Source: a candidate division CPR2 bacterium GW2011_GWC2_39_35
GTDB lineage: Bacteria; Patescibacteriota; CPR2
Length of the DNA stretch: 64,000 bases
NCBI GenBank assembly: GCA_000995065.1
Contig: LBWX01000002.1
Coordinates: forward strand, 159,708-223,707
Direction: 5' to 3'
Below the pieces are notes generated by a model that made no database searches, had not been told where the DNA came from, and saw nothing but the letters and a program-made list of their open reading frames with translations. Numbering within the stretch: position 1 is the first letter of the stretch; every line of letters starts with the position of its first letter. Position numbers and translations under genes: made by a program. This document shows, in pieces, positions 1 to 64,000 of the stretch.

Positions 1-1
1 A

Positions 2-400
2 TATATGACGAATACGGTGGCTTTAGCTAATGAGCTTGGACACGTGGACACTATTTTTGGCCGCAAACGCTTTTTGCCGGAGATCAATTCTTCTAATTTT
101 ATGGTTCGCTCTGGAGCAGAGCGTATGGCCATTAACTTTCCGGCACAAGGCACGGCGGCTGATATCATGAAAATTGCCATGACTCAGCTTTATGAGGCAG
201 TTAAAGACAATCCGGATTTCAAGATTTTGCTTCAGGTGCACGACGAATTAGTTTGCGAAGTGCCGGAAAATAAGGTCGCTCACGCCGGCGCGCTCTTAAA
301 AACAGTAATGGAAAGCGTGGTAAAAATTAGCGTCCCCCTAGAGGTCAATGTTTCTTTTGGGAAGAATTGGGGGGAAATGCAGCAAGTATCTGGTATCTAG
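2..400 (+). CDS. polA: DNA polymerase I, C-terminal fragment (5' end lies outside the window)
   Basis: Translation ends ...LLQVHDELVCEVP...VPLEVNVSFGKNWGEMQ, the conserved Pol I family-A C-terminus (QVHDEL motif C). The reading frame is open to the window edge. Confidence 0.85.
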   Translation, partial: YMTNTVALANELGHVDTIFGRKRFLPEINSSNFMVRSGAERMAINFPAQGTAADIMKIAMTQLYEAVKDNPDFKILLQVHDELVCEVPENKVAHAGALLKTVMESVVKISVPLEVNVSFGKNWGEMQQVSGI

Positions 401-506
401 TATCTCGTATCCGGCATTTTCATTACGATCAGATAATAGACCTATTGCTTAATGATTACCCTCTATGTTAAGATCGAATCACTTAAGAATTTAGAGGAGA
501 AGCCTT

Positions 507-1040
507 ATGAAAATATTTAGATGCCGGATTTGCGGCGACACATATCTGGGCCACAAGAAGCCCACAAATTGCCCTTTTTGCGGTGCGAATTTACGTTATC
601 TTGTGCCTGGTTCCCAGTGGGAAGATGAAAATGATGTGGTCTTGTCTACCATTTCTCAAAGGAATCTGGAGGAAGCATTAAAAATCGAGGTTTCCAACGC
701 CGAATTTTATAAATGTGCGGCTGCCCAGTCTAAAGATGTGGAGCTTGCCGGAATGTTTAAGGCGCTTTCCAAGATAGAAGCGGAGCACGCGTCTATACAC
801 GCCAAGCTTTTAAAGATGGATTCTCATGGGGATGTTTACCGTTCCGACGCCTGCAACGGTGACGACGAGAAAAATCTTGAAGAATCCCTCCTTAGGGAAA
901 CTAATGCGGTGGACCGATACACCTTATTTGCTTCTCAATCAGAAGAGCCAAGAGTGAAAGAAGTGTTTGAAGCCTTAGCGGAGATAGAAAAGGACCATAT
1001 TGCGTTGGACCGAATGATGAGTTCGCGGTTTGTCATATAG
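507..1040 (+). CDS. Rubrerythrin-family protein with N-terminal rubredoxin-like zinc ribbon (reverse-rubrerythrin architecture)
   Basis: N-terminal CRICG...CPFCG four-Cys ribbon. It is followed by ferritin-like E...ExxH pairs (EVSNAEFY, EAEHASIH, ETNAVDRY, EIEKDHIAL). Confidence 0.7.
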   Translation: MKIFRCRICGDTYLGHKKPTNCPFCGANLRYLVPGSQWEDENDVVLSTISQRNLEEALKIEVSNAEFYKCAAAQSKDVELAGMFKALSKIEAEHASIHAKLLKMDSHGDVYRSDACNGDDEKNLEESLLRETNAVDRYTLFASQSEEPRVKEVFEALAEIEKDHIALDRMMSSRFVI

Positions 1041-1042
1041 CT

Positions 1043-1291
1043 ATGGGTAAATTTTATATCATCTTCGGATCTTTCTTATTCGTTGTACTAACTGTAAGTC
1101 TATGGCCGATGGCCAAATATGCGATGAATGGCCTGGATTTTTATTTTTTCTTTGTCTTTATTCCCCTCATCCTTCTATCGGTTGCGCTTGTCATAATTGG
1201 TAATTTTTTAAACAGGGCCAGGAAGAAAAAAACTGTAATGTTATCTAACACGAATAACCAAACCGAATCTCCTAGTCCCAATAAAGCTTAG
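1043..1291 (+). CDS. Small two-TM membrane protein, unknown function
   Basis: 82 aa with two hydrophobic helices and a basic loop (RARKKK). Starts 3 nt after the rubrerythrin stop. Confidence 0.4.
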   Translation: MGKFYIIFGSFLFVVLTVSLWPMAKYAMNGLDFYFFFVFIPLILLSVALVIIGNFLNRARKKKTVMLSNTNNQTESPSPNKA

Positions 1292-1350
1292 AGCTTGTTC
1301 AAATCTCACTGTTATAATTAGGGAAAACAGGCTCTTGGTATTTTAATCCC

Positions 1351-1396
1351 TTGATTATAATTTCCGTCTGCCTATAATAGTGTATATAGTACACTA
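1351..1396 (+). promoter_or_regulatory. Sigma70-like promoter (TTGATT-16-TATAAT) with overlapping 19-bp palindrome TAGTGTAtatagTACACTA, candidate operator
   Basis: TTGATT at 1351-1356, TATAAT at 1373-1378. Perfect 7-bp inverted arms with a 5-bp spacer at 1378-1396. These lie directly upstream of the NrtR-like gene and its GGAGG ribosome-binding site. Confidence 0.35.
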
Positions 1397-1406
1397 AGGA
1401 GGGATT

Positions 1407-2072
1407 ATGGCTTTTATAGAGGAAGAAAGTTACGATCCGGAAATCAATCCGAAATCAGCAGTTGCCGTAGATGTGGTTATTTTTTCGATTTTAGATAATG
1501 ACCTGAGAGTTCTTCTTATCCAGCGAGATTTCTGGCCGTTTAATGGAAATTGGTGTTTGCCGGGAGGATTTGCTGGCCCCAAGGAAACCTTAGAAGAGAC
1601 AGCCAAAAGAGAACTTGCCGAGCAAACAGGGATCAGAAATATTTACCTAGAACAATGTAATGTGATTAGCGACCCCGGCCGTGATCCTCGCACAAGAGTT
1701 ATTTCGGTATCCTTTATGGCAGTGGTGGCAGCGAAGGATTATAATTTACCGGATGTGGGCGAGAAGACTCGATTGGAATGGTACCCTTTTAATAATCTAC
1801 CTCCACTTATTTTTGATCATGCGCAGATTATTCAGGGGGCATATATCCAATTGAGGCAGCGTCTTAAGTATTCAAATATCGCTTGGCGTCTTTTACCTCG
1901 CGAGTTTACTTTATCACAACTTCAAAATACATACGAAATCATCTCGGCCAGAGAACTTGATAAAAGAAACTTCAGGAAGAAAGTTCTGGGCTTCGAGCTA
2001 GTGGTGTCGGCAGATAGAATGGAATCGGGGGTTCAGCATCGTCCCGCCCAGCTATATCGGTTTAAAAAATAG
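1407..2072 (+). CDS. NUDIX hydrolase fused to a C-terminal winged-helix domain (NrtR-like Nudix-related transcriptional regulator)
   Basis: Nudix box GGFAGPKETLEETAKRELAEQTGI. The C-terminal ~90 aa (FTLSQLQNTYEII...LDKRNFRKKV) resembles the NrtR DNA-binding domain. Confidence 0.6.
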   Translation: MAFIEEESYDPEINPKSAVAVDVVIFSILDNDLRVLLIQRDFWPFNGNWCLPGGFAGPKETLEETAKRELAEQTGIRNIYLEQCNVISDPGRDPRTRVISVSFMAVVAAKDYNLPDVGEKTRLEWYPFNNLPPLIFDHAQIIQGAYIQLRQRLKYSNIAWRLLPREFTLSQLQNTYEIISARELDKRNFRKKVLGFELVVSADRMESGVQHRPAQLYRFKK

Positions 2073-2118
2073 ATTAAAAATGATAATATATTATTAAAGT
2101 AACAAGCGAGGGTAATAT

Positions 2119-2907
2119 ATGTCAGCTAACGTTTTAGCAATTGATATTGACGGTATGAACATTGTTTACGGTATCGTCTCGCCAGATGGCAAGGTTTTAG
2201 AAGAAGATGTATTGCGGCTAGAAAACGGAGAAGCGTCGGAAGTTGTAAGACAAGTCAAATTTCTAATCAAATCTTATAAACCAAAGGTGGAAGCAGTTGG
2301 TATCGGTTTCCCGGGGATTGTAAATCCGGATAGCGGGGAAATAATCTTTGACGAGCGTTCTCAAAAATACGAGGTCGATTGGGATGAAGACATCCCGATT
2401 GCTATTGATAATGACGCTAATTTAGCAGCCTTAGCTGAGGCTTGGGTGGGCGAGACCCAAGATGTGAGCAATTTTATTTTCATTGTCCTTGGTGAGAGCA
2501 TCGATTCGGGCATTTTTTTGGAGGGGCATTTGTATCGAGGCAGTCACTATTCTTCCGGAGAAATAAGCGAAGTGATTACTTCAAATAAGAGTCTGGATTG
2601 TATCTCGGGACATAATTTTCCCGGTGAATTTTCGGAGTCCGACAAGAGTACTTTAAGTTTTGTTTGTGAGCAGCTATCCCAAGGGATCCAGTCGATTGCG
2701 GCTGTTGTTGACCCAACAGTGATAATTATTGGTGGAAGCAGGGGAATTAAAATTTGGCCCCTAATGGAAGATGAATTAAAAGAAAAAATCAAACATCTCA
2801 ATATCTTAGTCCAACCTTCAGCTCTGGGCCCTAGAGCCAGCCTCATCGGCGCCGCTAAAATGGCACTTGACGAAGTAGGGAAAAAGTCCGCTAAATCAGC
2901 TCAATAA
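2119..2907 (+). CDS. ROK-family sugar kinase / transcriptional-regulator-like protein (zinc motif degenerate)
   Basis: ROK/ASKHA signature motifs LAIDIDG, GIGFPG, DNDANLAALAEAW and IIIGGS are present. The canonical CxCGxxGC zinc motif is not intact. Confidence 0.65.
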   Translation: MSANVLAIDIDGMNIVYGIVSPDGKVLEEDVLRLENGEASEVVRQVKFLIKSYKPKVEAVGIGFPGIVNPDSGEIIFDERSQKYEVDWDEDIPIAIDNDANLAALAEAWVGETQDVSNFIFIVLGESIDSGIFLEGHLYRGSHYSSGEISEVITSNKSLDCISGHNFPGEFSESDKSTLSFVCEQLSQGIQSIAAVVDPTVIIIGGSRGIKIWPLMEDELKEKIKHLNILVQPSALGPRASLIGAAKMALDEVGKKSAKSAQ

Positions 2908-3028
2908 AATCAGATGTCGGTTCCCCGATATTTAATAAGTAAGTGTAAGAATGTCTCAGACATCGAATATAAGTTGTAAGCTGTTCTTTTTTCTTGTAAG
3001 ATGTCTGTAAATAACGAGAGGACTACTT

Positions 3029-3604
3029 ATGTCCCATGATTCTAGAAAAATAGCCATGGTGGTGGCTCATAGTGGTTTCGGAGATGAAGAATTTCTTATA
3101 CCTAAGGGGATTTTTGAAAGTGTTGGCCTCAGGGTGATAGCGGCTTCCAATGATCATGGCGAAGCAGTGGGAAAATACGGTGCCGTCGTCCAAGTTGACA
3201 CTATTGCTTCACATCTTCATCCCCACGATTATTTGGCTATTGTATTGGTAGGAGGGCCGGGTGTAGCCGTGTTTTATAATGACGGCGGACTTTTTAGGAT
3301 TCTCCAAGATTTTATGCTGCAGCGCAAAGTAGTTGCCGCAATTTGCTCGGCTCCCGTTGTCCTTGCAAATGCCGGACTTGTTGCCGATCGAAAGGTTACA
3401 GTTTTTGCCGATGATAAAGATAGCGTGGAAGCGGGTGGCGCTTATTATACTGGACGAACTGTGGAGGTAGACGGTCAAATTGTAACAGCTAATGGTCCTG
3501 GAGCGGCCAAAGAATTTGCCGAAGAAATTCTAAAAGCAATAGATTGGCAAAGAAAAGGTCATGAAATAAGATCATCTTTAAGGCAGCAGAGGAAGAGGTT
3601 TTAG
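3029..3604 (+). CDS. DJ-1/PfpI family protein
   Basis: Nucleophile-elbow motif AAICSAPVVLANAGL. Length (~190 aa) and overall pattern fit the DJ-1/PfpI class I glutamine amidotransferase-like fold. Confidence 0.7.
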   Translation: MSHDSRKIAMVVAHSGFGDEEFLIPKGIFESVGLRVIAASNDHGEAVGKYGAVVQVDTIASHLHPHDYLAIVLVGGPGVAVFYNDGGLFRILQDFMLQRKVVAAICSAPVVLANAGLVADRKVTVFADDKDSVEAGGAYYTGRTVEVDGQIVTANGPGAAKEFAEEILKAIDWQRKGHEIRSSLRQQRKRF

Positions 3605-4477
3605 ATGCCGGAATTACCGGAAGTCGAAACGATTGTAAGAGGGCTTGACAAAGAGATAGTAGGTCATCAGATCTTAGGTGTAGAAACGGATACGCCTAAT
3701 CTTTTTAAGGGACCGAATTTAGAGATCTTTGAGGATAAGATTAAAGGCGAAACTATAGTTAAAGTTTCCAGAAGAGCAAAAAATATTCTAATTTCTTTAT
3801 CTGGCGGCAAAACGCTCCTTATCCATCTTAAGATGACAGGACATATCTTGGTAACCAGCGACGATATTCAGGTAAAAAATGGGAAATGGCTTGTAGACCC
3901 CAAGAGTCCCTTAGCTGACCCTCAAAATCAGTTTATTCATGTTGTCTGGCACTTATCCGGAAATAAAAAAATGGCTTTATCGGACCTTAGAAAATTTGCC
4001 AATGTGCTCTTAAAAAGCGAGGATGAGCTTACGGATTGCTTAGGGGACTACGGCCCGGAACCGTTAGGCTTAGATTTTACCTTCGAAAAGTTTTATGAGA
4101 ACATTGCTAAGAAAAAACAACCCATAAAAAAAGTACTTTTAGACCAAACTGTGGTTTCGGGAGTCGGCAACATTTATGCCGATGAAATTCTTTACGAGGC
4201 TAGGGTAAATCCCACCAGGCTCGTGTCGACCCTATCCAAAAAAGAAATAGAGGCAATTTATGAAAACATAAAATCAGTGCTTAAGAAGGCAGTAGACCTA
4301 AGAGGCACCAGCGTTTCGGATTATAGAGACATAAGGGGCGAAAAAGGCGGTTATGGCCCGGTGCGAAAAGTTTACAGAAGAACCGGGGAACCGTGCCCCT
4401 CAGAATGCGGAGGCAAAGTCGAAAGAATAACTCTGGGCGGAAGAGGAACTCATTTTTGTCCCAATTGTCAGAAGTAA
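3605..4477 (+). CDS. mutM: Formamidopyrimidine-DNA glycosylase (Fpg/MutM)
   Basis: N-terminus MPELPEVETIVRGL with catalytic Pro2/Glu3. C-terminal zinc finger CPSECGG...CPNCQK. Start codon overlaps the upstream stop. Confidence 0.85.
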   Translation: MPELPEVETIVRGLDKEIVGHQILGVETDTPNLFKGPNLEIFEDKIKGETIVKVSRRAKNILISLSGGKTLLIHLKMTGHILVTSDDIQVKNGKWLVDPKSPLADPQNQFIHVVWHLSGNKKMALSDLRKFANVLLKSEDELTDCLGDYGPEPLGLDFTFEKFYENIAKKKQPIKKVLLDQTVVSGVGNIYADEILYEARVNPTRLVSTLSKKEIEAIYENIKSVLKKAVDLRGTSVSDYRDIRGEKGGYGPVRKVYRRTGEPCPSECGGKVERITLGGRGTHFCPNCQK

Positions 4478-4481
4478 AATT

Positions 4482-5417
4482 ATGAAAAATGTGCTTATTT
4501 TTTATGGCGAAGAACGATACCTAAGCTTAAATAAGTTAAACCAGCTTTCAAGCGAGTATCAGAAAAAACTAGGGGAATACAACCTTGTTATTTATGATGG
4601 CGATGTTTCGCCTGCAACGGTGATTCAGGAAGCTAGGGCGCTGCCTTTTTTGGCGCCTAAGAGGTTAATTGTTGTAAAAAACTTCTTTGAGATGCAAAAA
4701 GCTAAAGAACAGGAAATCCTAGTTAATTTCTTAAAGGAATGTCCGGAAACAACTGTGGTTGCTCTCTGGGAGAAGAAAGTACCGACTGGTAAGAATTTTA
4801 ACGAATTAACTAAGTCTGCAAACTGTAAGGCTGAAGAATTTGGGGCGCTAGCCGGAGACAACCTTATTAAATGGATTCAAAATGAAGTAAAAGTGCGGGG
4901 GGGAAATATCGCGAATCAAGCAGCTCAGTTTTTGGTTGGGGAAGTGGGAGATCAACTTTTTCAGTTAGAAAATGAGATCTCTAAGCTTGTAAGTTTTGAT
5001 AAGGAAGTAACTGTCGACAATATAAAAAAGCTGGTTAAGGCCAATCTATTTTCGAATGTTTTTATGATGGTAGATGCTTTTGGCAGTAGGAATACCAACA
5101 AAGCTTTAAAGGAAATGCATAACCTAATCGATTCCGGCGAGAATGAACTTTATCTATTGAGTATGATTGTCAGGCAGTTTAGAAACCTCATTATGGTAAA
5201 GGACTTGGCAAGTAGGGGCCTAAAGGAAGCCGAGATTGCTAAAGAGTTAAAACTTCATCCTTTCGTTGTAAAAAAGACTCTAAGCCAGGCCTCATCTTTT
5301 TCTTTCTCCGATCTTAAAGAAATCTATGGCAAACTGCTGGATTCAGAAATGAAGATCAAAACAGGCAGCTCTCCTCAATTTGTTCTAGACATGTTGGCTG
5401 TAGAGGTGAGGCGATAA
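4482..5417 (+). CDS. holA: DNA polymerase III delta subunit
   Basis: N-terminal ...LIFYGEERYL... and overall ~310 aa helical clamp-loader delta pattern. Follows mutM with a 4-nt gap. Confidence 0.65.
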   Translation: MKNVLIFYGEERYLSLNKLNQLSSEYQKKLGEYNLVIYDGDVSPATVIQEARALPFLAPKRLIVVKNFFEMQKAKEQEILVNFLKECPETTVVALWEKKVPTGKNFNELTKSANCKAEEFGALAGDNLIKWIQNEVKVRGGNIANQAAQFLVGEVGDQLFQLENEISKLVSFDKEVTVDNIKKLVKANLFSNVFMMVDAFGSRNTNKALKEMHNLIDSGENELYLLSMIVRQFRNLIMVKDLASRGLKEAEIAKELKLHPFVVKKTLSQASSFSFSDLKEIYGKLLDSEMKIKTGSSPQFVLDMLAVEVRR

Positions 5418-5435
5418 GATAATATCAATATCAAA

Positions 5436-5461
5436 AAACGGCCGATTAGGCCGCTTTTTTA
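5436..5461. terminator. Bidirectional rho-independent terminator between holA (+) and rpsT (-)
   Basis: aaaaaaCGGCCgattaGGCCGctttttt: a GC stem flanked by A-run and T-run on opposite sides, between convergent genes. Confidence 0.5.
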
Positions 5462-5769
5462 GTAGTTTTAGCTTTTGGCTTCTTAGTAACTTTCTTTTCC
5501 TTAACCGGCGCTCCCAGAGCAATTAGTTGTGCGAGTCTGGATTTCTTTCTTGATGCTGCATTTTGATGAATAACACCTTTTTTAGCTGCTTTATCTAGAG
5601 CCGAATAGGCTGCTTGCATCTCGTTCTCGGCGCTTTTTAAATCTCCCGCCTGAACAGCCTCTCTTGCTGCTTTAATCTTAGACCGGAAAGAAACTTTAAT
5701 AGTTTTATTTCTTAGTCTTCGGACTTCGTCTTGTCTTGCTTTTTTGATTGCTGATTTCGTGATTGGCAT
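5446..5769 (-). CDS. rpsT: 30S ribosomal protein S20
   Basis: MPITKSAIKKARQDEVRRLRNKTIKVSFRSKIK... is the canonical S20 N-terminus. The gene has a Lys/Ala-rich C-terminal extension. Confidence 0.85.
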   Translation of the reverse strand: MPITKSAIKKARQDEVRRLRNKTIKVSFRSKIKAAREAVQAGDLKSAENEMQAAYSALDKAAKKGVIHQNAASRKKSRLAQLIALGAPVKEKKVTKKPKAKTTKKAA

Positions 5770-5949
5770 CTATAGCTTCCCTTTAAATAACAGTAGAATT
5801 ATAGCATGAGCCGATAGATTTGTAAATAAATTTGTTTATTTCTCGTCTATTTTCTTCTTGACTCAGTTCAAATTTTTAAATATAATAAGCTGTCATTAAT
5901 TAATCGCCCTGTTCTTTTAATTGGACGGGAAGGAAAGGAAAAGCCAAAG

Positions 5950-7353
5950 TTGGAACAATCACCGAAACAGCAAATCACAGAACTTCTTAAAAAAAGCCAG
6001 AATATTCTTGTCGTCGGTTGCTCCGGACCAACGGGTGATTCTATTGGATCCATTCTTGCCCTAGCAAGTGTCCTAAAAAAACTAGGAAAAGAGGCAACAG
6101 CAATCGTTTCCGATCCCTATCCCGAAAATCTAAATTTCTTGCCCTTTAAAGATATCATTTCTAACTCCGCAAACTTTTCGGGTGATTTTGTGATTTCGGT
6201 AAATGTTAAAGATAAAGGTATCGAGAAGCTTAGCTACAATAAGGAGGGTGATTTATTAAATATTATTCTTACTCCAAAGGGTGGCAAGCTTCAGCCCCAA
6301 AACGTCTCTTTTAAGGAAGCAGCCAATTTTGATCTCATCGTGATTTTGGATACTTCCGATATTGATAAAGTAGATCGAATTTATGACCGTAATACTGATC
6401 TATTTTTTAAGGTCCCTGTTATAAACATCGACCATCATGCCGGCAACGAAAACTTCGGCGTCGTGAATCTGGTTGACCTGACGGCTACTTCCACGGCAGA
6501 GATCCTAACTGCTCTAATTGATGGCTTAGGAAGCAACCTTTTAGACTCAGAAATTGCGACTTGCTTGCTCACCGGGATTATCGATGACACCGCCAGTTAT
6601 AAAAATGTAAATACGACTCCTAAATCTTTTACGGTATCGGCGCAGCTTTTGGCTGCAGGAGCAAGGCAGCAGGAGATCGTCGATAATCTTTTTAAGTCAA
6701 GATCTTTAAATACCTTAAAGCTTTGGGGTAAAGTCCTAGATGGTCTAAAGCTAAATGAAAATTGTATTTGGGCCACTTTAAATAACAAAGAGTTTATGCA
6801 AGTTTCGGCCAATATCGAAGACATTTATGGTGTTATAAACGAACTCTTAGCTACCGTTCCGGAAGCTAATACGGTTATTATTTTTGTAGAGGAGGTTGCC
6901 GGCGAGACTCGAATCATCATAAGGAGCAAGAAGGATGGCAATGCTTCTGAGATGTCCAAAGTGTTTGGGGTGATGGGTAGCAAAACGGAGGCCGTCTTAC
7001 AGCTCATGGGAAATCCCGAGGATATCGCGAGTAAGTTTTTTGATCGCATAAAGAACCGTAAGATTGCCGAAACTAATGCAGCTCCAAAAAACGAGATATT
7101 GGAAAATGATGAAGTAATAATTGAAGATCAAAAGACAGAAATGGTGGCGAAAGTTAAGAAAGAAGAAAAGGTGGATAAGGAGAAGACAGAAAAAGTAAAA
7201 GAAGTGGATGCAAGTAAAAAATCTAAAGTGAAATCAAAAAATATCTTTGCCGATGATGAGGAAGAAGATGAAGAGAATGAGAATAGCGGCCTCGTCGAAA
7301 TCCCCCCTCTAGCTAAAAGCGACTCTCCTGACATTGGAGTCTGGAGACCATAG
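5950..7353 (+). CDS. nrnA: DHH/DHHA1 phosphoesterase (NrnA-like oligoribonuclease/pAp phosphatase) with acidic low-complexity C-terminal tail
   Basis: DHH motif NIDHHAGNENFG and upstream Asp-rich motifs (ILDTSD). C-terminal 90 aa are K/E/D-rich low complexity. Confidence 0.7.
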   Translation: MEQSPKQQITELLKKSQNILVVGCSGPTGDSIGSILALASVLKKLGKEATAIVSDPYPENLNFLPFKDIISNSANFSGDFVISVNVKDKGIEKLSYNKEGDLLNIILTPKGGKLQPQNVSFKEAANFDLIVILDTSDIDKVDRIYDRNTDLFFKVPVINIDHHAGNENFGVVNLVDLTATSTAEILTALIDGLGSNLLDSEIATCLLTGIIDDTASYKNVNTTPKSFTVSAQLLAAGARQQEIVDNLFKSRSLNTLKLWGKVLDGLKLNENCIWATLNNKEFMQVSANIEDIYGVINELLATVPEANTVIIFVEEVAGETRIIIRSKKDGNASEMSKVFGVMGSKTEAVLQLMGNPEDIASKFFDRIKNRKIAETNAAPKNEILENDEVIIEDQKTEMVAKVKKEEKVDKEKTEKVKEVDASKKSKVKSKNIFADDEEEDEENENSGLVEIPPLAKSDSPDIGVWRP

Positions 7354-7453
7354 ATCAGCATTAAGTATTAGGAATAAAGTATATCGTATCTTCCAAAACA
7401 ATTTTCTAAAACAGCTTAATACTTAATACCTTATACCTTATACTAGTAATCAG

Positions 7454-8110
7454 ATGAACCCACTTAATAAACATAATAAAGGCATTCTGTTCATCGATAA
7501 ACCTTCCGGTCGATCATCTTTTAGTATTGTGGCTGAGGTTAGACGCAAGCTTGATATTAAAAAAGTCGGTCATGCTGGCACTTTGGATCCTTTTGCTACC
7601 GGACTTTTAATTATCTTAGTAGGAAAAGAAAATACCAAAAAAGCCGCCGCGTTTTTAGGTAAGAATAAAACATACGAAGCCACAATTGATTTATCAAGCA
7701 CAAGTACTACCGGGGATCCGGAAGGCGAGATCGTAAAAGTTAGTTGCCAACCTCCAAGCCAAGAGGAAATTGTAAACGTCCTAAAGCAGTTTGAGGGAGA
7801 ACAGCTTCAAAAGCCGCATATGTTTTCGGCGGTTAAGATAAAAGGAGAGCGAGCCTATAAACTGGCTCGGGAAGGAAAACAGCCGGAAATCGAACCAAAA
7901 AAGATTATAATTTACAAGCTAGACTTTATATCCTATAATTTCCCATTTTTAAGAATAAAGACAAAAGTATCTTCTGGCACTTATATCCGTGTTCTAGCCG
8001 AGGATATTGGTAAGGCGCTTTATTGTGGCGGCTACCTAACTGAGCTAAGACGGACTTCCATTGGGGAGTTCAAGATCGAAGAGGCAATAAGCCCAGATGA
8101 TATCAAGTAA
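7454..8110 (+). CDS. truB: tRNA pseudouridine(55) synthase
   Basis: GHAGTLDPFATGLLIILVG catalytic Asp motif, and a C-terminal PUA-like segment. Confidence 0.85.
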   Translation: MNPLNKHNKGILFIDKPSGRSSFSIVAEVRRKLDIKKVGHAGTLDPFATGLLIILVGKENTKKAAAFLGKNKTYEATIDLSSTSTTGDPEGEIVKVSCQPPSQEEIVNVLKQFEGEQLQKPHMFSAVKIKGERAYKLAREGKQPEIEPKKIIIYKLDFISYNFPFLRIKTKVSSGTYIRVLAEDIGKALYCGGYLTELRRTSIGEFKIEEAISPDDIK

Positions 8111-8373
8111 CTCGCTCTAATATTTCCCTTAAGTCTTGTAAATGAGAAGAGGGCAAACCATGATATCCAATGAGATATGTGGTCACCTAGTTAGTGTAAA
8201 ATTTACAATAACTAAAGGCATTTTTAAAGATTGAAAAAAATTATCTTGAATAAATAAGTTTATCAAATTCTTTTTGAGTTTTCTTACCTCAAGCCTAAAC
8301 TGATAAAAAAATTGTCCTGTAAGTTACTCCTCAGTGTGCTATAATTTAAGCAATTTATTTAAAGGAGAAAAAG

Positions 8374-9135
8374 ATGGAAGGAACATTCGTTTTATTAATT
8401 TTTATCGGATTCATCCTTGTTGCTGCTGCAATTAGGATTGTCCAGCAATACGAAAGAGGTGTTATATTTCGTCTGGGGAAAGTAAGAGAAGCTAAAGAGC
8501 CCGGTTTAAGATTTCTCATTCCGATTATTGATAGGATGGTAAAAGTGACCATGCAGATTGTAACTATGCCCGTTCCTTCTCAGAAAATTATTACAAAGGA
8601 TAATGTTTCGATTGATGTGGCAGCAGTAGCTTATTATCACGTGGTTGATCCAATAAAAGCTTTGGTTGCCATTCAAAACGTGGATTCTGCTGTAAATCAG
8701 ATTGCTCAAACGACGGTGAGAAATATTGTAGGCCAATTTGTGCTTGACGAAGTTCTTTCCGGCACAGTAATTATTAATCAAAAGATCAAGGAAATTATTG
8801 ATACTCACACAGAAGCTTGGGGGGTGATGGTGACGACCGTTGAAATTAAAGATATTCAACTCCCCGATTCTATGCAAAGAGCTATGGCCAAACAAGCGGA
8901 AGCCGAAAGAGAAAAGAGGGCTAAAATCATTGCATCCGAAGGCGAACTTCTATCAGCCGATAAGCTCGGTAAAGCCGCTGATATTATGGCCGCTCACCCG
9001 GTGGCACTTCAGCTAAGGAATTTGCAAGTTCTTTCCGAAATAGCAGTCGAGAAAAACTCGACCATTATTTTTCCAAACCAATTCATGTCGACTGTTAGCG
9101 ACATTAAGAAATTCTTCAGCGGAGAAAAGTTCTAA
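8374..9135 (+). CDS. SPFH/Band-7 (stomatin-like) membrane protein
   Basis: N-terminal TM helix then [17 protein letters not shown]... and [28 protein letters not shown], a typical stomatin/prohibitin core. C-terminal coiled-coil [12 protein letters not shown]. Confidence 0.8.
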
Positions 9136-9136
9136 G

Positions 9137-9757
9137 ATGGATAACCTGTTTAGAGTTTCGGTAAAAGGAGTTTTAAAAGTTAACCATAAATACCTTCTTC
9201 GAAAAAACGAGCGGGACGAATGGGAACTTATTGGCGGTAAATTAGAAACGGGAGATAAATCCATAAAAAGCCGTTTAAAGACGGAATTTAGGGAAGAGGC
9301 AGGACTAAGAGTAAAAGTTGACGGGCATTTAGAGCCTTGGGTTTATAAAATTGGTGATAGACGCATTCTTATTTTGCCTTATATTACAGAAATTATGTCC
9401 TCGAGAAAGAAGAAGTCGCTTCAAAATGAGGAGCTCGGCTGGTTTATAAATAAAGAGCTGGATAGTCTTAATCTGCCAGACGGATACATGCATTCCATTA
9501 GGCAAACAGTGCCTTTTGGAAGTTACTCTTATTTAAAAGGTGGTGAGGCCGGATTTCCCGATTCGATGTTTAAGGTTTATGTTGTTATAAAAGATATCAA
9601 TCGAAAAACGAGGGTATTGCTTGAGAACCATCAGAATCCGAGAGAAATTGCTGAGGGAGTGATCCGAGAAAAATCTCTTAGCGGCGTTAAACTTATCTCT
9701 GAGCCCTCAACTCGTTATAAAAATAATATCTTTATTAATTACCGAATTTTTAGGTAA
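9137..9757 (+). CDS. NUDIX-domain protein with ~90-aa C-terminal extension
   Basis: Nudix-box-like GGKLETGDKSIKSRLKTEFREEAGL. The stop of the SPFH gene overlaps this gene's start. Confidence 0.55.
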   Translation: MDNLFRVSVKGVLKVNHKYLLRKNERDEWELIGGKLETGDKSIKSRLKTEFREEAGLRVKVDGHLEPWVYKIGDRRILILPYITEIMSSRKKKSLQNEELGWFINKELDSLNLPDGYMHSIRQTVPFGSYSYLKGGEAGFPDSMFKVYVVIKDINRKTRVLLENHQNPREIAEGVIREKSLSGVKLISEPSTRYKNNIFINYRIFR

Positions 9758-9765
9758 GACTAGAC

Positions 9766-10179
9766 ATGGATGAAATTTTAAGAAAAATTGGCAGCATCGA
9801 TGAAGGTGTATTCGCTATTTTTGTAAACGACAATAAAGAGATTCTAAAAGGTTTTCGAAATTATCCGAGTGGCTCTGTCTGGACGGATCCAGGCGGCCGG
9901 TGTTCGGGAGACGAAACTCTTGAATCGACCTTAAGAAGAGAAGTGTTTGAGGAAATAGGAATAAGGGATTTTGAAATAAGAGACTATCTAGGAAAATTTG
10001 AGGGCGGCTTTACGGATGTTTGGGTTTATATGTTTTATTGCCGAACTCGTGAGGAGCCGAGAAACATGGAACCGGACAAATTTTCAAACTGGAAATGGAT
10101 GGGAATTCAAGAGTTTACAAAAACAAGCGTTGGTAAGGAATATATGGAATGCGTCAAAAAGCTGATACAAGACCTGTAA
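9766..10179 (+). CDS. NUDIX hydrolase
   Basis: Nudix box DPGGRCSGDETLESTLRREVFEEIGI. About 137 aa, a typical minimal Nudix fold. Confidence 0.6.
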   Translation: MDEILRKIGSIDEGVFAIFVNDNKEILKGFRNYPSGSVWTDPGGRCSGDETLESTLRREVFEEIGIRDFEIRDYLGKFEGGFTDVWVYMFYCRTREEPRNMEPDKFSNWKWMGIQEFTKTSVGKEYMECVKKLIQDL

Positions 10180-10334
10180 AACTATTGAGTCTTTAAGTAA
10201 ATTAATAGATTGTTTATTTATGCCTTTAGGTTACAAAAACAGCCACTCTTTTAAAAGCAAGATCGACAGTTTGAAGGCAAATATTTCATAAGATTGCCAG
10301 AAGCATTTTATGAGGGAATCGTTACAATCTCGAT

Positions 10335-11567
10335 ATGAGAACGGTTAATCCTCCTCCTAAATCTTTTAAAAGATATAGAAAAGTTATACTTCCGGAATTT
10401 TATGAAGAGATTTTAGAATTAGCGAGTTCACTGCAAGATACTCGCATAATTTATGTTAATTCTACGTCTTATGGCGGCGGCGTGGCCGAGATTTTAAGAA
10501 CCCAAATCCCTCTCCTTAGAGATTTGGGTATTGATGCGGTCTGGAAAGTGATGGCGGCTGATCCCGGTTTTTTTGATGTTACCAAGGCAATACATAACGC
10601 TCTTCAGGGAAATAAAGACATCAACCTTTTGGAGTCCTCGAAAGATATTTATGAAATTACAAATGCGATTAATGCAAGGATTCTAAGCGCCAGTGACTGG
10701 GACATTTTATACATTCATGATCCACAGCCTTTGGCAATCCCTCTTTATCTTAATGGCAAAGGGATAAATGCGCTTTGGCGGTGTCATATAGAGACCAGCT
10801 TAGAGAACGAACAGATCTGGGATTATCTAAATCCTCTGTTTAAAAAATATAGGGCTGCCGTTTTTTCAATGGATGATTATACAAAGGTTGACGTGAAGGT
10901 AAAGAAAAAATTTGTTATTCCTCCAGCAATTGACCCATTATCATTTAAAAACCGAACGATGCCGCAATTGAGGGCTAGAAGAATAATAAGAAAGCTTGGT
11001 ATTGATGTAAAGAGACCGCTCGTCACGCAGATTTCGCGCTTTGATCCGTGGAAAGACCCCTTGGGAGTTATTAAGGCTTACAGACAAGCGAAAAGAGAGA
11101 TTCCCGAACTTCAGCTTGTTCTTGTTGGCTCCCAGGCTAATGATGATCCTGAAAGTTTTATTATATTCGAAGAGTTGGTTCGGCTTTCTAAGCGTGATAA
11201 GGATATAAAAATCTTTGGCAATCTTACTGATTCCCAGGTTAATGCTTTTCAGAGAGCGTCAGACGTCATCATTCAAAAATCGATTAAAGAGGGCTTTGGA
11301 CTTACAGTTTCAGAAGCATTATATAAGGAAACACCTGTTATTGGCGGAAATGTAGGTGGCATTAGAAAGCAAATCATTGAAGGCGAGGATGGTTATCTGG
11401 TAGGAAGCATTAAAGAATGCGCCATAAAGATCGTTGAACTTGTTTCTAACCCAGATCTTAGGTTAGAAATGGGAAAAAGAGGCCGCAAAATCGCTCGTGA
11501 TCGTTTTTTGCTGCCGCGCCTGATTCGAGATGAGCTTCGGGTATTTAAATATTTACTAGCCAACTAA
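10335..11567 (+). CDS. GT4-family glycosyltransferase resembling trehalose glycosyltransferring synthase (TreT-like)
   Basis: N-terminal ...VNSTSYGGGVAEILRTQIPLLRDLGIDAVWKV... and C-terminal GT-B motif SIKEGFGLTVSEALYKETPVIGGNVGGIRKQIIEGEDGYL. Length ~410 aa matches TreT. Confidence 0.6.
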   Translation: MRTVNPPPKSFKRYRKVILPEFYEEILELASSLQDTRIIYVNSTSYGGGVAEILRTQIPLLRDLGIDAVWKVMAADPGFFDVTKAIHNALQGNKDINLLESSKDIYEITNAINARILSASDWDILYIHDPQPLAIPLYLNGKGINALWRCHIETSLENEQIWDYLNPLFKKYRAAVFSMDDYTKVDVKVKKKFVIPPAIDPLSFKNRTMPQLRARRIIRKLGIDVKRPLVTQISRFDPWKDPLGVIKAYRQAKREIPELQLVLVGSQANDDPESFIIFEELVRLSKRDKDIKIFGNLTDSQVNAFQRASDVIIQKSIKEGFGLTVSEALYKETPVIGGNVGGIRKQIIEGEDGYLVGSIKECAIKIVELVSNPDLRLEMGKRGRKIARDRFLLPRLIRDELRVFKYLLAN

Positions 11568-11861
11568 ACTTACGCACCCGGTGCGTTAGCGCAGGCTAGA
11601 CGATAATTATAAAAAGGATAACTAAAGTGAGAATTAGTAAACTAAATGTTGTGCTTCTCCTTTTTCTTTGATTTCGGTAGATGTACTGAGGCGGCTGAAA
11701 TTCGTAGATAAGAGACGTAAGATGTCTCACAATTCCCCCTTTTTTTTATTTTTATTTTTGCTTTAACCGTACATTAACAAGCCATAAATGGCTTTACCTC
11801 ATTTAGAGTTACAAAATCTGAATCTTTAGAGAAAGAAAAATTGTAATAATTATTAATTAAG

Positions 11862-11926
11862 CCTAAACTTCTGGGTAGTCCGGAGACATTTTTTCTCCGG
11901 ACTACCCAGAAGTTTAGGCTGAAGAG
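11862..11926. terminator. Long perfect hairpin (27-bp stem, 8-nt loop) between convergent GT4 gene and histidine-kinase gene
   Basis: AGCCTAAACTTCTGGGTAGTCCGGAGA cattttt(t) TCTCCGGACTACCCAGAAGTTTAGGCT, followed by an A/T-rich run on both sides. Confidence 0.5.
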
Positions 11927-11931
11927 CCTTT

Positions 11932-13341
11932 TTATTTTTGCTTATTTTGAGAAGTCAGCTTGCCTTCATTCTTCGGAAAAGTAATTGTAAATTGAGAACC
12001 AACGCCTTTTATGCTTTCTACCATAATCTTGCCTTGCATCATCTCTATCAGCTGTTTTGTGATCCAGAGCCCAAGGCCGGTGCCGGGGATATTTTCGGTG
12101 TTTTCGTTTCTAATGCGATAAAACTTGCTAAATAGCTGCTTTCTCTCATCTTCATCCATTCCAATCCCGGTGTCTCTTACCAAAATGCTATTCCCTTTTT
12201 CGTTACTTGTAATACCTACTTCTACTTCGCCTTCCTTGGTATATTTTACGGCGTTACCAATAATGTTTATTAAGATTTGCTCAAATTTTGCTTTGTCCAA
12301 ATTGGAAAATAGTGGTTTATCGGCAAAATTTTCCTTAATATGAAGCCCCTTTTCTTTAGCCTGGTTCTTAAATTCTCCCGTAATTTTTCGGCCAATCTCT
12401 AAAACATTTACCTCACTAAGCTCAAGCTTTATTCGATTTTGCTCAATTCGGGAAACATCAAGGAGATCGTTAACCAAATAATTTAAGCGGTTGGTGCTAT
12501 CCACAATTTGCTCGTGCATATTGGTAATCTCCTCTTTTTTAAGCCTCGAAAAATCTTCAACTAAGATCGAGGCATTGCCTCGGATAATGGTTAGGGGCGT
12601 TCTTAACTCGTGAGAAGCGGTGGAAATAAAGTCATCTTTCATTTGATCGACTTCTTTTAGTTTTTCAAACAAAACTGCATATTGAAAAAGACGCGAATTG
12701 CCGAGTATCAGTAAAATAACAGCGATTATTGTTAGGACCAGAACAATTCCGGCAACCGTAACCGTGTTGGCGATATTAATGTCCGCATTCTTGGTGGAGA
12801 CCCAGATATTGGCGAGATAAACCTCGTTGCCATCTTTGTTTACAATTGGGGTACGAACAGCCCAGAGCCTTTCGTCGAAACTAATCTCCTGACCGGCGAT
12901 CTCCATCCTTTTATCGGCTCTCATTTCGGTTGAGATCTCGTTTTTGTCGTACCAGGTGATGGCGAGCATAGTTTTGTCTTGGCCCTCCACTAGCCTCCCT
13001 TTGTCTTCGGGGTTTAAGCTTGCCACAATCTTAAAGTCATCATTTATCTTTTTTATGATCTGAATGTTTTTGACATCTTTAGTAAATTTAGCGTAATTGG
13101 TGATGACTTCTTCTACTTCATTGGGCTCGTCGACATAGTTTAAAAGAGCTACATTTAAACTATGAGCGGCAAGCTGAGCTTTGTATCGTAGCTCTTCATC
13201 AAGATTAACCTGCATTTTTGTAATGATAATGTAGGTGTTAAGAACAATAAGAACCGGAATTAGAATAACGACAAGTAGACTGTAAATCACCTGCTTGTTG
13301 TTTCTTAAAAAGGAAAGTTGTTTAGCTGGTTGTATTGGCAT
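11932..13341 (-). CDS. Sensor histidine kinase (two TM helices, extracytoplasmic sensor domain, HisKA + HATPase_c)
   Basis: H-box STASHELRTPL, N-box NIIGNAVKYT, and G-boxes DTGIGM / GTGLGLWITKQLIEMMQGKI. Confidence 0.8.
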   Translation of the reverse strand: MPIQPAKQLSFLRNNKQVIYSLLVVILIPVLIVLNTYIIITKMQVNLDEELRYKAQLAAHSLNVALLNYVDEPNEVEEVITNYAKFTKDVKNIQIIKKINDDFKIVASLNPEDKGRLVEGQDKTMLAITWYDKNEISTEMRADKRMEIAGQEISFDERLWAVRTPIVNKDGNEVYLANIWVSTKNADINIANTVTVAGIVLVLTIIAVILLILGNSRLFQYAVLFEKLKEVDQMKDDFISTASHELRTPLTIIRGNASILVEDFSRLKKEEITNMHEQIVDSTNRLNYLVNDLLDVSRIEQNRIKLELSEVNVLEIGRKITGEFKNQAKEKGLHIKENFADKPLFSNLDKAKFEQILINIIGNAVKYTKEGEVEVGITSNEKGNSILVRDTGIGMDEDERKQLFSKFYRIRNENTENIPGTGLGLWITKQLIEMMQGKIMVESIKGVGSQFTITFPKNEGKLTSQNKQK

Positions 13342-14596
13342 GTTTTTTTATGTGTTTTTTTGCAAGAATATAAAATAAGGCCGAAACAATAATGGACACA
13401 ATAGAGATTGCAAAAACAATGTAGTAAAGTAGCGGCTGATTCTTTTTGGTGTCCTGTTTTGGTGCTCCCTCGGTATCGGCAGCGTAAGCCTTTCCGCCAA
13501 GGATAAAAACGATCGGGTTACTCTTAGTTTTAATGTTTCCAGCATCGTCTTTAACGGCCACATAAACTTCATGTTTTCCGGAAGCGAGTTTCTTGTCAAG
13601 GTTATAGGTCCAGTTACCATTGGAATCTGTTTTGACGGACACTACCGTTGGTTCGGAAAAAATATAAAGATAGATGGTTGTATTCGGGTCGGCGACACCG
13701 GAGAGGGTTAAGGTGCCATTATCTTTGTTTATCTCCACATTTTTAGTTTCCATCTTATCGCTTACCGGAGCCATTTTTAGATCTTCCGGCAGATTAAGTT
13801 CTGTTGGAGAGTCGGAGGAAATAATTTGGACCGGATTTTCGGACTGACTTCCAGTGCTATTTGTAGCTTTGGTACCCGTGGCATATTCAACCGTATTTGA
13901 AATTGGTACCATATAATAATTGTCCTTAGTGGTTCCGGAAGCGGTCGGAGTGGTAGCGAAATTCGTAGATGAGCTTGTGGATGTACTAGAACTTGCTGTT
14001 GATCCAGAAGCGCCGTCGCCCGAACTGGAAGTTGGTGTTTGATTTGTCGTTGTTGTTGGAGTCTGGGTGGCAGTCCAGTGATTAACTTTTATAGGTACTA
14101 GTACATCGGTCGATGGCCAATCAAAATATGTGATCATAGAAGTAGTATTCAGGCAAAAATAACGGACGTGATATCTCAGGTTATAGATTCCGTTAGGCAA
14201 TTCGATAGTATTGATCCGAGCATTGATGCTGCCGATTCCGTCTAAGTTGTCATCGTAAACTTGAATATTTCCGTATAGTTTGCTGATACCTGCACTATCA
14301 TAGAGGCCATAAATGACATTTGATGGATACGGATTAGCTGACGCTTGATTATACGTATCGGTTGATTTATAAACGTTAATATTCGTTATATTAAGATCAA
14401 AATAATCAGAAGCTTCTTGATTTGAGATAGGGGAATTAACTTTTGGCATAATACAGGCATTTGAAGTACCAGTTGTTATGGTTCCCGTTGTTGATCCTAG
14501 AACTTGAGTATACGCAAACAAAGAACCAAGGGTCACAAATACCGAAATTGTAATTACTTCTAAAGTACGAAATTTGGCGCTTATTTTGTAAGACAT
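13322..14596 (-). CDS. Exported surface protein: signal peptide, Thr/Ser-rich linker, Ig-like domain, C-terminal TM anchor
   Basis: N-terminal hydrophobic signal, T/S-rich low-complexity run (TTTTNQTPTSSSGDG...), Big-like segment TLTLSGVADPNTTIYLYIF...GKHEVYVAVKDDAGN, and C-terminal TM plus KKHIKKH. Overlaps the kinase start by 20 nt. Confidence 0.6.
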   Translation of the reverse strand: MSYKISAKFRTLEVITISVFVTLGSLFAYTQVLGSTTGTITTGTSNACIMPKVNSPISNQEASDYFDLNITNINVYKSTDTYNQASANPYPSNVIYGLYDSAGISKLYGNIQVYDDNLDGIGSINARINTIELPNGIYNLRYHVRYFCLNTTSMITYFDWPSTDVLVPIKVNHWTATQTPTTTTNQTPTSSSGDGASGSTASSSTSTSSSTNFATTPTASGTTKDNYYMVPISNTVEYATGTKATNSTGSQSENPVQIISSDSPTELNLPEDLKMAPVSDKMETKNVEINKDNGTLTLSGVADPNTTIYLYIFSEPTVVSVKTDSNGNWTYNLDKKLASGKHEVYVAVKDDAGNIKTKSNPIVFILGGKAYAADTEGAPKQDTKKNQPLLYYIVFAISIVSIIVSALFYILAKKHIKKHANTTS

Positions 14597-14661
14597 ATTT
14601 TCCTCCTACTTACTATAATATAAGCACCTTTTTAATTTATCAACTCTTAGTGTTTGTATTT

Positions 14662-14862
14662 CTATAACTTTTTCCTGGCATTGTCGATTTCAGTTAAAGC
14701 TTCGTGTAGATGATGAATCGTGCTTTTTATGTTATCCTCTACTTCGCCGCCAAGGCTTCCCACCAAGTCCTGCATATCTTCTATCGAATCTCGGATGTTT
14801 TCGGATTCGTCATCAAGCATTTCTTTGACGTCGTTTATATCCATATTCATTTCTATGGCCAT
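14662..14862 (-). CDS. Small acidic protein (66 aa), unknown function
   Basis: An ORF with a plausible start. Highly acidic helical sequence (DDESENIRDSIEDMQDL...). Lies upstream of the surface-protein/kinase pair on the same strand. Confidence 0.35.
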   Translation of the reverse strand: MAIEMNMDINDVKEMLDDESENIRDSIEDMQDLVGSLGGEVEDNIKSTIHHLHEALTEIDNARKKL

Positions 14863-15362
14863 TTATTTTCACCCCCCTCCCTTTCTTATAAATACTTTAA
14901 GGAACTTAACGCAAAATCAATTAAGCAGATTAGATAAAATTGAAGAAATTGGATTTAAAAAATTTATAAATTGGACATCTGTTTTGAAGTTGAGGTTGCA
15001 CTATTATGAAAGTTCTTTCCCAACCGGTAGAAAAGAAAGACAATCGTTTAATGATTAAGATTGTGGCGGGTATAATCATCGTTTTGATTCTAACAACATC
15101 GTTTTTTACATAAAGATGAAAGATTCCGAGAGACGCTGCGATAGGCTAATGAAATCAAATGAGTTCCTAGGCAAACAAATCGCTGATTTGAGAGCCGACA
15201 ACTCGCTTCTTCGGGAAGACCAATTTATGGCGAAGTCGATCCGATAAGAAGAGCGATATTATTCAGGGCGTAGCTTATCGATATGAGGGAATATATCTTT
15301 AGCTTCATTTACTGCCCGAAAGTGAACTTAAGCAGAAAGCTGACTTTTTACTCTTAGAATTA

Positions 15363-15692
15363 ATGGTAGCAACTGCAAAGCCGGAATATGATCGTAGTAA
15401 GACAGAAGGCTTCAAAAAAACCTTTCGCAGTAAGATAAGCAAATACTGGAAACGCTCAAAAGATACAAGTTATGTAAAAGAAACAAATTTAAGAGAGGAT
15501 CTTATTGATCCACTTTACGGACTCATGATAAACGGTGCGAAAGAAACTGAAGTAGACGATTGTCTTAGTGAACTACAAAATTATCTTTGGCAAACAACAG
15601 CATCTGTTCAGATTGCAGGGACTCCGCATAACGAACGGTATGATGGTGAAGTTGATAAATTAATACGAATTAAACGTGCCATGCCTCGTTAG
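15363..15692 (+). CDS. Hypothetical protein (109 aa)
   Basis: An ORF in an accessory-looking gap. No recognisable motif. Confidence 0.35.
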   Translation: MVATAKPEYDRSKTEGFKKTFRSKISKYWKRSKDTSYVKETNLREDLIDPLYGLMINGAKETEVDDCLSELQNYLWQTTASVQIAGTPHNERYDGEVDKLIRIKRAMPR

Positions 15693-15821
15693 TTATTAAA
15701 AAATGAGGGGGGGCTTCAAATCTTGCCAATTTGGAGCCTCCGGAATTACCAAGCCTATTAATCAAGCACAAAACCAAGTATAATACCTATCTAGGTATTA
15801 TTTTATTTTCCAAGGTTTTTC

Positions 15822-17039
15822 ATGACTAATTTTTCAAGATTCATGATCGCCAAAACTTTTTCGGGGCTTTATTTTGCGATCCCTATTCAGACCATTTTTT
15901 TGTTTAAGTTGGGACTCAGTTTTAACGAGATTATGCTCTGTCAGGCGGCAATGCTTTTTGCGATGTTACTATTCGAGATCCCAACGGGAATTTTGGGTGA
16001 TAGGTTTGGGCGAAGAAATAGTCTGATTATTGGCGAAGCCGTGAATTTGATTTCTTGGATTCCCTGGTTTATGGGCTGGTACATGTATCAAGTCAATTTT
16101 TATCCTTTCGCTCTGGCCTCTTTTTTTATTTACGGCATTATGCTGGCATTTACATCGGGTTCTGATGACGCTTTAATTTATGATGATTTAAAGGCTAGGG
16201 GCAAAAAAGAACTGGCTCAAAAATACTATGGCTATTATCGAGGGGCGGGAGTTTTATCCTTGGGAGTAGCGGGACTTATCGGCGGTTTTATGTCCGTAAG
16301 TCATACACTAGAGTCCTTCTGGCTTTCTTATCTGGCAACTTTTATTGCCCAAATAGTTGGCTTCTTGCTTTTATTCACCGTTCGCGAACCAAAAAGATCT
16401 AACGAAGGCGAGAACATCAAACATAAGCCTGAAAGAGTCTTGAATTTATTTAAAGATGGCTTGAAACTTATTAGAAATAGTCCAAGCCTTAAAAGAATCA
16501 CGATATTTTCGATGTTAGTCGCGCCTTTTTCTTTTATTTTGGCTTCAATTATTCAGCCGTATTATGAGCTAGTTGGGGTGCCTAACTCATGGTGGGGAGT
16601 TGCGATATTTGCGGGATCCGTGCTAACTTTTTTCGCTAAAACTAATGCCTATCGGATTGAGAGCTGGTTTGGGGTAGATAAAGGAATGATCATAGTCACC
16701 ATTTTGCCAGCCATTACGTATGCTTTGATGTCGGTAGTATTTAATCCAATCCTGGCAGTAGTTCTATACGTCTTGACAGATGCTTTTGGCAACTTAAGGG
16801 ATCCCATAATTACAGATTACAAGAATCAACATATTAAGAGCTATAATCGGGCGACGGTATTATCTACAATCTACATTATCTCAGGGGTATATGCGGTCCT
16901 TATTAGGCCCGTTATAGGCAACCTTACAGATTATAGTGTTAGTTTGGCTTTTGGTGTTATAGCGGCTATCTTTATTTTTTCACTTATTTTCTTTCCAATT
17001 AAAAAAGAACACGTTAGGTTTGCAAACGATCTCAAGTAG
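15822..17039 (+). CDS. MFS transporter
   Basis: About 12 predicted TM helices. MFS motif-A-like GDRFGRR between TM2 and TM3. Confidence 0.7.
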   Translation: MTNFSRFMIAKTFSGLYFAIPIQTIFLFKLGLSFNEIMLCQAAMLFAMLLFEIPTGILGDRFGRRNSLIIGEAVNLISWIPWFMGWYMYQVNFYPFALASFFIYGIMLAFTSGSDDALIYDDLKARGKKELAQKYYGYYRGAGVLSLGVAGLIGGFMSVSHTLESFWLSYLATFIAQIVGFLLLFTVREPKRSNEGENIKHKPERVLNLFKDGLKLIRNSPSLKRITIFSMLVAPFSFILASIIQPYYELVGVPNSWWGVAIFAGSVLTFFAKTNAYRIESWFGVDKGMIIVTILPAITYALMSVVFNPILAVVLYVLTDAFGNLRDPIITDYKNQHIKSYNRATVLSTIYIISGVYAVLIRPVIGNLTDYSVSLAFGVIAAIFIFSLIFFPIKKEHVRFANDLK

Positions 17040-17082
17040 GCTATTATTAGATAGTAATACTAACTTTAAAAGTGAGGAATAA

Positions 17083-18003
17083 ATGGAAACAAACGAACAG
17101 CCAATAGCTTCGGAGCGGCCAAAAAGATCTTCAAGCCTGTATATTATTATCGGCATTATTGTTTTGGTAGTGGTTGGAGCCGGGGTTGGCGGATTTTTTA
17201 TTCTAAAAAAAGGTAAAGAAGTAGCCACGTCAGTTGGAACCGGCGCCATCGAAAAGGCTCTCAACGCAAACTGTAAATACGATGATAAAGACCTTTGTAA
17301 GCATCTAAATAATCTTAAAGTCTCTAAGGATATGTCCGGAACCTCTACCTCAACCGATAAAGACGGCAATAAATTTGAATCTACTTGGGAAATGCAGGGC
17401 GAGGATAGATCGCACTTTGTCGTAAGAGATAATGGCAAAGAGACAATGAACATGATTGCCATTGGCGATACCAATTATTCCAAAGATTACACTGACAATC
17501 AGTGGTGGAAGAAGACCGATAAGAAGGAAAAAGATCAGCTTTTAGGCACTATTAAGCCGGATTATGAAGAAAATTTTGAGGATTTAAAGCCCGAAGAAGA
17601 TAAAACTACCTATAAAAAAATTGGTAAAGAATCCTTTGGCAAACTCCAGTGTTTTAAATATCAAGTATTAGATCCTGCGAATACAGATACTACTGAATAT
17701 ATTTGGTTTGATGACAAAGAATACTTACTTCGAAAGTCCCGAAGCGAATCTAAAGACGGCAGTATAGCTGAGCAAACTTACTCTTACGACAAAATAAGCA
17801 TCAAAGAACCATCACCAACCAAAGAAGCCAAATCTGACATGGACATGTTTAATATCGGTACTGTCCCGCAAGTTGATACCCAACAGCTAGAGCAAGAGAT
17901 ACAAAATCAAATGAATAATGCCATAACGCCACCAGTAGATCAAGGAACCGTAGAACCTAATTACGATACGGGTTACGAAGTGCCAACTGAGTCTACTGAG
18001 TAG
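17083..18003 (+). CDS. Membrane-anchored extracytoplasmic protein, unknown function (possible LolA-like/DUF4367-like beta domain)
   Basis: Single N-terminal TM helix (LYIIIGIIVLVVVGAGVGGFFIL), followed by a hydrophilic K/D/T-rich domain with two Cys pairs. Confidence 0.5.
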   Translation: METNEQPIASERPKRSSSLYIIIGIIVLVVVGAGVGGFFILKKGKEVATSVGTGAIEKALNANCKYDDKDLCKHLNNLKVSKDMSGTSTSTDKDGNKFESTWEMQGEDRSHFVVRDNGKETMNMIAIGDTNYSKDYTDNQWWKKTDKKEKDQLLGTIKPDYEENFEDLKPEEDKTTYKKIGKESFGKLQCFKYQVLDPANTDTTEYIWFDDKEYLLRKSRSESKDGSIAEQTYSYDKISIKEPSPTKEAKSDMDMFNIGTVPQVDTQQLEQEIQNQMNNAITPPVDQGTVEPNYDTGYEVPTESTE

Positions 18004-18109
18004 AGCATCATCTATAAAAACCCTTTTCTACCACTTCTTCATAGTAACTTTCTTCAAAGAAAGACAAAAGACATTGTCAATGTTGATTTGGCTAACGACA
18101 GTGTAATTT

Positions 18110-18772
18110 TTAAACGATTATTTTAAGTTCGGTTTTGCCTGTTTCTAAGTCAACTATGGCGAAGGTAGATTGACGGCCAAAGTGGGAGGCAATTTCGCCG
18201 GGGTTTAAAAGTAGGCTGCATTGCCTATTATTATCATCATCCCCCGATCGGGTCGAGGGCGGGCTCTGAAATTGATTCAGGATTCTATCTTGAAAATGGG
18301 GAGATTCTAAATCTTGTTCTAAATGACGAATTGATTGGGATGATAGACGCATTTGCTCATGACATATCATCTTTATCCAGGGGGTATGGGTGTGCCCGTA
18401 AAATACAAAATCATAGGCGCCCGATTGAGCCATGTCTTTTGCTCTTTGGGGATAATGGGTGAATCCGATGGTCTTGCCGGCAAGCTTAATTTCGCCCAGA
18501 TCCCTAAAAACTGTTAAATTTTTGTATTCATTTTGAGCGTAAAATATCTCATCCGGCTCTCTTTCCGCATTTCCGAGGCAAGAAAAGACGTGCAAATTTG
18601 TTTGTGCCAGACGCATGACAGTTTTCTTAGTCGCAATGTCCCCGCAGCAGATGATAGTGTCAATTTTACACTTACTAATTTCTTCTAGAGTTTTATTTAG
18701 TTTGTCCATTCTGTCATGGATATCCGAGATCACGGCGATTTTCATGAGTATAAGTATAGCTAATTTCGGCAA
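18110..18772 (-). CDS. Metallophosphoesterase (YfcE/Vps29-like calcineurin-fold phosphodiesterase) carrying an in-frame ~47-aa repeat-derived insertion
   Basis: VISDIHD, CCGDI, GNAE and YGHTHTPW metal-binding motifs. The segment HEQMRLSSQ...DDDNNRQ interrupts the region between GHTH and the NPG motif. Confidence 0.7.
   Translation of the reverse strand: MPKLAILILMKIAVISDIHDRMDKLNKTLEEISKCKIDTIICCGDIATKKTVMRLAQTNLHVFSCLGNAEREPDEIFYAQNEYKNLTVFRDLGEIKLAGKTIGFTHYPQRAKDMAQSGAYDFVFYGHTHTPWIKMICHEQMRLSSQSIRHLEQDLESPHFQDRILNQFQSPPSTRSGDDDNNRQCSLLLNPGEIASHFGRQSTFAIVDLETGKTELKIIV
18221..18361. repeat. Palindromic dispersed-repeat copy (GTCATYC-type family) inserted in-frame within the metallophosphoesterase CDS
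   Basis: About 50 nt (atcccccgatcgggtcgagggcgggctctgaaattgattcaggattct) is ~88% identical to 26127-26176. The CTGAAnTTGATnCAGGAT module also occurs at 22586-22604. Confidence 0.55.
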
Positions 18773-19262
18773 TATTAAAAGCCCGTTTGAAGCTTTTATG
18801 CATGATCTTTAGTAGACATGTCTTTATTTAACAAAAGAAAAAAGGTTGCCTTTGCAGACCCGGATGGGGTAAAGCTACACGGCAACCTTTTCATTTGTTC
18901 TCAGCTTATCTGCCTCTTCTTACGGTGAGGTAAACAGCTGGATGTGAGCTGCGATCACGGAGTTCGGGTGGATAGTAATCCACCGTTTGCTTTGAGCGAA
19001 TGTGTGGTTTCTTTGCTTGTTGTTTTTTGATATTGCCGGTTGTCAATGATAGTGTCGTCATGTGATCATCTCCTGGTTCGATTTCTGTCTTTTGGGTGAT
19101 ACTTGTCTTGCTGTAAATTTATCCGGGTCTAACTGAATCGAAGACACTATATCATAAATACCCTTATTTGTCAATGGTTTTTTGGCTCTTTCCCTTTTTT
19201 GAATTTTTGGTAATAAAAAAATCCATTTGTATGGAACTTGAAATCATTTATAAAGTGAATCG

Positions 19263-19295
19263 ATCGCCGTAGGGGTACCGTTGCTACGGCGATCA
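19263..19295. terminator. Hairpin terminator downstream of the 19308..19979 (-) gene
   Basis: GATCGCCGTAG gggtaccgtt GCTACGGCGATC, an 11-bp perfect stem. Confidence 0.45.
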
Positions 19296-19307
19296 TTGTC
19301 TTTCGGC

Positions 19308-19979
19308 TTATTCTGGCTTGGGGAGAAAGACCTCATTAACGTATTTCTTCGCTACCTGTTGTAAATCAGATCTATTCCAGATGGAATCACCAGATAGCTC
19401 TGCACGAAGCGCTCCGCCAAAGAGACGAACTACAGTTTGGATGTCCTCTTCGGACCATTTTCGATCCTTTGGTAATGATGGTCGTGCTGTTTGTGCCGTC
19501 CTGGTCATGTTTTCAAAAATGTTTTTAACATACCAGGCTGTGGTTGGCCTTAAGGCGCCTAGACTTGTCTCAACACTAACCTCATCTTCAGTCCGATATG
19601 CTTTTTCGATGAGGATATCGATGACCTTGTCGTGAATCTGCCGGCGAATATCGTTGGTTAACTCGTCTTGCCCATAATCACCCTCCATATGAATGGTGAT
19701 AGAGCAATCACAGAAATCAATCTCGAATATAGACTCTATTTCGTATATGGCATTTAGGATCTCTGCATTAAGATCACCAACACCTAAAGTGCCGTCAGCA
19801 TCGATCTCTTCGCCAAGCCATTTTCGATAACTATAGAGGGCGTCAATTGGTTCCATGAGAGACCCTTGAAGATAGAACTCTGTCTCTTCGACAGGACCAA
19901 GGCCTAATCCCGAATAACCCTTCATTTTCCTCGTTTCCATTATGATGTTTGGGATATCCATACTGTTATTAGACTTCAC
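19308..19979 (-). CDS. Hypothetical protein (223 aa), no recognisable domain
   Basis: Long ORF with balanced composition, flanked by repeat elements and a large non-coding gap. No motif recognised. Confidence 0.45.
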   Translation of the reverse strand: MKSNNSMDIPNIIMETRKMKGYSGLGLGPVEETEFYLQGSLMEPIDALYSYRKWLGEEIDADGTLGVGDLNAEILNAIYEIESIFEIDFCDCSITIHMEGDYGQDELTNDIRRQIHDKVIDILIEKAYRTEDEVSVETSLGALRPTTAWYVKNIFENMTRTAQTARPSLPKDRKWSEEDIQTVVRLFGGALRAELSGDSIWNRSDLQQVAKKYVNEVFLPKPE

Positions 19980-20098
19980 CGTTTTTCACCTTCTTTCCTT
20001 AAGGTACCCAATATTGTTCTTAAGCCAAAAGAACAATTTATTATATAATAAAAACGATCATAAAGAAATACTTTTATTAGGGACCAAACTCACTTTTC

Positions 20099-20124
20099 CG
20101 TCATCCCCGTGCAGACGGGGAGGC
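20099..20124. repeat. Short GTCATYC-type hairpin element
   Basis: cGTCATCCCCGtgcagaCGGGGAGG has the same GTCAT + palindrome architecture as copies at 26203-26232 and 51193-51238. Confidence 0.4.
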
Positions 20125-20317
20125 ACGATGCTTCATTATCTCTCAAGACTTTCTGGAATTGTCACCCAAGAGTGACCTTATAAACAAAATATATAAAAAG
20201 CCCCGTCTTAAGGGGCTCTTTATACTTTATTCTTAATTCTAGTGAGAGGTAGTTCTCGATTTCACTTCGTTTCACTCGAACAATAAAACCTATTAGCTCA
20301 TTAGGCCATCCGACTAC

Positions 20318-22453
20318 TTACTTTTCATCCTTCTTAAGGGCGGCTTTTCGGGATAAGTTTAGTCGTCCCTGATGGTCGATTTCGGTGAGTTTTACCGGAA
20401 TAACATCGCCAACTTTTAGAACGTCGGAGACTTTTTCTACTCTTTCGGGGGAGATTTGAGAAACGTGAACCAAGCCTTCTTTCCCCGGTAGAATTTCTAC
20501 AAATGCGCCAAAGGCTTCTACTCTTTTTACGGTTCCTTGATAGACGGTACCGATCTCCGGCTCTTTTACAATGCCTTCGATAATCTTGATGGCTTCTTTA
20601 GCGGCTTCGGCTTCGACGGCGGAGATATTGATTTGGCCGGTATCCTGAATATCTATCTCTACACCGGTTTGAGCAATAATTTTATTGATGGTTTCGCCGC
20701 CTTTACCAATAACGTCCTTAATCTTCTCTGGCTTAATTTGGATAGTATAAACTCGCGGGGCATACTTGGAGATTTCTTCACGAGGCTTAAGTATAGCCTC
20801 GGTCATCTTACCAAGAATAAAGAGGCGGCCTTCTTTTGCTTGATTCAATGCTTCTTTTAGAATGTCTGCAGAGACTCCATTAATTTTCATATCCATCTGG
20901 AGTCCGGTAATACCGCTCTCGGTACCGGTAACTTTAAAGTCCATATCGCCTGCAAAGTCCTCTACGTCTCTAATATCCGATAAAACAACATATTTTTCAA
21001 TTTTACCATCTTTCTGCTTAGTCATTAGTCCCATGGCAATACCAGCAACCGGGGATTTAATCGGCACACCAGCGTCCATAAGAGCGAGAGTGGTGCCGCA
21101 GGTTCCGGCCATGGAGGTGGAGCCATTAGAAGATAAAATCTCCGAAACCACCCTAATGGTGTAGGGGAAATCTTCTTGGTCTGGCAAAACAGCCTCTAAA
21201 GATCTTTCGGCAATGTTTCCGTGGCCGATCTCTCGTCTTCCCACGCCTCTTAAGGGTTTGGATTCGCCGACAGAATATGGTGGGAAGTTGTAATGATGCA
21301 TAAATCGCTTTTCGCCCGATTCAAACATGGTGTCAATAATCTGAGCCATGCCCGGACCGGCTAGAGTACATATTGATAGAGCCTGGGTTAATCCTCTCGT
21401 AAATAAAGCCGAACCGTGAGTTCGAGGCAGCAAACCAACTTGCGAGGTAATTTTTCTGATTTCATTTGGCTTTCGGCCGTCCGGTCGTTCGCCTCTCTCA
21501 ATGATTGCTTGTCGAAGCTCCATGTCGATGGCCTTATTAAAGGCTTCGGAGATTTCCGCTTCTTCATAACTGTCTTTTAGGTCTTCAAAAACTTGAGACT
21601 CAAGATCGGCCAAAGCGCCTTCTCTTTGAATTTCGTCAGCATGAATAATATCTTTGCCTAGCTTGCCGTGTAAGAATTTTTCGACTGCCGAAACAGCATC
21701 TTTGCTTACTGTAAACAGCTCAAATTCCTTTGGTTTCTTACCAAGTTCCTTGGCCATTTTTTGTTGAAGTTCGATGGCCGGCTGCATGCCTTTAAGAGCC
21801 ATTGCCATAGCCTCAACCATTTGGTCTTCCGGAATCTCCTTAGCGGCAGATTCAACCATGATGATGCCGTCTTTGGTTCCGGCGACTACCAAATCAAGAG
21901 TTGAGTTTTCCATTTCGGAAATAGTAGGGTTAAGGGCTAACTTGCCGTCTATTATACCGATTCTGGAAGCAGCAATTGGACCTTCGAAAGGGGCGCCAGA
22001 AATAGATAAAGCGGCGGAGGCGGCAATAATACCTAAAAAGTCAGGATCATTCTCCTTATCAAAAGAAAGCGGGGTAACAATTACCTGAACATCATTTCGG
22101 TAGCCTTTGGGAAATAGCGGCCTAATTGGTCTGTCGATAAGGCGGGAAGTTAGAACGGCTTCTTCGGAAGGTCGCCCTTCTCTTTTAATAAAACGGCTTC
22201 CGGAGATTTTTCCGGCCGCGTAAGTTTTGTCTAGAAATTCCACCATTAGGGGGAAATAATCCATGCCTTCTCTGGTTAGGTCAGAGACTACGGCTGTGGC
22301 CATCAGTACGGTGTCGCCGTAGGTTAGCATGACGGCACCGGATGCTTGCATAGCAAAGTTTCCGGTTTCAATAATTAATTTTTTTCCGGCAAGTTCGGTT
22401 TCGAATACCTTATCGCCTTTTACAATAGAGTCCATAAAGTCCTCTCCTTTCAT
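20318..22453 (-). CDS. pnp: Polynucleotide phosphorylase (PNPase)
   Basis: Two RNase PH domains, KH (IKDVIGKGGETINKI) and S1 (GTVYQGTVKRVEAFGAFVEIL) domains. True start is probably the internal MDSIVKG (22435). Confidence 0.9.
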   Translation of the reverse strand: MKGEDFMDSIVKGDKVFETELAGKKLIIETGNFAMQASGAVMLTYGDTVLMATAVVSDLTREGMDYFPLMVEFLDKTYAAGKISGSRFIKREGRPSEEAVLTSRLIDRPIRPLFPKGYRNDVQVIVTPLSFDKENDPDFLGIIAASAALSISGAPFEGPIAASRIGIIDGKLALNPTISEMENSTLDLVVAGTKDGIIMVESAAKEIPEDQMVEAMAMALKGMQPAIELQQKMAKELGKKPKEFELFTVSKDAVSAVEKFLHGKLGKDIIHADEIQREGALADLESQVFEDLKDSYEEAEISEAFNKAIDMELRQAIIERGERPDGRKPNEIRKITSQVGLLPRTHGSALFTRGLTQALSICTLAGPGMAQIIDTMFESGEKRFMHHYNFPPYSVGESKPLRGVGRREIGHGNIAERSLEAVLPDQEDFPYTIRVVSEILSSNGSTSMAGTCGTTLALMDAGVPIKSPVAGIAMGLMTKQKDGKIEKYVVLSDIRDVEDFAGDMDFKVTGTESGITGLQMDMKINGVSADILKEALNQAKEGRLFILGKMTEAILKPREEISKYAPRVYTIQIKPEKIKDVIGKGGETINKIIAQTGVEIDIQDTGQINISAVEAEAAKEAIKIIEGIVKEPEIGTVYQGTVKRVEAFGAFVEILPGKEGLVHVSQISPERVEKVSDVLKVGDVIPVKLTEIDHQGRLNLSRKAALKKDEK

Positions 22454-22576
22454 GTAGGCTGATGGTCTAATAGCGTATGGCCTGGTTTTCTCTATATAGG
22501 CTATTTAGACTATTCGACCATATGGCCATTAGGGGCTAGGACTCAAAACAAGAAGTGAAACTGACAGAATATATGC

Positions 22577-22657
22577 TGTCATCCTGAACTTGATTCAGGA
22601 TCCCTCGCGTTATATGGAGAAGATTCCGGATCAAGTCCGGAATGACATTAATTCCGG
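22577..22657. repeat. MITE-like palindromic element in the rpsO-pnp intergenic region
   Basis: Left arm TGTCATCCTGAACTTGATTCAGGATCC, right arm ATTCCGGATCAAGTCCGGAATGACATT. These are imperfect inverted copies of each other separated by ~20 nt. Confidence 0.55.
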
Positions 22658-22831
22658 TTGATTCTAAAATCAGTTATTCTTCCAGGTTCTGACCCCTAGC
22701 CAAATTATTAATAAACAATAAGCAAAAAACAAAAAACAGTTTTAATTACATTTCTAACATAAACTAAGTCTATTTATGCATGACGAATCTATAATTTCCT
22801 GATTTTTGTTCATTGTTTATTGTTCTTTGTT

Positions 22832-23101
22832 TTATCTTCTTAAGCCAAGATCTTTAATTACGTTATCGTATTTGTCTCGGTTTTTCTTAGACAGATAATC
22901 TAAGAGTCTTCGTCTCTTACCAACCATCTTAAGTAAACCACGTCTTGAGTGTTCGTCCTTCTTGTGAGTTCTTAGGTGGTCAGTCAGCTTTTTTATTTGT
23001 TCTGAGAAAATCGCAATTTGAACTTCTGGGGATCCGGTATCATTGGTTGAAGTCCCAAACTTTTCGACGATCTTTTCTTTGTCTTGTTTTCTTAGTGCCA
23101 T
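22832..23101 (-). CDS. rpsO: 30S ribosomal protein S15
   Basis: [16 protein letters not shown]...[29 protein letters not shown] is canonical S15. The rpsO-pnp order is the classical one. Confidence 0.9.
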
Positions 23102-23331
23102 AACTTCCTCTTGTTATTACTTTGAACTCATTTTACCATGTTTTCCACAGGATTTCAAGTGGGAGTATACGAAAAATAATTCAAAATTCAAAAATCAAAA
23201 GTCAAAATGACAGATGAAAAATGTAAAAAGGTTAGCAATACAGAGGCTTTTCTTATCATAATTAAGAATATTTGGTATGATATCGATAATATGAAAATCA
23301 AATTATCCCTTTTTTGCATGGTAAAACGGGA

Positions 23332-23360
23332 TTGACGAAAACAAAATAATTTGATAAGAT
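23332..23360 (+). promoter_or_regulatory. Sigma70-like promoter for the UDG gene (TTGACG-17-TAAGAT)
   Basis: TTGACG at 23332-23337, 17-nt spacer, TAAGAT at 23355-23360. Lies ~45 nt upstream of the ATG. Confidence 0.4.
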
Positions 23361-23403
23361 ATAGTCAACTTTTAAACGGACTCCCAATTAACTTAATTTA
23401 TTT

Positions 23404-24048
23404 ATGATTCCAGAATCTCAAATTGAATCTTGTTCCTCATTGGAGGAACTAAATGAGCTTGTAGCAAAATGCACTCGGTGCGATCTCTTTAAGGATGCCA
23501 TAAATCCAGTGCCGGGCGATGGCAACCCAGAGGCAGAAATTGTTTTTATTGGTGAGGGGCCGGGTAAAAAGGAAGATGAGATCGGTAAGCCATTTGTGGG
23601 CGCTGCCGGTAAATTGCTTAAAGAAATGTTAGAGGAAAATGGATATAAAAGGGAAGATGTATTTATCGCAAATGTCGTAAAACACCGCCCGCCAAATAAT
23701 AGAGATCCGCTGCCAAATGAGGTGGAAGCCTGTTTCCCATATTTAAAAAGGCAGCTTCAGCTTATAAATCCAAAACTTATTGTGTTTTTAGGCCGCCACT
23801 CTCTAAACCGCTTTTTCCCAGACCTAAAGATTTCTGAAGTTCATGGTAAGGCTTTTAGAAAAGAGATCCCTTGGCTTGGGCGAAAACAAGTATTCATGGC
23901 CCTTTTTCATCCGGCTGCCGCTTTATATAGAGGCAGTATGAAAGAGACGCTTAAAGCAGATTTCGCGAAACTGCCAAAACTTATCGAAAAAATTAATAAT
24001 GATAATAATGACTCTAAATCAAAAAAAGACCAGCCCGAACTCTTTTAG
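23404..24048 (+). CDS. Uracil-DNA glycosylase, family 4 (Fe-S type)
   Basis: CTRCDL cysteine cluster, then GEGPGKKEDEIGKPFVGAAGKLL (family-4 UDG motif A/B) and HPAAALY near the C-terminus. Confidence 0.8.
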   Translation: MIPESQIESCSSLEELNELVAKCTRCDLFKDAINPVPGDGNPEAEIVFIGEGPGKKEDEIGKPFVGAAGKLLKEMLEENGYKREDVFIANVVKHRPPNNRDPLPNEVEACFPYLKRQLQLINPKLIVFLGRHSLNRFFPDLKISEVHGKAFRKEIPWLGRKQVFMALFHPAAALYRGSMKETLKADFAKLPKLIEKINNDNNDSKSKKDQPELF

Positions 24049-24078
24049 GCGGGTCAAAGAAAGGATTAAAAAGAAAAA

Positions 24079-25872
24079 ATGGAAGAGCAATTAAGTAAAG
24101 AACAAGGTAGAGAGCCACAATCTATACCGCAAAGATCGGCGGTGCCACAAAGACCAGGAAACCCTGGTAAAAGAACACAGCCAAGACAGCAAAGACCAAA
24201 TGATGGCCAAAATTTAAGAATCATTCCCCTTGGCGGAATGGGTGAAATTGGTAAAAACATGTATGTTCTGGAATATGGAAACGATATTTTGGTTATTGAT
24301 GCCGGGTTTATGTTTCCTGAGGCTGATATGCCAGGAGTGGACTATGTTATTCCTGACGTTAAATATTTAGAAGAAAACAAGCATAAAGTAAAAGGATACC
24401 TTATTACACACGCTCACGAAGACCATGTTGGCGCTTTACCATACGTTCTGCCAAAGGTTCCGGCTCCAATTTATGCCCCCAAGCTTACGGCAGCATTAAT
24501 TCAGAACAAATTAAAAGAATTTAAGATCATGGGTCAGCTTGGCATTAGAACCGTTGATCCGGACAAAGATGAAAAGCTTCAATTTGGAGCGCTTCAGGTT
24601 GAGTTTATTAGAATGGTTCATTCTATTCCGGACGCTGTAGCTATTGTAATTCACACCCCCGTTGGAACTGTTATTGCAACTGGCGATTTTAGGTTTGATT
24701 TTACTCCGGTAGACAAGAAGGTTCCAAATATTCACCGCTTAGTAGAGCTTTCCAAAGAAGGTGTTTTGGCACTGCTTTCTGACTCTACCGGCGCCGAATC
24801 GCCAGGTTTTTCGGTAACAGAAAGCGCACTACAAAAAAATTTCGACAACATTTGGACTTCTGCAAGCGGACGTATTGTAGTTGCTTCATTTGCTTCACAG
24901 ATAAACAGAATTCAACAATTTATTAATGCCACCGCGTATTCCGGCCGAAAACTGGCTTTTTCCGGAAGAAGTTTGCTTAATAACGTGGAAGTGGCTGTAA
25001 GGCTTGGTTACTTAAAAATACCTTCCGGTATGATCATTAAAGTTCAGGATATTAATCGTTACCCCGACAATCAAGTAACTATAGTTTCTACCGGATCACA
25101 AGGCGAATCTATGTCGGCTCTTGCAAGAATGGCATCCGGCGATCACAAACAAATCAAGATTAAAAGAGGAGATACCGTTGTTTTCTCTTCTTCCCCTGTC
25201 CCGGGTAACGAAGACAAGATACGAAAGGTTATCGATGACTTGTTTAGACAGGGTGCAGAAGTTGTATACGATGAAAAGGACGATATTAAAACCCACGTTT
25301 CCGGACACCCCAAACAGGAAGAGCTGAAACTAATGCTTTCACTTGTAAAGCCAAAATATTTTATTCCTTATCATGGTGAATATCATCATTTAATTCACCA
25401 CCGCGATATAGCGATAGAAATGAATATCCCCGAAAAAAATATATTCGTGGTTGATAACGGCCAGGTTATAGAGTTTGATGCAAACGGCGCCAGACTAAAC
25501 GGAAAAGTGCCGCATGGCGAGGTCTTAGTTGACGGGCTTGGCGTTGGCGACGTTCAAAACATTGTGCTAAGAGACCGAAATATTATGTCAACTGACGGCA
25601 TTTTTGTGGTTATCGCGACGGTAGATAAGGTTTCCGGACGGCTTCTTACTAGCCCCGATATTATCTCCAGAGGCTTTATCTACATGAGAGAATCTGAACA
25701 GTTGGTAAATAAAGCGCGTCAAGAAGTCCGAAGAATCTTATCCAAAAAAGAAGGTGAGCCGCCGGCAAACTGGATCAATATGAAAAACAAGGTCCGAGAC
25801 GAAATCGGCCAATTCCTCTACAACAACACCAAGAGACAGCCGATGGTGATTCCGGTTATTATAGAAGTGTAG
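24079..25872 (+). CDS. rnj: Ribonuclease J (metallo-beta-lactamase/beta-CASP) with ~45-aa Q/P-rich N-terminal extension
   Basis: IIPLGGMGEIGKNM start of the RNase J core, HAHEDHVGALP zinc motif, beta-CASP and C-terminal domain. Total 597 aa. Confidence 0.85.
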   Translation: MEEQLSKEQGREPQSIPQRSAVPQRPGNPGKRTQPRQQRPNDGQNLRIIPLGGMGEIGKNMYVLEYGNDILVIDAGFMFPEADMPGVDYVIPDVKYLEENKHKVKGYLITHAHEDHVGALPYVLPKVPAPIYAPKLTAALIQNKLKEFKIMGQLGIRTVDPDKDEKLQFGALQVEFIRMVHSIPDAVAIVIHTPVGTVIATGDFRFDFTPVDKKVPNIHRLVELSKEGVLALLSDSTGAESPGFSVTESALQKNFDNIWTSASGRIVVASFASQINRIQQFINATAYSGRKLAFSGRSLLNNVEVAVRLGYLKIPSGMIIKVQDINRYPDNQVTIVSTGSQGESMSALARMASGDHKQIKIKRGDTVVFSSSPVPGNEDKIRKVIDDLFRQGAEVVYDEKDDIKTHVSGHPKQEELKLMLSLVKPKYFIPYHGEYHHLIHHRDIAIEMNIPEKNIFVVDNGQVIEFDANGARLNGKVPHGEVLVDGLGVGDVQNIVLRDRNIMSTDGIFVVIATVDKVSGRLLTSPDIISRGFIYMRESEQLVNKARQEVRRILSKKEGEPPANWINMKNKVRDEIGQFLYNNTKRQPMVIPVIIEV

Positions 25873-26124
25873 GGTAGGTTAATTGGTTAATAGGCTAACG
25901 GGCGAATAGGTTTTTAGATTCCCTCTCCCTTGAGTCGAGAGGGTTAGGGTGAGGGGGCTAAACAATTCAAAGTTCAAAATGCAGCCCTAAATGCCAAGGG
26001 TGTATCAGATACAGATAATGTTTATAAGAACAGAGAGACAATCTTTTTAAGCAAAACCTTGCGAATGCGAGGCAAAATTCAAAAGTTAAGAGGCTCAACT
26101 CACTGGGCCTCTTTTGATTTACCG

Positions 26125-26232
26125 TTATCCCCCAATCGGCTCGAGGGCAGGCTCTGAACTTGATACAGGATCTTCTCCATTTATCACTTCTGCCATCTTG
26201 TCGTCATTCCCGACCCGATCGGGAATCCAGGA
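26125..26232. repeat. Composite palindromic dispersed-repeat copy (GTCATYC-type family)
   Basis: Module atcccccaatcggctcgagggcaggctctgaacttgatacaggatc is homologous to 18232-18280. The terminal hairpin is GTCATTCCCGAcccgaTCGGGAATCCAGG. Confidence 0.5.
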
Positions 26233-26286
26233 TTTTTTTCCCATTAAGTTTGTTTCCTATTTCCTATTTCCTGCTAAAATATATCC

Positions 26287-26934
26287 ATGTTCAAACTTAT
26301 CATTTTTGATTTAGACGGCACTTTAGTGGATAGTACACAGCTTTCGAAGATGACCTATTTTGAAGTTCTTCGTAAAATGGGTTATGACCCGGAACTATAT
26401 TGGGAAACACATCGGAAGTCATCGGGGCTTCCCTATGAGGAGCAATTAAGGCGTGCAAATCCCGAACTGGTAGTTAGAAAAGACGAATACTTGAGACTGT
26501 ATAAAGAGGCGCATAAGACGCTTATTGGAAAGGCGGTCGTAGAATACCCCGGTGTTGACGCCATGCTAAAGTCAATTACAATTCCAAAAGCCATCATGAC
26601 TGCAAAAATCGGTTCTTCGGCGAATGTTATGATAAAGGATATCTTAAAAGTAGACTTCGACTATATCTCGACTCACGAAATGAGACAACACCACAAACCG
26701 AGTCCCGAACCTTTGCTTGAAATCTGTGAGAGATTTAACGTAAAGCCGGAAGAAGCGATTTATGTCGGAGATGGTGTTCACGATGTCGAATGTGCTAAAA
26801 ATGCCGGCGTTGTTTCCGTAGCGGTAGCGTGGGGCAACTACTATACAGCCGAAGAACTCGAAAACTTAAAGCCGGATTTTCTCGTTTATAAGCCGGAGGA
26901 GATCCTAGAGATCCTAAACAGAATTTCTAATTGA
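26287..26934 (+). CDS. HAD-superfamily hydrolase (phosphoglycolate phosphatase/beta-PGM-like subfamily IA)
   Basis: Motif I IFDLDGTLVDS, and motif IV-like VGDGVHDVECAKNAG. Confidence 0.7.
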   Translation: MFKLIIFDLDGTLVDSTQLSKMTYFEVLRKMGYDPELYWETHRKSSGLPYEEQLRRANPELVVRKDEYLRLYKEAHKTLIGKAVVEYPGVDAMLKSITIPKAIMTAKIGSSANVMIKDILKVDFDYISTHEMRQHHKPSPEPLLEICERFNVKPEEAIYVGDGVHDVECAKNAGVVSVAVAWGNYYTAEELENLKPDFLVYKPEEILEILNRISN

Positions 26935-26973
26935 CCTAATTTCTAACCCCTATAAAAACCTATTTAAATAGCT

Positions 26974-29109
26974 TTGCATTTGCGCTATAATCTGTTCAGG
27001 ATAAACCAAATCATGGGACGCAAAAAAAAGCGGGGCCGGCCAAAGGGCTCGAAATCGAAGAAAAAAGAATCAAGAAGTTTTTTGCCGTCTTTAAATGAAG
27101 ATACGGTAAGAGAAATAGTGGCTATTGTCTTGGTAGCTGTTTCTTTGATTTTGCTTCTAGCTGTTTTCGGGGCGGCTGGGACTTTTGCTGAAAACGTTTA
27201 TACTTTTATGAGAAAGGCTGTTGGTTACTCCGCGATAGCCCTTATTTTAGTTGTCTTTGGTTCGGGGGCCGCCATGTTTTTTCCGGAAAAATTCCCGATC
27301 TCTAAAAGTATTATTCCGGGAATCGTTCTTTTTGTTCTCTCACTTTCCGGATTACTTCATCTTTTTATCGAAACTAGGCAAGGATACGCCATAGCAGATG
27401 CCGGTAACGGCGGCGGTTGGATGGGTTTTGTAATCCAGATGCTAATCTTGCATGTTTTTAATGTCTGGGCCTCTTTTGTTCTTCTTATGGCTTTAGCTTT
27501 AGTAGCTGTTCTCTTAATCGTAAATAAATCAATTTCAGCGACCATTAAGGCCTTTAAAGAGAATCGGGCGGAAGCTAAGCCAGCTGAACTAAAGGTAAAC
27601 GAGCCAACCAGCGCTCATCTAAAGGATGACGGCAAGAAAGATCTAGCTCCAAAGAGAGAGACAAGGGAAGAGATTAGAGTGGTGGCTTACGATGATAAGG
27701 ATTGGAAGTTTCCGCCGCTTAGCCTCTTAGAATCTATGTCCACCAAGGCTGATTCCGGAAACATCAAGCAAAATGCCTCATTGATCCAAAAAACCTTGGG
27801 CAGCTTTAACATAAACGTAGAGATGTCTGATGTTAACGTCGGCCCGACGGTAACTCAGTATACATTTAAACCTCAAGAGGGAATTAAGCTAAATAAAATT
27901 ACCACCTTAGATAAGGACTTAGCTTTGTCTCTAGCGGCGCATCCTATTAGGTTAGAAGCTCCAATTCCGGGGAAGTCTTTAGTCGGTGTCGAAGTGCCAA
28001 ACAAAAGGAGCGCAATAGTTCGGATGCGGAATATTGTGGACAGTGAATATTTTAAGGAAACAGGATCCCGACTTTCGGTAGTTTTGGGTTTGGATGTGGC
28101 CGGCGAACCGCAGATTGCCGATATAACTAAAATGCCTCATTTGCTAATAGCTGGCGCTACGGGTTCCGGTAAATCCGTTTGCATTAATACCTTGCTTTTA
28201 AGTCTTTTGTATCAAAATTCGCCGAAATCGCTTCGCATGATCTTGGTTGATCCCAAAAGGGTGGAGCTTTCGCCTTACAACAATATCCCGCATCTCTTAG
28301 CGCCGGTGATTGTGGAACCGGATAAGACAATTTCGGCCTTAAAATGGGCCGTGGGCGAGATGGAGAACCGTTATAAAATCTTACAACAGTATGGCAAGCG
28401 AAATATCGATGAGTATAACCAGGCCATGAAAGATCAGCCAATGCCCTATATTGTGATCGTGATTGATGAATTAGCCGATTTGATGGCTGTTTCGGCCGCG
28501 GAAGTAGAAGCCCTTATTGTTAGGCTTTCTCAGATGGCAAGAGCCGTGGGAATGCATCTGGTGATTGCCACTCAAAGGCCATCAGTCGACGTTATTACCG
28601 GTCTTATTAAGGCTAATGTGCCAACGAGAATAGCCTTTGCGGTAGCTTCTCAGGTGGATTCCAGAACTATCATAGATCAGGCTGGTGCCGAAAAACTTCT
28701 TGGCTCGGGCGATATGTTGTTTTATTCGCCTCAGCTTGCTAAGCCAAAACGAATTCAGGGTGTGTTTGTAAGCGAAAAGGAAGTAAAACTAGTCACTGAT
28801 TTCTTAAAACAAGAAGGCCAGCCGGAGTATAATGAAGCCGTTTTAACTCAAAGCACACGGTCTAGCGGGGGCGTGATGGATTTTGAAAGTGCCGATGACG
28901 ATCTATTTGAAGAAGCGGCGAAATGCGTTATTCAAAGCGGCAAAGCATCTGCCTCTTTACTTCAGAGGCGGCTTCGTATAGGATATGCAAGAGCTGCGAG
29001 GCTCATTGATATTTTGGAAGATCAAGGAATCGTTGGCCCGGCCGATGGCGCCAGACCAAGAGAAGTGCTGGTATCGGATGTATCGGAGATGATGGATACA
29101 GGAGAATAA
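26974..29109 (+). CDS. ftsK: DNA translocase FtsK
   Basis: N-terminal TM helices, Walker A GATGSGKSVCIN, Walker B VIVIDELADLM, and C-terminal winged-helix gamma domain. Likely true start MGRKKKRGRPKG at 27013. Confidence 0.85.
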   Translation: MHLRYNLFRINQIMGRKKKRGRPKGSKSKKKESRSFLPSLNEDTVREIVAIVLVAVSLILLLAVFGAAGTFAENVYTFMRKAVGYSAIALILVVFGSGAAMFFPEKFPISKSIIPGIVLFVLSLSGLLHLFIETRQGYAIADAGNGGGWMGFVIQMLILHVFNVWASFVLLMALALVAVLLIVNKSISATIKAFKENRAEAKPAELKVNEPTSAHLKDDGKKDLAPKRETREEIRVVAYDDKDWKFPPLSLLESMSTKADSGNIKQNASLIQKTLGSFNINVEMSDVNVGPTVTQYTFKPQEGIKLNKITTLDKDLALSLAAHPIRLEAPIPGKSLVGVEVPNKRSAIVRMRNIVDSEYFKETGSRLSVVLGLDVAGEPQIADITKMPHLLIAGATGSGKSVCINTLLLSLLYQNSPKSLRMILVDPKRVELSPYNNIPHLLAPVIVEPDKTISALKWAVGEMENRYKILQQYGKRNIDEYNQAMKDQPMPYIVIVIDELADLMAVSAAEVEALIVRLSQMARAVGMHLVIATQRPSVDVITGLIKANVPTRIAFAVASQVDSRTIIDQAGAEKLLGSGDMLFYSPQLAKPKRIQGVFVSEKEVKLVTDFLKQEGQPEYNEAVLTQSTRSSGGVMDFESADDDLFEEAAKCVIQSGKASASLLQRRLRIGYARAARLIDILEDQGIVGPADGARPREVLVSDVSEMMDTGE

Positions 29110-29116
29110 AATATAA

Positions 29117-29226
29117 AAATTTCTAATAACCAACGACAAATTATCAAAAATATTTTTAGACATTAGGATTTTAGAAATTGAGGTTTGATTAGAAATTAGT
29201 AATTAGAGCCATTAGAAATTAAATCC
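29117..29226. repeat. Family-Y AT-rich inverted-repeat element (attagaaattaggaattagag motif)
   Basis: gattagaaattagtaattagagccattagaaatt closely matches 62574-62608 and, in reverse complement, 56478-56520 and 62391-62430. Confidence 0.5.
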
Positions 29227-29297
29227 ATCCCTATTTAATGTAGGATGGATTAATACCTAAAATACTATCTGAATACTTATGAATATAAAGGAGTGTT

Positions 29298-30314
29298 GTG
29301 TCCCCCGAGTTTACCAAAACTCAAATTACCCAAAAAGGAGGGTTGGGCGAGCTTTTAAGATCAAAGCGAGAGTCTTTGGGTTATTCCGTTAAGGAAGTCG
29401 AGTTAAATACCAGAATTAGATCTAAATATATCTTGGCTTTCGAAGCGGATGATTTCGAAAAGCTGCCCGATGATGTCTATATTAAGGGTTTTCTAAAAAA
29501 TTACTCTGATTTTTTGGGTTTAGAATATCAGGATGTTCTCGCGCTTTATAATCGAGAAAAAAGCATCGATCTCAAAGTAAAAAAGATTAGCATTAAAGTA
29601 ATTAAGAAACAGAAAACTTATAAGCCGAGGATAGTTTTAACGCCAAGGACACTTTTGGTTGCCGGGATTATTACCGGTTTTTTTGCAGTGGCTAGTTTTA
29701 TCATGTGGCAATTTTCACTTTTTGCGGCTCCGCCGGAGCTAATAATCGAATCTCCGGCGAATAATTCCGAAGTTACAAGCGAGGCCTTAGTTCTTTCCGG
29801 AAAAACCACAAAAGGCGCTACCCTTTATGTGAATGATATTCAAATTCAAAATGCTGATGGCGATTTTAAGGAGAAAATCAGCCTCCAGGATGGCCCAAAT
29901 GTTATTCGGGTTATGGCGATCAATCAACTTAACAAAAAAAGCGAGAAACTAATTACGGTTGTAGCCAAGCTTCCCAAGTTGGAAATTACTCCAATCCCCA
30001 TTGCTTTTAATGGTTTGGAAGTTAAGGCAACGGCAGGCGAGTTTCCGATTACCCTAGATCTTGTGGTTGATGATAAGGAAAAGGTTCATCAATTTTTAAT
30101 GCCGGGCACCACTCAAACTTTTAAGGCCGTAGATAAAATGAGCTTTACCACTTCTAATGCTAAAAGCACAAAGATTGTAATTAGCAATGAGAAGATGATT
30201 AATAAAGACTTAGGATTTCTGATGACGCCGGATAAGAAGGTGGAGGGTAATGCGCCGGTCCCCAAACCCGAACCCAAGTCCATTGAGTTTAAGAAAGACT
30301 TGGAAGTACGGTAA
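29298..30314 (+). CDS. rodZ: RodZ-like cytoskeleton protein (HTH_25 + TM + DUF4115-like)
   Basis: LGELLRSKRESLGYSVKEVELNTRIRSKYILAFEADDFEKLP is a RodZ-type HTH. A single TM follows, then a C-terminal beta-rich domain. Confidence 0.65.
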   Translation: MSPEFTKTQITQKGGLGELLRSKRESLGYSVKEVELNTRIRSKYILAFEADDFEKLPDDVYIKGFLKNYSDFLGLEYQDVLALYNREKSIDLKVKKISIKVIKKQKTYKPRIVLTPRTLLVAGIITGFFAVASFIMWQFSLFAAPPELIIESPANNSEVTSEALVLSGKTTKGATLYVNDIQIQNADGDFKEKISLQDGPNVIRVMAINQLNKKSEKLITVVAKLPKLEITPIPIAFNGLEVKATAGEFPITLDLVVDDKEKVHQFLMPGTTQTFKAVDKMSFTTSNAKSTKIVISNEKMINKDLGFLMTPDKKVEGNAPVPKPEPKSIEFKKDLEVR

Positions 30315-30492
30315 GATAGAATTTTGAATAATGTTTTGAGAATAAAAGATTAAGTGTTTAAAGGAAGTTAAAAAAAGTATTCTATTCGCCATTCGCGATT
30401 CTTATACTAAATACTTTATACCTAGTTCTTTATTCTGGCGTAAAGAAAACTCAATAATGAAATCGTGTTATAGTTTAATAAAGGAGAAAAAC

Positions 30493-30990
30493 ATGGCTAA
30501 AGACTTTAGTTTCGATATTACTTCTGATTTTGATCATCAGGAGCTTGTAAATGCGATAGATCAGGCACAGCGGGAGATTGGTACCAGGTACGATTTTAAA
30601 GGTTCGGATGCTGATATTAAAGAAGAAGGTAAAGATACTCTCATCGTTAATGTCGAGGACGATTATAAATTAGGGGCTGTAATTGACATCCTGCAATCCA
30701 AGATGATTAAGAGGAATCTTTCTCTAAAGATCCTCGATCTGTCGAAACAAGCCGAGAATGCGGCCGGTGGCACCTTGAGGAAAAACATTCCTTTAAAGCG
30801 GGGTTTAAAGCAAGAGGATGCGAAGGCGATAACGAAGAAAATTCGCGAGAATTACCCCAAGGTTAAGGCTACGATCCAGGGAGAAGAAATCCGGGTTTCT
30901 TCGACTAAAAAAGATGAACTTCAGGGGGTGATGACGCTTCTAAAGGAAGCCGATTTCGATTTCCCATTGCAGTTTGGGAATTATCGGTAG
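30493..30990 (+). CDS. yajQ: YajQ-family nucleotide-binding protein (UPF0234)
   Basis: MAKDFSFDITSDFDHQELVNAIDQAQREIGTRYDFKGS is the hallmark YajQ N-terminus. AAGGAG ribosome-binding site lies 7 nt upstream. Confidence 0.8.
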   Translation: MAKDFSFDITSDFDHQELVNAIDQAQREIGTRYDFKGSDADIKEEGKDTLIVNVEDDYKLGAVIDILQSKMIKRNLSLKILDLSKQAENAAGGTLRKNIPLKRGLKQEDAKAITKKIRENYPKVKATIQGEEIRVSSTKKDELQGVMTLLKEADFDFPLQFGNYR

Positions 30991-31158
30991 GCGAATAGTA
31001 AACAGATAATAACTGTTCGATTCCCCGATGACTAGAGGGTCTGATTGGTAATGGACAAAAGTGATAATTCTTGGTACAATCATTCTCCTGGTATGTAAGC
31101 ATGCGTATGAGGTGCAATTTTACAATTTGGTAAACTTATGTTCGGGTGAGGAGGGAAG

Positions 31159-32052
31159 ATGCTTAAGGTTTTAGGGAAAGAAGAGATCTGGGACAAAAAT
31201 GTTTTATTCGATTCAAAGGCAGTTATCGGTGAAATTAGAGACATAGATACCAATTCGAGCGGCACCATAGGTATTACCGACTCCGACGGTTTTGTGAGAC
31301 TGTACGATCGCAGAGGTAATTCCCGCACTGTAATCGATGGCACAATGAATGAATCGTATGGTCTGTATAGACCATCCGGAATACATCTTTGTGTCCACGG
31401 CCTGGTCTGGGTTACGAGTATGGCGAACCAAGTCGTTAGCCGATTCAATCTAAAAGGCGATCACATTGATAGCTGGGGCGGTTATGGTAGCGAGGACGGA
31501 AAATTTAATGATCCTTTATTTATTACGGGCCATGCAGGCAATAGATACATTGCTGATAACGGCAACGCCAGAATACAAGCGTATGACAAGAGAAACAACA
31601 AGTGGCTGACTTTTGCCAAGTTGAGTCTTCCTACGGTTGGTATTGCCTGTGATCTTATCGGTAACATGTATGCGATTGAACTGGGCGACAAGCTGCTTAA
31701 GCTTAGCTCAACAGGAGCGTTGCTCGAGCAAAAAATAATTTTTGTCTCGGATGACGACCTTGGGCTTATCGAAAGCATGACCATTGCTCGAAGATACGGT
31801 ATTATGTTTTTGTATGGAACAGAAATAGGCCTAAAGGCTTACGATTTGAAATCCCATCAAATTATTGATGGCTGGGATGATGAGGCTGACATCATAAAAG
31901 AAATTCCATATATTTCGGGGATGAGTTTCGATAACGTTGAGTCGGCGCTCTACCTGGTGGATCCGGTTAATTGCAGGGTAGTAAAGCTTTTTACTGAAAG
32001 GCATAGTTTGGAGAGGACAAGAAAAAAGCAATACTGCTACGGAGGCAGCTGA
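31159..32052 (+). CDS. NHL-repeat (six-bladed beta-propeller) protein, cytoplasmic
   Basis: Repeats matching the NHL consensus, e.g. GSEDGKFNDPLFITGHAGNRYIADNGNARIQAY. No signal peptide. Confidence 0.55.
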   Translation: MLKVLGKEEIWDKNVLFDSKAVIGEIRDIDTNSSGTIGITDSDGFVRLYDRRGNSRTVIDGTMNESYGLYRPSGIHLCVHGLVWVTSMANQVVSRFNLKGDHIDSWGGYGSEDGKFNDPLFITGHAGNRYIADNGNARIQAYDKRNNKWLTFAKLSLPTVGIACDLIGNMYAIELGDKLLKLSSTGALLEQKIIFVSDDDLGLIESMTIARRYGIMFLYGTEIGLKAYDLKSHQIIDGWDDEADIIKEIPYISGMSFDNVESALYLVDPVNCRVVKLFTERHSLERTRKKQYCYGGS

Positions 32053-32080
32053 TATTTATCGGCTGCCTCTCCGTTTTTAT
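32039..32080 (+). terminator. Rho-independent terminator overlapping the NHL gene stop
   Basis: GGAGGCAGCtgatatttatcgGCTGCCTCTCCgttttt. Confidence 0.45.
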
Positions 32081-32181
32081 AATTCATATTTTTTATCTGG
32101 AGCCTGGAGTTTAAGTCGAAGTGGTAATATTTTTGACTTTTCGTATCTTAGAGTATAATAAGTTTGTTAAGGATTATATTT

Positions 32182-33396
32182 ATGAAAAAGTTATTTTTAA
32201 GTTTTTTTCTCTTTAGTCTTCTTGTGACCCCAGTTTTTGCTGTAACTTCGACCTCAACAATTGAGGTCTTAAATAACAAGTCGGAAGCCGATGCCGATGG
32301 TCAGGATTTTGTAACGGTGGCAGTGTCTCCTTGTCTCTCGAACGGTAAGGCAGACGAAGAGGCAACCGTTACCATCACGCCCGATACTATAACTAACACT
32401 GCAGCCGGAACTGTATTGAATGGAGATGAATGTGGCGAGTTTGAGAAGAAGTTTAAGCTAACCTCGACAAAAGCGGGAACTTACAATGTCGGCGCGTATA
32501 TCGTCTTTAAAAATGGCGAAATTTTTAATACCCAGACAGTGCAAGTGAAATTTACAAGTGACGAGCCGACTCCTACTCCAACACCGACTGTAACGCCTAC
32601 GCCAGCTCCGGAACCATCAGCAGTTCCTACCAAAAAGCCAACCATAACCCCGGAGGTTAAGGAAGTTGAGTCCTTGGAAAATCCCAAGTTTACGAAGGTC
32701 AAGGTAGATGATCAAAATTATGAAATTTCCGATTTCCAAGAACTGACTCTAAAACCAGAAGCAAAACTTACATTTTCCGGAACTGCTCTTAAAGATGCCA
32801 AACTCTCCATTTTTTTATATCCCGAACAGAAAATGGGCAAAGTTAAGGTAGACGGTGATGGCAACTGGGAATTTACTTTTGAGGAAAAAATGGATCCGGG
32901 CGACCACAAGGTGGAGGCCAAGATCTCTGATACTGACGGCAATGTAAGTAAAAGAACTAGTTTATCGTTTAAGGTTGAGGGGGAGACGGCTCAGCAAAAA
33001 TCAGCCGCTGAGCGAAAATACGGCACCAATATTGCTTTCTGGATTTTATTATTATCCTTTTTGGGAGTGGCTACTGGTACTGGCTTCTATCTTTACAAAA
33101 AACATTGGCTACCCAAGAAGAAAAAAACAATCAATAAACAAAAAACAGGGTATGAAAATGACGGAGAGCTTCAAGAAGAGGAGGATAAGGAGGGCAAGGA
33201 CATATCTGATGGTGAGAACGATTTAGAGCCTGATGGAACGGTAGAAAATGCGGAAACTGTGGAAAATGGAGAAGCAGAACCTGAAAAAGATAGTGAAAGC
33301 GCTAGTGATGGAGAAGAGGATGAAGGGCCGGAAGAAGATGAAGAAAATATAGATAACGATACCGAGACTGAAGAGAAGAAAAAGAATTCTGAATAA
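32182..33396 (+). CDS. Exported surface protein: signal peptide, beta domains, Pro/Thr linker, Ig-like domain, TM anchor, acidic cytoplasmic tail
   Basis: MKKLFLSFFLFSLLVTPVFA signal, PTPTPTPTVTPTPAPEP linker, GDHKVEAKISDTDGNVS Big-like segment. TM (IAFWILLLSFLGVATGTGFYLY) followed by a long D/E-rich tail. Confidence 0.55.
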   Translation: MKKLFLSFFLFSLLVTPVFAVTSTSTIEVLNNKSEADADGQDFVTVAVSPCLSNGKADEEATVTITPDTITNTAAGTVLNGDECGEFEKKFKLTSTKAGTYNVGAYIVFKNGEIFNTQTVQVKFTSDEPTPTPTPTVTPTPAPEPSAVPTKKPTITPEVKEVESLENPKFTKVKVDDQNYEISDFQELTLKPEAKLTFSGTALKDAKLSIFLYPEQKMGKVKVDGDGNWEFTFEEKMDPGDHKVEAKISDTDGNVSKRTSLSFKVEGETAQQKSAAERKYGTNIAFWILLLSFLGVATGTGFYLYKKHWLPKKKKTINKQKTGYENDGELQEEEDKEGKDISDGENDLEPDGTVENAETVENGEAEPEKDSESASDGEEDEGPEEDEENIDNDTETEEKKKNSE

Positions 33397-33550
33397 ATCT
33401 CAATTAGAAATTCTTAATAAACCATATATTCTAAATTCTTTATTCTTTATTCTTTATTCTTAATTCATAATTCTTATTTCATATTGTTGTTATTTAATAA
33501 CCGTTTTGCTATACTGTTACCAGATTTTATTAAAAGAAGGGGTATGAATA

Positions 33551-34531
33551 ATGGCTGAACAAACAGAGAAGATGAAAGCATTAGAATTGGCCGTTGCACA
33601 AATTGAAAAGCAGTTTGGCAAAGGTTCTATTATGAAAATGTCGGAAGCAACAAAAGTAGACGTTGATGTTATTCCGACAGGCTCAATTTCACTTGATATG
33701 GCGCTTGGTGTCGGTGGAGTGCCAAGGGGCCGAATTATTGAAGTTTACGGTCCGGAAAGCTCAGGTAAGACAACCTTAGCTTATCATATTGTGGCCGAAG
33801 CGCAGAAAAAAGGCGGTTTGGCAGCTTTCGTGGATGCTGAACACGCTCTCGATCCGGAATATGCAAGAAATATTGGAGTTGATCTAGAGAAACTGTTGAT
33901 TTCTCAGCCGGATACTGGTGAACAGGCCTTAGAAATAGTGGAGACCTTAGTAAGGTCTAGCGCCGTTGATGTCGTCGTTGTAGACTCTGTTGCGGCTTTA
34001 GTGCCACGAGCTGAAATCGAAGGCGAGATGGGGGACTCCCATATGGGTCTTCAGGCGAGACTAATGTCTCAGGCTTTAAGAAAGCTTACCGGTGTTGTCA
34101 GCAAATCCAAAACTACTGTCATCTTTATTAACCAGCTTCGAATGAAAATCGGGGTGATGTTTGGTAATCCGGAAACCACAACCGGTGGACAGGCGCTTAA
34201 ATACTACTCATCAGTAAGAATTGAAATCAGAAGATCAGAACAAATTAAAGACGGGGATAAGGTAATGGGTAACCGAACTAAAGTAAAGATTGTAAAGAAC
34301 AAGGTTGCCCCACCATTTAAAACTGCAGAATTTGACATTATGTATAACGAGGGTATATCAAAAGTGGGAGACCTATTGGACATAGCAGTAAAGCAGGATT
34401 TGGTAGGAAAAAGCGGAGCCTGGTACGAATACGATGGCCAGAAAATCGGCCAGGGTCGAGAGGCGGCAAAACAATATCTAAAAGACAATCCAAAGGTTGT
34501 TGCTGTTTTGGAGAAAAAAATTAAAGGATAA
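33551..34531 (+). CDS. recA: Recombinase RecA
   Basis: Walker [12 protein letters not shown] and fully canonical RecA sequence throughout. Confidence 0.95.
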
Positions 34532-34533
34532 AA

Positions 34534-35151
34534 TTGTTTGACGGAACCATTCAGTATGTAATAGATCTTTCGAGAGACATGGGTCTCTTGGGAATTGGAA
34601 TCGGTATGTTTCTTGAGAGTATGGGCATTCCATTTGGAAGCATACCCTTAATTTTTGGCTCCGGTTATCTCTTGAATGAGGGCAAGGCTAGCTATATCAC
34701 GCTTGTTTTTGTTTCGGCTGCCGGCTCGACCCTAGGGTCTATTGTTAGTTATTACGTTGGTTATCATATGGGTAATGTAATTAGGCGTTATAATAAAAAA
34801 GACCGGCTGGTCAGGCACGAAAAAAAGGTGCAAGACTTTATCAAGAAATACGGCCGGATCTCGATTGTATTCGCTCAGCTTTTTGGACCAACCAGGACTT
34901 TTATCTCTTTACCGGCCGGCGCCCTCAAAATGAATATAAGGGAATTTGTCGTCGGTACGCTTGTTGGAGCTATTATTTTCGCCGGCGCCATGGTTTCGGT
35001 CAGTTCTCTTCTTCAACAAGTCACTAGGCAGATTGCTGCATATTTGGGTATCCCTGTATGGCTAAGCTTTGCTCTCGCGGTTTTCTCGATCGTGCTACTT
35101 ATTAGGCTTTACGTTATCGCTAAGAATCTAAACGGTGATAGCGAAGGTTAG
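34534..35151 (+). CDS. DedA/SNARE-associated (TVP38) family membrane protein
   Basis: G(x)FLESMGIPFGS...GY motif typical of the DedA family. Multiple TM helices. Confidence 0.6.
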   Translation: MFDGTIQYVIDLSRDMGLLGIGIGMFLESMGIPFGSIPLIFGSGYLLNEGKASYITLVFVSAAGSTLGSIVSYYVGYHMGNVIRRYNKKDRLVRHEKKVQDFIKKYGRISIVFAQLFGPTRTFISLPAGALKMNIREFVVGTLVGAIIFAGAMVSVSSLLQQVTRQIAAYLGIPVWLSFALAVFSIVLLIRLYVIAKNLNGDSEG

Positions 35152-35177
35152 AGGTCAATTAAATAAGAGAGCATAAA

Positions 35178-35798
35178 ATGCAGATAACTAAGATTGAACA
35201 GGGCAAAAAAAGGCAAGATCGGGCTAATGTTTACATAGACGGTGAATTTGCCTTTGCTATCTATCTTGATATTTTGGTTCGGCATGGCTTAGTCAAAGGT
35301 CAAGACATCGGCGAGGATAGAATTAATCAAATAATTCGGGAAGACGAGCTGGGTAAAGCATACGATAGAGCACTTCGTTTTCTTGGTTATCGGATGCGGA
35401 GCGAAAAGGAAGTCAGAGATAAATTAAAGGAAAAGGAATATCAGGATTTCGTGATCGATGAGGTAATAGAGAGACTTAAGAAAAATAAATTTATAAATGA
35501 TTCTCAATTTGCCGATTCTTGGGTTAGGGATCGTACTAATCTAAAACCAACCGGGAAGAAAATGCTTGAGCTCGAACTAAAACAAAAGGGTATTTCTGAA
35601 AGCATAATTATAAATGTGCTCTCTCGTATCGATAAAGAGGATGAATTCGAACTTGCCCAAAAACTCGCCTCAAAAAGAAAGTTTGAAGATTTGGCTCCGG
35701 AAGTGCGTAAAAAGAAAATCACCGATTATCTGTTAAGACGAGGATTTGGGTGGGATGTTATAAAAGAGATTCTGAAAGAAGAATCTGTAAATGAATAA
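35178..35798 (+). CDS. recX: Regulatory protein RecX
   Basis: ~200-aa helical-repeat protein beginning ...RANVYIDGEFAFAIYLDILVRHGL. Position immediately downstream of recA. Confidence 0.7.
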   Translation: MQITKIEQGKKRQDRANVYIDGEFAFAIYLDILVRHGLVKGQDIGEDRINQIIREDELGKAYDRALRFLGYRMRSEKEVRDKLKEKEYQDFVIDEVIERLKKNKFINDSQFADSWVRDRTNLKPTGKKMLELELKQKGISESIIINVLSRIDKEDEFELAQKLASKRKFEDLAPEVRKKKITDYLLRRGFGWDVIKEILKEESVNE

Positions 35799-35830
35799 TT
35801 GTTCTAATACCAGATACTAGATACTTTTTC

Positions 35831-36385
35831 TTACGCTGTTTCAGTAGCCGAAACCTGTTTAGCAGCTTTTGTTTTAATATAGTCATCTTCTACAATAACG
35901 ACTTTAGGAGAAATGCTAATTATCTTATGAGCGGGGATTATGATCTTTTCTAATGAAAAAGTCTCTTTTATGATGCCTCCCGAAGTGTAGATTCTGGTAA
36001 GATTCATGGTTTTGGTGTCTAATGCCAAATCCTCAACTCGGCCTAATTTTCGTCCCAAGTCGGTTTCAACCTTAAGGCCAATCCATTTGATTTTTTCTTT
36101 AAGAATCTCCGCAATCTTTATGACCTCGTTTTCGGTAGCCAAGTTCTGCGAATCGTCAATTATCATCACATCCGGATTAATTTCTCTTATGTCTCCGACT
36201 GTAAGAATGTTTCTTTCTCTCACATGAGTTTTAATAAGCTTAAAGCCTAACACTCGGCCATTGTCCGGATTTATGATAATTTCTTCGATTTGACCAATGC
36301 TAACACCTTCTCTAATGGAGAAGATGGGCAAATTATGAATGTTTGAAAAAAGTATCATAAGTCTATTATAATTGACTTTTTCCAA
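35831..36385 (-). CDS. PRC-barrel domain protein (two PRC repeats)
   Basis: Two repeats with the G..V.D...D PRC pattern (ISIGQIEEIIINPDNGRVLGFKL; KLGRVEDLALDTKTMNL). Confidence 0.6.
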   Translation of the reverse strand: MEKVNYNRLMILFSNIHNLPIFSIREGVSIGQIEEIIINPDNGRVLGFKLIKTHVRERNILTVGDIREINPDVMIIDDSQNLATENEVIKIAEILKEKIKWIGLKVETDLGRKLGRVEDLALDTKTMNLTRIYTSGGIIKETFSLEKIIIPAHKIISISPKVVIVEDDYIKTKAAKQVSATETA

Positions 36386-36400
36386 AAGTTAAGCTATAAT
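36372..36400 (+). promoter_or_regulatory. Consensus sigma70 promoter for the rpsF-ssb-rpsR operon (TTGACT-17-TATAAT)
   Basis: TTGACT at 36372-36377, exact 17-nt spacer, TATAAT at 36395-36400. Confidence 0.5.
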
Positions 36401-36531
36401 TTTGAAATTAATAATAATTTCGTCAAAAGGGCAATTGCCCCTTAGCGAAGGTAACAACCTTTTTGCTCTCCGCTGTCGATCGGGGGGCCCTCGGCACGAA
36501 CGATGCCGGGTCCGTAGGAAGGAGTTTTTTA
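36401..36531 (+). promoter_or_regulatory. ~130-nt structured 5' leader of rpsF (candidate S6:S18 autoregulatory leader)
   Basis: GC-rich hairpins (gggcaattgccc; ccgctgtcgatcggggggccctcggcacgaacgatgccgggtccg) sit in an otherwise AT-rich genome. They lie between the promoter and the rpsF GGAGG-ATG. Confidence 0.3.
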
Positions 36532-37104
36532 ATGCAAAGATACGAACTTGCTTACATTATCCACCCTGATCTTGAGAACACCCTTGATAAGGTAACTGAT
36601 AGGGTAAATAAATTTGTAAATTCTCATGGTAAGGTTATAATGGAAGATATCTGGGGAAAGCGAAAATTAGCTTATTCTATAAGAAAACAAAATTATGGGT
36701 TGTATGTCATTTTAAACATGGATCTTGAGCCAAGCGCTGTTTCTGAGCTCGAGAAGTTGCTTAGAAGAACAGAAGAAATTTTAAGATTTATGATTCTCTC
36801 TTACGAAAAAGAGGGTGTTTCAGTTTCTGGTGTCGCATCTAAGGTGGCATCGGAAAAAGTGGCTAAGAAAACCAAGGAAGCTGAAGTAGCTAAAGAAGAA
36901 ACGGCAGCAGAAGAAGTGGAAGCAAAGAAGGTCAGTAAAGAAACTGTTAAAAAAGAAAAAAAGCCAGAAGAAGCATCCAAAGCGGAGGAAACTAAGAAAA
37001 AAGCCAAGGCCGTTAAGGCTGAAGAAGGTGAGCCTTCCGAAGAAGAGCGAATGTCGGAATTAGACAAGAAATTAAAACAAATTTTAGGGGACGAAGAAAA
37101 GTAA
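36532..37104 (+). CDS. rpsF: 30S ribosomal protein S6 with K/E/A-rich C-terminal extension
   Basis: MQRYELAYIIHPDLE...IWGKRKLAYSIRK is canonical S6. A ~90-aa low-complexity tail follows. Confidence 0.85.
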   Translation: MQRYELAYIIHPDLENTLDKVTDRVNKFVNSHGKVIMEDIWGKRKLAYSIRKQNYGLYVILNMDLEPSAVSELEKLLRRTEEILRFMILSYEKEGVSVSGVASKVASEKVAKKTKEAEVAKEETAAEEVEAKKVSKETVKKEKKPEEASKAEETKKKAKAVKAEEGEPSEEERMSELDKKLKQILGDEEK

Positions 37105-37118
37105 GAAAGGAGACAAAA

Positions 37119-37538
37119 ATGAGAGATTTTCAGCAAGCAATCGTACTTGGCAACTTAACTAGAGACCCAGAGCTAAGATATACACCTAGCGGTCAGCCTG
37201 TAGCATCGCTTTCTGTTGCTACCAACAGATCTTGGGTTGATGCAGCTGGTGAGAAGAAAGATGCCGTTGAATATCATGACATTGTAGTTTGGGGCAAGAT
37301 GGCAGAACTAACATCACAATACCTAACCAAAGGCCGAAAGGTTTTAGTTGTGGGAAGATTACAAACTAGGACATGGGAAGGTCAAGACGGCTCCAAAAGA
37401 CAAAAAACAGAAATTGTAGCTACTGATATTAACTTTGTCGATAGGCCGAAAGAAGGTTTTCAGGCTAAAGAAGCCGAAGGCAAGATGGCCGAGGCTCAAA
37501 CCGAAGGAGAAATCAATATCGACGACATCCCGTTTTAA
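37119..37538 (+). CDS. ssb: Single-stranded DNA-binding protein
   Basis: OB-fold N-terminus ...LGNLTRDPELRYTPSGQPVASLSVATNRSW. Acidic tail ends ...DDIPF. Confidence 0.9.
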   Translation: MRDFQQAIVLGNLTRDPELRYTPSGQPVASLSVATNRSWVDAAGEKKDAVEYHDIVVWGKMAELTSQYLTKGRKVLVVGRLQTRTWEGQDGSKRQKTEIVATDINFVDRPKEGFQAKEAEGKMAEAQTEGEINIDDIPF

Positions 37539-37632
37539 AACAGGAAACAGAAAGTAGGAAATAGGAGATAACTAAGAAAGAGCCTTTTGTTACTAGTTAC
37601 TATTTCCTAGTTCCTAACCAAAGGAGAAAATA

Positions 37633-37851
37633 ATGGCAAATTATGTACCAAAGAAAACATGCCGTTTTTGCGGCGAAAAAAATGATTATGTAGATTATAA
37701 GGATGTAAAACTTTTGCAAAAATATCTGTCAGGATACGGAAAGATCGATGCAAGGAAGGCATCCGGTAATTGTCTTAGACATCAAAGAGTAGTTTCTAAG
37801 GCTCTAAAAAGAGCTCGAATGATGGCACTACTCCCATTTACTACTAGGTAA
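37633..37851 (+). CDS. rpsR: 30S ribosomal protein S18
   Basis: CRFCGEKNDYVDYKDVKLLQKYLSGYGKI...KALKRARMMALLPF. Confidence 0.9.
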   Translation: MANYVPKKTCRFCGEKNDYVDYKDVKLLQKYLSGYGKIDARKASGNCLRHQRVVSKALKRARMMALLPFTTR

Positions 37852-37858
37852 GGTTATT

Positions 37859-38419
37859 ATGTACGGCATCACAGACTTAAAAACCGGAACTACAATAGAT
37901 ATTGATGGCGCCCCTCATATTGTACTCGAATATCAACACATAAAGATGGGTCGCGGCGGCGCCGTTCTAAAGGCAAAGTTAAGGAATCTAGTGACCGGTT
38001 CTTCATTTGAGACTAGTTTTAAGGGCGGCGAAAAAATTGTTCCGGCCACTTTAGAGAGAAGAAGCGCTCAGTTTATGTATGAGGACGAGGGCAGCTATTT
38101 TTTTATGGACAATACGTCTTATGAACAATTTAGCTTATCCACCAAAGACTTAGGTGCGAACGTGAATTATTTAAAAGAGGGTGAGGCGGTAGACGTTCAG
38201 TATTACAAAGATAAGCCTTTAAATATTCAACTTCCAATTAAGATGGATTTTATGGTTATTCGAGCCGAAAAAGGCTTAAAGGGAGACAGCGCTACAGGAG
38301 CCACGATGCCGGTAACCATTGAAACCGGACTTACTGTTACTGTGCCTTTATTTGTAAAACAAGGCGATAAAATCCGTATCGATACTAGGACCGGGAGTTA
38401 TGTGGAGAGGGTTAAGTAA
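37859..38419 (+). CDS. efp: Elongation factor P
   Basis: LEYQHIKMGRGGAVLKAKLRNLVTG contains the conserved KPGKG-loop region of EF-P. Three OB domains, 186 aa. Confidence 0.9.
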   Translation: MYGITDLKTGTTIDIDGAPHIVLEYQHIKMGRGGAVLKAKLRNLVTGSSFETSFKGGEKIVPATLERRSAQFMYEDEGSYFFMDNTSYEQFSLSTKDLGANVNYLKEGEAVDVQYYKDKPLNIQLPIKMDFMVIRAEKGLKGDSATGATMPVTIETGLTVTVPLFVKQGDKIRIDTRTGSYVERVK

Positions 38420-38430
38420 ATTTAAAAAGT

Positions 38431-38476
38431 AAAAAGGGTCGAACACTCATTAGAGCGTTCGACCCTTTTTACTTTT
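38431..38476 (+). terminator. Rho-independent terminator after efp
   Basis: AAAAAGGGTCGAACactcattagagcGTTCGACCCTTTTTacTTTT: a 13-bp stem followed by a T-run. Confidence 0.6.
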
Positions 38477-38523
38477 CCCTTTTGAGTTTTGACATTTGAG
38501 TCTGCATAACGTAAGTTATATTC

Positions 38524-39252
38524 ATGAAAAAGCGCATTGATGAATTTTTAGTGGAAAAAGGCTTGGCGGATTCTCGCGAAAAAGCCAAAAGGCTGGTAAT
38601 GGCGGGCCAAGTTTATATTGGAGAACAGAGAATAGATAAACCAGCGCAAATGGTAGAAGAAACTGCGGATGTCTATGTTAAAGAGCAATTTCCTTATGTT
38701 TCACGGGGAGCCTTAAAGCTAGAAAAAGCTTTCCGGGAATTTAAGATTGATTTTAAGGATAAAGTCATTGCCGATATTGGTGCTTCCACCGGCGGTTTTA
38801 CGGACTTTTCATTGCAGCACGGTGCTAAAAAGTCTTATGCTATTGACGTGGGTTACGGGCAGCTTGCCCATAAACTTCGTCAAGACACCCGGGTTATTAA
38901 CATGGAGCGGACGCATTTTCTAGATGTCGAAATATTGCCCGAAAAAATCGATATTTTTGTGGCGGATGTTTCCTTTATTTCTCTTAAAAAAATCATCCCT
39001 CACATTAAAAAAATTGTTCAAAACCAGGGTGAAACATCGGACGTTATTGCCTTAGTAAAGCCGCAATTCGAAGTCGGCAAGGAGGTGGCAGATCGTTATA
39101 AGGGGGTTATCGTTGATCAAAATATTAGATCAAAAGTACTAAAAGATATTGTAGATTTTACACTAAGCCAGGGTTTTAAAGTTTTAGGCACCACCGAGTC
39201 CCCAATTGAGGGGGCAAAGGGGAATAGGGAATATCTGATCTACTTTAAATAG
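38524..39252 (+). CDS. tlyA: TlyA-family rRNA 2'-O-methyltransferase (hemolysin A-like), S4 + FtsJ fold
   Basis: N-terminal S4 domain RIDEFLVEKGLADSREKAKRLVMAGQV. Motif DIGASTGGFT is the SAM-binding site. Confidence 0.8.
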   Translation: MKKRIDEFLVEKGLADSREKAKRLVMAGQVYIGEQRIDKPAQMVEETADVYVKEQFPYVSRGALKLEKAFREFKIDFKDKVIADIGASTGGFTDFSLQHGAKKSYAIDVGYGQLAHKLRQDTRVINMERTHFLDVEILPEKIDIFVADVSFISLKKIIPHIKKIVQNQGETSDVIALVKPQFEVGKEVADRYKGVIVDQNIRSKVLKDIVDFTLSQGFKVLGTTESPIEGAKGNREYLIYFK

Positions 39253-39292
39253 GAAACAGGAAATTAAAGCTTTCTCAAAAAGATTAGGAACC

Positions 39293-40369
39293 TCATTTTG
39301 TCAGTTCAATGATGGCATCCAGTATAATTTTTGTTCCGATTACGAACTTATCGATTTCTAAGTATTCTCTAGTGGTGTGATAATCGTTCCCCGATGCCCC
39401 CGTTGTGATACACTTAATGCCATGTCGGTTAAAGATATTAGCATCAGTTAAGCCCCCGGTTGAAGTAAAGTTATATTTAATGCCGTTTTGCCGCCCGCAT
39501 TCTACAAGTAGTTTAACCATTGGGTCTGTTTCTTGATGTTTGTAGGCTTTGCCGCGCAAGTTAGCTTGAATATCAATTGTTCCGCCATATTTTAAAGCCG
39601 TTTCTTTAAAAGTTTCGATTAACTTTTTTGTATAAAATTCAAATTTTTTATCATTTCTGCTTCTGACTTCCGCTTCAAGAGTCACTTTTTCTGGTATAAT
39701 GTTTCTGGCCATACCACCGTTTATAAGGCCCACGTTGGAAGTCGTTTCAAAATCAATGCGTCCGAGTTTGAGTTTAGATATAGCTTTGGCGGCAATTTGT
39801 ATGGCATTAATACCGTTTTCGGGGCGAGTCCCCGAATGTGCGGCTTTCCCCGTTATCTCGATATCAAAATGCATAAGAGATGGCTCGTTAGATACGATAT
39901 CGCCGGGTTTGCTATCTAAGTTTATGGACTGTTTGGCTTTAAGCTTAGTAAAATCAAGATTTGAGGAGCCGATAGGTCCAATCTCTTCTTTCACCGTGAA
40001 AACAACTTCCAATTCAACCTTAAGACCATTTTCTTTTATTGAGGTTAAAATTTCTAGAATGGCTGAAACACCGCTTTTATTATCTGCACCTAAAATTGTA
40101 GTGCCATCGGTTTTGATGATATTGCCTTCGATGATTGGTTTAATGCCTTTGCCGGGTTTTACGGTATCTGTGTGGGCAGCAAGCATGAGTTTGGGATTTG
40201 GGTCATTGGAACAAATTAGGTTTCCAATTTTATCAATATCGGTTTTAAATCCCAAATCATCCATTTCTTTCTTAAGATAAGCGATGATTTCTTGTTCCTC
40301 GCCGGATTCACTGTCGATTTGAACCAGGGTTAGAAAGGTTTGAATTAGTCTTTCACGATTAATGTCCAT
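39293..40369 (-). CDS. M20-family metallopeptidase, peptidase T (tripeptidase)-like
   Basis: Metal ligands AAHTDTV and GADNKSGVSAILE (PepT-like H-x-D-T-V and D-N/D-K-x-G motifs). Length 358 aa. Confidence 0.6.
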   Translation of the reverse strand: MDINRERLIQTFLTLVQIDSESGEEQEIIAYLKKEMDDLGFKTDIDKIGNLICSNDPNPKLMLAAHTDTVKPGKGIKPIIEGNIIKTDGTTILGADNKSGVSAILEILTSIKENGLKVELEVVFTVKEEIGPIGSSNLDFTKLKAKQSINLDSKPGDIVSNEPSLMHFDIEITGKAAHSGTRPENGINAIQIAAKAISKLKLGRIDFETTSNVGLINGGMARNIIPEKVTLEAEVRSRNDKKFEFYTKKLIETFKETALKYGGTIDIQANLRGKAYKHQETDPMVKLLVECGRQNGIKYNFTSTGGLTDANIFNRHGIKCITTGASGNDYHTTREYLEIDKFVIGTKIILDAIIELTK

Positions 40370-40371
40370 AT

Positions 40372-41469
40372 CTATTTACTCACATTAAACTTAAAGACCA
40401 TCACATCGCCGTCTTTTGTGATGTAATCTTTACCCTCGGCGCGGACTTTGCCTTTTTCCTTTGCGCCGGTCCAGCCAAGTTCGGCTAGATCTTTCCAATT
40501 TACGACGTCGGCGGAGATAAAGCCTTTTTCGAAATCGGTATGGATTTCGCCGGCGGCCTTGGGGGCCGTCCAGCCTTTCTTGATGGTCCAGGCGCGAACT
40601 TCCATCTCGCCGGCGGTAAAGTAAGTGATGAGGCCTAAAATTTCGTAAGCTTCCCTAATTAAACGATCAAGACCCGTATCTTTAAGTCCTAACTCCTCTA
40701 AGTATTCTTTTTGCTCGGCTTCATCTAAATCTTGTAGGTCTTGTTCTAGTTTGGCGGATATAACGACATAGTCTTCATTGGTTTTCGGGAGTTTAGGGTT
40801 TGCCGCTTCATTTTCATTGACGTTAAAGATATAGATATGAGGTTTGGCAGTAAGAAGATTTAGTTCCCCTAAAGGGTTCAACCCTTTTTCTTCATTTTCA
40901 AAAGGGTCGAACCCTTTTTGAGACAAGAGAGTCCGTGCCGGTTTCCCATCTTCTAACCATTGTTTAACTTTTTTTAAAACAACCAATTCTTTTTCCGCTT
41001 GTTTGGGATTGGTTTTGCTTAATTTTTCGGTGCGGCTAATTGCTTTGTCCACGGTCTGAAGATCGGCAAATATTAGCTCCATAGAAATTGTATCCATGTC
41101 CGAGGTTGGGTTAACGGCGCCCTCGACATGCAAAACGTCCGGGTTTTCAAAAATCCTAACCACCTCGGCAATAGCGTCGCACTCCCTGATGTTAGCTAAG
41201 AACTGATTGCCCAACCCCTCTCCCTTATGCGCGTCCTTTACGATTCCGGCAATATCGATAAATTCGACAACTGCCGGAATAATTTTTTCTGTCTTGACGG
41301 CTTTGGCCAAAGGTTCTAAGCGATTATCGGGCACGTTAACCACGCCCACGTTCGGATCTATGGTGCAGAACGGGTAGTTCCTGGCTTCTACCTGATTTTT
41401 AGTTAAGGAGTTAAACAATGTCGATTTGCCTACGTTTGGCAAACCTACTATGCCTATTGATAATTTCAT
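40372..41469 (-). CDS. ychF: Ribosome-binding ATPase YchF (Obg-family)
   Basis: GIVGLPNVGKSTLFN G1 motif, coiled-coil insert, and C-terminal TGS domain (...GEIHTDFEKGFISADVV...). Confidence 0.9.
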   Translation of the reverse strand: MKLSIGIVGLPNVGKSTLFNSLTKNQVEARNYPFCTIDPNVGVVNVPDNRLEPLAKAVKTEKIIPAVVEFIDIAGIVKDAHKGEGLGNQFLANIRECDAIAEVVRIFENPDVLHVEGAVNPTSDMDTISMELIFADLQTVDKAISRTEKLSKTNPKQAEKELVVLKKVKQWLEDGKPARTLLSQKGFDPFENEEKGLNPLGELNLLTAKPHIYIFNVNENEAANPKLPKTNEDYVVISAKLEQDLQDLDEAEQKEYLEELGLKDTGLDRLIREAYEILGLITYFTAGEMEVRAWTIKKGWTAPKAAGEIHTDFEKGFISADVVNWKDLAELGWTGAKEKGKVRAEGKDYITKDGDVMVFKFNVSK

Positions 41470-41678
41470 AACCCGTTTATTATCTCATTTTTGAACGTAA
41501 AAAACAAGAAAAATGAGCTGAGAAACACCCTCACTTTTCTTTGCCAGGCAAGAATTACTCTTTATAATAGGTTTTAAAAGGGTGGTTCAGATAAAAACGG
41601 TTGACACTTGACCTGTAAAAAAGCAAAATAATAGCTAGGAGGGTTATTCCTCTTTTAGTTAAGTTAAGTAGAGGAGAT

Positions 41679-44375
41679 ATGATGTTTAGATCTTCAAGAT
41701 TCAAAAAGGTTAGTGTAATTTCGTTTTTCTCGCTTTTTGCTTTGGCGGGAATTTTTTATTTAGGCTGGAATAATTACAAAGACAAGCAGCCCTTGGCTAC
41801 CGTCGGCGACATGAAAATCACATCCCCGGATTTAAAAGCAAAAATTTGGGAAACGGACCTGAAGGGGACGCCTGCCGAACCTTCCAAGGTTGATAAAGTA
41901 GCACAAGGCTACTTGCTCGATTCCTTAATCGAAGAAGAGATTATAAAGAAAGAAGCTGATAAATTAAAAATTACAGCTACAGACAAAGAAATCGAAGATA
42001 GAGCAAAGGCTGATGTAAGCCAGTATGCATTTATGCCAAGCTACCTGCAGGCCAAAATAAAAGAAAATACAAGGGCAGTCGTCTTAAAAAAGAAAATTGA
42101 GGAGAAGGCGGTCAGCTGGAAAGAAGGCAAGACTCTTATTGCCAGATACGATAGATACACTTTTTTAAAAGACGCCAATAAAGACAGCGATAAGCAACAC
42201 GCAGAGACAGTTTTAAAGGATTTAAGAGGTAAGGTGGCATCGGGAGCAGTGACTGTTGATGACGCCATAAAGAGCTTGGAGGCTGATTCGGTAGTAGGCC
42301 TAGAGGCCTACAAGCCAAATTCGCCGGTTATGAGCCATAGTTTTAATAAGGATAAATGGCAGACGGGAGATTTATATTCAAACGAGGCTTTTAGAGAAGG
42401 TACCAAAGGCATCGAAAAGGATAAAATTAGCGAGGTTTTTGAGGTTAAGCTTACCGGTGCCAACGACAAAGAAGATGGCGGGATGTTAGTGGCGGTTTTT
42501 GTAACCTGCAGCAACAGTTACGAAAAAGATAAATATTATTCATATGCAGATTGGCTAAAGGATAAACAGAGAGAATATGGCGTCAAAAAATATTCCTTGC
42601 TTGACGACCAAAGCATTACAAAAGCAATCTACTCAAAACTAGCCTTAGGTGCTAAAAAGTTATTTGCTTCGATTCCCGCTTTTGCCGGTTGTAGCGGCGG
42701 CCTTACGCCTTCGGGAAGTAGCTACCCAACAGCTCTTAAAGTTACTTTTAAATACATTCCAAGCTTAGGTGGAGATCCTGTTGCCTTGACTACGGCCGAT
42801 GTTTCGGTAAATTTTAATCCTAACAGCAGTCAATCTAATCCTTGGAACGAACCATGTGAAACAAGCGGTGTTTATGTTCTTCCCAATGACACTACTGTGC
42901 CAAATGCTAATGAAATGCATACAATGTCCGGAACTACCGGATCCGTAAGCGCCGGAAGTGATGCCACGGTTAAGTTTGGATATAAAGGTTGCGGCGGTGA
43001 TGATAATCATGCCTTTAGCTGTTATTGCGGCGCGAGTGCTAACGACGAACAGTACTATATCATTAACATGAACTATACCGGCAGCACGGGCGGAAAATGG
43101 ATTACGTCTAGGATGTACGGCACTGATTATGGATTAATAAGTGATAACGGGAAGTCAACTTTCAAATTCGACACCGCCGGACATAACGGCGAAACAATAA
43201 TGGTAGATCTAATTTGGGCAAATGAGGCCCCAAACCAATATCCGATTCAGGTAATGGCCGTGGTTCCTGATTTTCAAGATGGATATGGTGTCCAGAGGGT
43301 TGTATCGTCAAATAGTAGTAACGATTGTACCGGAGGGGTCATTGTAGCAGCGCCTCAGATTACGCCCAGCTATAGAATTAGCGCCAATGCTATTGTTATA
43401 AAGGCCAACGAAACTGCAAATCCTTACACTATGGCGTACAGTGCCGGATGCACTGCTACTTACGTAACGGATTCCAATACAAGGACGATCTTAAGTAGCG
43501 GATATGAATTTGTAAAAATTGGGTATAAATATGCCGGCAAGCAGGAAATCTTTGTTGCTAGCGAAACAGCAATTGTTAATTTAGATAGTCTTACTACAAA
43601 CGGTGGCCAAGAACCCGTAAAAGTAACTTTTTATTGGAAGAAGAAAGGTACAAGCGGTTCTGGTGATAATCCAAATGCTCCGGATGATTTGGCCGATCCC
43701 GTCTCTGATGCTAAGTGGGGCAGCTTGAATCCGGAATGCGATGACATGCAAGCTTTACCAATTACCACTAATACCGGCACTGCTGTTACTCTGCAATGTA
43801 AGCCGAGAGTAGAGTATGAGGCGCCAACAGGCATTGACGATAGCCCGTCTATAGGAACGGGTAGAGTATATACCGGCAATACCGGTACGTGTAATGAGAG
43901 TTGTTGTGCTGACTATGATTCAGAAGGGGAACCTACAGGCACTTGTCATGGTTGTAATCCTTGCACCTGGAGAGATTGGTGGAAATACGATAAAAACAAC
44001 GGGCGTTTTGAGCCTATGATATCGAACGCTACTTTTACTATCGATTGGGGAGATGGCGAAGCCAAAAAGACAAAGTTGACCTTCTCAAACGTCAATGTTT
44101 ACCAGTTAAACGAAATGCTTGCCGCTAATACAAAGTACCAGCATTTATACACCGAGAGCGGCAGGTTTACCATTAAGACAACCCTCGATATAACGGCTTC
44201 ATGGCATCGAAAGAAAGTCGAAGAAGATTCAAGCTGTGGATGTGAACCGGATCCAACCGAAGACGAGCCACACACTTACAGCCAAACCGAAACCTGTGAA
44301 TACGGAGTTGAAGTTGTTGTGATGGGATCTAATGAGTCATCGACCGTAGAAGTGGCTCCTCAATCAACACCATAG
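41679..44375 (+). CDS. Large exported protein: N-terminal TM anchor, SurA-N/PpiD-like chaperone-like region, ~550-aa Cys/Thr/Gly-rich beta domain of unknown function
   Basis: Hydrophobic N-terminus. A SurA_N-like helical region (...AQGYLLDSLIEEEIIKKEADKLKITATDKEIEDRAKADV...). The C-terminal half contains >25 Cys including CHGCNPC and SCGCEP clusters. Confidence 0.5.
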   Translation: MMFRSSRFKKVSVISFFSLFALAGIFYLGWNNYKDKQPLATVGDMKITSPDLKAKIWETDLKGTPAEPSKVDKVAQGYLLDSLIEEEIIKKEADKLKITATDKEIEDRAKADVSQYAFMPSYLQAKIKENTRAVVLKKKIEEKAVSWKEGKTLIARYDRYTFLKDANKDSDKQHAETVLKDLRGKVASGAVTVDDAIKSLEADSVVGLEAYKPNSPVMSHSFNKDKWQTGDLYSNEAFREGTKGIEKDKISEVFEVKLTGANDKEDGGMLVAVFVTCSNSYEKDKYYSYADWLKDKQREYGVKKYSLLDDQSITKAIYSKLALGAKKLFASIPAFAGCSGGLTPSGSSYPTALKVTFKYIPSLGGDPVALTTADVSVNFNPNSSQSNPWNEPCETSGVYVLPNDTTVPNANEMHTMSGTTGSVSAGSDATVKFGYKGCGGDDNHAFSCYCGASANDEQYYIINMNYTGSTGGKWITSRMYGTDYGLISDNGKSTFKFDTAGHNGETIMVDLIWANEAPNQYPIQVMAVVPDFQDGYGVQRVVSSNSSNDCTGGVIVAAPQITPSYRISANAIVIKANETANPYTMAYSAGCTATYVTDSNTRTILSSGYEFVKIGYKYAGKQEIFVASETAIVNLDSLTTNGGQEPVKVTFYWKKKGTSGSGDNPNAPDDLADPVSDAKWGSLNPECDDMQALPITTNTGTAVTLQCKPRVEYEAPTGIDDSPSIGTGRVYTGNTGTCNESCCADYDSEGEPTGTCHGCNPCTWRDWWKYDKNNGRFEPMISNATFTIDWGDGEAKKTKLTFSNVNVYQLNEMLAANTKYQHLYTESGRFTIKTTLDITASWHRKKVEEDSSCGCEPDPTEDEPHTYSQTETCEYGVEVVVMGSNESSTVEVAPQSTP

Positions 44376-44454
44376 AAAAGGGCACCTTTAAATATTGCTT
44401 GAAAGATAAACTTGTTATTGATATCCTATAAATGACAAAAGGAGGGTAGTTTAA

Positions 44455-45492
44455 TTGGGCCTATTTAGCAAAAGTGAAGATTTTTTCGGACTAGATATCG
44501 GGTCTATGGCCATTAAGCTGGTTCAGCTTAGAAATACTTCGGATAAGCCCTCCCTTGTTACCTATGGGACGGCGAATATTCCTCTCGGGCTTTCGCAAAG
44601 CGACAGCGAGATTGATATTCGGAGGCTTGCCGAAGTTGTAAAGCAGCTTGCTAAAGGCACTCGGGTAACCACCAAAAATGTGGTTACATCATTGCCGGAG
44701 AACCAGGTTTTTACTCTGGTAACAAAGATACCCCAAATGCCTCCTTTGGAGCTTGCAAAAGCGGTTAAGTGGCAGGCCGATCAAAATCTGCCAATAAAAA
44801 TTGATGATGTAAAGCTGGATTGGCAGGTTATTAATGCGCCTAAGGATGGCAACATTCCTTTTACAGTCATGATTATTGCGGCGCCGATAGAACGAGTAAA
44901 AAGGATTGCCAAGTTAATTGACGAGGCCGGTCTTAACTTATTAGCGCTGGAGACGGCTAATATTGCGATAGCGAGAGCGCTTGCCAATTTGCCTGGCTCT
45001 AAGATAATGATTCTAGATATTGGCGCCATGACGACCGAAATCGCTATCGTAGAGAATCATATAATGCTTCATTCCAGAAGCGTAACTGTCGGCGGTGAAG
45101 CTTTTACCAGGGCAATTTCGCATACTCTGGGTCTTGACCTTACTCAGGCAGAGCAGTTTAAAAAGAAATTTGGTTTAACATTAGACAAATTAGAAGGACG
45201 AGTCTTTAAAGCCGTCAAACCGATCCTTAGCAATATAGTAGACGAGGTTGCAAGGTCAATGCAGTATTTCGAGGAACAATTTGGTTCCAGAGTAGACTTA
45301 GTCCTTATAAGCGGCGGTTCGGCTAAAATGCCGGAGATGGCCACCTTTTTTGCAAAAACATTGAACATTGATGTTCAGATAGCTAATCCCTGGAAAAGAA
45401 TTTCTTTTCCGGTTAGCGTTCAAGAAGATATCTTAAACAATGCGCCGGATTACGCCACGGTAATCGGTCTTGCCATGAGGGAGGCAAAATGA
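44455..45492 (+). CDS. pilM: Type IV pilus assembly protein PilM (actin-like ATPase)
   Basis: FGLDIGSMAIKLVQL N-terminus. ASKHA fold motifs (DIGAMTTEIAIV, ISGGSAKMPEM). Confidence 0.85.
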   Translation: MGLFSKSEDFFGLDIGSMAIKLVQLRNTSDKPSLVTYGTANIPLGLSQSDSEIDIRRLAEVVKQLAKGTRVTTKNVVTSLPENQVFTLVTKIPQMPPLELAKAVKWQADQNLPIKIDDVKLDWQVINAPKDGNIPFTVMIIAAPIERVKRIAKLIDEAGLNLLALETANIAIARALANLPGSKIMILDIGAMTTEIAIVENHIMLHSRSVTVGGEAFTRAISHTLGLDLTQAEQFKKKFGLTLDKLEGRVFKAVKPILSNIVDEVARSMQYFEEQFGSRVDLVLISGGSAKMPEMATFFAKTLNIDVQIANPWKRISFPVSVQEDILNNAPDYATVIGLAMREAK

Positions 45493-46067
45493 AAATAAAC
45501 TTAATACCGGAAGAGAAATCGACCGAAATTAAAGAACAAAGATCCAACTTTACGGCTACGGCAATTGCGATTGTGATTGCAGCTACCGTAATTGGCTTGA
45601 CGGTTCTTCTTCTTAGTGTCAACAAGCTTAAATCTAAGCAGATAGATGATGATAAGAGAAGTATCGATCGAATAAAAAAGGAACTAAAAGATTACGCCGA
45701 AGTCGAAAAAACTCTAATTACAGTCGAAAGCGGAATTGAGGATATAAAGAAGCTGAATGATTCTTCGTTTAAATGGAATCGGGTTTTGATGGAAATCGAA
45801 AAAACGCTTCCTGATGATGTAGTGATAAAAAGCTACGAAAATAACGAAGGAAAGATAAGTATGCGAGCAACTGCCATATCGGTTGAGACCATGAACAAAC
45901 TATTAGAGTCCTTAATGAATCATAAAGTTGCTAAAGCGGGTGATGATAGCATAAGCCCACAAGCTTTATTTAAAGACGTTAAATGTACCGGCTATACAAA
46001 AATAAGCGATAATCAAATTGATTTTGACGTTTCGTTTCAGGTAGAGGGAGGTATCTTATGGAATTAG
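45489..46067 (+). CDS. pilN: Type IV pilus assembly protein PilN
   Basis: Short cytoplasmic N-terminus, single TM (IAIVIAATVIGLTVLLL), then periplasmic coiled-coil. Start overlaps pilM by 4 nt. Confidence 0.6.
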   Translation: MKINLIPEEKSTEIKEQRSNFTATAIAIVIAATVIGLTVLLLSVNKLKSKQIDDDKRSIDRIKKELKDYAEVEKTLITVESGIEDIKKLNDSSFKWNRVLMEIEKTLPDDVVIKSYENNEGKISMRATAISVETMNKLLESLMNHKVAKAGDDSISPQALFKDVKCTGYTKISDNQIDFDVSFQVEGGILWN

Positions 46068-46618
46068 AAAATCAAGGAAGAAGCGGCTACAGTGCTTTAG
46101 TAATCGTAATTGCCATCATTTTTGCCATACTCGTTTCTGTTTTAGGAATTCGGCCGCTTTTAGCTTCTAACGCTAAACTAACCAAAGAGAGAGATCAGAA
46201 GCTTGCGGAGCTTAAACGGTATACCCAAAAAAGAGATATTCTGGTAGATGCTGCCAAAAAAGAAACCGAGCTAAATGCCTTGAAAATAAAAATCCTCGAG
46301 GCTTTACCCCAAAGCAGTGATCCAACCGCTATCTTTGCGCAGATCGAAGGTATTTCCAAAGGTCTTAATGTCGATACTAGGTCCGTCAAACAATCAAGCG
46401 CCAGTAAGGCCAAAAACGCCTCTGTCCACGAGATTGTCTTAAATGTCGCTTCCGGAGGAACCTATGATGATCTTCACAAAACTTTGGAAAAATTGGAGAC
46501 TTCTCTAAGAATATTTAACGTCAAGAAAATTAGCTTATCTCCCAAAAAGGGCGACCGAATTGATTATAGTTTTAATATTAGTACTTATTATAAGGACGAG
46601 GTGAAGCTTGAAGACTAA
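46058..46618 (+). CDS. pilO: Type IV pilus assembly protein PilO
   Basis: Single TM then coiled-coil and a small alpha/beta domain. Position after pilN, overlapping by 10 nt. Confidence 0.55.
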   Translation: MELENQGRSGYSALVIVIAIIFAILVSVLGIRPLLASNAKLTKERDQKLAELKRYTQKRDILVDAAKKETELNALKIKILEALPQSSDPTAIFAQIEGISKGLNVDTRSVKQSSASKAKNASVHEIVLNVASGGTYDDLHKTLEKLETSLRIFNVKKISLSPKKGDRIDYSFNISTYYKDEVKLED

Positions 46619-46940
46619 AGGCGATAGCAAACAAACTATTTTAGCGGCGATCCTTATTATTGTAATTGGTGGCAGCGCCTTCTTTTTTTACAGCTTAAAC
46701 AAAGGTAAAAAGACAAGCGGAGTTAAGGCCAAACCCTTGCCGTTTACCGGTAAGTATGACGTGGAAGGATTTAATAAGTTTCTAATGATTAAGGAAAACG
46801 AAGAAAGGCCATTTTACGCAGTTGTGCCGCCAGATCCGGCTCAAAGCATCTGTCGCAACATTTTTACGGGCAAAAAAAGGGACTTTAGTGCCGAAGAGAA
46901 AGCAATCTGTGAGGGTGTAGGAGAAGAAAAAAAGAACTAA
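46608..46940 (+). CDS. Small single-TM protein in the PilP position of the pilus operon
   Basis: 110 aa with TM ILAAILIIVIGGSAFFFY and a short periplasmic domain with two Cys. Overlaps pilO and abuts pilB. Confidence 0.4.
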   Translation: MKTKGDSKQTILAAILIIVIGGSAFFFYSLNKGKKTSGVKAKPLPFTGKYDVEGFNKFLMIKENEERPFYAVVPPDPAQSICRNIFTGKKRDFSAEEKAICEGVGEEKKN

Positions 46941-48724
46941 TGCTTATAAAAGATCAAAAAAAGTTTGAACAAGTAATCGTAGAGTTAAAAGTCGTAAGTC
47001 CTGATCAATTAGACACTGCTAAAATCGAAAGCGTAAAGCTGGGTAAGTCTTTAGATGAGGTTCTTTTAGAATCCGGCGCTATGAGTGCCGAAGATATTGT
47101 TAAGGCAAAAGCCATTGTCTCAGAGACGCCTTATGTTAACTTGACCAACCAGAAAATTGATGAAAAAATTTTAAAAATTCTAGAAAAAGACTATTGTGAG
47201 CGCTATCAGGTAGTAGTATTTGGCATGGCTAACGGTAAGTTAAATCTAGCTATGCTCGACCCGTACAACGTTCAGGTAATTGATTTTATCGAGAAGAAGT
47301 CGGGTCAGGGGGTAGTGTCTTATGTTGCATCCGCGGCTAGCATTAAACATGTCATTTCTCAGTTCTCAGATTATTCCTCCGAAGTTTCGGAAGCCCTAAA
47401 AGGAATGAGTACCGGACCGGAAGATATTGGGGCGGCTAAAGAAAAAGAATCAGCCAATACGGAGCCATCCGTTATTTCTCAAGACGCTCCGGTAACAAGA
47501 GCGGTTAATACTATCTTGGAATATGCTATAAAGGCTAAGGCTTCCGATATTCATATTGAACCGCGAGAAAAAACGGTCAAGGTAAGATACCGAATCGATG
47601 GTATTCTAAACGACACCATGACCCTACCCAAACATATTCATGCCGCGATTGTTTCGCGTATCAAAATATTATCAAATTTAAAAATAGACGAACATCGCCT
47701 TCCTCAGGACGGTCGTTTCGCCATCAAATTAGAAGATAAGGATGTTGATCTTCGGGTTTCCATTTCTCCGATTTCTTTTGGAGAGAAGGTGGTAATTAGA
47801 ATCTTAGATAAATCGTCCGGAGTTATTACCCTAGAAAAACTAGGGCTCAAAGGGCGGGCTTTCAGGTTGATTAAAGAAGCTTCCGGAAAACCTCATGGTA
47901 TGATTTTATCGACCGGGCCAACCGGTTCTGGTAAATCAACTACTCTCTATGCAATTTTGCAGCGTATAAATTCCGTCGAAGTAAACATCGTAACGCTAGA
48001 GGATCCTGTTGAATATAACGTTGAGGGTATAAATCAGATTCAAGTTAATTCCCAAATCGGGCTTACTTTTGCTTCCGGTCTCCGCTCTATTTTAAGGCAA
48101 GATCCCGATGTCATTATGGTCGGTGAGATTAGAGATACGGAAACCGCTGATCTGGCCGTCCAATCGGCCCTTACGGGGCACATAGTGCTTTCGACTTTGC
48201 ATACCAATTCCGCTTCTGGTGTTTTGCCTCGTCTTAAAGATATGCAGGTGGAGCCGTTTCTTATAGCTTCTACCGTTAATACGGTTATCGGTCAACGTTT
48301 AGTACGAAAGATTTGCGATAAATGTAAAGAGCAATACAAGCCGAGCGAGACAGAACTTGCTTCGATTAAAGAATGTTTAAAAAACGTCTTGCCTAAAAAA
48401 GACGACCCAAGGGCGAGCGAAAAATTAGAGGACGTGGGATATGATAATCTTCCATTTATTGATTCCGGAGATTATAATCTTTATAAGGGAAAAGGTTGTG
48501 ATAATTGCCATGGAACGGGTTATCAGGGCAGGGTTGGCGTATACGAGGTTTTTTCAATTACTCAAGACCTCGAAAAACTATTGCTTCAGGAGGTAACCAG
48601 CAGCGAAATCCAGAATGAGGCAGTAAAGGAAGGGATGGTAACCATGAAACAAGACGGTTATCTAAAAGCCCTAAGCGGTATCACATCTTTAAAAGAAGTG
48701 GCAAGAGTAGCACAAGATTATTAG
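46940..48724 (+). CDS. pilB: Type IV pilus assembly ATPase PilB (GspE family)
   Basis: N-terminal T2SSE_N domain, Walker A GPTGSGKSTTLYA, Asp box, and a tetracysteine CDKCK...CDNCHGTGYQGR zinc motif. Confidence 0.9.
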   Translation: MLIKDQKKFEQVIVELKVVSPDQLDTAKIESVKLGKSLDEVLLESGAMSAEDIVKAKAIVSETPYVNLTNQKIDEKILKILEKDYCERYQVVVFGMANGKLNLAMLDPYNVQVIDFIEKKSGQGVVSYVASAASIKHVISQFSDYSSEVSEALKGMSTGPEDIGAAKEKESANTEPSVISQDAPVTRAVNTILEYAIKAKASDIHIEPREKTVKVRYRIDGILNDTMTLPKHIHAAIVSRIKILSNLKIDEHRLPQDGRFAIKLEDKDVDLRVSISPISFGEKVVIRILDKSSGVITLEKLGLKGRAFRLIKEASGKPHGMILSTGPTGSGKSTTLYAILQRINSVEVNIVTLEDPVEYNVEGINQIQVNSQIGLTFASGLRSILRQDPDVIMVGEIRDTETADLAVQSALTGHIVLSTLHTNSASGVLPRLKDMQVEPFLIASTVNTVIGQRLVRKICDKCKEQYKPSETELASIKECLKNVLPKKDDPRASEKLEDVGYDNLPFIDSGDYNLYKGKGCDNCHGTGYQGRVGVYEVFSITQDLEKLLLQEVTSSEIQNEAVKEGMVTMKQDGYLKALSGITSLKEVARVAQDY

Positions 48725-48732
48725 AGGAGAAA

Positions 48733-48846
48733 ATGTCAAATTACAAAGCTCAAATGCCAAATCAAATCCTAAGTTCAAATGTCAAATTATTTGATATTAA
48801 GTCATTTAAAATTCATTTGGTATTTTGATTTTGACATTTGATATTT
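48733..48846. repeat. Family-X ~115-bp inverted-repeat element (aaatgtcaaat...tttgacattt) between pilB and pilT
   Basis: Homologous along its length to 51261-51373 and 57698-57815. Terminal arms TGTCAAAT / ATTTGACA. Confidence 0.55.
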
Positions 48847-48864
48847 TTAACTTCGGGAGGGAAT

Positions 48865-49932
48865 ATGGTTCAAACAGTTAAAATAGAGACATTACTAGAA
48901 GAAGTCTTAAGGCAGGATGCCTCCGACCTTCATTTATCAGTCGGAGTTCCGCCAACTTTAAGAGTAGATGGAAGGCTTACGCCTTTGTCGGAATATCCTC
49001 CGCTAACGCCGGAACTTGCCGAAAGTCTTGTTTTTCAGATAGTTGATGATAATCAAAAAGAAATTTTGATTCGAGATAAGGAAGTGGACTTTTCTTTTGC
49101 CTTTGGCGATGTAGCAAGGTTTAGGGCAAATGCATATCATCAAAGAGGGAACGTTGGAATTGCTTTAAGGCTTATTCCGGTAAAAATAAGAGGCCTGGAA
49201 GAACTAAACTTACCAAAAACCTGTACTGCTTTTACGCAGTACCCCAGAGGCTTAGTTCTAGTTACCGGACCTACCGGCTCCGGTAAATCCACTACTCTTG
49301 CTGCAATGATTGACACCATAAACAAAGACCGTGCGTGCCACATTATCACTATTGAAGATCCGATTGAATATAATCACGTTAATAAGAAAGCCATTGTTGA
49401 GCAAAGAGAAGTTCATTATGATACTCGATCCTTTGCAGCTGCTTTAAGGTCGGCCCTTCGTGAAGATCCGGATGTTGTTTTAATCGGTGAGATGCGGGAC
49501 TTAGAGACGATTTCTTCGGCTATTACTATTGCTGAGACCGGACACTTGGTGCTTGCAACTTTGCATACCAATAATGCGGCCCAATCTGTAGATAGAATTG
49601 TCGACGTTTTTCCACCGCATCAGCAGCAGCAGATTAGAGTCCAGCTGGCCGGCATCTTGCAGGGAATTGTTTCTCAGAGGTTAATTCCGGCTATTGGAGG
49701 CGGCAGGGTTGCGGTGGCCGAAATTCTTGTTGCGACGCCGGCGGTTCGAAATATTATTAGGGAAGGAAAAACTCATCAGCTAGAAGGCGTCATCCAAACA
49801 GGAACTGAGTTTGGTATGATTACCATGGATGCGGCTCTTGCCAGCTACGTAAAGGCCGGGAAAATTACACTGGATGAAGCAAAAAGTTATGCTATCGATA
49901 TTCCTCAATTGGAAAGGTACATAAGAGGCTAA
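48865..49932 (+). CDS. pilT: Twitching-motility ATPase PilT
   Basis: Walker A GPTGSGKSTTLAAMID, ITIEDPIEY, and AHLVLATLHTN motifs. Ribosome-binding site GGGAGGG lies 4 nt upstream of ATG 48865. Confidence 0.9.
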   Translation: MVQTVKIETLLEEVLRQDASDLHLSVGVPPTLRVDGRLTPLSEYPPLTPELAESLVFQIVDDNQKEILIRDKEVDFSFAFGDVARFRANAYHQRGNVGIALRLIPVKIRGLEELNLPKTCTAFTQYPRGLVLVTGPTGSGKSTTLAAMIDTINKDRACHIITIEDPIEYNHVNKKAIVEQREVHYDTRSFAAALRSALREDPDVVLIGEMRDLETISSAITIAETGHLVLATLHTNNAAQSVDRIVDVFPPHQQQQIRVQLAGILQGIVSQRLIPAIGGGRVAVAEILVATPAVRNIIREGKTHQLEGVIQTGTEFGMITMDAALASYVKAGKITLDEAKSYAIDIPQLERYIRG

Positions 49933-49933
49933 A

Positions 49934-51145
49934 ATGATTTCATTTGTTTACACTGCTAAGACTATAGAGGGGCAGCTTGTTACCGGCGAGATCAATGCGC
50001 CGGATGCAAATACTGTTGCTCGGATGCTAAATGAGCGTCAGCTCTATCCGATGAGGATAGAAGCTAAAAAGAGCTCCAATATCTTAAATTTGAGTTTTTT
50101 TGAAGGAGTTTCCACCAAAGACAAGGCGCTGATTATAAGGCAATTTTCTACCTTAATAATTGCTGGTTTGCCCGTTGCCCAAGCCCTCCAGGTGTTAATA
50201 AAGCAAATTGACAAACCTCATCTTCAAAAGATCTTCATAAAGATTTTAAAAGACATCGAAAATGGCAGTAGTTTATCCGAGGCTTTTTCCCGCTTTCCAA
50301 AAGTTTTTTTAACGACAGATATTAGTCTTATTAAATCGGGAGAGGCTTCCGGTACCTTGGATGTCGTTCTAAAAAGAATGGCAAAGCAGCTGGAAAAAGA
50401 GCAGGCTTTGCATTCAAAAATAAAAAGCGCCATGATTTATCCTTCTTTCGTGGTAGTGGTTGTTATTGGGGTAATTGCCATTATGCTGATGTACGTAATG
50501 CCGAAATTATCCAGCCTGTATGCCGGCTACAAAGGGAAGCTCCCGGCTATTACTCAGCTGATGCTTGATTTAAGTAATTTCCTAATTCATAGCTGGTGGA
50601 TGATTATTATTGGACTTGTACTTCTTGCAGTATCCGGCAGAGCTTTTATTAATACCCCAAACGGTCGCTATATGTGGGATCAAACCAAGCTTGCTATTCC
50701 GGGTATCGGCGCCCTGGTAGAAAAGATAATTTTAGCAAGATTTACAAGAACGCTTGGCACCTTAATGGGAGCAGGAGTACCGGTTTTGGACTCTCTAATG
50801 ATTGCCTCCAAGTCTTGCGGCAATGTAATCTATGAGATAGAAGTTAGAAAGGCGGCGGAAGCGGTAAAAGGCGGTGCGGCGTTGTCCGATCCGTTAAAGA
50901 AAAACCCTCATTTTCCGGCTGTTGTGGGACAAATGATAAACGTTGGGGAACAAACGGGGGAAATGGACGAGATGCTAGAGGGTCTTGCCAACTATTACGA
51001 GGAAGAAGTTGATAATATAATTAAGGGCTTGTCATCGCTTCTAGAGCCGATTATAATTGTGGTATTAGGAGTAGTAGTTGGTGGCATATTAGTAGCCATT
51101 ATGCTGCCGATATACAGTTTGTCACAAGTGATGTTTAAAAAGTAG
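49934..51145 (+). CDS. pilC: Type IV pilus platform protein PilC (GspF family)
   Basis: Duplicated GspF domain with three TM segments. The conserved Gly-rich motif GEQTGEMDEML is present. Confidence 0.85.
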   Translation: MISFVYTAKTIEGQLVTGEINAPDANTVARMLNERQLYPMRIEAKKSSNILNLSFFEGVSTKDKALIIRQFSTLIIAGLPVAQALQVLIKQIDKPHLQKIFIKILKDIENGSSLSEAFSRFPKVFLTTDISLIKSGEASGTLDVVLKRMAKQLEKEQALHSKIKSAMIYPSFVVVVVIGVIAIMLMYVMPKLSSLYAGYKGKLPAITQLMLDLSNFLIHSWWMIIIGLVLLAVSGRAFINTPNGRYMWDQTKLAIPGIGALVEKIILARFTRTLGTLMGAGVPVLDSLMIASKSCGNVIYEIEVRKAAEAVKGGAALSDPLKKNPHFPAVVGQMINVGEQTGEMDEMLEGLANYYEEEVDNIIKGLSSLLEPIIIVVLGVVVGGILVAIMLPIYSLSQVMFKK

Positions 51146-51192
51146 GCTAATGAGTTGATAGGCGAATAAGATACGTCATTTCTGCTGGCACT

Positions 51193-51238
51193 AGTCATTC
51201 TCGCGAAGGCGGGTCCTACGACTCGTACGAGAATCCAG
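51193..51238. repeat. GTCATYC-type hairpin element
   Basis: GTCATTCTCGcgaaggcgggtcctacgactcgtaCGAGAATCCAG. Same terminal motif as 26203-26232. Confidence 0.45.
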
Positions 51239-51260
51239 TGCAGGTGAAAAAAGGAGTTTA

Positions 51261-51373
51261 ATGTCAAATGTCAAAGCTCAAATTTCAAATCAAGTTCTAA
51301 TGTTAAATGCTTTAAATTGGTCATTAAGTCATTTGTCATTCATTTGATATTTGTAATTTGGCATTTGGATTTA
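51261..51373. repeat. Family-X inverted-repeat element directly upstream of the major pilin gene
   Basis: atgtcaaatgtcaaagctcaaat...gtcatt...catttgatatttg...ttggcatttggattt aligns with 48733-48846 and 57698-57815. Confidence 0.55.
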
Positions 51374-51393
51374 ATAATATCTAGGAGGGAATA

Positions 51394-51897
51394 ATGAAGA
51401 AATTTAAGAAAATTAGAGGGGGTGGTGCTAGAGGTTTTACCTTAATCGAGCTATTGGTGGTTATGGCCATTATCGCTATCTTAGTAACGCTTATGATCTG
51501 GGCGATTAATAACGCCAGGATGCAGCAGCGAAATACCCAAAGAAGAAATGTTGTCCAAACTATTAAGACTTCCTTGGAGTCTTATTATAGCTCCAAGAAG
51601 GCTTATCCGGATACTGCTGATGACTCTGTTACTGGCTTTAGTTTAATTGATCCTGACGGAGGAGCTGCTGCGTATTTAAAGGGTTATGTTAAAGATGCCC
51701 CAATTGCCCAGCTTCAGGATCCATCAGGAGAAGAGACAAGGATCTGTTATGAATCGAATATAGGTGCTAAATATTCTCTTGTGATGTTGCCTGAACCTAT
51801 GGATGCTACAGAAAATTGTCCCGAATTATGGGGAACGGATAGACCACTTACTGCAGCAAATGACCTTCCTGATTACGAAGACTTCTCTCAATATTAA
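51394..51897 (+). CDS. pilA: Type IV pilin (major pilin candidate)
   Basis: Prepilin leader MKKFKKIRGGGARG|FTLIELLVVMAIIAIL with Glu+5. Ribosome-binding site GGAGGGAATA-ATG. Confidence 0.8.
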   Translation: MKKFKKIRGGGARGFTLIELLVVMAIIAILVTLMIWAINNARMQQRNTQRRNVVQTIKTSLESYYSSKKAYPDTADDSVTGFSLIDPDGGAAAYLKGYVKDAPIAQLQDPSGEETRICYESNIGAKYSLVMLPEPMDATENCPELWGTDRPLTAANDLPDYEDFSQY

Positions 51898-51930
51898 AAC
51901 TCACTAAAGCGCTACCTGGATAATTAAGAA

Positions 51931-52767
51931 ATGATAATATTTGCAATAACCTTTGGCTTAATAACCGGTTCTTTCCTTAATGCCTACGAATATCGTAAAC
52001 GCACCAAGACTAAAAACGTCTGGCACGGGAGGTCCTTTTGCCCCAAATGTAAGCATAAACTTGGAGCAATGGATTTATTTCCCGTTTTAAGTTATCTTTT
52101 GCTTCAGGGAAGATGCCGGTATTGTAAAAAGCCGATTTCCACCCAGTATCCGATTGTGGAGATGGTGGCCGCCGCTTTGTTCGGTCTAATCTACTGGCAT
52201 TTTTTCCCATCAAACCTTCTAAACCCGATCGATTTTTCTAGCCAAGACATACTTTTAAAATCACTAGGGACTTTAGCCTGGTTTTACTTTGCTTCTGTTC
52301 TAATTCTGGTGGTGATCTCGGACTTAAAAGAGATGATTATTCCGGATGAGGTCGTCTTACCGGCGATAGTAGTGGCTTTTATTTACGGTTTAATAGCATC
52401 AACCTTAGGAGGTTTAGAGTCAGGATATCTTGTGTCTCGGCTTGGGATGCAGCTAATCGCCGGAATAGTTGGCAGCGGCTTCTTTTACTCTATGATTGTT
52501 GTTTCTAAGGGTAAGTGGATGGGGGGCGGAGACGTAAAATTAGCGGCTTTTATGGGATTTGCTCTCGGCTGGCCGCTTATTTTCATTGCTCTTCTTCTGG
52601 CTTTTATCTTAGGATCAATATTCGGAATCGCAATCATTGTTTTAAGGCAAAAAAAATTTGCCGATGCTATTCCTTTCGGGCCGTTTTTAGCTGCCGGAAC
52701 GGTGCTTGCTATTCTTTGGGGCAATGTGGTTCTTACTTGGTACCTGGATAAGCTTATTTTGCTATGA
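51931..52767 (+). CDS. pilD: Prepilin peptidase PilD (A24 family)
   Basis: N-terminal CPKC...CRYC zinc knuckle, multiple TM helices, and conserved Asp-containing GGGDVKL motif. Confidence 0.8.
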   Translation: MIIFAITFGLITGSFLNAYEYRKRTKTKNVWHGRSFCPKCKHKLGAMDLFPVLSYLLLQGRCRYCKKPISTQYPIVEMVAAALFGLIYWHFFPSNLLNPIDFSSQDILLKSLGTLAWFYFASVLILVVISDLKEMIIPDEVVLPAIVVAFIYGLIASTLGGLESGYLVSRLGMQLIAGIVGSGFFYSMIVVSKGKWMGGGDVKLAAFMGFALGWPLIFIALLLAFILGSIFGIAIIVLRQKKFADAIPFGPFLAAGTVLAILWGNVVLTWYLDKLILL

Positions 52768-53390
52768 AACAGGTTTTAAATAAAAGAGGCTATACGTTAA
52801 TAGAAATTGTGGTAGTGATGGCTTTAATTGCAGTAACAACGCTTTTTGCGTTGCTGCCGGCACTTACCAATCGCCGAAGTCAATTAGAATTCGAGACTCG
52901 GGCGCACGAGGTCTTAGGGGAAATTAAGTATGCCCAAAGCTTGGCCAGAGGTGTCATTTGGGAAAATACCGGCGGCTCTAATTTTTCCCCTAAAGCAGTT
53001 TACGCTAAGCTTTATAATGAAGACGATGTTTTGAAATTAGAAATAGTTGGCTATGACAGGGATGCCGATCCATCATCTCCCGTTCATAAAGCCCTGACCT
53101 TTAAGGATCTTAAGATCGATAACTTGAGGGCAGGCGCTATAGATAAGGGTTCTGGCGACACTCTATTCGCCTGCTTCTCCGTGCCGACGGGATTTGCCTC
53201 CGACTATATTGGCAGCGAAGGCAGCTTGGCTTCCAAGTGGGTTTATACGCCGGCTCCGTTTAATTATGCCGACCTGGCGGAACACGAAGACGTTACTTTG
53301 ACGCTAGGAGACGATGAGTTTAAAATCGACTTAAGCTTAAATTTTTCTTCCGGAGATATCTATATAGATAAAGGAGCGGACTTAAAATGA
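52764..53390 (+). CDS. Minor pilin / pseudopilin (GspH/FimT-like)
   Basis: Prepilin leader MKQVLNKRG|YTLIEIVVVMALIAV. Confidence 0.6.
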   Translation: MKQVLNKRGYTLIEIVVVMALIAVTTLFALLPALTNRRSQLEFETRAHEVLGEIKYAQSLARGVIWENTGGSNFSPKAVYAKLYNEDDVLKLEIVGYDRDADPSSPVHKALTFKDLKIDNLRAGAIDKGSGDTLFACFSVPTGFASDYIGSEGSLASKWVYTPAPFNYADLAEHEDVTLTLGDDEFKIDLSLNFSSGDIYIDKGADLK

Positions 53391-53848
53391 GGATCGGCAA
53401 AAGAGGCGAAACAATCCTAGAGGTTGTTGTGGCAATGGGAATCTTGGGTCTTATTATGGCCGGTACGATTTCTATTATTATTCAAATGGGGAATTTGGGA
53501 TACGTAGCCAAATCCAGAGAAGAGGCAACGAAGCTGGCCCAACAGACCATGGAAAACATTTATACTTACAAAGAGAAGAATAAGTGTGATTTTTATAACA
53601 TTGCGGGAAGCAAGGATATCAATAGCGACGGGGAATTGGTTAATTATTCTATTGATGACGGTTACAAGAGGCTGGATGCTACTGATTTTCGAGGTATCGA
53701 AGAAGTTTGGCGCAAAATCGTTATCGAGAGATTAGATTATGATCCTCAAAAATTATTAGTTACGGTAAAGGTAAGATGGCAGAGTAAAGGCATGCCGGAA
53801 CAGTTTTATTCGGTTCAAGCCATTATGGCGGATTGGCAAAGCTTATGA
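53387..53848 (+). CDS. Minor pilin (PilV-like), atypical leader
   Basis: MRIGKRG|ETILEVVVAMGILGLIMAG has an N-terminal hydrophobic helix and Glu+5. It is translationally coupled to its neighbours. Confidence 0.5.
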   Translation: MRIGKRGETILEVVVAMGILGLIMAGTISIIIQMGNLGYVAKSREEATKLAQQTMENIYTYKEKNKCDFYNIAGSKDINSDGELVNYSIDDGYKRLDATDFRGIEEVWRKIVIERLDYDPQKLLVTVKVRWQSKGMPEQFYSVQAIMADWQSL

Positions 53849-54423
53849 GAAACAATAAAGGTTTTACTTTGATTGAATATATTGTGGCGACTGTTCTACT
53901 GGCACTTCTAATATTATTTGCGGTTAATATTTACGTTACGGTTAGCCGAAATCTAATCTTAGCTAACGAGACCAGAACAATGCAAAGCGAAATCAGGAAT
54001 ATTTCGGATGCTATTTCGAGAGTGGCTAGCAACTCGGTTTATGCGGAAATCGACTCTCCCACCCCCTATAGCGACGGGGTGAATCCGGTAGAAGTGGGCA
54101 AGATCAGTTTTTGGACAAAATACGATCCGCAATCTAGGGATGATATACTTCCGGACTATATCTTAGAGCATGTTGTAACAGGGGGTGAAAATACCCTAAA
54201 GCTAACCAGACTAATAAATAATGTTCCGGTTACACAACCGATGGTTAACACCAGCTACCAGATCAGCGAATTTAAAGCGATGCTCAAAAAAAGCGTGCCG
54301 CCGGTTCTGGATTTTGAAATTCATCTTAAAGGCACCGGTGAAGCCGAGGACCGCTATGCTTTTGAATCTAACGAAACTTATATCAGGTCGAGTGTGGCGA
54401 TAGGAGGTCAGCGTGGAGAATAG
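53833..54423 (+). CDS. Minor pilin (PilW-like)
   Basis: MAKLMRNNKG|FTLIEYIVATVLLALLI. Confidence 0.6.
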   Translation: MAKLMRNNKGFTLIEYIVATVLLALLILFAVNIYVTVSRNLILANETRTMQSEIRNISDAISRVASNSVYAEIDSPTPYSDGVNPVEVGKISFWTKYDPQSRDDILPDYILEHVVTGGENTLKLTRLINNVPVTQPMVNTSYQISEFKAMLKKSVPPVLDFEIHLKGTGEAEDRYAFESNETYIRSSVAIGGQRGE

Positions 54424-54427
54424 AGTG

Positions 54428-55471
54428 ATGAGCCAAAAAAATAAAGGTGCTGCCTTGCTCTGGGCCATTATATTTATCGGCGCCTTATCTATTGTTATCG
54501 CTAACTTAGCCGTTATGACTTATAACGAATCCCGCCTAACAAGCAATTCCGATCTTTCGTATAAGGCTTATGCGGCAGCCCAATCCGGGATTGATTACGG
54601 CTTGTTTAAAATAAGGGAGGAGATCGCAGAAAGCGGTATTCAGAATTTTGACAGTTCGGTAGCTCCACTTGTCTACACTTTCTGGAATGGTACTCCTATT
54701 ATCGATGAAGATGAGCAGGAAACCAAGGTGGAAGTAACCTGGACAAAAGAATTAGATCTAAGTAATCCGTGTCCTGATTGTAAGCCAAAAATCACGGTTG
54801 ATAGCGTGGCGACGGTTACTGCCGGCGAAAAAACCGCCAAAAGAAGACTCCAGGTGATCCACGATTATAAAAGGACAATTCAGGCGGTAACGTTTGAAAA
54901 TGGTAATGCCGACATTAACACGCTTAACACCGAGTTAAAGGATCGTTTGAATGCTATTGTAACTGTTGATATCTATAATCCGCCCTCAGTAAATCCGCCT
55001 GCAATACCGTTGGAAGATAGAGGCGATAAGCCGGAATTTAAGCTGACTTTTAATAAAAAAGGCGGCATTCCGATCGAGATGGTAATTAATGCTGATAAGT
55101 ATAACGGGGCGGTGCTTCAGTCTGATAAGAACTACCGTTGGCGCTTTAATTATGTCGGTGGCGCCGGAGTGCTGGCCACTTTAGAAGAAGCAAGTGATAT
55201 TGATATTGATCTTAATCCTGGCACAGTATGTGACGTTAACCTTAACCCTGGTACAAAATGCGAGAGGCGCTGGAAATGTGGGGCCGAAGAATCATTTTTC
55301 GAAGAGGATAAGAATACTGATTTCTGGACGAAAAATCAAAATGAACTCGCCTCGATTAGCATTAACCCTAATGGTACTGTTGCCGGCGATCAGAATAACC
55401 ACTATCTCTTAGTAATTAATGGTCAGATAGACAATATTGTTGGAATCGGCAGAGAATCGATCCAGAATTAG
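54428..55471 (+). CDS. PilX-like minor pilin / pilus tip-associated protein
   Basis: PilX_N-type N-terminus KNKGAALLWAIIFIGALSIVIANLAV followed by a large beta domain. Confidence 0.55.
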   Translation: MSQKNKGAALLWAIIFIGALSIVIANLAVMTYNESRLTSNSDLSYKAYAAAQSGIDYGLFKIREEIAESGIQNFDSSVAPLVYTFWNGTPIIDEDEQETKVEVTWTKELDLSNPCPDCKPKITVDSVATVTAGEKTAKRRLQVIHDYKRTIQAVTFENGNADINTLNTELKDRLNAIVTVDIYNPPSVNPPAIPLEDRGDKPEFKLTFNKKGGIPIEMVINADKYNGAVLQSDKNYRWRFNYVGGAGVLATLEEASDIDIDLNPGTVCDVNLNPGTKCERRWKCGAEESFFEEDKNTDFWTKNQNELASISINPNGTVAGDQNNHYLLVINGQIDNIVGIGRESIQN

Positions 55472-56433
55472 CTGCGGCGTCGGCCGTGGAAAGCTTGGTG
55501 GACTTCTTTTAGCTGCTTATTGGTAAGATGAGTGTAAATTTGCGTTGTCGTAATAGAGCTATGCCCCAGCATCGATTGGACCGATCTAATGTCGGCGCCA
55601 TTTATAAGCAAATCGGTTGCAAAACTATGGCGTAGCGTATGAGGCGTCACTTTTTTTACGATTCCGGCGGCTCTGGCATAGGCATTGACGATTCGCTGCA
55701 CGCTTCTTGACGTTAGGCGCAAATATTCGCCGTCTTCGATCTCATCCTTGGAGCCGCTATATCTAATAAATAGCGGCTTAAAATTATCCGCTCTTAGCTT
55801 TAGATACTCATTTATCCAGTGCTTGGCTCCGTCAGACATAAAAACGACCCGGTCTTTAGAGCCTTTTCCTCTTACCATAAATTCGCCTCGATCTAGGTTT
55901 ACTTGGGTTCTATTTAGACCAACAAGCTCCGAAACCCTGAGGCCGGTGGAGAACAATAGCTCTAATATTGCTTTATCTCTTACGGAAATAATCTTATTTG
56001 TCTCTGTTTGTTTCTGCTTTAAAGGAGCGTCCATAAGCCTTACCACTTCCTCAAATTCTAAAAACTCAACTTGCTTTCTTTTGGCGTCTCCAAGCTCGAT
56101 CTTTTCGGCGGATAAACTCCTCACATCTCTTTTGGCCAAATATTTAAGGAAAGCTCTAAGGGCGATGACATGATAGTTTTGAGTAATTTTTTTTAAAGTA
56201 TTGCCTTTTTGGTCTGTCATCCGGTTTAAATGCAATCTATAAGAACGCACTAAGTCCATATCGATTTTTTGAGGACCAAAATCGTCGCCCTCTTTACTTT
56301 CGGCAAATTCTAAGAAGCGTCTCAGATAGTGCTCGTAGTTTAAAATAGTAAGCTCCGAGTGATTTTTTTCTAATTCACAGTATTCTAAAAAATCGGAAAT
56401 TAAGTCGGCGGTGGTCATATGCCCATGATACAA
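55468..56433 (-). CDS. Tyrosine site-specific recombinase, XerC/XerD family
   Basis: C-terminal catalytic region LRHSFATDLLINGADIRSVQSMLGHSSITTTQIYTHL with catalytic Tyr. N-terminal SAM-like core-binding domain. Confidence 0.8.
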   Translation of the reverse strand: MYHGHMTTADLISDFLEYCELEKNHSELTILNYEHYLRRFLEFAESKEGDDFGPQKIDMDLVRSYRLHLNRMTDQKGNTLKKITQNYHVIALRAFLKYLAKRDVRSLSAEKIELGDAKRKQVEFLEFEEVVRLMDAPLKQKQTETNKIISVRDKAILELLFSTGLRVSELVGLNRTQVNLDRGEFMVRGKGSKDRVVFMSDGAKHWINEYLKLRADNFKPLFIRYSGSKDEIEDGEYLRLTSRSVQRIVNAYARAAGIVKKVTPHTLRHSFATDLLINGADIRSVQSMLGHSSITTTQIYTHLTNKQLKEVHQAFHGRRRS

Positions 56434-56477
56434 GATTTCTTTGGTCAGATCAAAGTTTAAAATATGAACAGTAAATA

Positions 56478-56598
56478 AATATCTAATTCCTAATTACTCT
56501 AATTGACCTAATAAAATCCCAATGACAAAATGTCTAAAGTTCTTGTTTGGAAATTGGGATTTATTTAGAATAATTAGAAATTAGGTAAATTAGACATT
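56478..56598. repeat. Family-Y inverted-repeat element in the divergent xer/rsmH promoter region
   Basis: Arms atctaattcctaattactctaattgacctaataaaatccc and gggatttatttagaataattagaaattaggtaaattagacat flank a ~45-bp core. Confidence 0.5.
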
Positions 56599-56657
56599 TC
56601 TCAGTGTCTAATGCTTGGTTATATGTTAAAATCAGCAAAAGGATTAATAAAGAGAAA

Positions 56658-57605
56658 ATGTCCAACAACTTCTATCACATCCCCGTCCTCCTCACCGAAA
56701 CCATCGAAGCCTTAAACCTAAAGTCCGGTTTAACAATTGTCGACGGGACGCTTGGCGGCGGCGGGCACGCCAAACTTATTTTAGAGAAGATTTTGCCTAA
56801 CGGCCGGCTTATCGGTATTGATCAGGACGCCGAAGCTCTAAAGGCTGCAAAAGAAAATCTGGAGGATTTTAAGGAAAACACGGTTTTTGTGCATGATAAT
56901 TTTCGCAACTTAAATCAAATTTTAGACAGCTTAGGGATAGAAAAGGTTAATGGGATTCTTTTAGATCTTGGGGTGTCGATGCATCAGATTATGTCGTCTC
57001 TAAGAGGCTTTAGTTTTGCAGGATTTGAGGAGAACTTGAACGCACCGCTCGACATGCGGATGAATCGGGATAATCCCATTACCGCAGAAAATATTCTAAA
57101 TGAGTATGGCGAGGCTGAACTTGAGGAATTATTGAGGAAGCTAGGCGAAGAACGTTTCGCAAGGTCAATTGCCAAGATGATTGTCTTAAAGCGTCCCCTA
57201 AAGTCTGTAAACGCCCTCTTAGAGGCTATTAAGGCCGGTACGCCGCCTAAATACCGATTCGGTAAGCCTACGGCAGCTTGGGCGGGCAACGTATTTAGGG
57301 CCGTAAGAATGGAAGTAAATGAAGAGCTAGAAGTAGTTAGGGAAGTTTTAGATGTAGCGCTTAATCGGTTAAATACTGGCGGTCGGCTTGCCATCATCAC
57401 TTTCCATTCCTTGGAAGATCGAATTGTTAAGCAGACCTTTAAGAATTGGGCAGAAGAGATAAAACCGCAGCCGGGGTTTGGCGTTACGCAAAAGAAGGCG
57501 ATAGCAAAAATTGTCACCAGAAAACCAATTTTACCAACAGCCGATGAAGTAAAATCCAATCCTGCTTCTTCCAGCGCCAAGCTTCGCGTTGTTGAAAAAA
57601 TTTAG
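56658..57605 (+). CDS. rsmH: 16S rRNA (cytosine1402-N4)-methyltransferase RsmH (MraW)
   Basis: FYHIPVLLTETIEAL...VDGTLGGGGH N-terminus and ITFHSLEDRIVK motif. Confidence 0.9.
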   Translation: MSNNFYHIPVLLTETIEALNLKSGLTIVDGTLGGGGHAKLILEKILPNGRLIGIDQDAEALKAAKENLEDFKENTVFVHDNFRNLNQILDSLGIEKVNGILLDLGVSMHQIMSSLRGFSFAGFEENLNAPLDMRMNRDNPITAENILNEYGEAELEELLRKLGEERFARSIAKMIVLKRPLKSVNALLEAIKAGTPPKYRFGKPTAAWAGNVFRAVRMEVNEELEVVREVLDVALNRLNTGGRLAIITFHSLEDRIVKQTFKNWAEEIKPQPGFGVTQKKAIAKIVTRKPILPTADEVKSNPASSSAKLRVVEKI

Positions 57606-57697
57606 ACAGCAGTTGGTTGAAAATATTTAAGCTTAGTTAATAAATTTACTATAATTAAACGCATCGTGAACAACTTAAGTGTTCAAGAATGACTAGG

Positions 57698-57815
57698 AAA
57701 TGTCAAATGACAAAGCTCAAATGTCAAATCAATTTTAAAAAATCTAAATGTTAAAAATTTAGGCATTTAGTCATTAATTATTCATTTGAGATTTAGATTT
57801 TGACATTTGGATTTA
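57698..57815. repeat. Family-X inverted-repeat element between convergent rsmH and BON-domain genes
   Basis: aaatgtcaaatgacaaagctcaaatgtcaaatcaa...catttgagatttagattttgacatttggattt. Third copy of the family. Confidence 0.55.
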
Positions 57816-57820
57816 ACAAA

Positions 57821-58108
57821 TCATATCCCCTCTATCTCTATCTCATTCATGACATCTCTGACTCCCGGAGTGTCCCAGGCATCGTCGCCGGCCGCTCTTT
57901 TTTCCAGTTGATTTTGGACCGTGCCTTTTAAAGTTACAATGCCTTCTTTTACAATAATATCAACCTTGCCAGAATCAACCCACGAATCCCAGAACAAGAT
58001 ATCTCTTACTAAAGTATCAACCTCCTCGTCATCTAAAATATCCGGCTGGGTAAGGCGAGAAAAATAAGGGCCATAAAAGTATAAATAATACCTTTGATCG
58101 TTGTTCAT
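57821..58108 (-). CDS. BON-domain protein (OsmY-like)
   Basis: VDIIVKEGIVTLKGTVQNQLEKRAAGDDAWDTPGVRDVMNEIEIE matches the BON pattern (V.V.V..G.V.L.G.V......A...A....GV..V.N.I). Confidence 0.55.
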   Translation of the reverse strand: MNNDQRYYLYFYGPYFSRLTQPDILDDEEVDTLVRDILFWDSWVDSGKVDIIVKEGIVTLKGTVQNQLEKRAAGDDAWDTPGVRDVMNEIEIEGI

Positions 58109-58195
58109 CTTCCTCCTTTAGGTGTTTTTACGTAATGCTAGTATAAATACCACTTAAAAGTTATACTTTAATCAAAATAACAAACTTCTTGGGGT

Positions 58196-59365
58196 GTGAT
58201 GAAAAAAATTTTTGGTTACGTTTTGGGGCATCAGCCAAAACTTTCGATAGAAGAGATAAAAAGCGTTTATATAAGTCAAAGATTAGAGTTTGAGCCAAAG
58301 GATGATTCAAGGGAAGTTTTTGTATTAGAAAGCGAAAGCGACGTCTTTCATCGTTTGGCAGGGAGCATTAAACTATTTGAAGTAAAAAAAGTCCTGAGTC
58401 TAAATGATTGGCGACCTAAGGTTTTAGGTTTAGAGGAAGAGGTTGCGGACTGGATCGAAAAAGAAGGTAAGATTGTGTTTGGAATAAGCGCCTATAGCGC
58501 TAAAAATGAAAAGAAGCTAGTAATAAATTTAGGTAAAAAGGTAAAAGAGAGTTTGAGGGCGCGGGGTAAAAATTCTCGGCTTATTATCCCGAAAGAAGAC
58601 GACCTATCTTCGGTTTCGGTTGATAAAAATAAGATGCTTTCTAAGGGCGGCGAGGTAATTATTTTTGCGTCCAGACAAAAAGTTTATCTGGGGCTTACCT
58701 TAAAGGTACAAGATTTCGAGATGTTTGCAAAGCTCGATTACGGAAGGCCTAAAATAGATGCGGTTTCCGGGATGCTGCCGCCTAAGTTAGCTCAGATTAT
58801 GGTGAACCTAACCGGTATCCATCCTAAGGGTAAAAATCTTCTCGATCCTTTTGTGGGTAGCGGCACAGTTTTGCAGCAAGCGGCTTTTTTGGGTTTTAAT
58901 GATCTTACAGGTTCGGATATTTCCGAAAAGGCCATTGAAGACTCAAAAACTAATCTTTCCTGGTTTAAAAATAAGTTACCGGACATTCATTTTAAATCTG
59001 AGCTGTACAAAAAAGATGTTCTAAAAATTGCCGAACTTGGGAAAAGTTTTGATGTTATTGTTTCGGAAGGTTATCTGGGACCACCATTAAAAACCGGGGT
59101 TGGTGTGGATGAAATCCAGAGAAATGTTAGGGAGCTTCAGCTCTTTTACGAAAAGGCTTTTATACAGATCGCCAAGGTTTTAAAAATGGATGGGGTTATG
59201 GTGATGGCTATTCCTTTCTTCTGGCTTCAAAATAGAGAGATTTTCTTGGAAGTTAAGATTCCTGATACCCTTAGACTCATAAAAAAGGATTTAAAATACA
59301 AGAGGCCGGATCAGATTGTGGGAAGACAAATTTTCATCTTAAAGAAGGGATACTTACATGCCTAG
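58196..59365 (+). CDS. Putative RNA N2-guanine/N6-adenine methyltransferase (UPF0020 / Trm11-RlmL-like)
   Basis: SAM motif I LDPFVGSGTVLQQAAFLG. Motif IV-like region (VSEGYLGPPL). Confidence 0.6.
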   Translation: MMKKIFGYVLGHQPKLSIEEIKSVYISQRLEFEPKDDSREVFVLESESDVFHRLAGSIKLFEVKKVLSLNDWRPKVLGLEEEVADWIEKEGKIVFGISAYSAKNEKKLVINLGKKVKESLRARGKNSRLIIPKEDDLSSVSVDKNKMLSKGGEVIIFASRQKVYLGLTLKVQDFEMFAKLDYGRPKIDAVSGMLPPKLAQIMVNLTGIHPKGKNLLDPFVGSGTVLQQAAFLGFNDLTGSDISEKAIEDSKTNLSWFKNKLPDIHFKSELYKKDVLKIAELGKSFDVIVSEGYLGPPLKTGVGVDEIQRNVRELQLFYEKAFIQIAKVLKMDGVMVMAIPFFWLQNREIFLEVKIPDTLRLIKKDLKYKRPDQIVGRQIFILKKGYLHA

Positions 59366-60152
59366 AAGAAAAATCAAAATTTCACCTAAAGCTAAGAATG
59401 CTTATATTATTTTTGCGAGCGTTCTAATCATTGCGTACCTAGTTAACGGCTATATTTTGGGGCTTGGAAATTTAAAATTTGCAAGCGAAGCAGAATCTAT
59501 TTTTATGGAGAGTGAAAAATATTGGAAGGCGACTGATTTGGTAAATGGGGGAAGCATCGATCTTGCAAAAGACGACGAGTTTTTTAAAAAAATGAATTCC
59601 GTCTCTAAGGACTCTCTAAAAACAATGGAATCATTTAAACCGCCAAAGAGAGGACTTGCTTTACAAAAAGAGCTTAAGGAATATTTCGAGATTTCCGATG
59701 AAATTTCGGCCAATTCTTTGGCAATTTCCGATTATGTGCAAAAGGTTCAAAAGGTAAATAAAGATATGGAAACAGCTGGCGCTTCCGGGACAGACCCCTT
59801 AGGAGACTTAGAAAAATGGAGAGTGATGATAGGAGAGGATCTTCAGGTTGTTAATAAAGCAGATCCTAAGCCATCCTTTAAAAAGACAAATGAGGCGCTT
59901 TTAAAAGACTTAGAAAACATTTCTGTAAAGCTTGATGATCTTATAAGGGCGATTAAAGAAAAAAATCAGGACAACGTAAAGAAAGCCACTGAGGACATTG
60001 GTATTCTTAAATTCGAATCAGTGTCGCCAACTTCCACGGAAATTTTAGAAGACATCATCTCTCCCCAAAAATTAAATGGCTTTAGGGATTTGGATGTAAG
60101 GATTAAATCATCAATCAAATCCCTAAAGAGAAGCCGGCTGGTTTTGTTCTAA
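59358..60152 (+). CDS. Membrane-anchored helical protein, unknown function
   Basis: N-terminal TM (AYIIFASVLIIAYLVNGYILGL), then a K/E-rich helical domain. Overlaps the methyltransferase stop by 8 nt. Confidence 0.4.
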   Translation: MPRRKIKISPKAKNAYIIFASVLIIAYLVNGYILGLGNLKFASEAESIFMESEKYWKATDLVNGGSIDLAKDDEFFKKMNSVSKDSLKTMESFKPPKRGLALQKELKEYFEISDEISANSLAISDYVQKVQKVNKDMETAGASGTDPLGDLEKWRVMIGEDLQVVNKADPKPSFKKTNEALLKDLENISVKLDDLIRAIKEKNQDNVKKATEDIGILKFESVSPTSTEILEDIISPQKLNGFRDLDVRIKSSIKSLKRSRLVLF

Positions 60153-60231
60153 AACTTCATGGCTAATATAGGTAAGGTTAATCTCTCTTAACAGATAATA
60201 CACGACCGCGGATTATTTGCCCGGGTTTATT

Positions 60232-60357
60232 CTACTCCCTTCCCACTAAGACACGATATAATATTCTTCGACCTTGTGGAGAAGTACATTAATGTAATTC
60301 TCCACTCCGTTTCACTTCGCTCGAATAATATATCACGGAATGGCGGGAAGGGAGTAG
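60232..60357. repeat. ~125-bp nested palindromic element
   Basis: Outer 13-bp perfect inverted repeats CTACTCCCTTCCC / GGGAAGGGAGTAG enclose inner inverted repeats (gtggagaa / ttctccac; ttcgac / cgctcgaa). The inner motif gtttcacttcg...ctcgaa recurs at 20262-20284. Confidence 0.45.
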
Positions 60358-60536
60358 CGATAAAATCAGCTGTACAATTTTGGGAACTAAATTTTAAAAA
60401 ACCTTGTAATTTAAGCATAAGAGGTGTATAATTTTTGATTGTGAAACAGTAGTTTAACATTGTGAGAAAGAAAACCCGCCCGGATTTTTGTTAGTTAAGT
60501 GTTGGTTTAAGAGATGGAAGGGGAGGAAAAGAAAGT

Positions 60537-61400
60537 ATGGCAGTAGCAGTAATTAATGAACTAGGAGTAAACAGTAACAAGAGCAACAAACTAGAGGGCG
60601 CAAGATCGGTATTGATCACATCGGCTTTTATGGCCGATAGGGTAGCTCCAGGGATTGCCCAGGAAGATGGAACATGGCCTTATGTGTTTGCGGCTATCGA
60701 TCCTGACTTCGCGGATTTTTTTGGCGAGTTGGTAGACAATCATAGCTCTTTTCTGGGTAAATCGGGGGGCGAACAAGGGTTTCTGCTAGATATGATCACT
60801 CATGTTGTTGCAAGCAAAGAAAAGGTTGAGCGCATTGTTATTGCAACCACGGCTGATAGCGAAGTCGAGGCAAGATCATTAAGAGATCTTATTGTGAGGC
60901 GTCTCCGAATCTCGCCTCGAATAGTTGCAGTGGAAGTGAGAGTTTTTGAAATCAGCGAGGCGAACCATCGCATGATGCTCGTATGCTGCATCGATGATAG
61001 ATTCATCGAAGAAGCAATGAATCATGTCAAATGCATAGAGCGACAGAAGAACAAAGGATCTGATAATAAAGATTCTGAAATCTGCATCGTTGCCAAACCT
61101 GGCAGCACGCTTGTTTTTGCTGGGCGTATAGGGCAGGAAATACAGTTTGGTTTGATTGACCACTTGGTAGAGTTTGTTGCCAAGTCCTCTATTGACACTC
61201 TTTGCGCCATTGCTCACCGACGGACATGTGCCGCTTACGATTTCATCGATTGCACTGATGAAAATGGGATTGCTGATCTCTTCTCTTTTAAGCGGTATAT
61301 CGAGTCACAGTGCGCGGCCTCTGGCAAGGAAGTGAAAGTGATTATCCTGGTTCAGGATGAAGACGGCTTCTCGGATCCGGTGGAAAAGAATCTGCTTTAG
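60537..61400 (+). CDS. Hypothetical protein with CxDxR and H-x3-C motifs (paralog A of a tandem pair)
   Basis: 287 aa. Contains ...MLVCCIDDRFIEE... and ...IAHRRTCAAY.... The N-terminus (MAV.V...DG..PYV) is alignable with the downstream gene. Confidence 0.5.
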   Translation: MAVAVINELGVNSNKSNKLEGARSVLITSAFMADRVAPGIAQEDGTWPYVFAAIDPDFADFFGELVDNHSSFLGKSGGEQGFLLDMITHVVASKEKVERIVIATTADSEVEARSLRDLIVRRLRISPRIVAVEVRVFEISEANHRMMLVCCIDDRFIEEAMNHVKCIERQKNKGSDNKDSEICIVAKPGSTLVFAGRIGQEIQFGLIDHLVEFVAKSSIDTLCAIAHRRTCAAYDFIDCTDENGIADLFSFKRYIESQCAASGKEVKVIILVQDEDGFSDPVEKNLL

Positions 61401-61557
61401 CTCTGTCGATAGATTAAATTCGCCTTAGAAGCGGGAATATAAGGGTTTGCCAATACGGCTCATATGCTAACGGCAAACCTTTTCGTTTTTGTAGGCAAAA
61501 TAAAACTTTTATGCTATTATTTTAAACTGTAATTAAATTAAAATAAAAGGAGTAAGT

Positions 61558-62388
61558 ATGGCCGTTAAGGTAAAGATAAGCCCATTAGAGCTTAGAGAAG
61601 AAATCAAAAAAAACCGGGAGATAAGTCCGGTAAGAATAATCCTTACAACTCCCGAGCTAAGTGCAAAACTTGCCTTAGAGGCATTCGAGAAAGATGGCCG
61701 TCATCCTTATGTAGTTTCTAATTTTACAATAAGCGAAGGTTTTTTAAGGGAAAAAGAAGATGGCGTTAAAAGCTATGGTCCAACCCAGCTTAAAATTGCG
61801 CTTCATGCCGAAACCATCAAATATATTGATATTGTTTTGCCAAAACACGGCTATGGTTATAAGAAAAGAGAAGCTTCCGAAGACGCTTTAGCTCTAAAAG
61901 AAATGATAGAAAAAGCGATCGGGAAAAGGGCAATTAAAGTGTCGGCCAAAGTGGAAAATATGGAGATAGATTATTCAAAGTTTGATATTGTTATTTATCA
62001 GTGTGTAGATTATCGATTCTTTCTAGAAAATGTGTCTAATTTGATTCTCGAAAAAGGCATGATACCGCTTGTTATTAGTAGTGCCGGTGCTGTTGCTATC
62101 TTAAAGGATAGGGTGAATCCTGATATGAAAAAAAGCATTAAAGATCAAATAATTAGAGCTTTTAAATTATCTGGAGCGAAGCTGTTTCTGATTCTAAATC
62201 ATGGCAATCAGTGTGGCGGTTATAAAAATTGCGGTTGTAGCGGGGCCGAGGCTCTCTCGGATGTGGCGATCGTAAAAGAAATGGCCACAAAAATCCTAAA
62301 GGACGGCGGTTTTTACGGCGTCCAGGTTGTCTCCAGATACCAAACTCTGGATGCATATTATAGTGTGGAGTTTAGAGATATTACATAA
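61558..62388 (+). CDS. Hypothetical protein with beta-carbonic-anhydrase-like motifs (paralog B of tandem pair)
   Basis: 276 aa. Contains VIYQCVDYRFF (C-x-D-x-R) and, 66 residues later, LILNHGNQCGGY (H-x-x-C-G-G), as in the beta-CA zinc site. Confidence 0.5.
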   Translation: MAVKVKISPLELREEIKKNREISPVRIILTTPELSAKLALEAFEKDGRHPYVVSNFTISEGFLREKEDGVKSYGPTQLKIALHAETIKYIDIVLPKHGYGYKKREASEDALALKEMIEKAIGKRAIKVSAKVENMEIDYSKFDIVIYQCVDYRFFLENVSNLILEKGMIPLVISSAGAVAILKDRVNPDMKKSIKDQIIRAFKLSGAKLFLILNHGNQCGGYKNCGCSGAEALSDVAIVKEMATKILKDGGFYGVQVVSRYQTLDAYYSVEFRDIT

Positions 62389-62390
62389 GT

Positions 62391-62610
62391 AAATTTCTAA
62401 TTCCTAATTATTCTAATTAATCTAATAAAGTTCCAATTACGAAATAAATTTTCAATTGTACCATTTTTTAATCTTTATTGAATTTACAATGACGCAATTT
62501 TCAAACATATAACAACGAAAAAATAGTTTGAAGATTGACTACTTAAAAATTGAAAATTAAAATAATTGGGATTTGATTAGAAATTAGGAATTAGAGTAAT
62601 TAGAAATTTT
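62391..62610. repeat. Family-Y element: ~40-bp terminal inverted repeats flanking a 130-bp AT-rich core
   Basis: Left aaatttctaattcctaattattctaattaatctaataaag, right gggatttgattagaaattaggaattagagtaattagaaattt. These are reverse complements of each other. Confidence 0.5.
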
Positions 62611-62686
62611 TAATTTCTTCAAAGAATTGCATCTCTTTTTAAGCTATGTCATACTGGAAAGTAAGCAATTAAAAGGAGGTTTTATA

Positions 62687-63055
62687 ATGCCAAAAATATT
62701 AATTGTTGAGAGCGATGAAGGAACTAGATATTTATATAAAGTGGCGGTTTCTTTTCAGAAGATCGAAGTAGAAGAAGCAGAAAGCCTGGAAGAGGCAATC
62801 GCAATCCTTAAAAATCATAAGTTCGATCTTGTGCTTCTTGATATTATGACCTCAGACTTTGATGACCTCAATATTTTTGAGGAGCTAAAGAAGGCAAAAG
62901 ACGGTATCCCGGTAGTTATTGTTTCCGATTTAAAGAATTCTTCGGCTATGAAACATGCTTCGATTTTAGGAGCTTGTGATTATCTCGTAAAAAGTGAAAA
63001 TTCTGTTGGTGAGATAATTAAAAAAGTTAGATCAATTGTCAATGAAGGAAAGTAA
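62687..63055 (+). CDS. Stand-alone response-regulator receiver (CheY-like REC) protein
   Basis: ILIVESDE...DLVLLDIMTSD...PVVIVSD...K pattern with the phospho-acceptor Asp in LLDIM. AAAAGGAGG ribosome-binding site upstream of ATG 62687. Confidence 0.75.
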   Translation: MPKILIVESDEGTRYLYKVAVSFQKIEVEEAESLEEAIAILKNHKFDLVLLDIMTSDFDDLNIFEELKKAKDGIPVVIVSDLKNSSAMKHASILGACDYLVKSENSVGEIIKKVRSIVNEGK

Positions 63056-64000
63056 CACAAAAGACATCTTTTTAGAATTTGATAGGGCGCAAAAGTTATC
63101 AGGATTAGTTACTGGGGCTTCGCTTCTTATCACAATTATTGGAGTCTACTTAATTCCAGCTGAGGAGGTTTTAAGAACTCAAATTTTAATTGTGATTGCT
63201 CTTGTAGCAATGTTTTCCGGTATCTATTACAATAGCCCGAAGCTTTACTTAAACCCGAAGTTCCGTTTTCTGCCGGATATCGCTTTTCTTACAGCGGGCG
63301 CTTTTTCGGTCTTATCTTCTGGCCATTATGGGCCGTTCTTTTTAATTTTTCTTTTCTTAATTATTACGATAGATGCTTATATTTTTTCTTTAAAGGAATA
63401 CGTAGTCGTTGTTATTGCCAGTCTTATTCTTATTAATGTTGGCAGTATTTTTATTTGGAAAACAAATCCGGGCCTTGCCTTTATAATTCTGATTCAGAGC
63501 TTTAGCCTTATTGGTCTTGCTATCGTGAGCAGGCTCTTTGCCGGTTATTCCCTTAAAGTAAGGGAACAAAAGGAAGCCTTGGAAAAATTAAATAAACAAA
63601 TCTTAAGAGACAAAAGAGAATCGCTTGACCTATTGGATTCTATTGGTGACGGCATTTTATCTATTAACGGTGATGGAAAAATTTATCTTCATAATAAAAG
63701 TTCAGTTGATCTCCTGGGAATAAAAAATTTGGAAGGAAAAAACCTGAATGAAGTTTTTAATCTGTACAGCAGGGATAAGCTTCCGGTAGACATTCTTAAG
63801 GGCATTACCGATAGTTCGCCGCTAATCAGGACAGATCTTTATTATAAAAAAGGTCGACAATGGCTTAGGTTTTATGTTCATTTAAACCCGCTTTTTGCTG
63901 ATGGTGCGCTGATCGGTCTTATTATCCTTTTTAGGGACATTACTAAAGAAAAACAGATGGATGAGCAAAACACGGAGTTTGTGGCCGTAGCATCGCACGA
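63042..64000 (+). CDS. Sensor histidine kinase (multi-TM + PAS + HisKA), 3'-truncated by the window edge
   Basis: ORF open to the window end, with ≥5 TM helices and a PAS-like segment (LDSIGDGILSINGDGKIYLHNKSSVDLLG). It ends in the H-box EFVAVASH. Overlaps the receiver gene stop by 14 nt. Confidence 0.7.
   Translation, partial: MKESNTKDIFLEFDRAQKLSGLVTGASLLITIIGVYLIPAEEVLRTQILIVIALVAMFSGIYYNSPKLYLNPKFRFLPDIAFLTAGAFSVLSSGHYGPFFLIFLFLIITIDAYIFSLKEYVVVVIASLILINVGSIFIWKTNPGLAFIILIQSFSLIGLAIVSRLFAGYSLKVREQKEALEKLNKQILRDKRESLDLLDSIGDGILSINGDGKIYLHNKSSVDLLGIKNLEGKNLNEVFNLYSRDKLPVDILKGITDSSPLIRTDLYYKKGRQWLRFYVHLNPLFADGALIGLIILFRDITKEKQMDEQNTEFVAVASH

What the first reader, a model, noticed from the sequence alone, without database searches (positions are those of the whole stretch)
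18221..18361. Palindromic dispersed repeat inserted in-frame inside a metallophosphoesterase gene (RPE-like behaviour)
The YfcE-like phosphoesterase (18110..18772, minus strand) reads through without stops. It nevertheless carries a ~47-residue segment (HEQMRLSSQSIRHLEQDLESPHFQDRILNQFQSPPSTRSGDDDNNRQ) between the GHTH motif and the downstream NPG motif. This family normally has only a short loop there. The DNA of exactly this segment is a copy of a dispersed intergenic repeat, with ~88% identity over 50 nt to 26127-26176. It also shares the CTGAAnTTGATnCAGGAT module with the rpsO-pnp spacer element at 22586-22604. In-frame colonisation of coding sequence by selfish palindromic elements is well known for Rickettsia palindromic elements. 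I am not aware that it is a described feature of this kind of genome.
Basis: seen in the sequence. Interest (0 to 1): 0.72.

Follow-up and report, generated by a model that had tools for sequence, protein, structure and literature searches.

The report
Palindromic repeat inserted in-frame in enzyme gene
A small phosphodiesterase gene of an uncultured groundwater bacterium (candidate division CPR2) carries a 47-codon in-frame insert, at least two thirds of it a decayed pair of short "CGTC-tagged" palindromic repeats, the class that includes some Rickettsia palindromic elements; the phenomenon is known elsewhere, but I found no description of it for this bacterial group.

Summary
The MJ0936/YfcE-type phosphodiesterase gene (18110-18745, minus strand) is open and carries 141 nt (47 aa) that none of the 119 other listed homologues has. 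The two closest (73% and 70% identical) are 164 aa, exactly 211 minus 47.

A covariance model built only from copies in other genomes hits 18231-18287 over its full length (59.9 bits, E about 3e-16). This is the best hit in the window, ahead of the intergenic copy at 26119-26175.

The insert core (18235-18328) is an inverted pair of units with the anatomy of the CGTC-tagged REP superfamily (Di Nocera 2013). That superfamily includes Rickettsia RPE-4/RPE-6 and Neisseria dRS3, and in-frame genic insertions are already described for it. So "RPE-like" is right in kind. "Palindromic" is only partly right: one unit's stem is broken and the whole insert folds no better than shuffled sequence. A further 47 nt of the insert are unassigned.

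AlphaFold places the insert as a low-confidence excursion between two core beta-strands, and all catalytic residues are intact.

Verdict: a new member of a known kind, in a new host lineage. In passing, the same module sits in the same reading frame in other Patescibacteria genes. One loop of a PEP-synthase-like protein holds insertions in 42 of 107 homologues.

The parts
18110..18745 (-). MJ0936/YfcE-family metallophosphoesterase gene, 211 aa, host of the insert.
   Evidence: Pfam PF12850 scores E 1.8e-26, but only residues 1-125 align to model positions 1-122 of 154. PDB MJ0936 scores E 2.8e-12, with the match split around the insert. The AlphaFold model's best fold match is 1s3l_A, E 5.7e-14, TM 0.85 normalised to the target. 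The invariant metal-site residues D8, H10, D36, N59, H97, H118 and H120 are all present.
18221..18361 (-). Lineage-specific in-frame insert of 141 nt (47 aa, H129-Q175); ends uncertain by about 3 nt.
   Evidence: Protein alignments A1/A3 and DNA alignment A2 each show a single gap in all relatives. Only 2 of the 6 reading frames of this DNA lack stops, and the gene uses one of them. pLDDT is 42-72 here against above 94 in the core, between strands 123-128 and 176-181.
18235..18284 (+). Two-hairpin CGTC-type module, antisense to the gene. Tag CATC 18235-38, AT, hairpin 1 at 18241-47/18253-59, linker CGGGCT, hairpin 2 at 18266-70/18276-80, then GAT.
   Evidence: Model R1, built only from 28 copies in other genomes and metagenomes, hits 18231-18287 over its full length at 59.9 bits, E about 3e-16, the best hit in the window. 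It is 91.5% identical over 47 nt to copies in a Berkelbacteria MAG (L016) and in bacterium CG2_30_37_16 (L021).
18285..18302 (.). Spacer between the two units of the inverted pair.
   Evidence: No significant match elsewhere. Spacers between paired units vary in sequence in the other loci and in the literature (PMC3733652, section 14).
18303..18328 (-). Decayed single CGTC unit in the gene's own orientation: CGTC AT TTAGAA caaga TTTAGA AT C. Its stem is now broken.
   Evidence: It matches CGTCATTCTGAA-N5-TTCAGAATC with 3 mismatches, against 0.00 expected in shuffles. Its position and orientation match the partner unit GATTCTGA...TCAGAATGACG that follows the module in many other loci.
18329..18361 (.). 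Unassigned part of the insert. It contains tag-like strings (CGTCTAT, TGTCAT on the gene strand) but no scorable unit.
   Evidence: No hit with R1 and none by blastn-short against 487 kb of fetched loci. Reading it as further decayed units is my inference only.
18221..18234 (.). Unassigned 14 nt at the other end of the insert.
   Evidence: No significant match. It could be host sequence shifted by an ambiguous alignment boundary.
26119..26175 (+). Intergenic copy of the same two-hairpin module, downstream of the RNase J gene.
   Evidence: R1 scores 56.1 bits, E about 4.5e-15; blastn to the insert is.
26203..26226 (+). Canonical CGTC unit: CGTC ATTCCCGA cccga TCGGGAAT cca.
   Evidence: Perfect 8-bp stem starting AT, 5-nt loop, tail CCA.
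22578..22646 (.). Inverted pair of canonical units in the rpsO-pnp spacer: TGTC ATCCTGAA cttga TTCAGGAT on + and TGTC ATTCCGGA cttga TCCGGAAT on -. The tags face outward.
   Evidence: Both stems are perfect. R1 gives partial hits, E 4e-5 and 0.011. The region's RNA fold z-score is -2.45.
20100..20122 (+). CGTC unit with one stem mismatch and a 4-nt loop, downstream of pnp.
   Evidence: Hairpin scan.

Best explanation
An inverted pair of CGTC-tagged REP-type palindromic units landed in the phosphodiesterase gene of an ancestor of this CPR2 species. One unit is a composite two-hairpin module, and the pair probably came with further fragments. This happened after the split from the relatives that are now about 70% identical.

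The site is the turn of the beta-hairpin that follows the GHTH metal-binding motif. The insertion survived for three reasons. Its length is a multiple of three. Its orientation and frame is one of only two without stop codons. The site is a tolerant surface loop. It is now fixed in the population and is translated as a hydrophilic, probably flexible 47-residue excursion that leaves the catalytic core intact.

Since insertion the DNA has drifted. One stem is broken and the tag of the other unit has one change, so the insert no longer behaves as a palindrome.

Shown: lineage specificity, family membership of the core, an open frame and an intact active site.
Predicted: the loop location.
Inferred: translation, neutrality and the way the element moved. 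No transposase is known for CGTC REPs.
For: - Relatives lack the insert, and the length difference is exactly 47 aa or 141 nt.
- An independent covariance model hits the insert at E about 3e-16. The partner unit matches with 3 mismatches against 0.00 expected.
- The first hairpin of the family covaries: 6 of 7 pairs change on both sides, a figure reached by 0 of 500 shuffles. The family is therefore held as a hairpin, as REPs are.
- Unit anatomy fits the published definition: CGTC/TGTC tag, 8-bp stem starting AT, 4-5-nt loop, CCA-like tail, pairing in inverted orientation (PMC3733652).
- That paper describes in-frame genic REPs, including clusters that encode 43-82 aa.
- The core of the model has pLDDT above 94 and the insert 42-72, between two strands. 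The fold matches MJ0936, and the catalytic residues are conserved.
- The gene is identical on at least 24 contigs, including strains with different flanks.
- The same module sits in the same frame in a PEP-synthase-like gene of another Patescibacterium (KILNQVQSLPSTRLGDD in place of RILNQFQSPPSTRSGDD). Its 88%-identical homologue lacks that peptide.
Against: - 47 of the 141 nt cannot be assigned to any repeat unit.
- No target-site duplication or exact junction could be defined, because the nearest empty site is only about 73% identical.
- Only six units are visible in the 64 kb available, and the genome-wide copy number could not be measured. The genome scan did not return this organism.
- Nothing shows that the protein is expressed or active.
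- The mobility mechanism of CGTC REPs is unknown, so 'insertion' could also have been recombination or gene conversion with an intergenic copy.
Confidence: 0.85

Rival explanations
1. The gene is a pseudogene. The insertion inactivated the enzyme and the frame is open only by chance.
For: There is no expression or activity evidence. An insertion of random length, frame and orientation would be a multiple of three and open about one time in nine (1/3 times 2/6), which is not negligible.
Against: The full 211-codon frame is open, and every invariant catalytic residue of the family is retained. The core is modelled at pLDDT above 94 with the insert outside it. The unit stems have decayed, so time has passed, yet no stop or frameshift has accumulated. 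The gene is identical in strains whose flanks differ.
Confidence: 0.1
2. The segment is removed before the mature protein is made, either from the RNA as an intron-like element or from the protein as an intein-like element.
For: The insert is bounded by inverted tag-like strings and contains small hairpins.
Against: No Rfam family matches at the gathering threshold or at E<=5 in this region. The fold is no better than shuffles (z 0.07). At 141 nt it is far below the size of self-splicing introns, and 47 aa is far below mini-inteins (general knowledge). The frame is open and its length is a multiple of three, which removal would not require.
Confidence: 0.02
3. The insert is an adaptive gain. 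The repeat-encoded peptide gives the enzyme a new interaction or regulatory surface and is kept by selection on the protein.
For: It is fixed and identical in all assemblies. The DNA palindrome has decayed while the frame stayed open. The model predicts two short helices, 136-145 and 151-158.
Against: pLDDT is low, 42-72. No sequence variation is available to test selection. Unrelated repeat peptides occupy tolerant loops in other proteins, which points to tolerance rather than function. Di Nocera et al. argue the same.
Confidence: 0.1
4. The direction is reversed. The coding segment is original, and the intergenic copies are fragments derived from it or chance look-alikes.
For: None beyond the bare similarity.
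Against: The module occurs in 9 genome stretches and 33 metagenome stretches from unrelated organisms, nearly all intergenic. None of the 119 other listed homologues of the enzyme has it. A model built without window sequences scores E about 3e-16.
Confidence: 0.01

Closest known systems
CGTC-tagged REPs (families CGTC-1 to -4; Di Nocera, De Gregorio and Rocco 2013, PMC3733652), including Rickettsia conorii RPE-4 and RPE-6
   Same: The units have an unpaired CGTC/TGTC tag, an 8-bp stem whose first two pairs are A-T and T-A, a 4- or 5-nt loop and a CCA-like tail. They occur as inverted pairs with variable spacers, lie mostly between genes transcribed in the same direction, and occasionally insert in frame. 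Published clusters encode 43-82 aa, and this insert encodes 47.
   Different: The host is a CPR2/Patescibacteria bacterium; the paper reports 5 phyla, mostly alpha-Proteobacteria. The main unit here is a composite: a canonical unit split by a roughly 24-nt nested hairpin plus linker (rank 3 alignment). The sections of the paper I read do not describe that form. I did not compare sequences with the RPE-4/-6 consensus.
Long Rickettsia palindromic elements (RPE-1 type, about 150 bp; reviewed in PMC10969869)
   Same: In-frame insertion of a selfish palindromic repeat into unrelated housekeeping genes, tolerated at the protein surface, and of similar length (141 nt).
   Different: RPE-1 is a single long palindrome that encodes a conserved peptide. 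This insert is a pair or cluster of short REP units, and as a whole it no longer folds. I tested no sequence relationship.
Neisseria dRS3 repeats and intergenic mosaic elements (CGTC-1 in PMC3733652)
   Same: The unit type ATTCCC-N-GGGAAT with a GTC tag is present here at 26203-26226. It also occurs inside a PEP-synthase-like gene of another Patescibacterium (L056).
   Different: In Neisseria these repeats cluster in intergenic mosaics and serve as targets for phage and IS integration (my own knowledge). Neither was examined here.
GTAG REPs and REPINs mobilised by RAYT transposases
   Same: Short tagged hairpins that often occur as inverted doublets, are dispersed, and are sometimes intragenic.
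   Different: The tag is CGTC rather than GTAG. No dedicated transposase is known for CGTC REPs (PMC3733652), and I did not look for one in the window.
Coxiella burnetii QMITE elements (PMC5896051, listed; mentioned in PMC10969869)
   Same: Small non-autonomous repeats that can contribute coding sequence to host genes.
   Different: These are MITEs with terminal inverted repeats. I did not read that paper in detail and made no sequence comparison.

Membership tests
CGTC-tagged REP superfamily (Di Nocera 2013) | Unpaired terminal tag CGTC (TGTC or CCTC allowed) | tested here: met
   The window units at 22578, 22646(-), 26203 and 20100 carry TGTC, TGTC, CGTC and CGTC. In the insert, the right unit has CGTC and the left unit has CATC, one change. 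Most of the 28 outside copies have CGTC or TGTC, and a few have AGTC or no recognisable tag.
CGTC-tagged REP superfamily (Di Nocera 2013) | Stem of 8-9 bp whose first two pairs are A-T and T-A, with a loop of 4-5 nt | tested here: inconclusive
   Met by the four intergenic units, which have 8-bp stems and 4- or 5-nt loops. In the insert, the left unit is a composite with 7-bp and 5-bp hairpins after the AT (one C-A mismatch by my reading), and the right unit pairs at only 5 of 8 positions. I read this as decay after insertion, which is an inference.
CGTC-tagged REP superfamily (Di Nocera 2013) | Short unpaired tail, consensus CCA | tested here: inconclusive
   The tails are CCA at 26227, CCC at 22602 and TTC after the insert module. 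Outside copies mostly have C followed by variable bases.
CGTC-tagged REP superfamily (Di Nocera 2013) | Many dispersed copies per genome, mostly intergenic, often as inverted pairs | tested here: inconclusive
   The 64 kb holds six units or modules. Five are intergenic between genes transcribed in the same direction, and one inverted pair lies at 22578-22646. A genome-wide count was not possible, because the genome scan did not return this organism. Copies in other genomes are mostly intergenic.
CGTC-tagged REP superfamily (Di Nocera 2013) | The hairpin is maintained by compensatory change across copies | tested here: met
   In hairpin 1 of the module, 6 of 7 pairs change on both sides and 96.7% of cells are paired. 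None of 500 shuffles reaches this, and slid controls fall to 18-56% paired.
Rickettsia palindromic elements (RPE) | In-frame insertion into conserved genes, absent from orthologues | tested here: met
Rickettsia palindromic elements (RPE) | Sequence homology to an RPE family consensus | not tested
The link rests on the paper's assignment of RPE-4/-6 to the CGTC families.
MITE (miniature inverted-repeat transposable element) | Terminal inverted repeats plus a target-site duplication | tested here: inconclusive
   The inverted pair has CATCAT...ATGACG at its ends. GATGATA occurs on both sides of the insert, but the two copies are out of register with the reading frame, and the nearest empty site is too diverged to define the junctions. 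No duplication could be established.
MJ0936/YfcE metallophosphoesterase (Pfam PF12850) | Family profile match, the five metal-binding motifs and the fold | tested here: met
   PF12850 scores E 1.8e-26. D8, H10, D36, N59, H97, H118 and H120 are invariant in 60 homologues and present here. Foldseek's best hit is 1s3l_A, E 5.7e-14.
Structured RNA, self-splicing intron or diversity-generating retroelement repeat | Rfam match or significant fold; for a DGR, adenine-specific differences between repeat copies | tested here: not met
   No Rfam hit and fold z-score 0.07. By direct reading, the eight differences between 18231-18283 and 26119-26171 are not adenine-specific.

The most novel reading that the evidence does not exclude
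Short tagged hairpin repeats (CGTC REPs and at least one other GC-rich hairpin type) may be a frequent, recurrent source of new peptide segments in Patescibacteria proteins, concentrated at particular loops.

Among 107 close PEP-synthase-N-domain homologues, 65 have a 4-residue loop and 42 carry 14-51 extra residues at the same position. Many of these are recognisable translations of different repeat units. The DNA was confirmed for three of them.

This would mean either a targeted insertion mechanism or very heavy repeat traffic filtered by loop tolerance. Stop codons in the loop of the hairpin would be edited away by point mutation: both genic copies carry TCTAG where the four distinct intergenic copies of the same CCAA/TTGAG stem subfamily carry TCAAG.
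Probability: 0.4. Interest if true: 0.6.

Novelty: new member of a known kind. Interest (0 to 1): 0.42.

Why it matters
- It extends in-frame colonisation of genes by REP-type palindromes to the Candidate Phyla Radiation. The literature I read describes it for Rickettsia, Opitutus, Thauera and others.
- It shows that one composite module is shared almost unchanged by distant lineages (CPR2, Berkelbacteria, other Patescibacteria, Dehalococcoidia). That bears on the unresolved question of how CGTC REPs spread, since no transposase is known for them.
- For annotation, repeat-encoded segments can split domain matches. Here the Pfam match stops at residue 125. They also produce spurious small ORFs over intergenic copies, such as 26114-26314 in this window.
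- If the hot-spot pattern in PEP-synthase-like proteins is general, these repeats are a measurable source of loop insertions in very small genomes.

Tried and rejected
- A protein search with the 47-aa peptide alone found nothing, because the word index needs three shared 5-mers. This says nothing either way.
- Rfam gave nothing relevant, either at gathering scores over the whole window or at E<=5 over 18000-26400. The only related item is a non-significant match of the rpsO-pnp element to Wolbachia sRNA 46.
- The idea of a DGR template/variable repeat pair was dropped. The differences are not adenine-specific and the module is found in many phyla.
- I looked for a target-site duplication. GATGATA flanks the insert on both sides, but the copies are out of frame register, and removing element plus one copy does not restore the frame. 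I rejected it as evidence (direct reading).
- The genome-contig scan did not return this organism, so no genome-wide copy count was possible.
- R1 found no module in 24.5 kb of DNA from the two closest relatives. The sample is too small to interpret.
- The 47 unassigned nt had no match in 487 kb of fetched loci.
- GC content does not mark the insert: 0.42 for both the insert and the rest of the gene.
- The composite module is absent from IMG/VR viral contigs. The simple unit is present in 29 stretches, but I did not establish whether those are truly viral.

Full report
**What is there**

The window comes from a candidate division CPR2 bacterium. The exact 211-aa protein is named as such in NCBI and occurs on at least 24 contigs of groundwater assemblies from NCBI, ENA and JGI.

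The ORF at 18110-18772(-) is open. Homologues start at MKIAV, so the gene is 18110-18745. It is an MJ0936/YfcE-type metallophosphoesterase:
- Pfam PF12850 scores E 1.8e-26, but the match stops at residue 125.
- PDB MJ0936 scores E 2.8e-12, with the match split in two.
- The residues that are invariant in 60 homologues (D8, H10, D36, N59, H97, H118, H120) are all present.

**The insert is real and lineage-specific**

Of 837 homologues, the 120 best are listed. Only the window's own protein is 211 aa. The two closest (73% and 70% identical over aligned positions) are 164 aa, exactly 47 fewer.

The DNA alignment with those two genes shows one 141-nt gap between ...TGGATAAAGATGATATGTCAT and AGCCTACTTTTAAAC.... 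The ends are uncertain by about 3 nt.

The gene sequence is identical in all nine fetched copies. These include two MAGs whose flanks differ from the window at 52 and 68 positions. The insertion is therefore fixed in this population and is not an assembly artefact.

**The insert DNA belongs to a repeat family**

Within the window, 18239-18283 matches 26127-26171 at 88.9% (E 1e-8). The 18-nt string CTGAANTTGATNCAGGAT occurs three times against 0.05 expected.

I scanned public collections for GGCTCTGAANTTGATNCAGGAT. The scan found 9 stretches in other genomes (Berkelbacteria, other Patescibacteria, a Dehalococcoidia MAG, unclassified bins) and 33 metagenome stretches. One metagenome stretch is this same locus (L042).

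Lined up, these stretches show a conserved module:
(C/T)GTC AT CCC-[variable 7-bp hairpin]-GGCAGGCT-CTGAA CTTGA TTCAG-GATC

The variable hairpin changes by compensatory substitutions. Six of 7 pairs change on both sides and 96.7% of cells are paired; none of 500 shuffles reaches this.

A covariance model built from 28 outside copies, with no window sequence, gives these hits in the window:
- the insert (18231-18287): 59.9 bits, E about 3e-16, full length, the top hit;
- the intergenic copy at 26119-26175: 56.1 bits;
- the simple units at 22573-22605 and 22619-22651: weaker partial matches.

In many outside loci the module is followed, after a variable spacer, by an inverted partner GATTCTGA..TCAGAATGAC(G/A). 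The insert has the same arrangement. 18303-18328(-) reads CGTCATTTAGAACAAGATTTAGAATC, which matches the partner consensus with 3 mismatches against 0.00 expected. Its stem is now broken.

The inverted pair 18235-18328 (94 nt) accounts for two thirds of the insert. The remaining 47 nt (18221-18234 and 18329-18361) match nothing I hold.

**What family this is**

Di Nocera et al. 2013 (PMC3733652) define CGTC-tagged REPs by these features:
- an unpaired CGTC tag, with TGTC allowed;
- a stem of 8-9 bp whose first two pairs are A-T and T-A;
- a loop of 4-5 nt;
- a short tail near CCA;
- frequent inverted dimers with 20-100-bp spacers.

A hairpin scan of the window finds four such units:

| Position | Sequence |
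|---|---|
| 22578-22601(+) | TGTC ATCCTGAA cttga TTCAGGAT ccc |
| 22623-22646(-) | TGTC ATTCCGGA cttga TCCGGAAT |
| 26203-26226(+) | CGTC ATTCCCGA cccga TCGGGAAT cca |
| 20100-20122(+) | one stem mismatch, 4-nt loop |

The two-hairpin module is the first of these unit types with about 24 nt (a nested hairpin plus linker) inserted after ATCC. The model alignment to 22573-22605 shows this directly.

The same paper assigns Rickettsia RPE-4 and RPE-6 and Neisseria dRS3 to this superfamily. It reports REPs inside genes in several species, with clusters encoding 43-82 aa, and it finds no dedicated transposase for CGTC REPs. A 2024 review repeats that in-frame fusion is a known outcome for RPEs and other small elements (PMC10969869). 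Two full-text searches found no relevant paper on such repeats in Patescibacteria or the CPR.

**Why it is tolerated**

Only two of the six reading frames of the insert DNA are free of stops, and the gene uses one of them.

AlphaFold, run with a 60-sequence alignment, gives mean pLDDT 88.7. The core scores above 94. Residues 129-175 score 42-72 and form an excursion between strands 123-128 and 176-181. The best fold match is MJ0936 (1s3l_A, E 5.7e-14, TM 0.85 normalised to the target).

The peptide is rich in Q, S, R and D. As RNA or DNA the insert folds no better than shuffled sequence (z 0.07 and 0.75). "Palindromic" therefore describes its origin rather than its present state.

**Wider context found on the way**

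The same module sits in the same frame in two genes on metagenome contigs from one sample series:
- A PEP-synthase-N-domain protein, L024/L054, reads KILNQVQSLPSTRLGDD. Its 88%-identical homologue and the solved structure 9dae lack this segment.
- A 1062-residue open reading frame (it starts at the end of the fetched stretch), apparently a surface protein, carries it between two similar C-terminal repeat segments (L050). This case was not checked against homologues.

Both genic copies carry the loop TCTAG. The four distinct intergenic copies of the same CCAA/TTGAG stem subfamily carry TCAAG, which would read TGA in that frame.

Among 107 parsed homologues of the PEP-synthase-like protein, 65 have a 4-residue loop before VAVRSSAT and 42 have 14-51 residues there. 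Many of the longer loops are recognisable repeat translations: LDSRLRGND, DSRFRGND, ILKQVQDD, LRSGRND, and a ...P..KGEG type.

Besides L024, I confirmed the DNA for two of them. L055 carries TGTC ATCCTGAA cttgt TTCAGGAT ccc, and L056 carries TGTC ATTCCCGC gaaa GCGGGAAT. Both are antisense to the gene.

**Verdict**

This is a decayed cluster of CGTC-type REP units fixed in frame in a tolerant loop of a housekeeping enzyme.

The kind of event is already described in other phyla. What is new is the host lineage, the composite module shared across distant lineages, and possibly the frequency of such insertions in Patescibacteria.

Translation, neutrality and the mechanism of movement remain inferences.

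Noticed in passing
Proteins P0121-P0240; loci L024, L054, L055, L056: One loop of PEP-synthase-N-domain (PF01326) proteins in Magasanikbacteria-like Patescibacteria is a hot spot. 65 of 107 homologues have 4 residues there, and 42 have 14-51 residues, many of them translations of different hairpin repeats. At the DNA level three independent CGTC-type units were confirmed, all antisense to the gene.
   Followed up: partly
L024:1022-1078 and L050:2890-2946 versus L028, L032, L037, L039: Both genic copies of the module have the hairpin loop TCTAG. The four distinct intergenic copies of the same CCAA/TTGAG stem subfamily have TCAAG, which would give a TGA stop in the frame the genes use.
   Followed up: partly
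L050:2-3187: A 1062-residue open reading frame (it starts at the end of the fetched stretch), apparently a surface protein, carries the same module in the same frame (KILNQVQSLPSTRLGDD) between two similar C-terminal repeat segments. It was not checked against homologues.
   Followed up: no
window 25920-25958: A different GC-rich hairpin repeat (TCCCTCTCCCTTGAGTCGAGAGGGTTAGGGTGAGGGGG) lies downstream of the RNase J gene. Peptides of the form ...P..KGEG in the PEP-synthase loops look like translations of this repeat type.
   Followed up: no
window 26114-26314: A 66-aa ORF in the ORF list runs across the intergenic repeat copies (YPPIGSRAGSELDTGS...SFPTRSGIQ). It is most likely a spurious ORF created by the stop-free forward frame of the module.
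   Followed up: no
window 22557-22665: The inverted pair of units in the rpsO-pnp spacer gives a weak, non-significant Rfam match to Wolbachia sRNA 46 (20.7 bits, E 2.6). Wolbachia is reported to carry CGTC-4 repeats, so that sRNA may be repeat-derived.
   Followed up: no
IMG/VR loci L057-L085: The simple unit GTCATCCTGAAnTTGnTTCAGGAT occurs in 29 stretches of viral-catalogue contigs, with up to 4 copies on one contig. The composite module occurs in none. I did not check whether these contigs are really viral.
   Followed up: no
window 11857-11923: A near-perfect hairpin: 30-nt arms, 97% complementary, 7-nt loop.
   Followed up: no
window 48732-48850, 51260-51377, 57699-57819: An AT-rich repeat family (AATGTCAAAT... 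and its inverted partner) in three places, each made of a 50-nt and a 64-nt block. It is unrelated to the CGTC units.
   Followed up: no
L014:484-540 and L015:3039-3095 (Dehalococcoidia MAG): The second hairpin and linker of the module are identical to the Patescibacteria copies. The first part is different (TGTCCCCTTGTCGAGTATAGGTCAAGGGG), so the conserved half of the module crosses phylum boundaries.
   Followed up: no

What the first reader, a model, noticed from the sequence alone, without database searches (positions are those of the whole stretch)
22577..22657. Family of short GTCATYC-type palindromic elements scattered through intergenic spacers
At least five loci share a modular architecture of GTCAT(T/C)C + perfect short palindrome + GGA(A/T)(T/C)C(A)GG. 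The loci are 18221-18361, 20099-20124, 22577-22657, 26125-26232 and 51193-51238. Examples are GTCATCCTGAACTTGATTCAGGATCC, GTCATTCCCGAcccgaTCGGGAATCCAGG, GTCATCCCCGtgcagaCGGGGAGG, ATTCCGGAtcaagTCCGGAATGAC and GTCATTCTCG...CGAGAATCCAG. The longer copies are composites of two or three such hairpins. This looks like a genome-specific MITE/REP-like family that can fold into stable RNA or DNA hairpins.
Basis: seen in the sequence. Interest (0 to 1): 0.55.

Follow-up and report, generated by a model that had tools for sequence, protein, structure and literature searches.

The report
Cross-phylum GTCAT hairpin repeats in CPR2
The short palindromes are real mobile hairpin repeats, but they are not specific to this genome: they belong to a family found in dozens of bacterial phyla (Neisseria dRS3/NTS, "Ssn-related motifs") that a 2025 paper linked to small single-strand DNA nucleases.

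Summary
All five loci carry the described modules. GTCATYC alone is not enriched (12 found, 10.9 expected), but GTCAT followed directly by a perfect palindrome of at least 7 bp is: 5 found against 0.146 expected, 0 of 1000 shuffles. The window comes from an uncultured groundwater bacterium, candidate division CPR2 GW2011_GWC1_41_48.

The family is not genome-specific. The 25-mer at 22622-22646 (GTCATTCCGGACTTGATCCGGAATC) recurs exactly, loop included, in at least 120 genomes from about 20 phyla. A covariance model built only from foreign copies scores three window copies at 42-44 bits.

The layout is YGTC, then a palindrome starting with AT, then C. This matches Neisseria dRS3/NTS and the "Ssn-related motifs" of Chenal et al. 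2025, which SsnA-type GIY-YIG nucleases bind and cut as single-stranded DNA. In 80 metagenomic loci with Ssn-like genes, 63 had such a hairpin within 150 nt and 37 had them on both sides.

Insertion is shown. The 18221-18361 locus is a 141-nt in-frame insertion in a YfcE-family phosphodiesterase gene, absent from all seven aligned homologues. A syntenic relative has short spacers without elements.

No nuclease gene was found in the 82 kb I could reach, so the partner in this genome is unresolved. The published search pattern misses these copies.

The parts
22578..22603 (+). Intact hairpin, left half of the doublet: GTC ATCCTGAA cttga TTCAGGAT CC
   Evidence: CM R1 scores it 44.1 bits, E 3e-10. 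As ssDNA the doublet folds with z -2.8.
22622..22646 (-). Intact hairpin, right half of the doublet: GTC ATTCCGGA cttga TCCGGAAT C. It is identical to the cross-phylum consensus 25-mer.
   Evidence: CM R1 scores it 42.6 bits.
22578..22646 (.). A 69-nt inverted doublet (GTCAT...ATGAC ends, 19-21 nt between the hairpins) in the rpsO-pnp spacer. The arrangement is the same as hairpin-ssnA-hairpin units, but with no gene inside.
   Evidence: Compare the gene-flanking pairs, and the gene-less pair in L049 at 2946-3010.
26203..26231 (+). Intact hairpin: GTC ATTCCCGA cccga TCGGGAAT CCAGG
   Evidence: CM R1 scores it 42.3 bits. The same stem class flanks a GIY-YIG gene in L189.
26124..26181 (+). Decayed module: GTTATCC, a 24-nt extra segment, TGAACTTGATACAGGATC, then the TTCTCCAT tail shared with the 22.6 kb doublet
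   Evidence: (D6, I14). It does not fold better than shuffles.
20100..20123 (+). Tetraloop-type hairpin with a decayed 3' flank: GTCA TCCCCGT gcag ACGGGGA GG. It lies between the pnp terminator and the next gene.
   Evidence: z -3.6. Compare GTC ATCCCCGC gcag GCGGGGAT CC in L049.
51194..51238 (+). Rearranged copy: GTCATTCTCGCGAAGGCGGG...CGAGAATCCAG. The outer 7-bp stem encloses 24 nt. The 5' half matches the canonical NTS.
   Evidence: z -2.95. NTS consensus from PMC11893778.
18224..18364 (-). A 141-nt (47-codon) in-frame insertion in the YfcE/MJ0936-family phosphodiesterase gene (18110-18745, minus strand). It is made of three decayed modules: (-)18337-18363, (-)18303-18327 and (+)18236-18285.
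   Evidence: It is homologous to the 22.6 kb doublet. The hairpins have decayed (R1 scores of only 10-11 bits).

Best explanation
These are copies of a non-autonomous, hairpin-forming repeat family that occurs across bacterial phyla. It is known in Neisseria as dRS3/NTS and more broadly as Ssn-related motifs.

Each unit is 5'-Y-GTC, then an 8-bp palindrome that starts with AT, a 4-5 nt loop, and a C directly after the palindrome.

Shown here:
- The window holds 3 intact pentaloop copies, 1 nearly intact tetraloop copy and at least 5 decayed modules.
- They reached their positions by insertion. One insertion is in-frame inside an enzyme gene, as with Rickettsia palindromic elements.
- The same sequences occur in many phyla.
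- Such hairpins bracket small GIY-YIG genes in inverted orientation.

From the literature (PMC11893778): SsnA, a 94-aa GIY-YIG protein, binds the hairpin only as single-stranded DNA and cuts a few nucleotides 5' of the GTC. The GTC is needed for cutting and the C after the palindrome for binding. In Neisseria this lowers transformation by DNA that carries the motif.

Inferred for this CPR2 genome: when the DNA is single-stranded (replication, or uptake of transforming DNA), the intact copies fold. They then serve as binding and cutting sites for an Ssn-type nuclease encoded elsewhere in the genome, or acquired and later lost. The inverted doublet (GTCAT...ATGAC) is the likely mobile unit, a gene-less derivative of the hairpin-ssnA-hairpin cassette. 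The copying mechanism itself is not known, here or in the literature.
For: - Enrichment in the window.
- Exact cross-phylum recurrence with a conserved but unconstrained loop, Y at position -1 and C/T-A-G after the motif.
- A second stem class is also widespread.
- A model trained only on foreign copies finds the three window copies at 42-44 bits and nothing else above 14 bits.
- GIY-YIG genes flanked by inverted GTCAT hairpins in L189, L009, L049 and L103. L189 carries the window's ATTCCCGA-pentaloop class on one side and the canonical NTS on the other.
- Of 80 Ssn-like genes, 63 have a hairpin within 150 nt and 37 have them on both sides. Thirty-two of the 208 hairpins in those loci are pentaloop type.
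- The base after the palindrome is C in 203 of 208 hairpins although the search did not require it, and the base before GTC is never G. This matches the determinants reported in PMC11893778.
- Insertion: the 141-nt in-frame insert is absent from 7 aligned homologues. The syntenic relative L131 has spacers of 145, 41 and 37 nt where the window has 378, 414 and 1572 nt, and it has no elements.
Against: - No GIY-YIG ORF exists in the window or in about 9 kb beyond each end. I could not scan the rest of the genome.
- The published SRM pattern matches none of the window copies and only 9% of pentaloop hairpins in Ssn-like loci.
- The paper reports that changing the stem while keeping the hairpin abolishes Neisseria SsnA activity. 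Here the stems differ between copies, so one nuclease may not act on all of them.
- Two CPR GIY-YIG genes of another subfamily (L305, L308) have no such hairpins beside them.
- Only 5 loci were seen in 82 kb, four of them within 8 kb, so the genome-wide copy number is unknown.
Confidence: 0.7

Rival explanations
1. They are REP/REPIN elements mobilised by a RAYT (an IS200-like Y1 tyrosine transposase). That enzyme recognises a conserved 5' tetranucleotide plus a hairpin on single-stranded DNA.
For: The layout is similar: a short conserved 5' motif, a variable palindrome, and inverted doublets like REPINs (PMC3116915 and PMC3337134 listed). The Ssn paper draws the same analogy.
Against: The conserved 5' motif is GTC(AT), not the GTAG/GTGG that I recall for REPs; I did not check this against the REP papers. 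The genes found bracketed by these hairpins are GIY-YIG genes (PF01541). No transposase-like ORF was seen in the window, but I ran no RAYT profile.
Confidence: 0.07
2. They are functional RNA structures of the host genes: terminators, mRNA stabilisers or RNase III sites. An example would be a pnp leader hairpin in the rpsO-pnp spacer.
For: They sit in spacers next to RNA-metabolism genes (rpsO, pnp, RNase J). The hairpins are stable. MITEs such as Correia are known to be processed by RNase III (PMC10969869).
Against: - None has a T tail, and the real terminators lie beside them at 20191-20225 and 26088-26113.
- The orientation relative to transcription is mixed.
- They are absent from the orthologous spacers of the syntenic relative.
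- The identical sequence occurs in unrelated gene contexts in about 20 phyla.
- There is no Rfam match.
- Secondary co-option is not excluded.
Confidence: 0.06
3. They are target sites for a site-specific recombinase of the IS110/Piv type, as Neisseria dRS3 is for a phage recombinase, rather than nuclease sites.
For: The Ssn paper notes that dRS3 is a target of a specific phage recombinase. This role is compatible with the same hairpin family.
Against: No IS110-like gene or prophage is next to any copy. The only integrase-type gene (55468-56433) is 4 kb from the nearest copy and has a Xer-like domain make-up. This reading would not explain how the hairpins themselves multiplied.
Confidence: 0.05
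4. They are unrelated chance palindromes that happen to share a common heptamer.
For: GTCATYC alone is at chance level.
Against: 0 of 1000 shuffles reach the observed count. E is about 1e-9 against an independent model. The composite copies show homology over their full length.
Confidence: 0.01

Closest known systems
Neisseria NTS / dRS3 and Ssn-related motifs (SRM) with SsnA GIY-YIG ssDNA endonucleases (Chenal et al. 2025, PMC11893778)
   Same: A 5' (C/T)GTCAT, a palindrome starting with AT, a C directly after it, and a CAG-like tail. The elements are dispersed and sometimes clustered between genes. Inverted pairs bracket small GIY-YIG genes. The family occurs in many phyla.
   Different: - The window copies have an 8-bp stem ending in A/T with a CTTGA-type pentaloop, not a GC-closed stem with a GNRA-like tetraloop.
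- The published SRM pattern does not match them.
- Stems differ between copies.
- No ssnA was found within reach.
- The host is a CPR bacterium.
Rickettsia palindromic elements (RPE)
   Same: A palindromic repeat of about 140-150 nt inserted in-frame into a conserved metabolic gene, leaving the reading frame open (PMC10969869).
   Different: Only one such case was seen here. I did not test sequence relatedness to RPE families. A Rickettsia genome does carry the same 25-mer hairpin (L181).
REP / BIME / REPIN elements with RAYT transposases
   Same: A short conserved 5' motif plus a hairpin, inverted doublets as the likely mobile unit, and a single-copy partner enzyme that acts on ssDNA hairpins (PMC3116915, PMC3337134).
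   Different: A different 5' motif and a different partner enzyme family (GIY-YIG nuclease rather than HUH Y1 transposase). The mobilisation mechanism is not established.
Neisseria Correia elements / MITEs
   Same: Small non-coding elements with terminal inverted repeats, lying between genes and able to disrupt or extend genes.
   Different: MITEs have defined terminal inverted repeats and target-site duplications derived from an IS. No target-site duplication was found here, and the ends are themselves hairpins.

Membership tests
NTS/SRM hairpins (Ssn-related motifs) | A conserved GTC directly 5' of the palindrome, preceded by a base other than G (HGTC). Needed for cleavage. | tested here: met
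   Copies at 20100, 22578, 22646, 26203 and 51194 have C, T, T, C and A before GTCAT. Decayed copies have GTT or ATC.
NTS/SRM hairpins (Ssn-related motifs) | A palindrome that forms a hairpin in ssDNA, with a C directly after it. This C is the most important base for SsnA binding. | tested here: met
   Three of four perfect hairpins in the window are followed by C. In Ssn-like loci the figure is 203 of 208. ssDNA folding z scores are -2.8 to -3.6.
NTS/SRM hairpins (Ssn-related motifs) | A match to the published degenerate search pattern HGTCWYN(0-2)YYVSBRHN(0-5)WNVSBRGN(0-2)RNCYNB | tested here: not met
   None of the window copies match. The single hit, at 52952, is an unrelated site in a coding sequence. 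The pattern also misses 91% of pentaloop hairpins lying in loci with Ssn-like genes, so this is a limit of the pattern rather than of the family.
NTS/SRM hairpins (Ssn-related motifs) | The same hairpin class is found flanking cd10448-type GIY-YIG (ssnA-like) genes | tested here: met
   L189 has ATTCCCGA-cctga on one side and the canonical NTS on the other. Pentaloop classes also occur among hairpins within 150 nt of the 80 Ssn-like genes. I did not check assignment of those genes to cd10448; they match PF01541 and have the typical length and sequence.
NTS/SRM hairpins (Ssn-related motifs) | An ssnA homologue in the same genome | not testable with these tools
   None was found in the window plus about 9 kb on each side. 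The rest of the genome could not be fetched.
NTS/SRM hairpins (Ssn-related motifs) | Binding and cleavage by an Ssn protein as ssDNA only | not testable with these tools
   This needs biochemistry.
REP/REPIN-RAYT | A conserved GTAG/GTGG-type 5' tetranucleotide, and a RAYT gene flanked by the repeats | tested here: inconclusive
   The 5' motif here is GTCA, not GTAG/GTGG (from memory, not checked against the REP papers). I ran no RAYT profile. The genes seen between the hairpins are GIY-YIG.
MITE | Terminal inverted repeats plus a target-site duplication | tested here: inconclusive
   The doublet ends are inverted (GTCAT...ATGAC). The only candidate duplication at the in-gene copy (ATGATA) is incompatible with the preserved reading frame.
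Rho-independent terminator | A GC-rich hairpin followed by a T run, at a gene's 3' end on the coding strand | tested here: not met
   None of the GTCAT hairpins was called. The terminators are separate hairpins at 20191-20225 and 26088-26113.

The most novel reading that the evidence does not exclude
The pentaloop class (loop CTTGA conserved, stems free to co-vary: 26 different stems in 78 distinct 25-mers) may be a separate branch of the family. It would be recognised through loop and flanks rather than stem sequence, by a nuclease subfamily not yet characterised.

In CPR bacteria, which have tiny genomes and are thought to depend on taking up foreign DNA, such hairpins could mark or restrict incoming single-stranded DNA shared with neighbouring phyla in the same aquifer. 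The same elements can also remodel proteins by in-frame insertion.
Probability: 0.15. Interest if true: 0.7.

Novelty: new member of a known kind. Interest (0 to 1): 0.35.

Why it matters
- It assigns a repeat in an uncultured CPR genome to a recently described hairpin-nuclease system.
- It shows that the published search pattern for that system misses a large, loop-conserved subclass present in many phyla.
- It adds a clear case outside Rickettsia of such an element sitting in-frame inside a conserved enzyme gene.
- For genome annotation, these hairpins are a source of spurious short ORFs and of odd insertions in proteins.
- The biology of the system itself is already published, so the finding extends it rather than opening a new field.

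Tried and rejected
- **Published SRM pattern on the window.** It gave only one unrelated hit.
- **GIY-YIG genes in the window and its extensions.** Motif searches and local iterative HMM searches found none.
- **A CPR2 Ssn gene via a Patescibacteria GIY-YIG query (L214).** None of the 120 listed hits is named CPR2. Two examples of that subfamily lack GTCAT hairpins, so it is probably not the partner family.
- **Strand bias.** I saw no clear rule against GC skew (222 same, 286 opposite) or against the nearest gene (365 sense, 299 antisense).
- **Target-site duplication at the in-gene copy.** The candidate ATGATA does not fit the preserved reading frame.
- **Strain polymorphism.** All six assemblies of this organism are 99.7-100% identical, and the differences are assembly gaps outside the elements.
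- **The ORFan gene 19308-19979, which is flanked by elements.** No family hit, no homologue in two very large libraries, and a low-confidence structure. I found no sign that it is the partner.
- **Rfam.** No match in the window.
- **Literature search for the exact pentaloop sequence.** Nothing relevant.

Full report
**What is in the sequence**

There are three perfect hairpins with 8-bp stems and 5-nt loops:
- 22578-22603(+): GTC ATCCTGAA cttga TTCAGGAT CC
- 22622-22646(-): GTC ATTCCGGA cttga TCCGGAAT C
- 26203-26231(+): GTC ATTCCCGA cccga TCGGGAAT CCAGG

A fourth, at 20100-20123(+), has a 7-bp stem, a gcag loop and a decayed 3' flank. The copy at 51194-51238 keeps GTCATTCTCGCGAAGGCGGG and ...CGAGAATCCAG around a 24-nt interior.

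The two hairpins at 22.6 kb form an inverted doublet of 69 nt with GTCAT...ATGAC ends. The long copies are homologous to it. 22572-22652 aligns with 18213-18332 over its whole length. The copies at 18.2 kb and 26.1 kb share an extra 24-nt segment, AGCCYGCCCTCGASCCGATYGGGG.

**Is it more than chance?**

GTCATYC by itself is at chance level (12 found, 10.9 expected). GTCAT followed directly by a perfect palindrome of at least 7 bp is not. There are 5 sites against a mean of 0.146, with a maximum of 3 in 1000 dinucleotide-preserving shuffles. One of the five, at 40202, is inside a coding sequence and lacks the flanking features, so it is probably chance.

A pattern that fixes only the flanks has three exact matches. 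All three have perfect but different stems. Six of seven modules lie in the 12.9% of the window outside long ORFs. As single-stranded DNA the intact hairpins fold better than shuffles (z -2.8 to -3.6). The composite and in-gene copies do not.

**Source organism and context**

The window is identical to contigs of an uncultured groundwater bacterium named candidate division CPR2 bacterium GW2011_GWC1_41_48.

The elements lie around RNA-metabolism genes:
- after the pnp terminator (20100);
- between rpsO and pnp (22578-22646);
- between the RNase J terminator and a HAD hydrolase gene (26124-26231);
- between a pilC-like gene and a pilin-like gene (51194).

About 9 kb beyond each end of the window holds no further copy. 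So four of the five loci fall within 8 kb of the 82 kb examined.

**Evidence for insertion**

The ORF 18110-18745(-) is a YfcE/MJ0936-family phosphodiesterase of 211 residues. All other homologues are 161-180 residues. In an alignment with seven of them, including the two closest CPR2 relatives, the window protein has exactly 47 extra residues between GHTHTPW and LLNPGE. These correspond to window 18224-18364, 141 nt.

The insert is open in frame and its hairpins have decayed. It resembles the in-frame insertions known for Rickettsia palindromic elements (PMC10969869).

A syntenic relative (L131) has the same gene order. Its spacers are 145 nt (rpsO-pnp), 41 nt (HAD-RNase J) and 37 nt (pnp-yfcE), against 378, 414 and 1572 nt here. 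It has no GTCAT hairpin of this type in 20 kb. I could not define a target-site duplication.

**Not genome-specific**

A scan of one genome per species for GTCATTCCSGANNNNNTCSGGAATC is expected to give about 4 chance hits in the whole collection, by my estimate. The hits came from Patescibacteria (22 loci), Dehalococcoidia, Campylobacterota, Thermodesulfobacteriota, Bacteroidota, Ignavibacteriota, Rickettsiales, Sphingomonadales, Gammaproteobacteria, Nitrospirota, Planctomycetota, Verrucomicrobiota, Spirochaetota, Thermotogota and others.

The five unconstrained loop positions are CTTGA in most hits. The base before GTC is T or C in 123 of 129, and the motif is followed by C/T-A-G. The ATCCTGAA stem of the 22578 copy is also widespread, in 53 viral-contig stretches.

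Across the fetched loci the pentaloop class has 26 different stems in 78 distinct 25-mers, with the loop conserved. A covariance model built only from these foreign sequences scores the three window hairpins at 42-44 bits (E 3e-10 to 1e-9) and nothing else above 14 bits.

**What the family is**

A literature search by sequence led to Chenal et al. 2025 (PMC11893778). They define the Neisseria Transformation Sequence CGTCATTCCCGCGMAVGCGGGAATCYRG, which contains the older dRS3 repeat, and a broader class called Ssn-related motifs.

They show that SsnA, a 94-residue single-domain GIY-YIG protein, binds the hairpin only as single-stranded DNA and cuts a few nucleotides upstream. The three bases before the palindrome (GTC) matter most for cutting. 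The C directly after the palindrome matters most for binding. The motif-carrying DNA transforms less well. Motifs often flank the ssnA gene on both sides, like an insertion sequence.

The window copies have these determinants. Their published degenerate pattern, however, matches none of them.

**Testing the link independently**

- In loci already fetched, GIY-YIG ORFs (PF01541) in L189, L009, L049 and L103 are bracketed by inverted GTCAT hairpins. In L189 one side is the window's ATTCCCGA-pentaloop class and the other is the canonical NTS.
- I took 80 metagenomic loci encoding relatives of these proteins. Of these, 63 have a perfect GTCAT hairpin within 150 nt and 37 have one on both sides, mostly plus-strand upstream and minus-strand downstream.
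- Of the 208 hairpins in those loci, 32 are pentaloop type. The base after the palindrome is C in 203 of 208 although my search did not require it.
- The published pattern matches 55% of tetraloop hairpins but only 9% of pentaloop hairpins.

I therefore file the window copies in this family. The pattern mismatch reflects a limit of the pattern.

**What remains open**

I could not find an Ssn-type gene for this organism. None is in the 82 kb I could read, and the tools did not let me fetch the rest of the genome. A common Patescibacteria GIY-YIG subfamily is probably not the partner, because two examples lack the hairpins.

The paper reports that stem sequence matters for Neisseria SsnA, whereas stems differ between the copies here. 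One enzyme may not serve all copies, or the pentaloop class may be read differently. How the hairpins are copied is unknown. I saw no clear strand rule.

**Rivals**

- REP/RAYT is the closest analogue in logic. The 5' motif differs, and the genes seen between the hairpins are GIY-YIG genes.
- A role as host RNA structures is unlikely as the primary explanation. There are no T tails, real terminators lie alongside, the orientation is mixed, the relative lacks them, and there is no Rfam hit.
- Chance is excluded.

**Verdict**

This is a real, mobile hairpin repeat family, correctly spotted. It is a new member, in a CPR bacterium, of a known and recently explained kind. Two points are modestly new: a loop-conserved subclass that the published search pattern misses, and an in-frame insertion in a conserved enzyme gene.

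Noticed in passing
window 11860-11920: A perfect 27-bp inverted repeat with a 7-nt loop, between convergent ORFs (10335-11567 plus strand, 11932-13341 minus strand). It is unusually long and perfect for a terminator.
   Followed up: no
window 48732-48850, 51260-51377, 57699-57819: Three copies of an AT-rich intergenic repeat of about 110 nt (AATGTCAAATGTCAAAGCTCAAAT...), next to type IV pilus and pilin-like genes. It is unrelated to the GTCAT hairpins. One copy lies just downstream of the 51194 element (D1/D3).
   Followed up: no
window 26922-26961, 29176-29220, 56472-56531, 62386-62445, 62564-62608: A second AT-rich intergenic repeat family (AATTAGAAATTAGTAATTAGAG-like), present in both orientations (D2, D11, I5, I15).
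   Followed up: no
window 18773-19979: A 223-residue ORFan (19308-19979, minus strand) with no homologue in libraries of 5.8 and 1.8 billion proteins and a low-confidence predicted structure. It is followed by a 535-nt spacer with a near-consensus promoter-like site (19174-19146) and what looks like a terminator hairpin near 18845-18905 (read from the sequence), possibly a small gene or sRNA. The whole 1.5 kb is absent from the syntenic relative, and GTCAT elements lie on both sides.
   Followed up: partly
window 60232-60357: An imperfect 35-nt inverted repeat (77% complementary, 56 nt apart) in the spacer before the ORF 60537-61400. No Rfam match.
   Followed up: no
window 40202-40228: GTC ATTGGAA caaattaggt TTCCAAT inside a coding region. 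It meets the GTCAT+palindrome rule but lacks the flanking Y and C and has an AT-rich stem, so it is probably a chance match.
   Followed up: partly
L305 4800-5010 and L308 4800-5010: Two Patescibacteria GIY-YIG genes of another subfamily sit next to what look like tRNA genes (read from the sequence, no tRNA scan run). They are preceded by a different inverted repeat beginning CACCGC...GCGGTG, possibly a separate hairpin-nuclease pairing.
   Followed up: no
L271, L268, L286 (viral contigs): Several contigs carry 4-7 copies of the ATCCTGAA-class hairpin, all on one strand. This suggests local co-orientation even though no global strand rule appeared.
   Followed up: partly

What the first reader, a model, noticed from the sequence alone, without database searches (positions are those of the whole stretch)
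41679..44375. 898-aa exported Cys-rich protein with SurA-like N-terminal region directly upstream of the pilus operon
The N-terminal ~330 aa resemble the SurA-N/PpiD chaperone module. They are TM-anchored and helical, with a KITATDKEIEDRAKADV-type segment. The C-terminal ~550 aa are a novel beta-rich domain with >25 cysteines (CHGCNPC, SCGCEP, CCADYD clusters) and S/T/G-rich stretches. It ends 80 nt before pilM on the same strand. The position and architecture suggest a pilus-associated adhesin or chaperone, or a cell-surface protein mediating attachment. I cannot assign the C-terminal domain to any family.
Basis: partly seen in the sequence, partly recalled or inferred. Interest (0 to 1): 0.55.

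Follow-up and report, generated by a model that had tools for sequence, protein, structure and literature searches.

The report
Pilus-operon chaperone-like surface protein (CPR2)
The first gene of a type IV pilus gene cluster in an ultra-small groundwater bacterium (candidate division CPR2) encodes a membrane-anchored protein that joins a SurA/PpiD-type folding-helper module to a long, cysteine-bearing, beta-rich outer arm of unknown fold; only three other lineages in public data have this fusion, and wherever the neighbourhood can be read it sits directly in front of pilM.

Summary
The 898-aa ORF at 41679-44375 (+) is real. The window matches candidate division CPR2 bacterium GW2011_GWC1_41_48, where the protein is annotated hypothetical. 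The ORF has one N-terminal signal-anchor helix. Next comes a SurA_N-like domain (Pfam, above the curated cut-off) and a probable degenerate parvulin-like domain with no catalytic histidines. This layout resembles PpiD more than PrsA.

Residues 337-898 match no family. They are predicted beta-rich and hold 18 cysteines; the whole protein has 19, not >25. They split into a conserved ~185-aa domain with five invariant Cys, a variable middle, and a sub-threshold PKD-like end with a Cys-cluster insertion.

An exhaustive search of 1.84 billion representative proteins found only three relatives, all with the same architecture. In the two whose downstream DNA is held, the gene lies directly upstream of pilM-N-O-x-pilB-pilT-pilC. 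Their upstream neighbours differ from those in the window. So pilus linkage holds in 3 of 3 readable lineages.

Variation within and between lineages concentrates in the distal C-terminus.

Best reading (about 0.45): a pilus-dedicated, membrane-tethered extracytoplasmic chaperone with a surface-reaching arm. Adhesin and housekeeping-foldase readings remain open. Both structure predictions of the C-terminal part failed (pLDDT about 43).

The parts
41541..41568 (+). Near-consensus sigma-70-like promoter site (TTGCCA-16-TATAAT, 11/12) about 110 nt upstream of the start codon. A second site (TTGACA-17-CAAAAT) lies at 41601-41629.
   Evidence: The relative in L006 has an equivalent 11/12 site (9838-9866) about 135 nt upstream of its start. 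These are consensus matches only, not proof of function.
41679..44375 (+). The 898-aa ORF (a GGAG ribosome-binding site lies just upstream; the public gene call starts at the second ATG, giving 897 aa).
41709..41765 (+). N-terminal signal-anchor transmembrane helix (residues ~11-29). The short basic N-terminus is predicted to be cytoplasmic, so residues 30-898 lie outside the membrane.
   Evidence: Hydropathy scan. The feature is conserved in all four relatives and none has an AxA cleavage motif. Topology is inferred from the positive-inside rule.
41781..42113 (+). SurA_N-like helical chaperone domain (residues ~35-145).
   Evidence: Pfam PF13624/PF13623 are above cut-off in 4/4 relatives. PDB profile hits to the SurA N-domain and the trigger factor C-domain have E 7e-4 to 1e-3. 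AF2 pLDDT is 57-83 here. It is 37-41% identical between lineages.
42114..42593 (+). Probable degenerate parvulin-like domain plus returning helices (residues ~146-305). The catalytic histidines are absent.
   Evidence: The profile of this region aligns over nearly a whole 116-aa parvulin chain (8sot_A, E 0.023) and over the first helix of SurA P2 (4g2p_A, 1m5y). Pfam Rotamase scores E 0.013 in one member. The model has beta-alpha-alpha-beta topology. The His of the parvulin 'GFHIV' strand aligns to L/M. The evidence is weak but consistent.
42594..42686 (+). Poorly conserved linker (residues 306-336). It ends in FAGC, which looks like a lipobox only in this protein.
   Evidence: The relatives have AGTC, NGSC and NGKC at this position, so the lipobox reading is rejected.
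42687..43238 (+). Conserved family-specific beta-rich domain (residues 337-520). It opens with an invariant G-x-C-x-G-G-L and has five invariant Cys (338, 393, 438, 448, 450; FSCxC motif).
   Evidence: This is the only part of the C-terminal query matched in relatives P0002 and P0003, and the best-matched stretch in P0004. Alignments. It is 31-42% identical between lineages. There is no Pfam, NCBIfam or PDB sequence match. The AF2 model has low confidence.
43239..43727 (+). Variable beta-rich middle region and S/G/D/P-rich linker (residues 521-683).
   Evidence: It is 19-24% identical between lineages, with many gaps. Sub-threshold Big_7 hits occur in two relatives.
43728..44228 (+). PKD-like beta-sandwich (residues 684-850; IDWGDGE ... 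HLYTESGRFTIKTTLDI). It is interrupted by a Cys-cluster insertion (C738-C762: CNESCCADYDSEGEPTGTCHGCNPC).
   Evidence: PKD (PF00801) is the top or only weak hit at homologous positions in 3 of 4 lineages, at 12-18 bits against a cut-off of 23.5. The Cys cluster is shared only with P0004. Membership is not established.
44229..44372 (+). C-terminal tail with SCGCEP and a conserved terminal [WFV]-E-x-x-P motif (VEVAPQSTP here; WWEVAP, WWEGTPN and SFEPAP in the relatives).
   Evidence: Its meaning is unknown.
44376..44454 (+). 79-nt gap before pilM. No terminator-like site is found and only a weak (9/12) promoter-like match.
   Evidence: The equivalent gaps are 67 nt in L006 and about 70 nt in L008. 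The L008 gap holds a 17-bp hairpin with no T-run.
44455..55471 (+). Downstream type IV pilus locus: pilM 44455-45492, pilN 45489-46067, pilO 46058-46618, conserved small TM protein 46608-46940, pilB 46940-48724, pilT 48838-49932, pilC 49934-51145, major pilin 51394-51897, pilD 51931-52767, three minor pilins 52764-54423, and a 352-aa TM-anchored protein 54413-55471. There is no secretin.
   Evidence: Pfam scans and translations.

Best explanation
The gene is the leading gene of the type IV pilus (T4P) locus of a small CPR2-related clade. It encodes a bitopic envelope protein. A single N-terminal helix anchors it in the cytoplasmic membrane, and everything else lies outside.

The membrane-proximal ~300 residues form a PpiD-type holdase: a SurA_N-like helical chaperone domain plus a parvulin-like domain without catalytic residues. 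I propose that this module receives or holds the ectodomains of pilins, or of PilN/PilO-type machine parts, as they emerge from Sec next to the pilus platform.

The following ~560 residues form a chain of beta-rich, probably disulfide-stabilised domains. These are a conserved 5-Cys domain, a variable region and a PKD-like end. I propose that they extend through the wall or S-layer of this secretin-less, single-membrane cell, with the fast-evolving distal end exposed at the surface.

Shown here: the domain order, membership of SurA_N, the tiny family size, the conserved position in front of pilM, and the gradient of conservation. Inferred: topology, loss of isomerase activity, disulfides, co-transcription, the clients and the role of the arm.
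For: Architecture:
- One TM helix only.
- SurA_N_3 and SurA_N_2 are above Pfam cut-off in 4/4 members.
- The family profile hits the SurA N-domain, the trigger-factor C-domain and parvulin domains.
- Foldseek's best hits to the model are LIC12922 (E 9.5e-5) and SurA 1m5y (E 1.9e-3).

Linkage to the pilus locus:
- Relatives P0002 (L006, L007, L010, L011) and P0003 (L008) lie 67 nt and ~70 nt upstream of pilM-N-O-x (followed by pilB-pilT-pilC where the contig extends that far). Upstream of P0002 lie DUF2079 and an FGE-sulfatase gene instead of ychF.
- These lineages are well diverged from the window: PilM 49-54%, PilB 65%, PilN/O 24-28% identical.
- The fusion protein diverges at about the rate of PilN/PilO, at 33%.
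- A near-consensus promoter-like site lies upstream of the gene in the window and in L006. No terminator-like site lies in the gap before pilM.

Rarity: only 3 relatives were found among 1.84 billion representative proteins, all with the same architecture.

Conservation pattern: the SurA_N domain (37-41%) and the 5-Cys domain (31-42%) are the conserved cores, and the distal end is 11-30% identical.

Disulfides are plausible outside this cell. The major pilin of the locus has a C-terminal Cys pair, and MdbA-like oxidoreductases are reported to be enriched in CPR (PMC6744442).

CPR T4P loci lack PilQ (PMC6744442), so how the fibre crosses the envelope is an open question.
Against: - There is no experimental or expression evidence. 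Weak promoter-like matches precede pilM in the window, and L008 has a strong hairpin in the gap, so co-transcription is not shown.
- All four lineages belong to one narrow clade, so conserved synteny could partly reflect shared ancestry.
- The fourth relative's contig ends 75 nt after the gene.
- T4P systems elsewhere work without such a protein. A search of the paper library for PrsA, foldase, pilin and type IV pili together found nothing relevant, as did one for PpiD, chaperone, pilin and type IV pilus.
- The parvulin assignment rests on marginal E-values (0.013-0.08).
- The fold of the C-terminal 560 aa is unknown (pLDDT 20-45).
- I could not test whether the genome has another PpiD/PrsA-type gene.
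Confidence: 0.45

Rival explanations
1. The protein is a surface adhesin or host-recognition protein that is merely co-regulated with the pilus. In this reading the beta-rich C-terminal arm with its variable PKD-like tip is the working part. The SurA-like module acts only as a membrane-proximal stalk or as an intramolecular folding aid for its own arm.
For: - The distal C-terminus is the least conserved part between lineages, at 11-30%.
- It is also the most variable part within the P0002 population. Eleven of 20 variable residues fall in the last 159 aa, against 1 in the 290-aa chaperone module (binomial p 4e-4 and 2e-3).
- Mosaic tracts of mostly synonymous differences are confined to codons 735-792, in otherwise near-clonal loci.
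- PKD-like and Ig-like hints appear. The low-confidence domain model resembles elongated Ig-like pilin or adhesin domains only weakly (E >= 0.04).
- CPR bacteria are described as episymbionts that use surface structures for host contact (PMC12206443, PMC6744442).
Against: - The most conserved parts are the chaperone module and the membrane-proximal 5-Cys domain, not the tip.
- No recognised adhesin domain reaches threshold.
- A 300-aa SurA_N/parvulin module is an odd stalk. Nothing explains why it is kept at 37-41% identity if it is only a spacer.
Confidence: 0.27
2. The protein is the clade's housekeeping PpiD/PrsA-type general secretion foldase. It has acquired a lineage-specific C-terminal extension, and its position next to the pil locus is inherited gene order without functional meaning.
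For: - The N-terminal architecture (TM anchor, SurA_N, inactive parvulin-like domain) matches PpiD, a general Sec-associated chaperone according to established knowledge of E. coli.
- Large surface foldases with extra domains exist in other minimal bacteria, for example Mpn444/Mpn436 (bioRxiv 10.1101/2024.09.05.611430).
- The four lineages are related, so synteny may be ancestral.
Against: - The upstream neighbours have been reshuffled (ychF against DUF2079/FGE-sulfatase) while the junction with pilM was kept.
- The gap to pilM is short and has no terminator-like site.
- A housekeeping foldase would be expected to have many detectable relatives across CPR. Only the C-terminal part was searched exhaustively, and the word-index search with the N-terminal part returned nothing. 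That result is uninformative, because it did not even recover the protein itself.
Confidence: 0.2
3. The ORF is an artefact: two genes (a ~330-aa PpiD-like protein and a lipoprotein that starts at the FAGC 'lipobox') joined by an assembly or frame error.
For: KKLFASIPAFAGC at residues 326-338 resembles a lipoprotein signal peptide.
Against: - The same uninterrupted ORF occurs in 16 contigs from independent assemblies.
- The fusion is conserved in three other lineages, whose equivalent segments (AGTC, NGSC, NGKC) are neither lipoboxes nor hydrophobic.
- No internal start codon with a ribosome-binding site is evident.
Confidence: 0.02

Closest known systems
PpiD (E. coli periplasmic, inner-membrane-anchored chaperone; Pfam SurA_N_3/SurA_N_2 plus an inactive parvulin domain)
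   Same: Both have an N-terminal signal-anchor helix and a SurA_N-like helical domain that matches the same Pfam models. Both then have a parvulin-like domain that lacks the catalytic histidines, and the whole body lies on the outer side of the cytoplasmic membrane.
   Different: The window protein carries ~560 extra C-terminal residues of unknown, Cys-containing beta-rich fold. It is encoded at the head of a T4P operon rather than as a stand-alone housekeeping gene. Sequence similarity is limited to the domain level. Association with Sec was not tested.
SurA (E. coli) and LIC12922 (Leptospira interrogans, PDB 3nrk)
   Same: These are the best structural matches of the model's N-terminal third (E 9.5e-5 and 1.9e-3). 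The family profile matches the SurA N-domain and the first helix of SurA P2.
   Different: SurA and LIC12922 are soluble periplasmic proteins of two-membrane bacteria that serve outer-membrane protein biogenesis. This organism has no recognised outer-membrane machinery in the locus, and the protein is membrane-anchored with a large extra arm.
PrsA (Bacillus subtilis extracellular foldase lipoprotein)
   Same: Both are extracytoplasmic, membrane-tethered foldases of single-membrane bacteria with a chaperone domain plus a parvulin domain. NCBIfam PRK00059 gives a weak hit (E 0.0028).
   Different: PrsA is lipid-anchored through an N-terminal lipobox and has an active parvulin domain. Here the anchor is a TM helix, the catalytic residues are missing, and the NCBIfam score (17 bits) is far below the cut-off (303).
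Mpn444/Mpn436 of Mycoplasma pneumoniae (large essential surface foldases; bioRxiv 10.1101/2024.09.05.611430)
   Same: These are a working analogy: minimal-genome, periplasm-less bacteria with very large surface-anchored proteins that combine a SurA/PrsA/LIC12922-like chaperone domain and a parvulin domain with large additional domains.
   Different: They are lipoproteins with measurable PPIase activity and are proposed to be general, Sec-linked foldases. No sequence relationship was shown here, and they have no pilus linkage.
PKD domain (Pfam PF00801) surface proteins
   Same: The WGDG-type and H-x-Y-x-x-x-G-x-[YF]-x-[IV] motifs are present, with weak PKD hits at homologous positions in 3 of 4 lineages.
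   Different: All scores (12-18 bits) are below the 23.5-bit cut-off. The putative domain is split by a ~60-aa Cys-cluster insertion in the window protein.

Membership tests
SurA_N-like domain (Pfam PF13624 SurA_N_3 / PF13623 SurA_N_2) | Score above Pfam's gathering threshold for the model | tested here: met
   33.2 bits against 27.2 and 30.3 against 28.5 for the window protein. All four relatives match, with a best E of 1.7e-10.
PpiD-type membrane-anchored chaperone | Single N-terminal transmembrane anchor with the body outside the cytoplasmic membrane | tested here: met
   There is one hydrophobic segment at residues 11-29, preceded by basic residues and not followed by a conserved cleavage motif. 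Topology is inferred.
PpiD-type membrane-anchored chaperone | Parvulin-fold domain inserted after the SurA_N-like domain and devoid of PPIase catalytic residues | tested here: inconclusive
   The profile of residues 143-305 aligns to the parvulin chain 8sot_A (E 0.023) and to SurA P2 (E 0.083). Rotamase scores E 0.013 in one member. The His of the last strand is replaced by L/M. The model has only medium to low confidence here.
PpiD-type membrane-anchored chaperone | Physical association with the SecYEG translocon and YfgM | not testable with these tools
   This needs cross-linking or co-purification.
PrsA foldase lipoprotein | N-terminal lipoprotein signal peptide with a lipobox Cys | tested here: not met
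   The N-terminus is a signal anchor with no Cys. The internal FAGC at 335-338 is not conserved.
PrsA foldase lipoprotein | NCBIfam equivalog PRK00059 above cut-off, with an active parvulin domain | tested here: not met
   17.1 bits against a cut-off of 303. The catalytic His is absent.
PKD domain (PF00801) | Score above the gathering threshold (23.5 bits) | tested here: not met
   The scores are 12.0-12.1 bits (window), 16.9-18.4 bits (P0004) and 11.8-14.7 bits (P0003). The motifs are present, but membership is not established.
Known T4P or T2SS accessory families (PilP, PilQ secretin, PilY1, TsaP, pilotins) | A match to any Pfam or NCBIfam model of these families | tested here: not met
   No hit other than SurA_N was found, even at E <= 1 to 10.
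Type IV pilus operon member (by context) | Conserved same-strand adjacency to pilM in diverged genomes | tested here: met
   This holds in 3 of 3 lineages with readable downstream DNA: the window, P0002 (four contigs) and P0003. Their upstream neighbours differ. P0004's contig is too short to tell.
Type IV pilus operon member (by context) | Co-transcription with pilM-pilC | tested here: inconclusive
   The gaps are short and hold no terminator-like site in the window or L006. However, a weak promoter-like match precedes pilM in the window, and L008 has a strong hairpin in the gap.

The most novel reading that the evidence does not exclude
The protein is a previously unrecognised structural component of the type IV pilus machine in secretin-less, single-membrane CPR bacteria. 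In this reading the PpiD-like module docks at the PilMNO/PilC platform. The conserved 5-Cys domain and the following beta-domains form the envelope-spanning collar or guide, or a pilus-associated host-recognition arm, that takes over the job done by PilP/PilQ in two-membrane bacteria. The recombining, variable distal end would then act as a host-specificity determinant.
Probability: 0.15. Interest if true: 0.75.

Novelty: new variant of a known kind. Interest (0 to 1): 0.45.

Why it matters
CPR/Patescibacteria rely on type IV pili for host contact, motility and probably DNA uptake (PMC12206443, PMC6744442). Their pilus loci lack a secretin, and it is not known how pilins are folded outside the cell or how the fibre crosses the wall and S-layer.

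A pilus-operon-encoded, membrane-tethered chaperone fused to a long surface arm would be a concrete candidate for that missing step. The held literature describes no SurA/PpiD/PrsA-type module linked to a T4P operon.

Against this, the family is confined to four closely related uncultivated lineages. It would therefore be a clade-specific solution rather than a general one, and nothing about its function has been shown yet.

Tried and rejected
1. Word-index homologue searches. I queried with the full protein, with the four-member alignment and with the N-terminal 329 aa. The first two returned only the protein itself and the third returned nothing. The third result is uninformative, because it did not even recover the query's own entry.
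2. Locus scans. Two scans of GTDB species genomes with family alignments found no locus. The metagenome scan recovered only more copies of the P0002 lineage.
3. Structure prediction. The full-length model built from the 4-sequence alignment had mean pLDDT 42.7 and the C-terminal part scored 20-45. The isolated 5-Cys domain had pLDDT 42.8.
5. PDB sequence and profile searches with the 5-Cys domain and with the C-terminal end found nothing meaningful.
6. Internal repeats: none.
7. Lipoprotein or two-gene fusion idea based on FAGC at 335-338: rejected, because the motif is not conserved.
8. Paralogues or reuse of the 5-Cys domain in pilins or other ORFs of the window and the fetched loci: none.
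9. Diversity-generating retroelement as the source of the C-terminal variation: rejected, because the differences are mostly synonymous third-position changes.
Full report
**Observation**

The ORF at 41679-44375 on the + strand is real and encodes 898 aa. It matches 100% a protein annotated as hypothetical in candidate division CPR2 bacterium GW2011_GWC1_41_48. It was recovered in 16 contigs from independent assemblies of groundwater metagenomes, so it is not an assembly accident.

The quoted motifs are all present. The stop codon ends at 44375 and pilM starts at 44455, leaving a 79-nt gap on the same strand. One number in the finding is wrong. The protein has 19 cysteines, 18 of them after residue 336, not more than 25.

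**Surroundings**

Downstream, on the same strand, lies a complete type IV pilus locus:
- pilM, pilN and pilO;
- a small conserved TM protein;
- pilB, pilT and pilC;
- a major pilin with a G|FTLIE prepilin motif and a C-terminal Cys pair;
- pilD and three minor pilins;
- a 352-aa TM-anchored protein.

The locus ends at 55471 and has no secretin. Upstream, on the opposite strand, are ychF and an M20 peptidase gene.

A near-consensus sigma-70-like site (11/12) lies about 110 nt upstream of the start codon. The gap before pilM has no terminator-like site and only a weak 9/12 promoter-like match.

**Anatomy of the N-terminal third**

There is one hydrophobic helix (residues ~11-29), preceded by RSSRFKK, and no other hydrophobic segment. 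By the positive-inside rule this places residues 30-898 outside the cytoplasmic membrane.

Residues 9-113 match Pfam SurA_N_3 and SurA_N_2 above their curated cut-offs, as do all three relatives. A profile of the family's N-terminal part hits three kinds of PDB chain:
- the trigger factor C-domain (E 7e-4);
- the SurA N-domain (E 1e-3);
- with a second stretch, the first helix of SurA's second parvulin domain.

A profile of residues 143-305 aligns along almost the whole of a 116-aa parvulin chain (8sot_A, E 0.023). The histidine of the last parvulin strand is replaced by L/M in that alignment. Pfam Rotamase appears at E 0.013 in one member.

The AlphaFold2 model is of usable confidence only in this region (pLDDT 57-83 over most of residues 35-200). 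Its best Foldseek matches in the PDB are the SurA-like leptospiral protein LIC12922 (3nrk, E 9.5e-5) and SurA (1m5y, E 1.9e-3).

The layout is TM anchor, then a SurA_N-like domain, then a parvulin-like domain that is probably catalytically dead. That is the PpiD layout and not the PrsA one, because there is no lipobox and NCBIfam PRK00059 scores 17 bits against a cut-off of 303.

**Anatomy of the C-terminal two thirds**

Nothing in Pfam, NCBIfam or PDB sequences matches this part. There are no internal repeats.

Comparison with the relatives divides it into regions:
- **Linker (306-336).** Poorly conserved.
- **Conserved domain (337-520).** It opens with an invariant G-x-C-x-G-G-L and has five invariant cysteines (338, 393, 438, 448, 450, the last two in an FSCxC motif). 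It is 31-42% identical between lineages.
- **Variable middle region (521-683).** 19-24% identical.
- **PKD-like end (684-850).** It carries WGDG-type and H-x-Y-x-x-x-G-x-[FY] motifs. PKD is the top or only weak Pfam hit at the same position in three of the four lineages, but always below threshold (12-18 bits against 23.5). In the window protein and P0004 it is interrupted by a cluster of 7-8 cysteines.
- **Tail (851-898).** It ends in a conserved [WFV]-E-x-x-P motif.

Seven cysteines are invariant across the family, and P0003 has exactly those seven. At least one cysteine should therefore be unpaired or metal-bound.

Both structure predictions of this part failed. The full-length model scored pLDDT 20-45 here and the isolated 5-Cys domain scored 42.8. 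The weak Foldseek resemblance of the domain model to elongated Ig-like pilin and adhesin domains (E >= 0.04) is not evidence. All that can be said is that this part is predicted to be strand-rich.

**How rare the family is and where it sits**

An exhaustive HMMER search of residues 330-898 against 1.84 billion representative proteins found only three relatives: P0002 (824 aa), P0003 (842 aa) and P0004 (901 aa). All three have the same full architecture.

- **P0002** comes from 'bacterium CG..._33_...' genomes of about 33% G+C, named as in public records.
- In four P0002 contigs and in the single P0003 contig, the gene lies directly upstream of pilM-pilN-pilO-small ORF. The P0002 contigs continue into pilB-pilT-pilC.
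- The genes upstream of P0002 are DUF2079 and an FGE-sulfatase gene, not ychF as in the window.
- **P0004's** contig ends 75 nt after the gene. Its upstream gene is a ychF that is 65% identical to the window's.

These lineages are well separated from the window organism: PilM 49-54%, PilB 65%, PilT 71% and PilN/PilO 24-28% identical. The fusion protein, at about 33%, diverges like PilN/PilO.

The caveat is that all of them belong to one narrow clade.

L006 also carries a second, partial pil cluster without such a gene.

**Population variation**

Eleven full-length variants of P0002 differ at 20 positions. One lies in the 290-aa chaperone module and 11 lie in the last 159 aa (binomial p 2e-3 and 4e-4).

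At the DNA level, two of four near-clonal loci carry short tracts of dense, mostly third-position differences, confined to codons 735-792. L006 and L010 differ at only 1 site over 5.5 kb of pilM-pilT. Within the gene, L010 alone differs from the other three copies at 16 sites within 103 nt, and L011 alone at 6 sites within 40 nt.

This looks like recombination with divergent alleles, or a mixture of co-existing strains, at the distal end. It does not look like diversity-generating retroelement mutagenesis. The distal end is thus the fast-evolving part both within and between lineages, as expected for a surface-exposed region.

**Interpretation**

PpiD is a membrane-anchored holdase that receives chains emerging from Sec. 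Type IV pilins are inserted through Sec and fold on the outer side before PilD processing. Both statements rest on established knowledge, not on tests made here.

CPR pilus loci lack PilQ, and CPR genomes are reported to be enriched in MdbA-like disulfide oxidoreductases thought to serve pilin folding (PMC6744442). Saccharibacteria use two T4P systems for host binding and twitching (PMC12206443).

Against that background, my best-supported reading (about 0.45) has two parts. The membrane-proximal module is a pilus-dedicated holdase. The long beta-rich arm reaches through the wall or S-layer to the surface.

Two rivals remain:
- An adhesin co-regulated with the pilus, whose chaperone-like module is a stalk or an intramolecular folding aid (about 0.27). 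The variable tip favours this. The strong conservation of the chaperone module counts against it.
- The clade's housekeeping PpiD-type foldase with a lineage-specific extension and inherited gene order (about 0.2). The PpiD-like layout and the Mycoplasma Mpn444/Mpn436 precedent (bioRxiv 10.1101/2024.09.05.611430) favour this. The retained pilM junction despite reshuffled upstream genes counts against it.

A two-gene fusion artefact is excluded.

**Comparison and novelty**

The N-terminal domain is a tested member of the SurA_N-like Pfam families. The protein works like PpiD or PrsA in layout. It fails the PrsA tests, and its parvulin domain and Sec association remain unproven. The C-terminal 560 residues belong to no described family, and PKD membership was tested and not met.

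I found no paper that links a SurA/PpiD/PrsA-type module to a type IV pilus operon. I therefore class this as a new variant of a known kind: a known chaperone module in a new fusion and a new, conserved operon context.

Interest is moderate (0.45). It offers a concrete candidate for how secretin-less CPR cells fold or guide pili. However, it is restricted to four uncultivated lineages, its key domain has no assignable fold, and no functional evidence exists.

Noticed in passing
L010 8984-11458 (gene nt 2205-2307) and L011 4795-7269 (gene nt 2337-2376), compared with L006 and L007: In otherwise near-clonal copies of the P0002 locus (1 difference in 5.5 kb of pilM-pilT), two short tracts in the C-terminal PKD-like end carry 16 and 6 differences, mostly synonymous. 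This looks like recombination with divergent alleles or strain mixing in the assemblies.
   Followed up: partly
L008 2630-2667: A perfect 17-bp GC-rich inverted repeat (predicted -37 kcal/mol) sits between the relative's stop codon and the likely true pilM start. No T-run follows it on the + strand. It may be a transcript-processing, attenuation or REP-like element, and it is absent from the window and from L006.
   Followed up: partly
window 44346-44372 (last residues of the protein) and the C-termini of P0002-P0004: The C-terminal ending [WFV]-E-x-x-P is conserved (VEVAPQSTP, WWEGTPN, WWEVAP, SFEPAP). From memory only, it recalls the aromatic SurA-binding peptide WEYIPNV, so it could dock back onto the chaperone module. 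I did not test this.
   Followed up: no
window 42690-42692 (Cys338) and the six other invariant Cys codons of the gene: Seven cysteines are invariant in the family, and three of the four proteins have an odd number of extracytoplasmic cysteines. At least one thiol is therefore unpaired. The first sits in an invariant G-x-C-x-G-G-L at the start of the conserved domain.
   Followed up: no
window 46608-46940: A 110-aa protein with one N-terminal TM helix lies between pilO and pilB and has no family match. Counterparts of 101 and 94 aa occupy the same position in L006 and L008 (35% identical to each other). It may be a PilP-like or clade-specific pilus platform component.
   Followed up: partly
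window 54413-55471: The last gene of the pilus locus encodes a 352-aa protein with an N-terminal hydrophobic helix and several Cys pairs but no Pfam match. It may be a PilX-like or tip-associated minor pilin.
   Followed up: no
window 33551-35798: recA and recX lie about 6 kb upstream of the pilus locus. The second T4P locus of Saccharibacteria TM7x is reported to include a recAX operon (PMC12206443), so the proximity may be a recurring CPR feature linked to DNA uptake.
   Followed up: no
L006 343-3908: The P0002 lineage has a second, partial pilus cluster (pilM-like, three small ORFs and pilC, with no ATPase) about 6 kb upstream. It is preceded by a CAP-domain protein rather than a SurA-like gene.
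   Followed up: no
window 32164-33396: A 410-aa protein with bacterial Ig-like domains (Big_13, Big_6, Big_1) is encoded just upstream of recA. It is another probable surface protein in the neighbourhood.
   Followed up: no
window 55468-56433 (- strand): A tyrosine recombinase (XerC/D-like or phage integrase family) gene abuts the 3' end of the pilus locus on the opposite strand.
   Followed up: no
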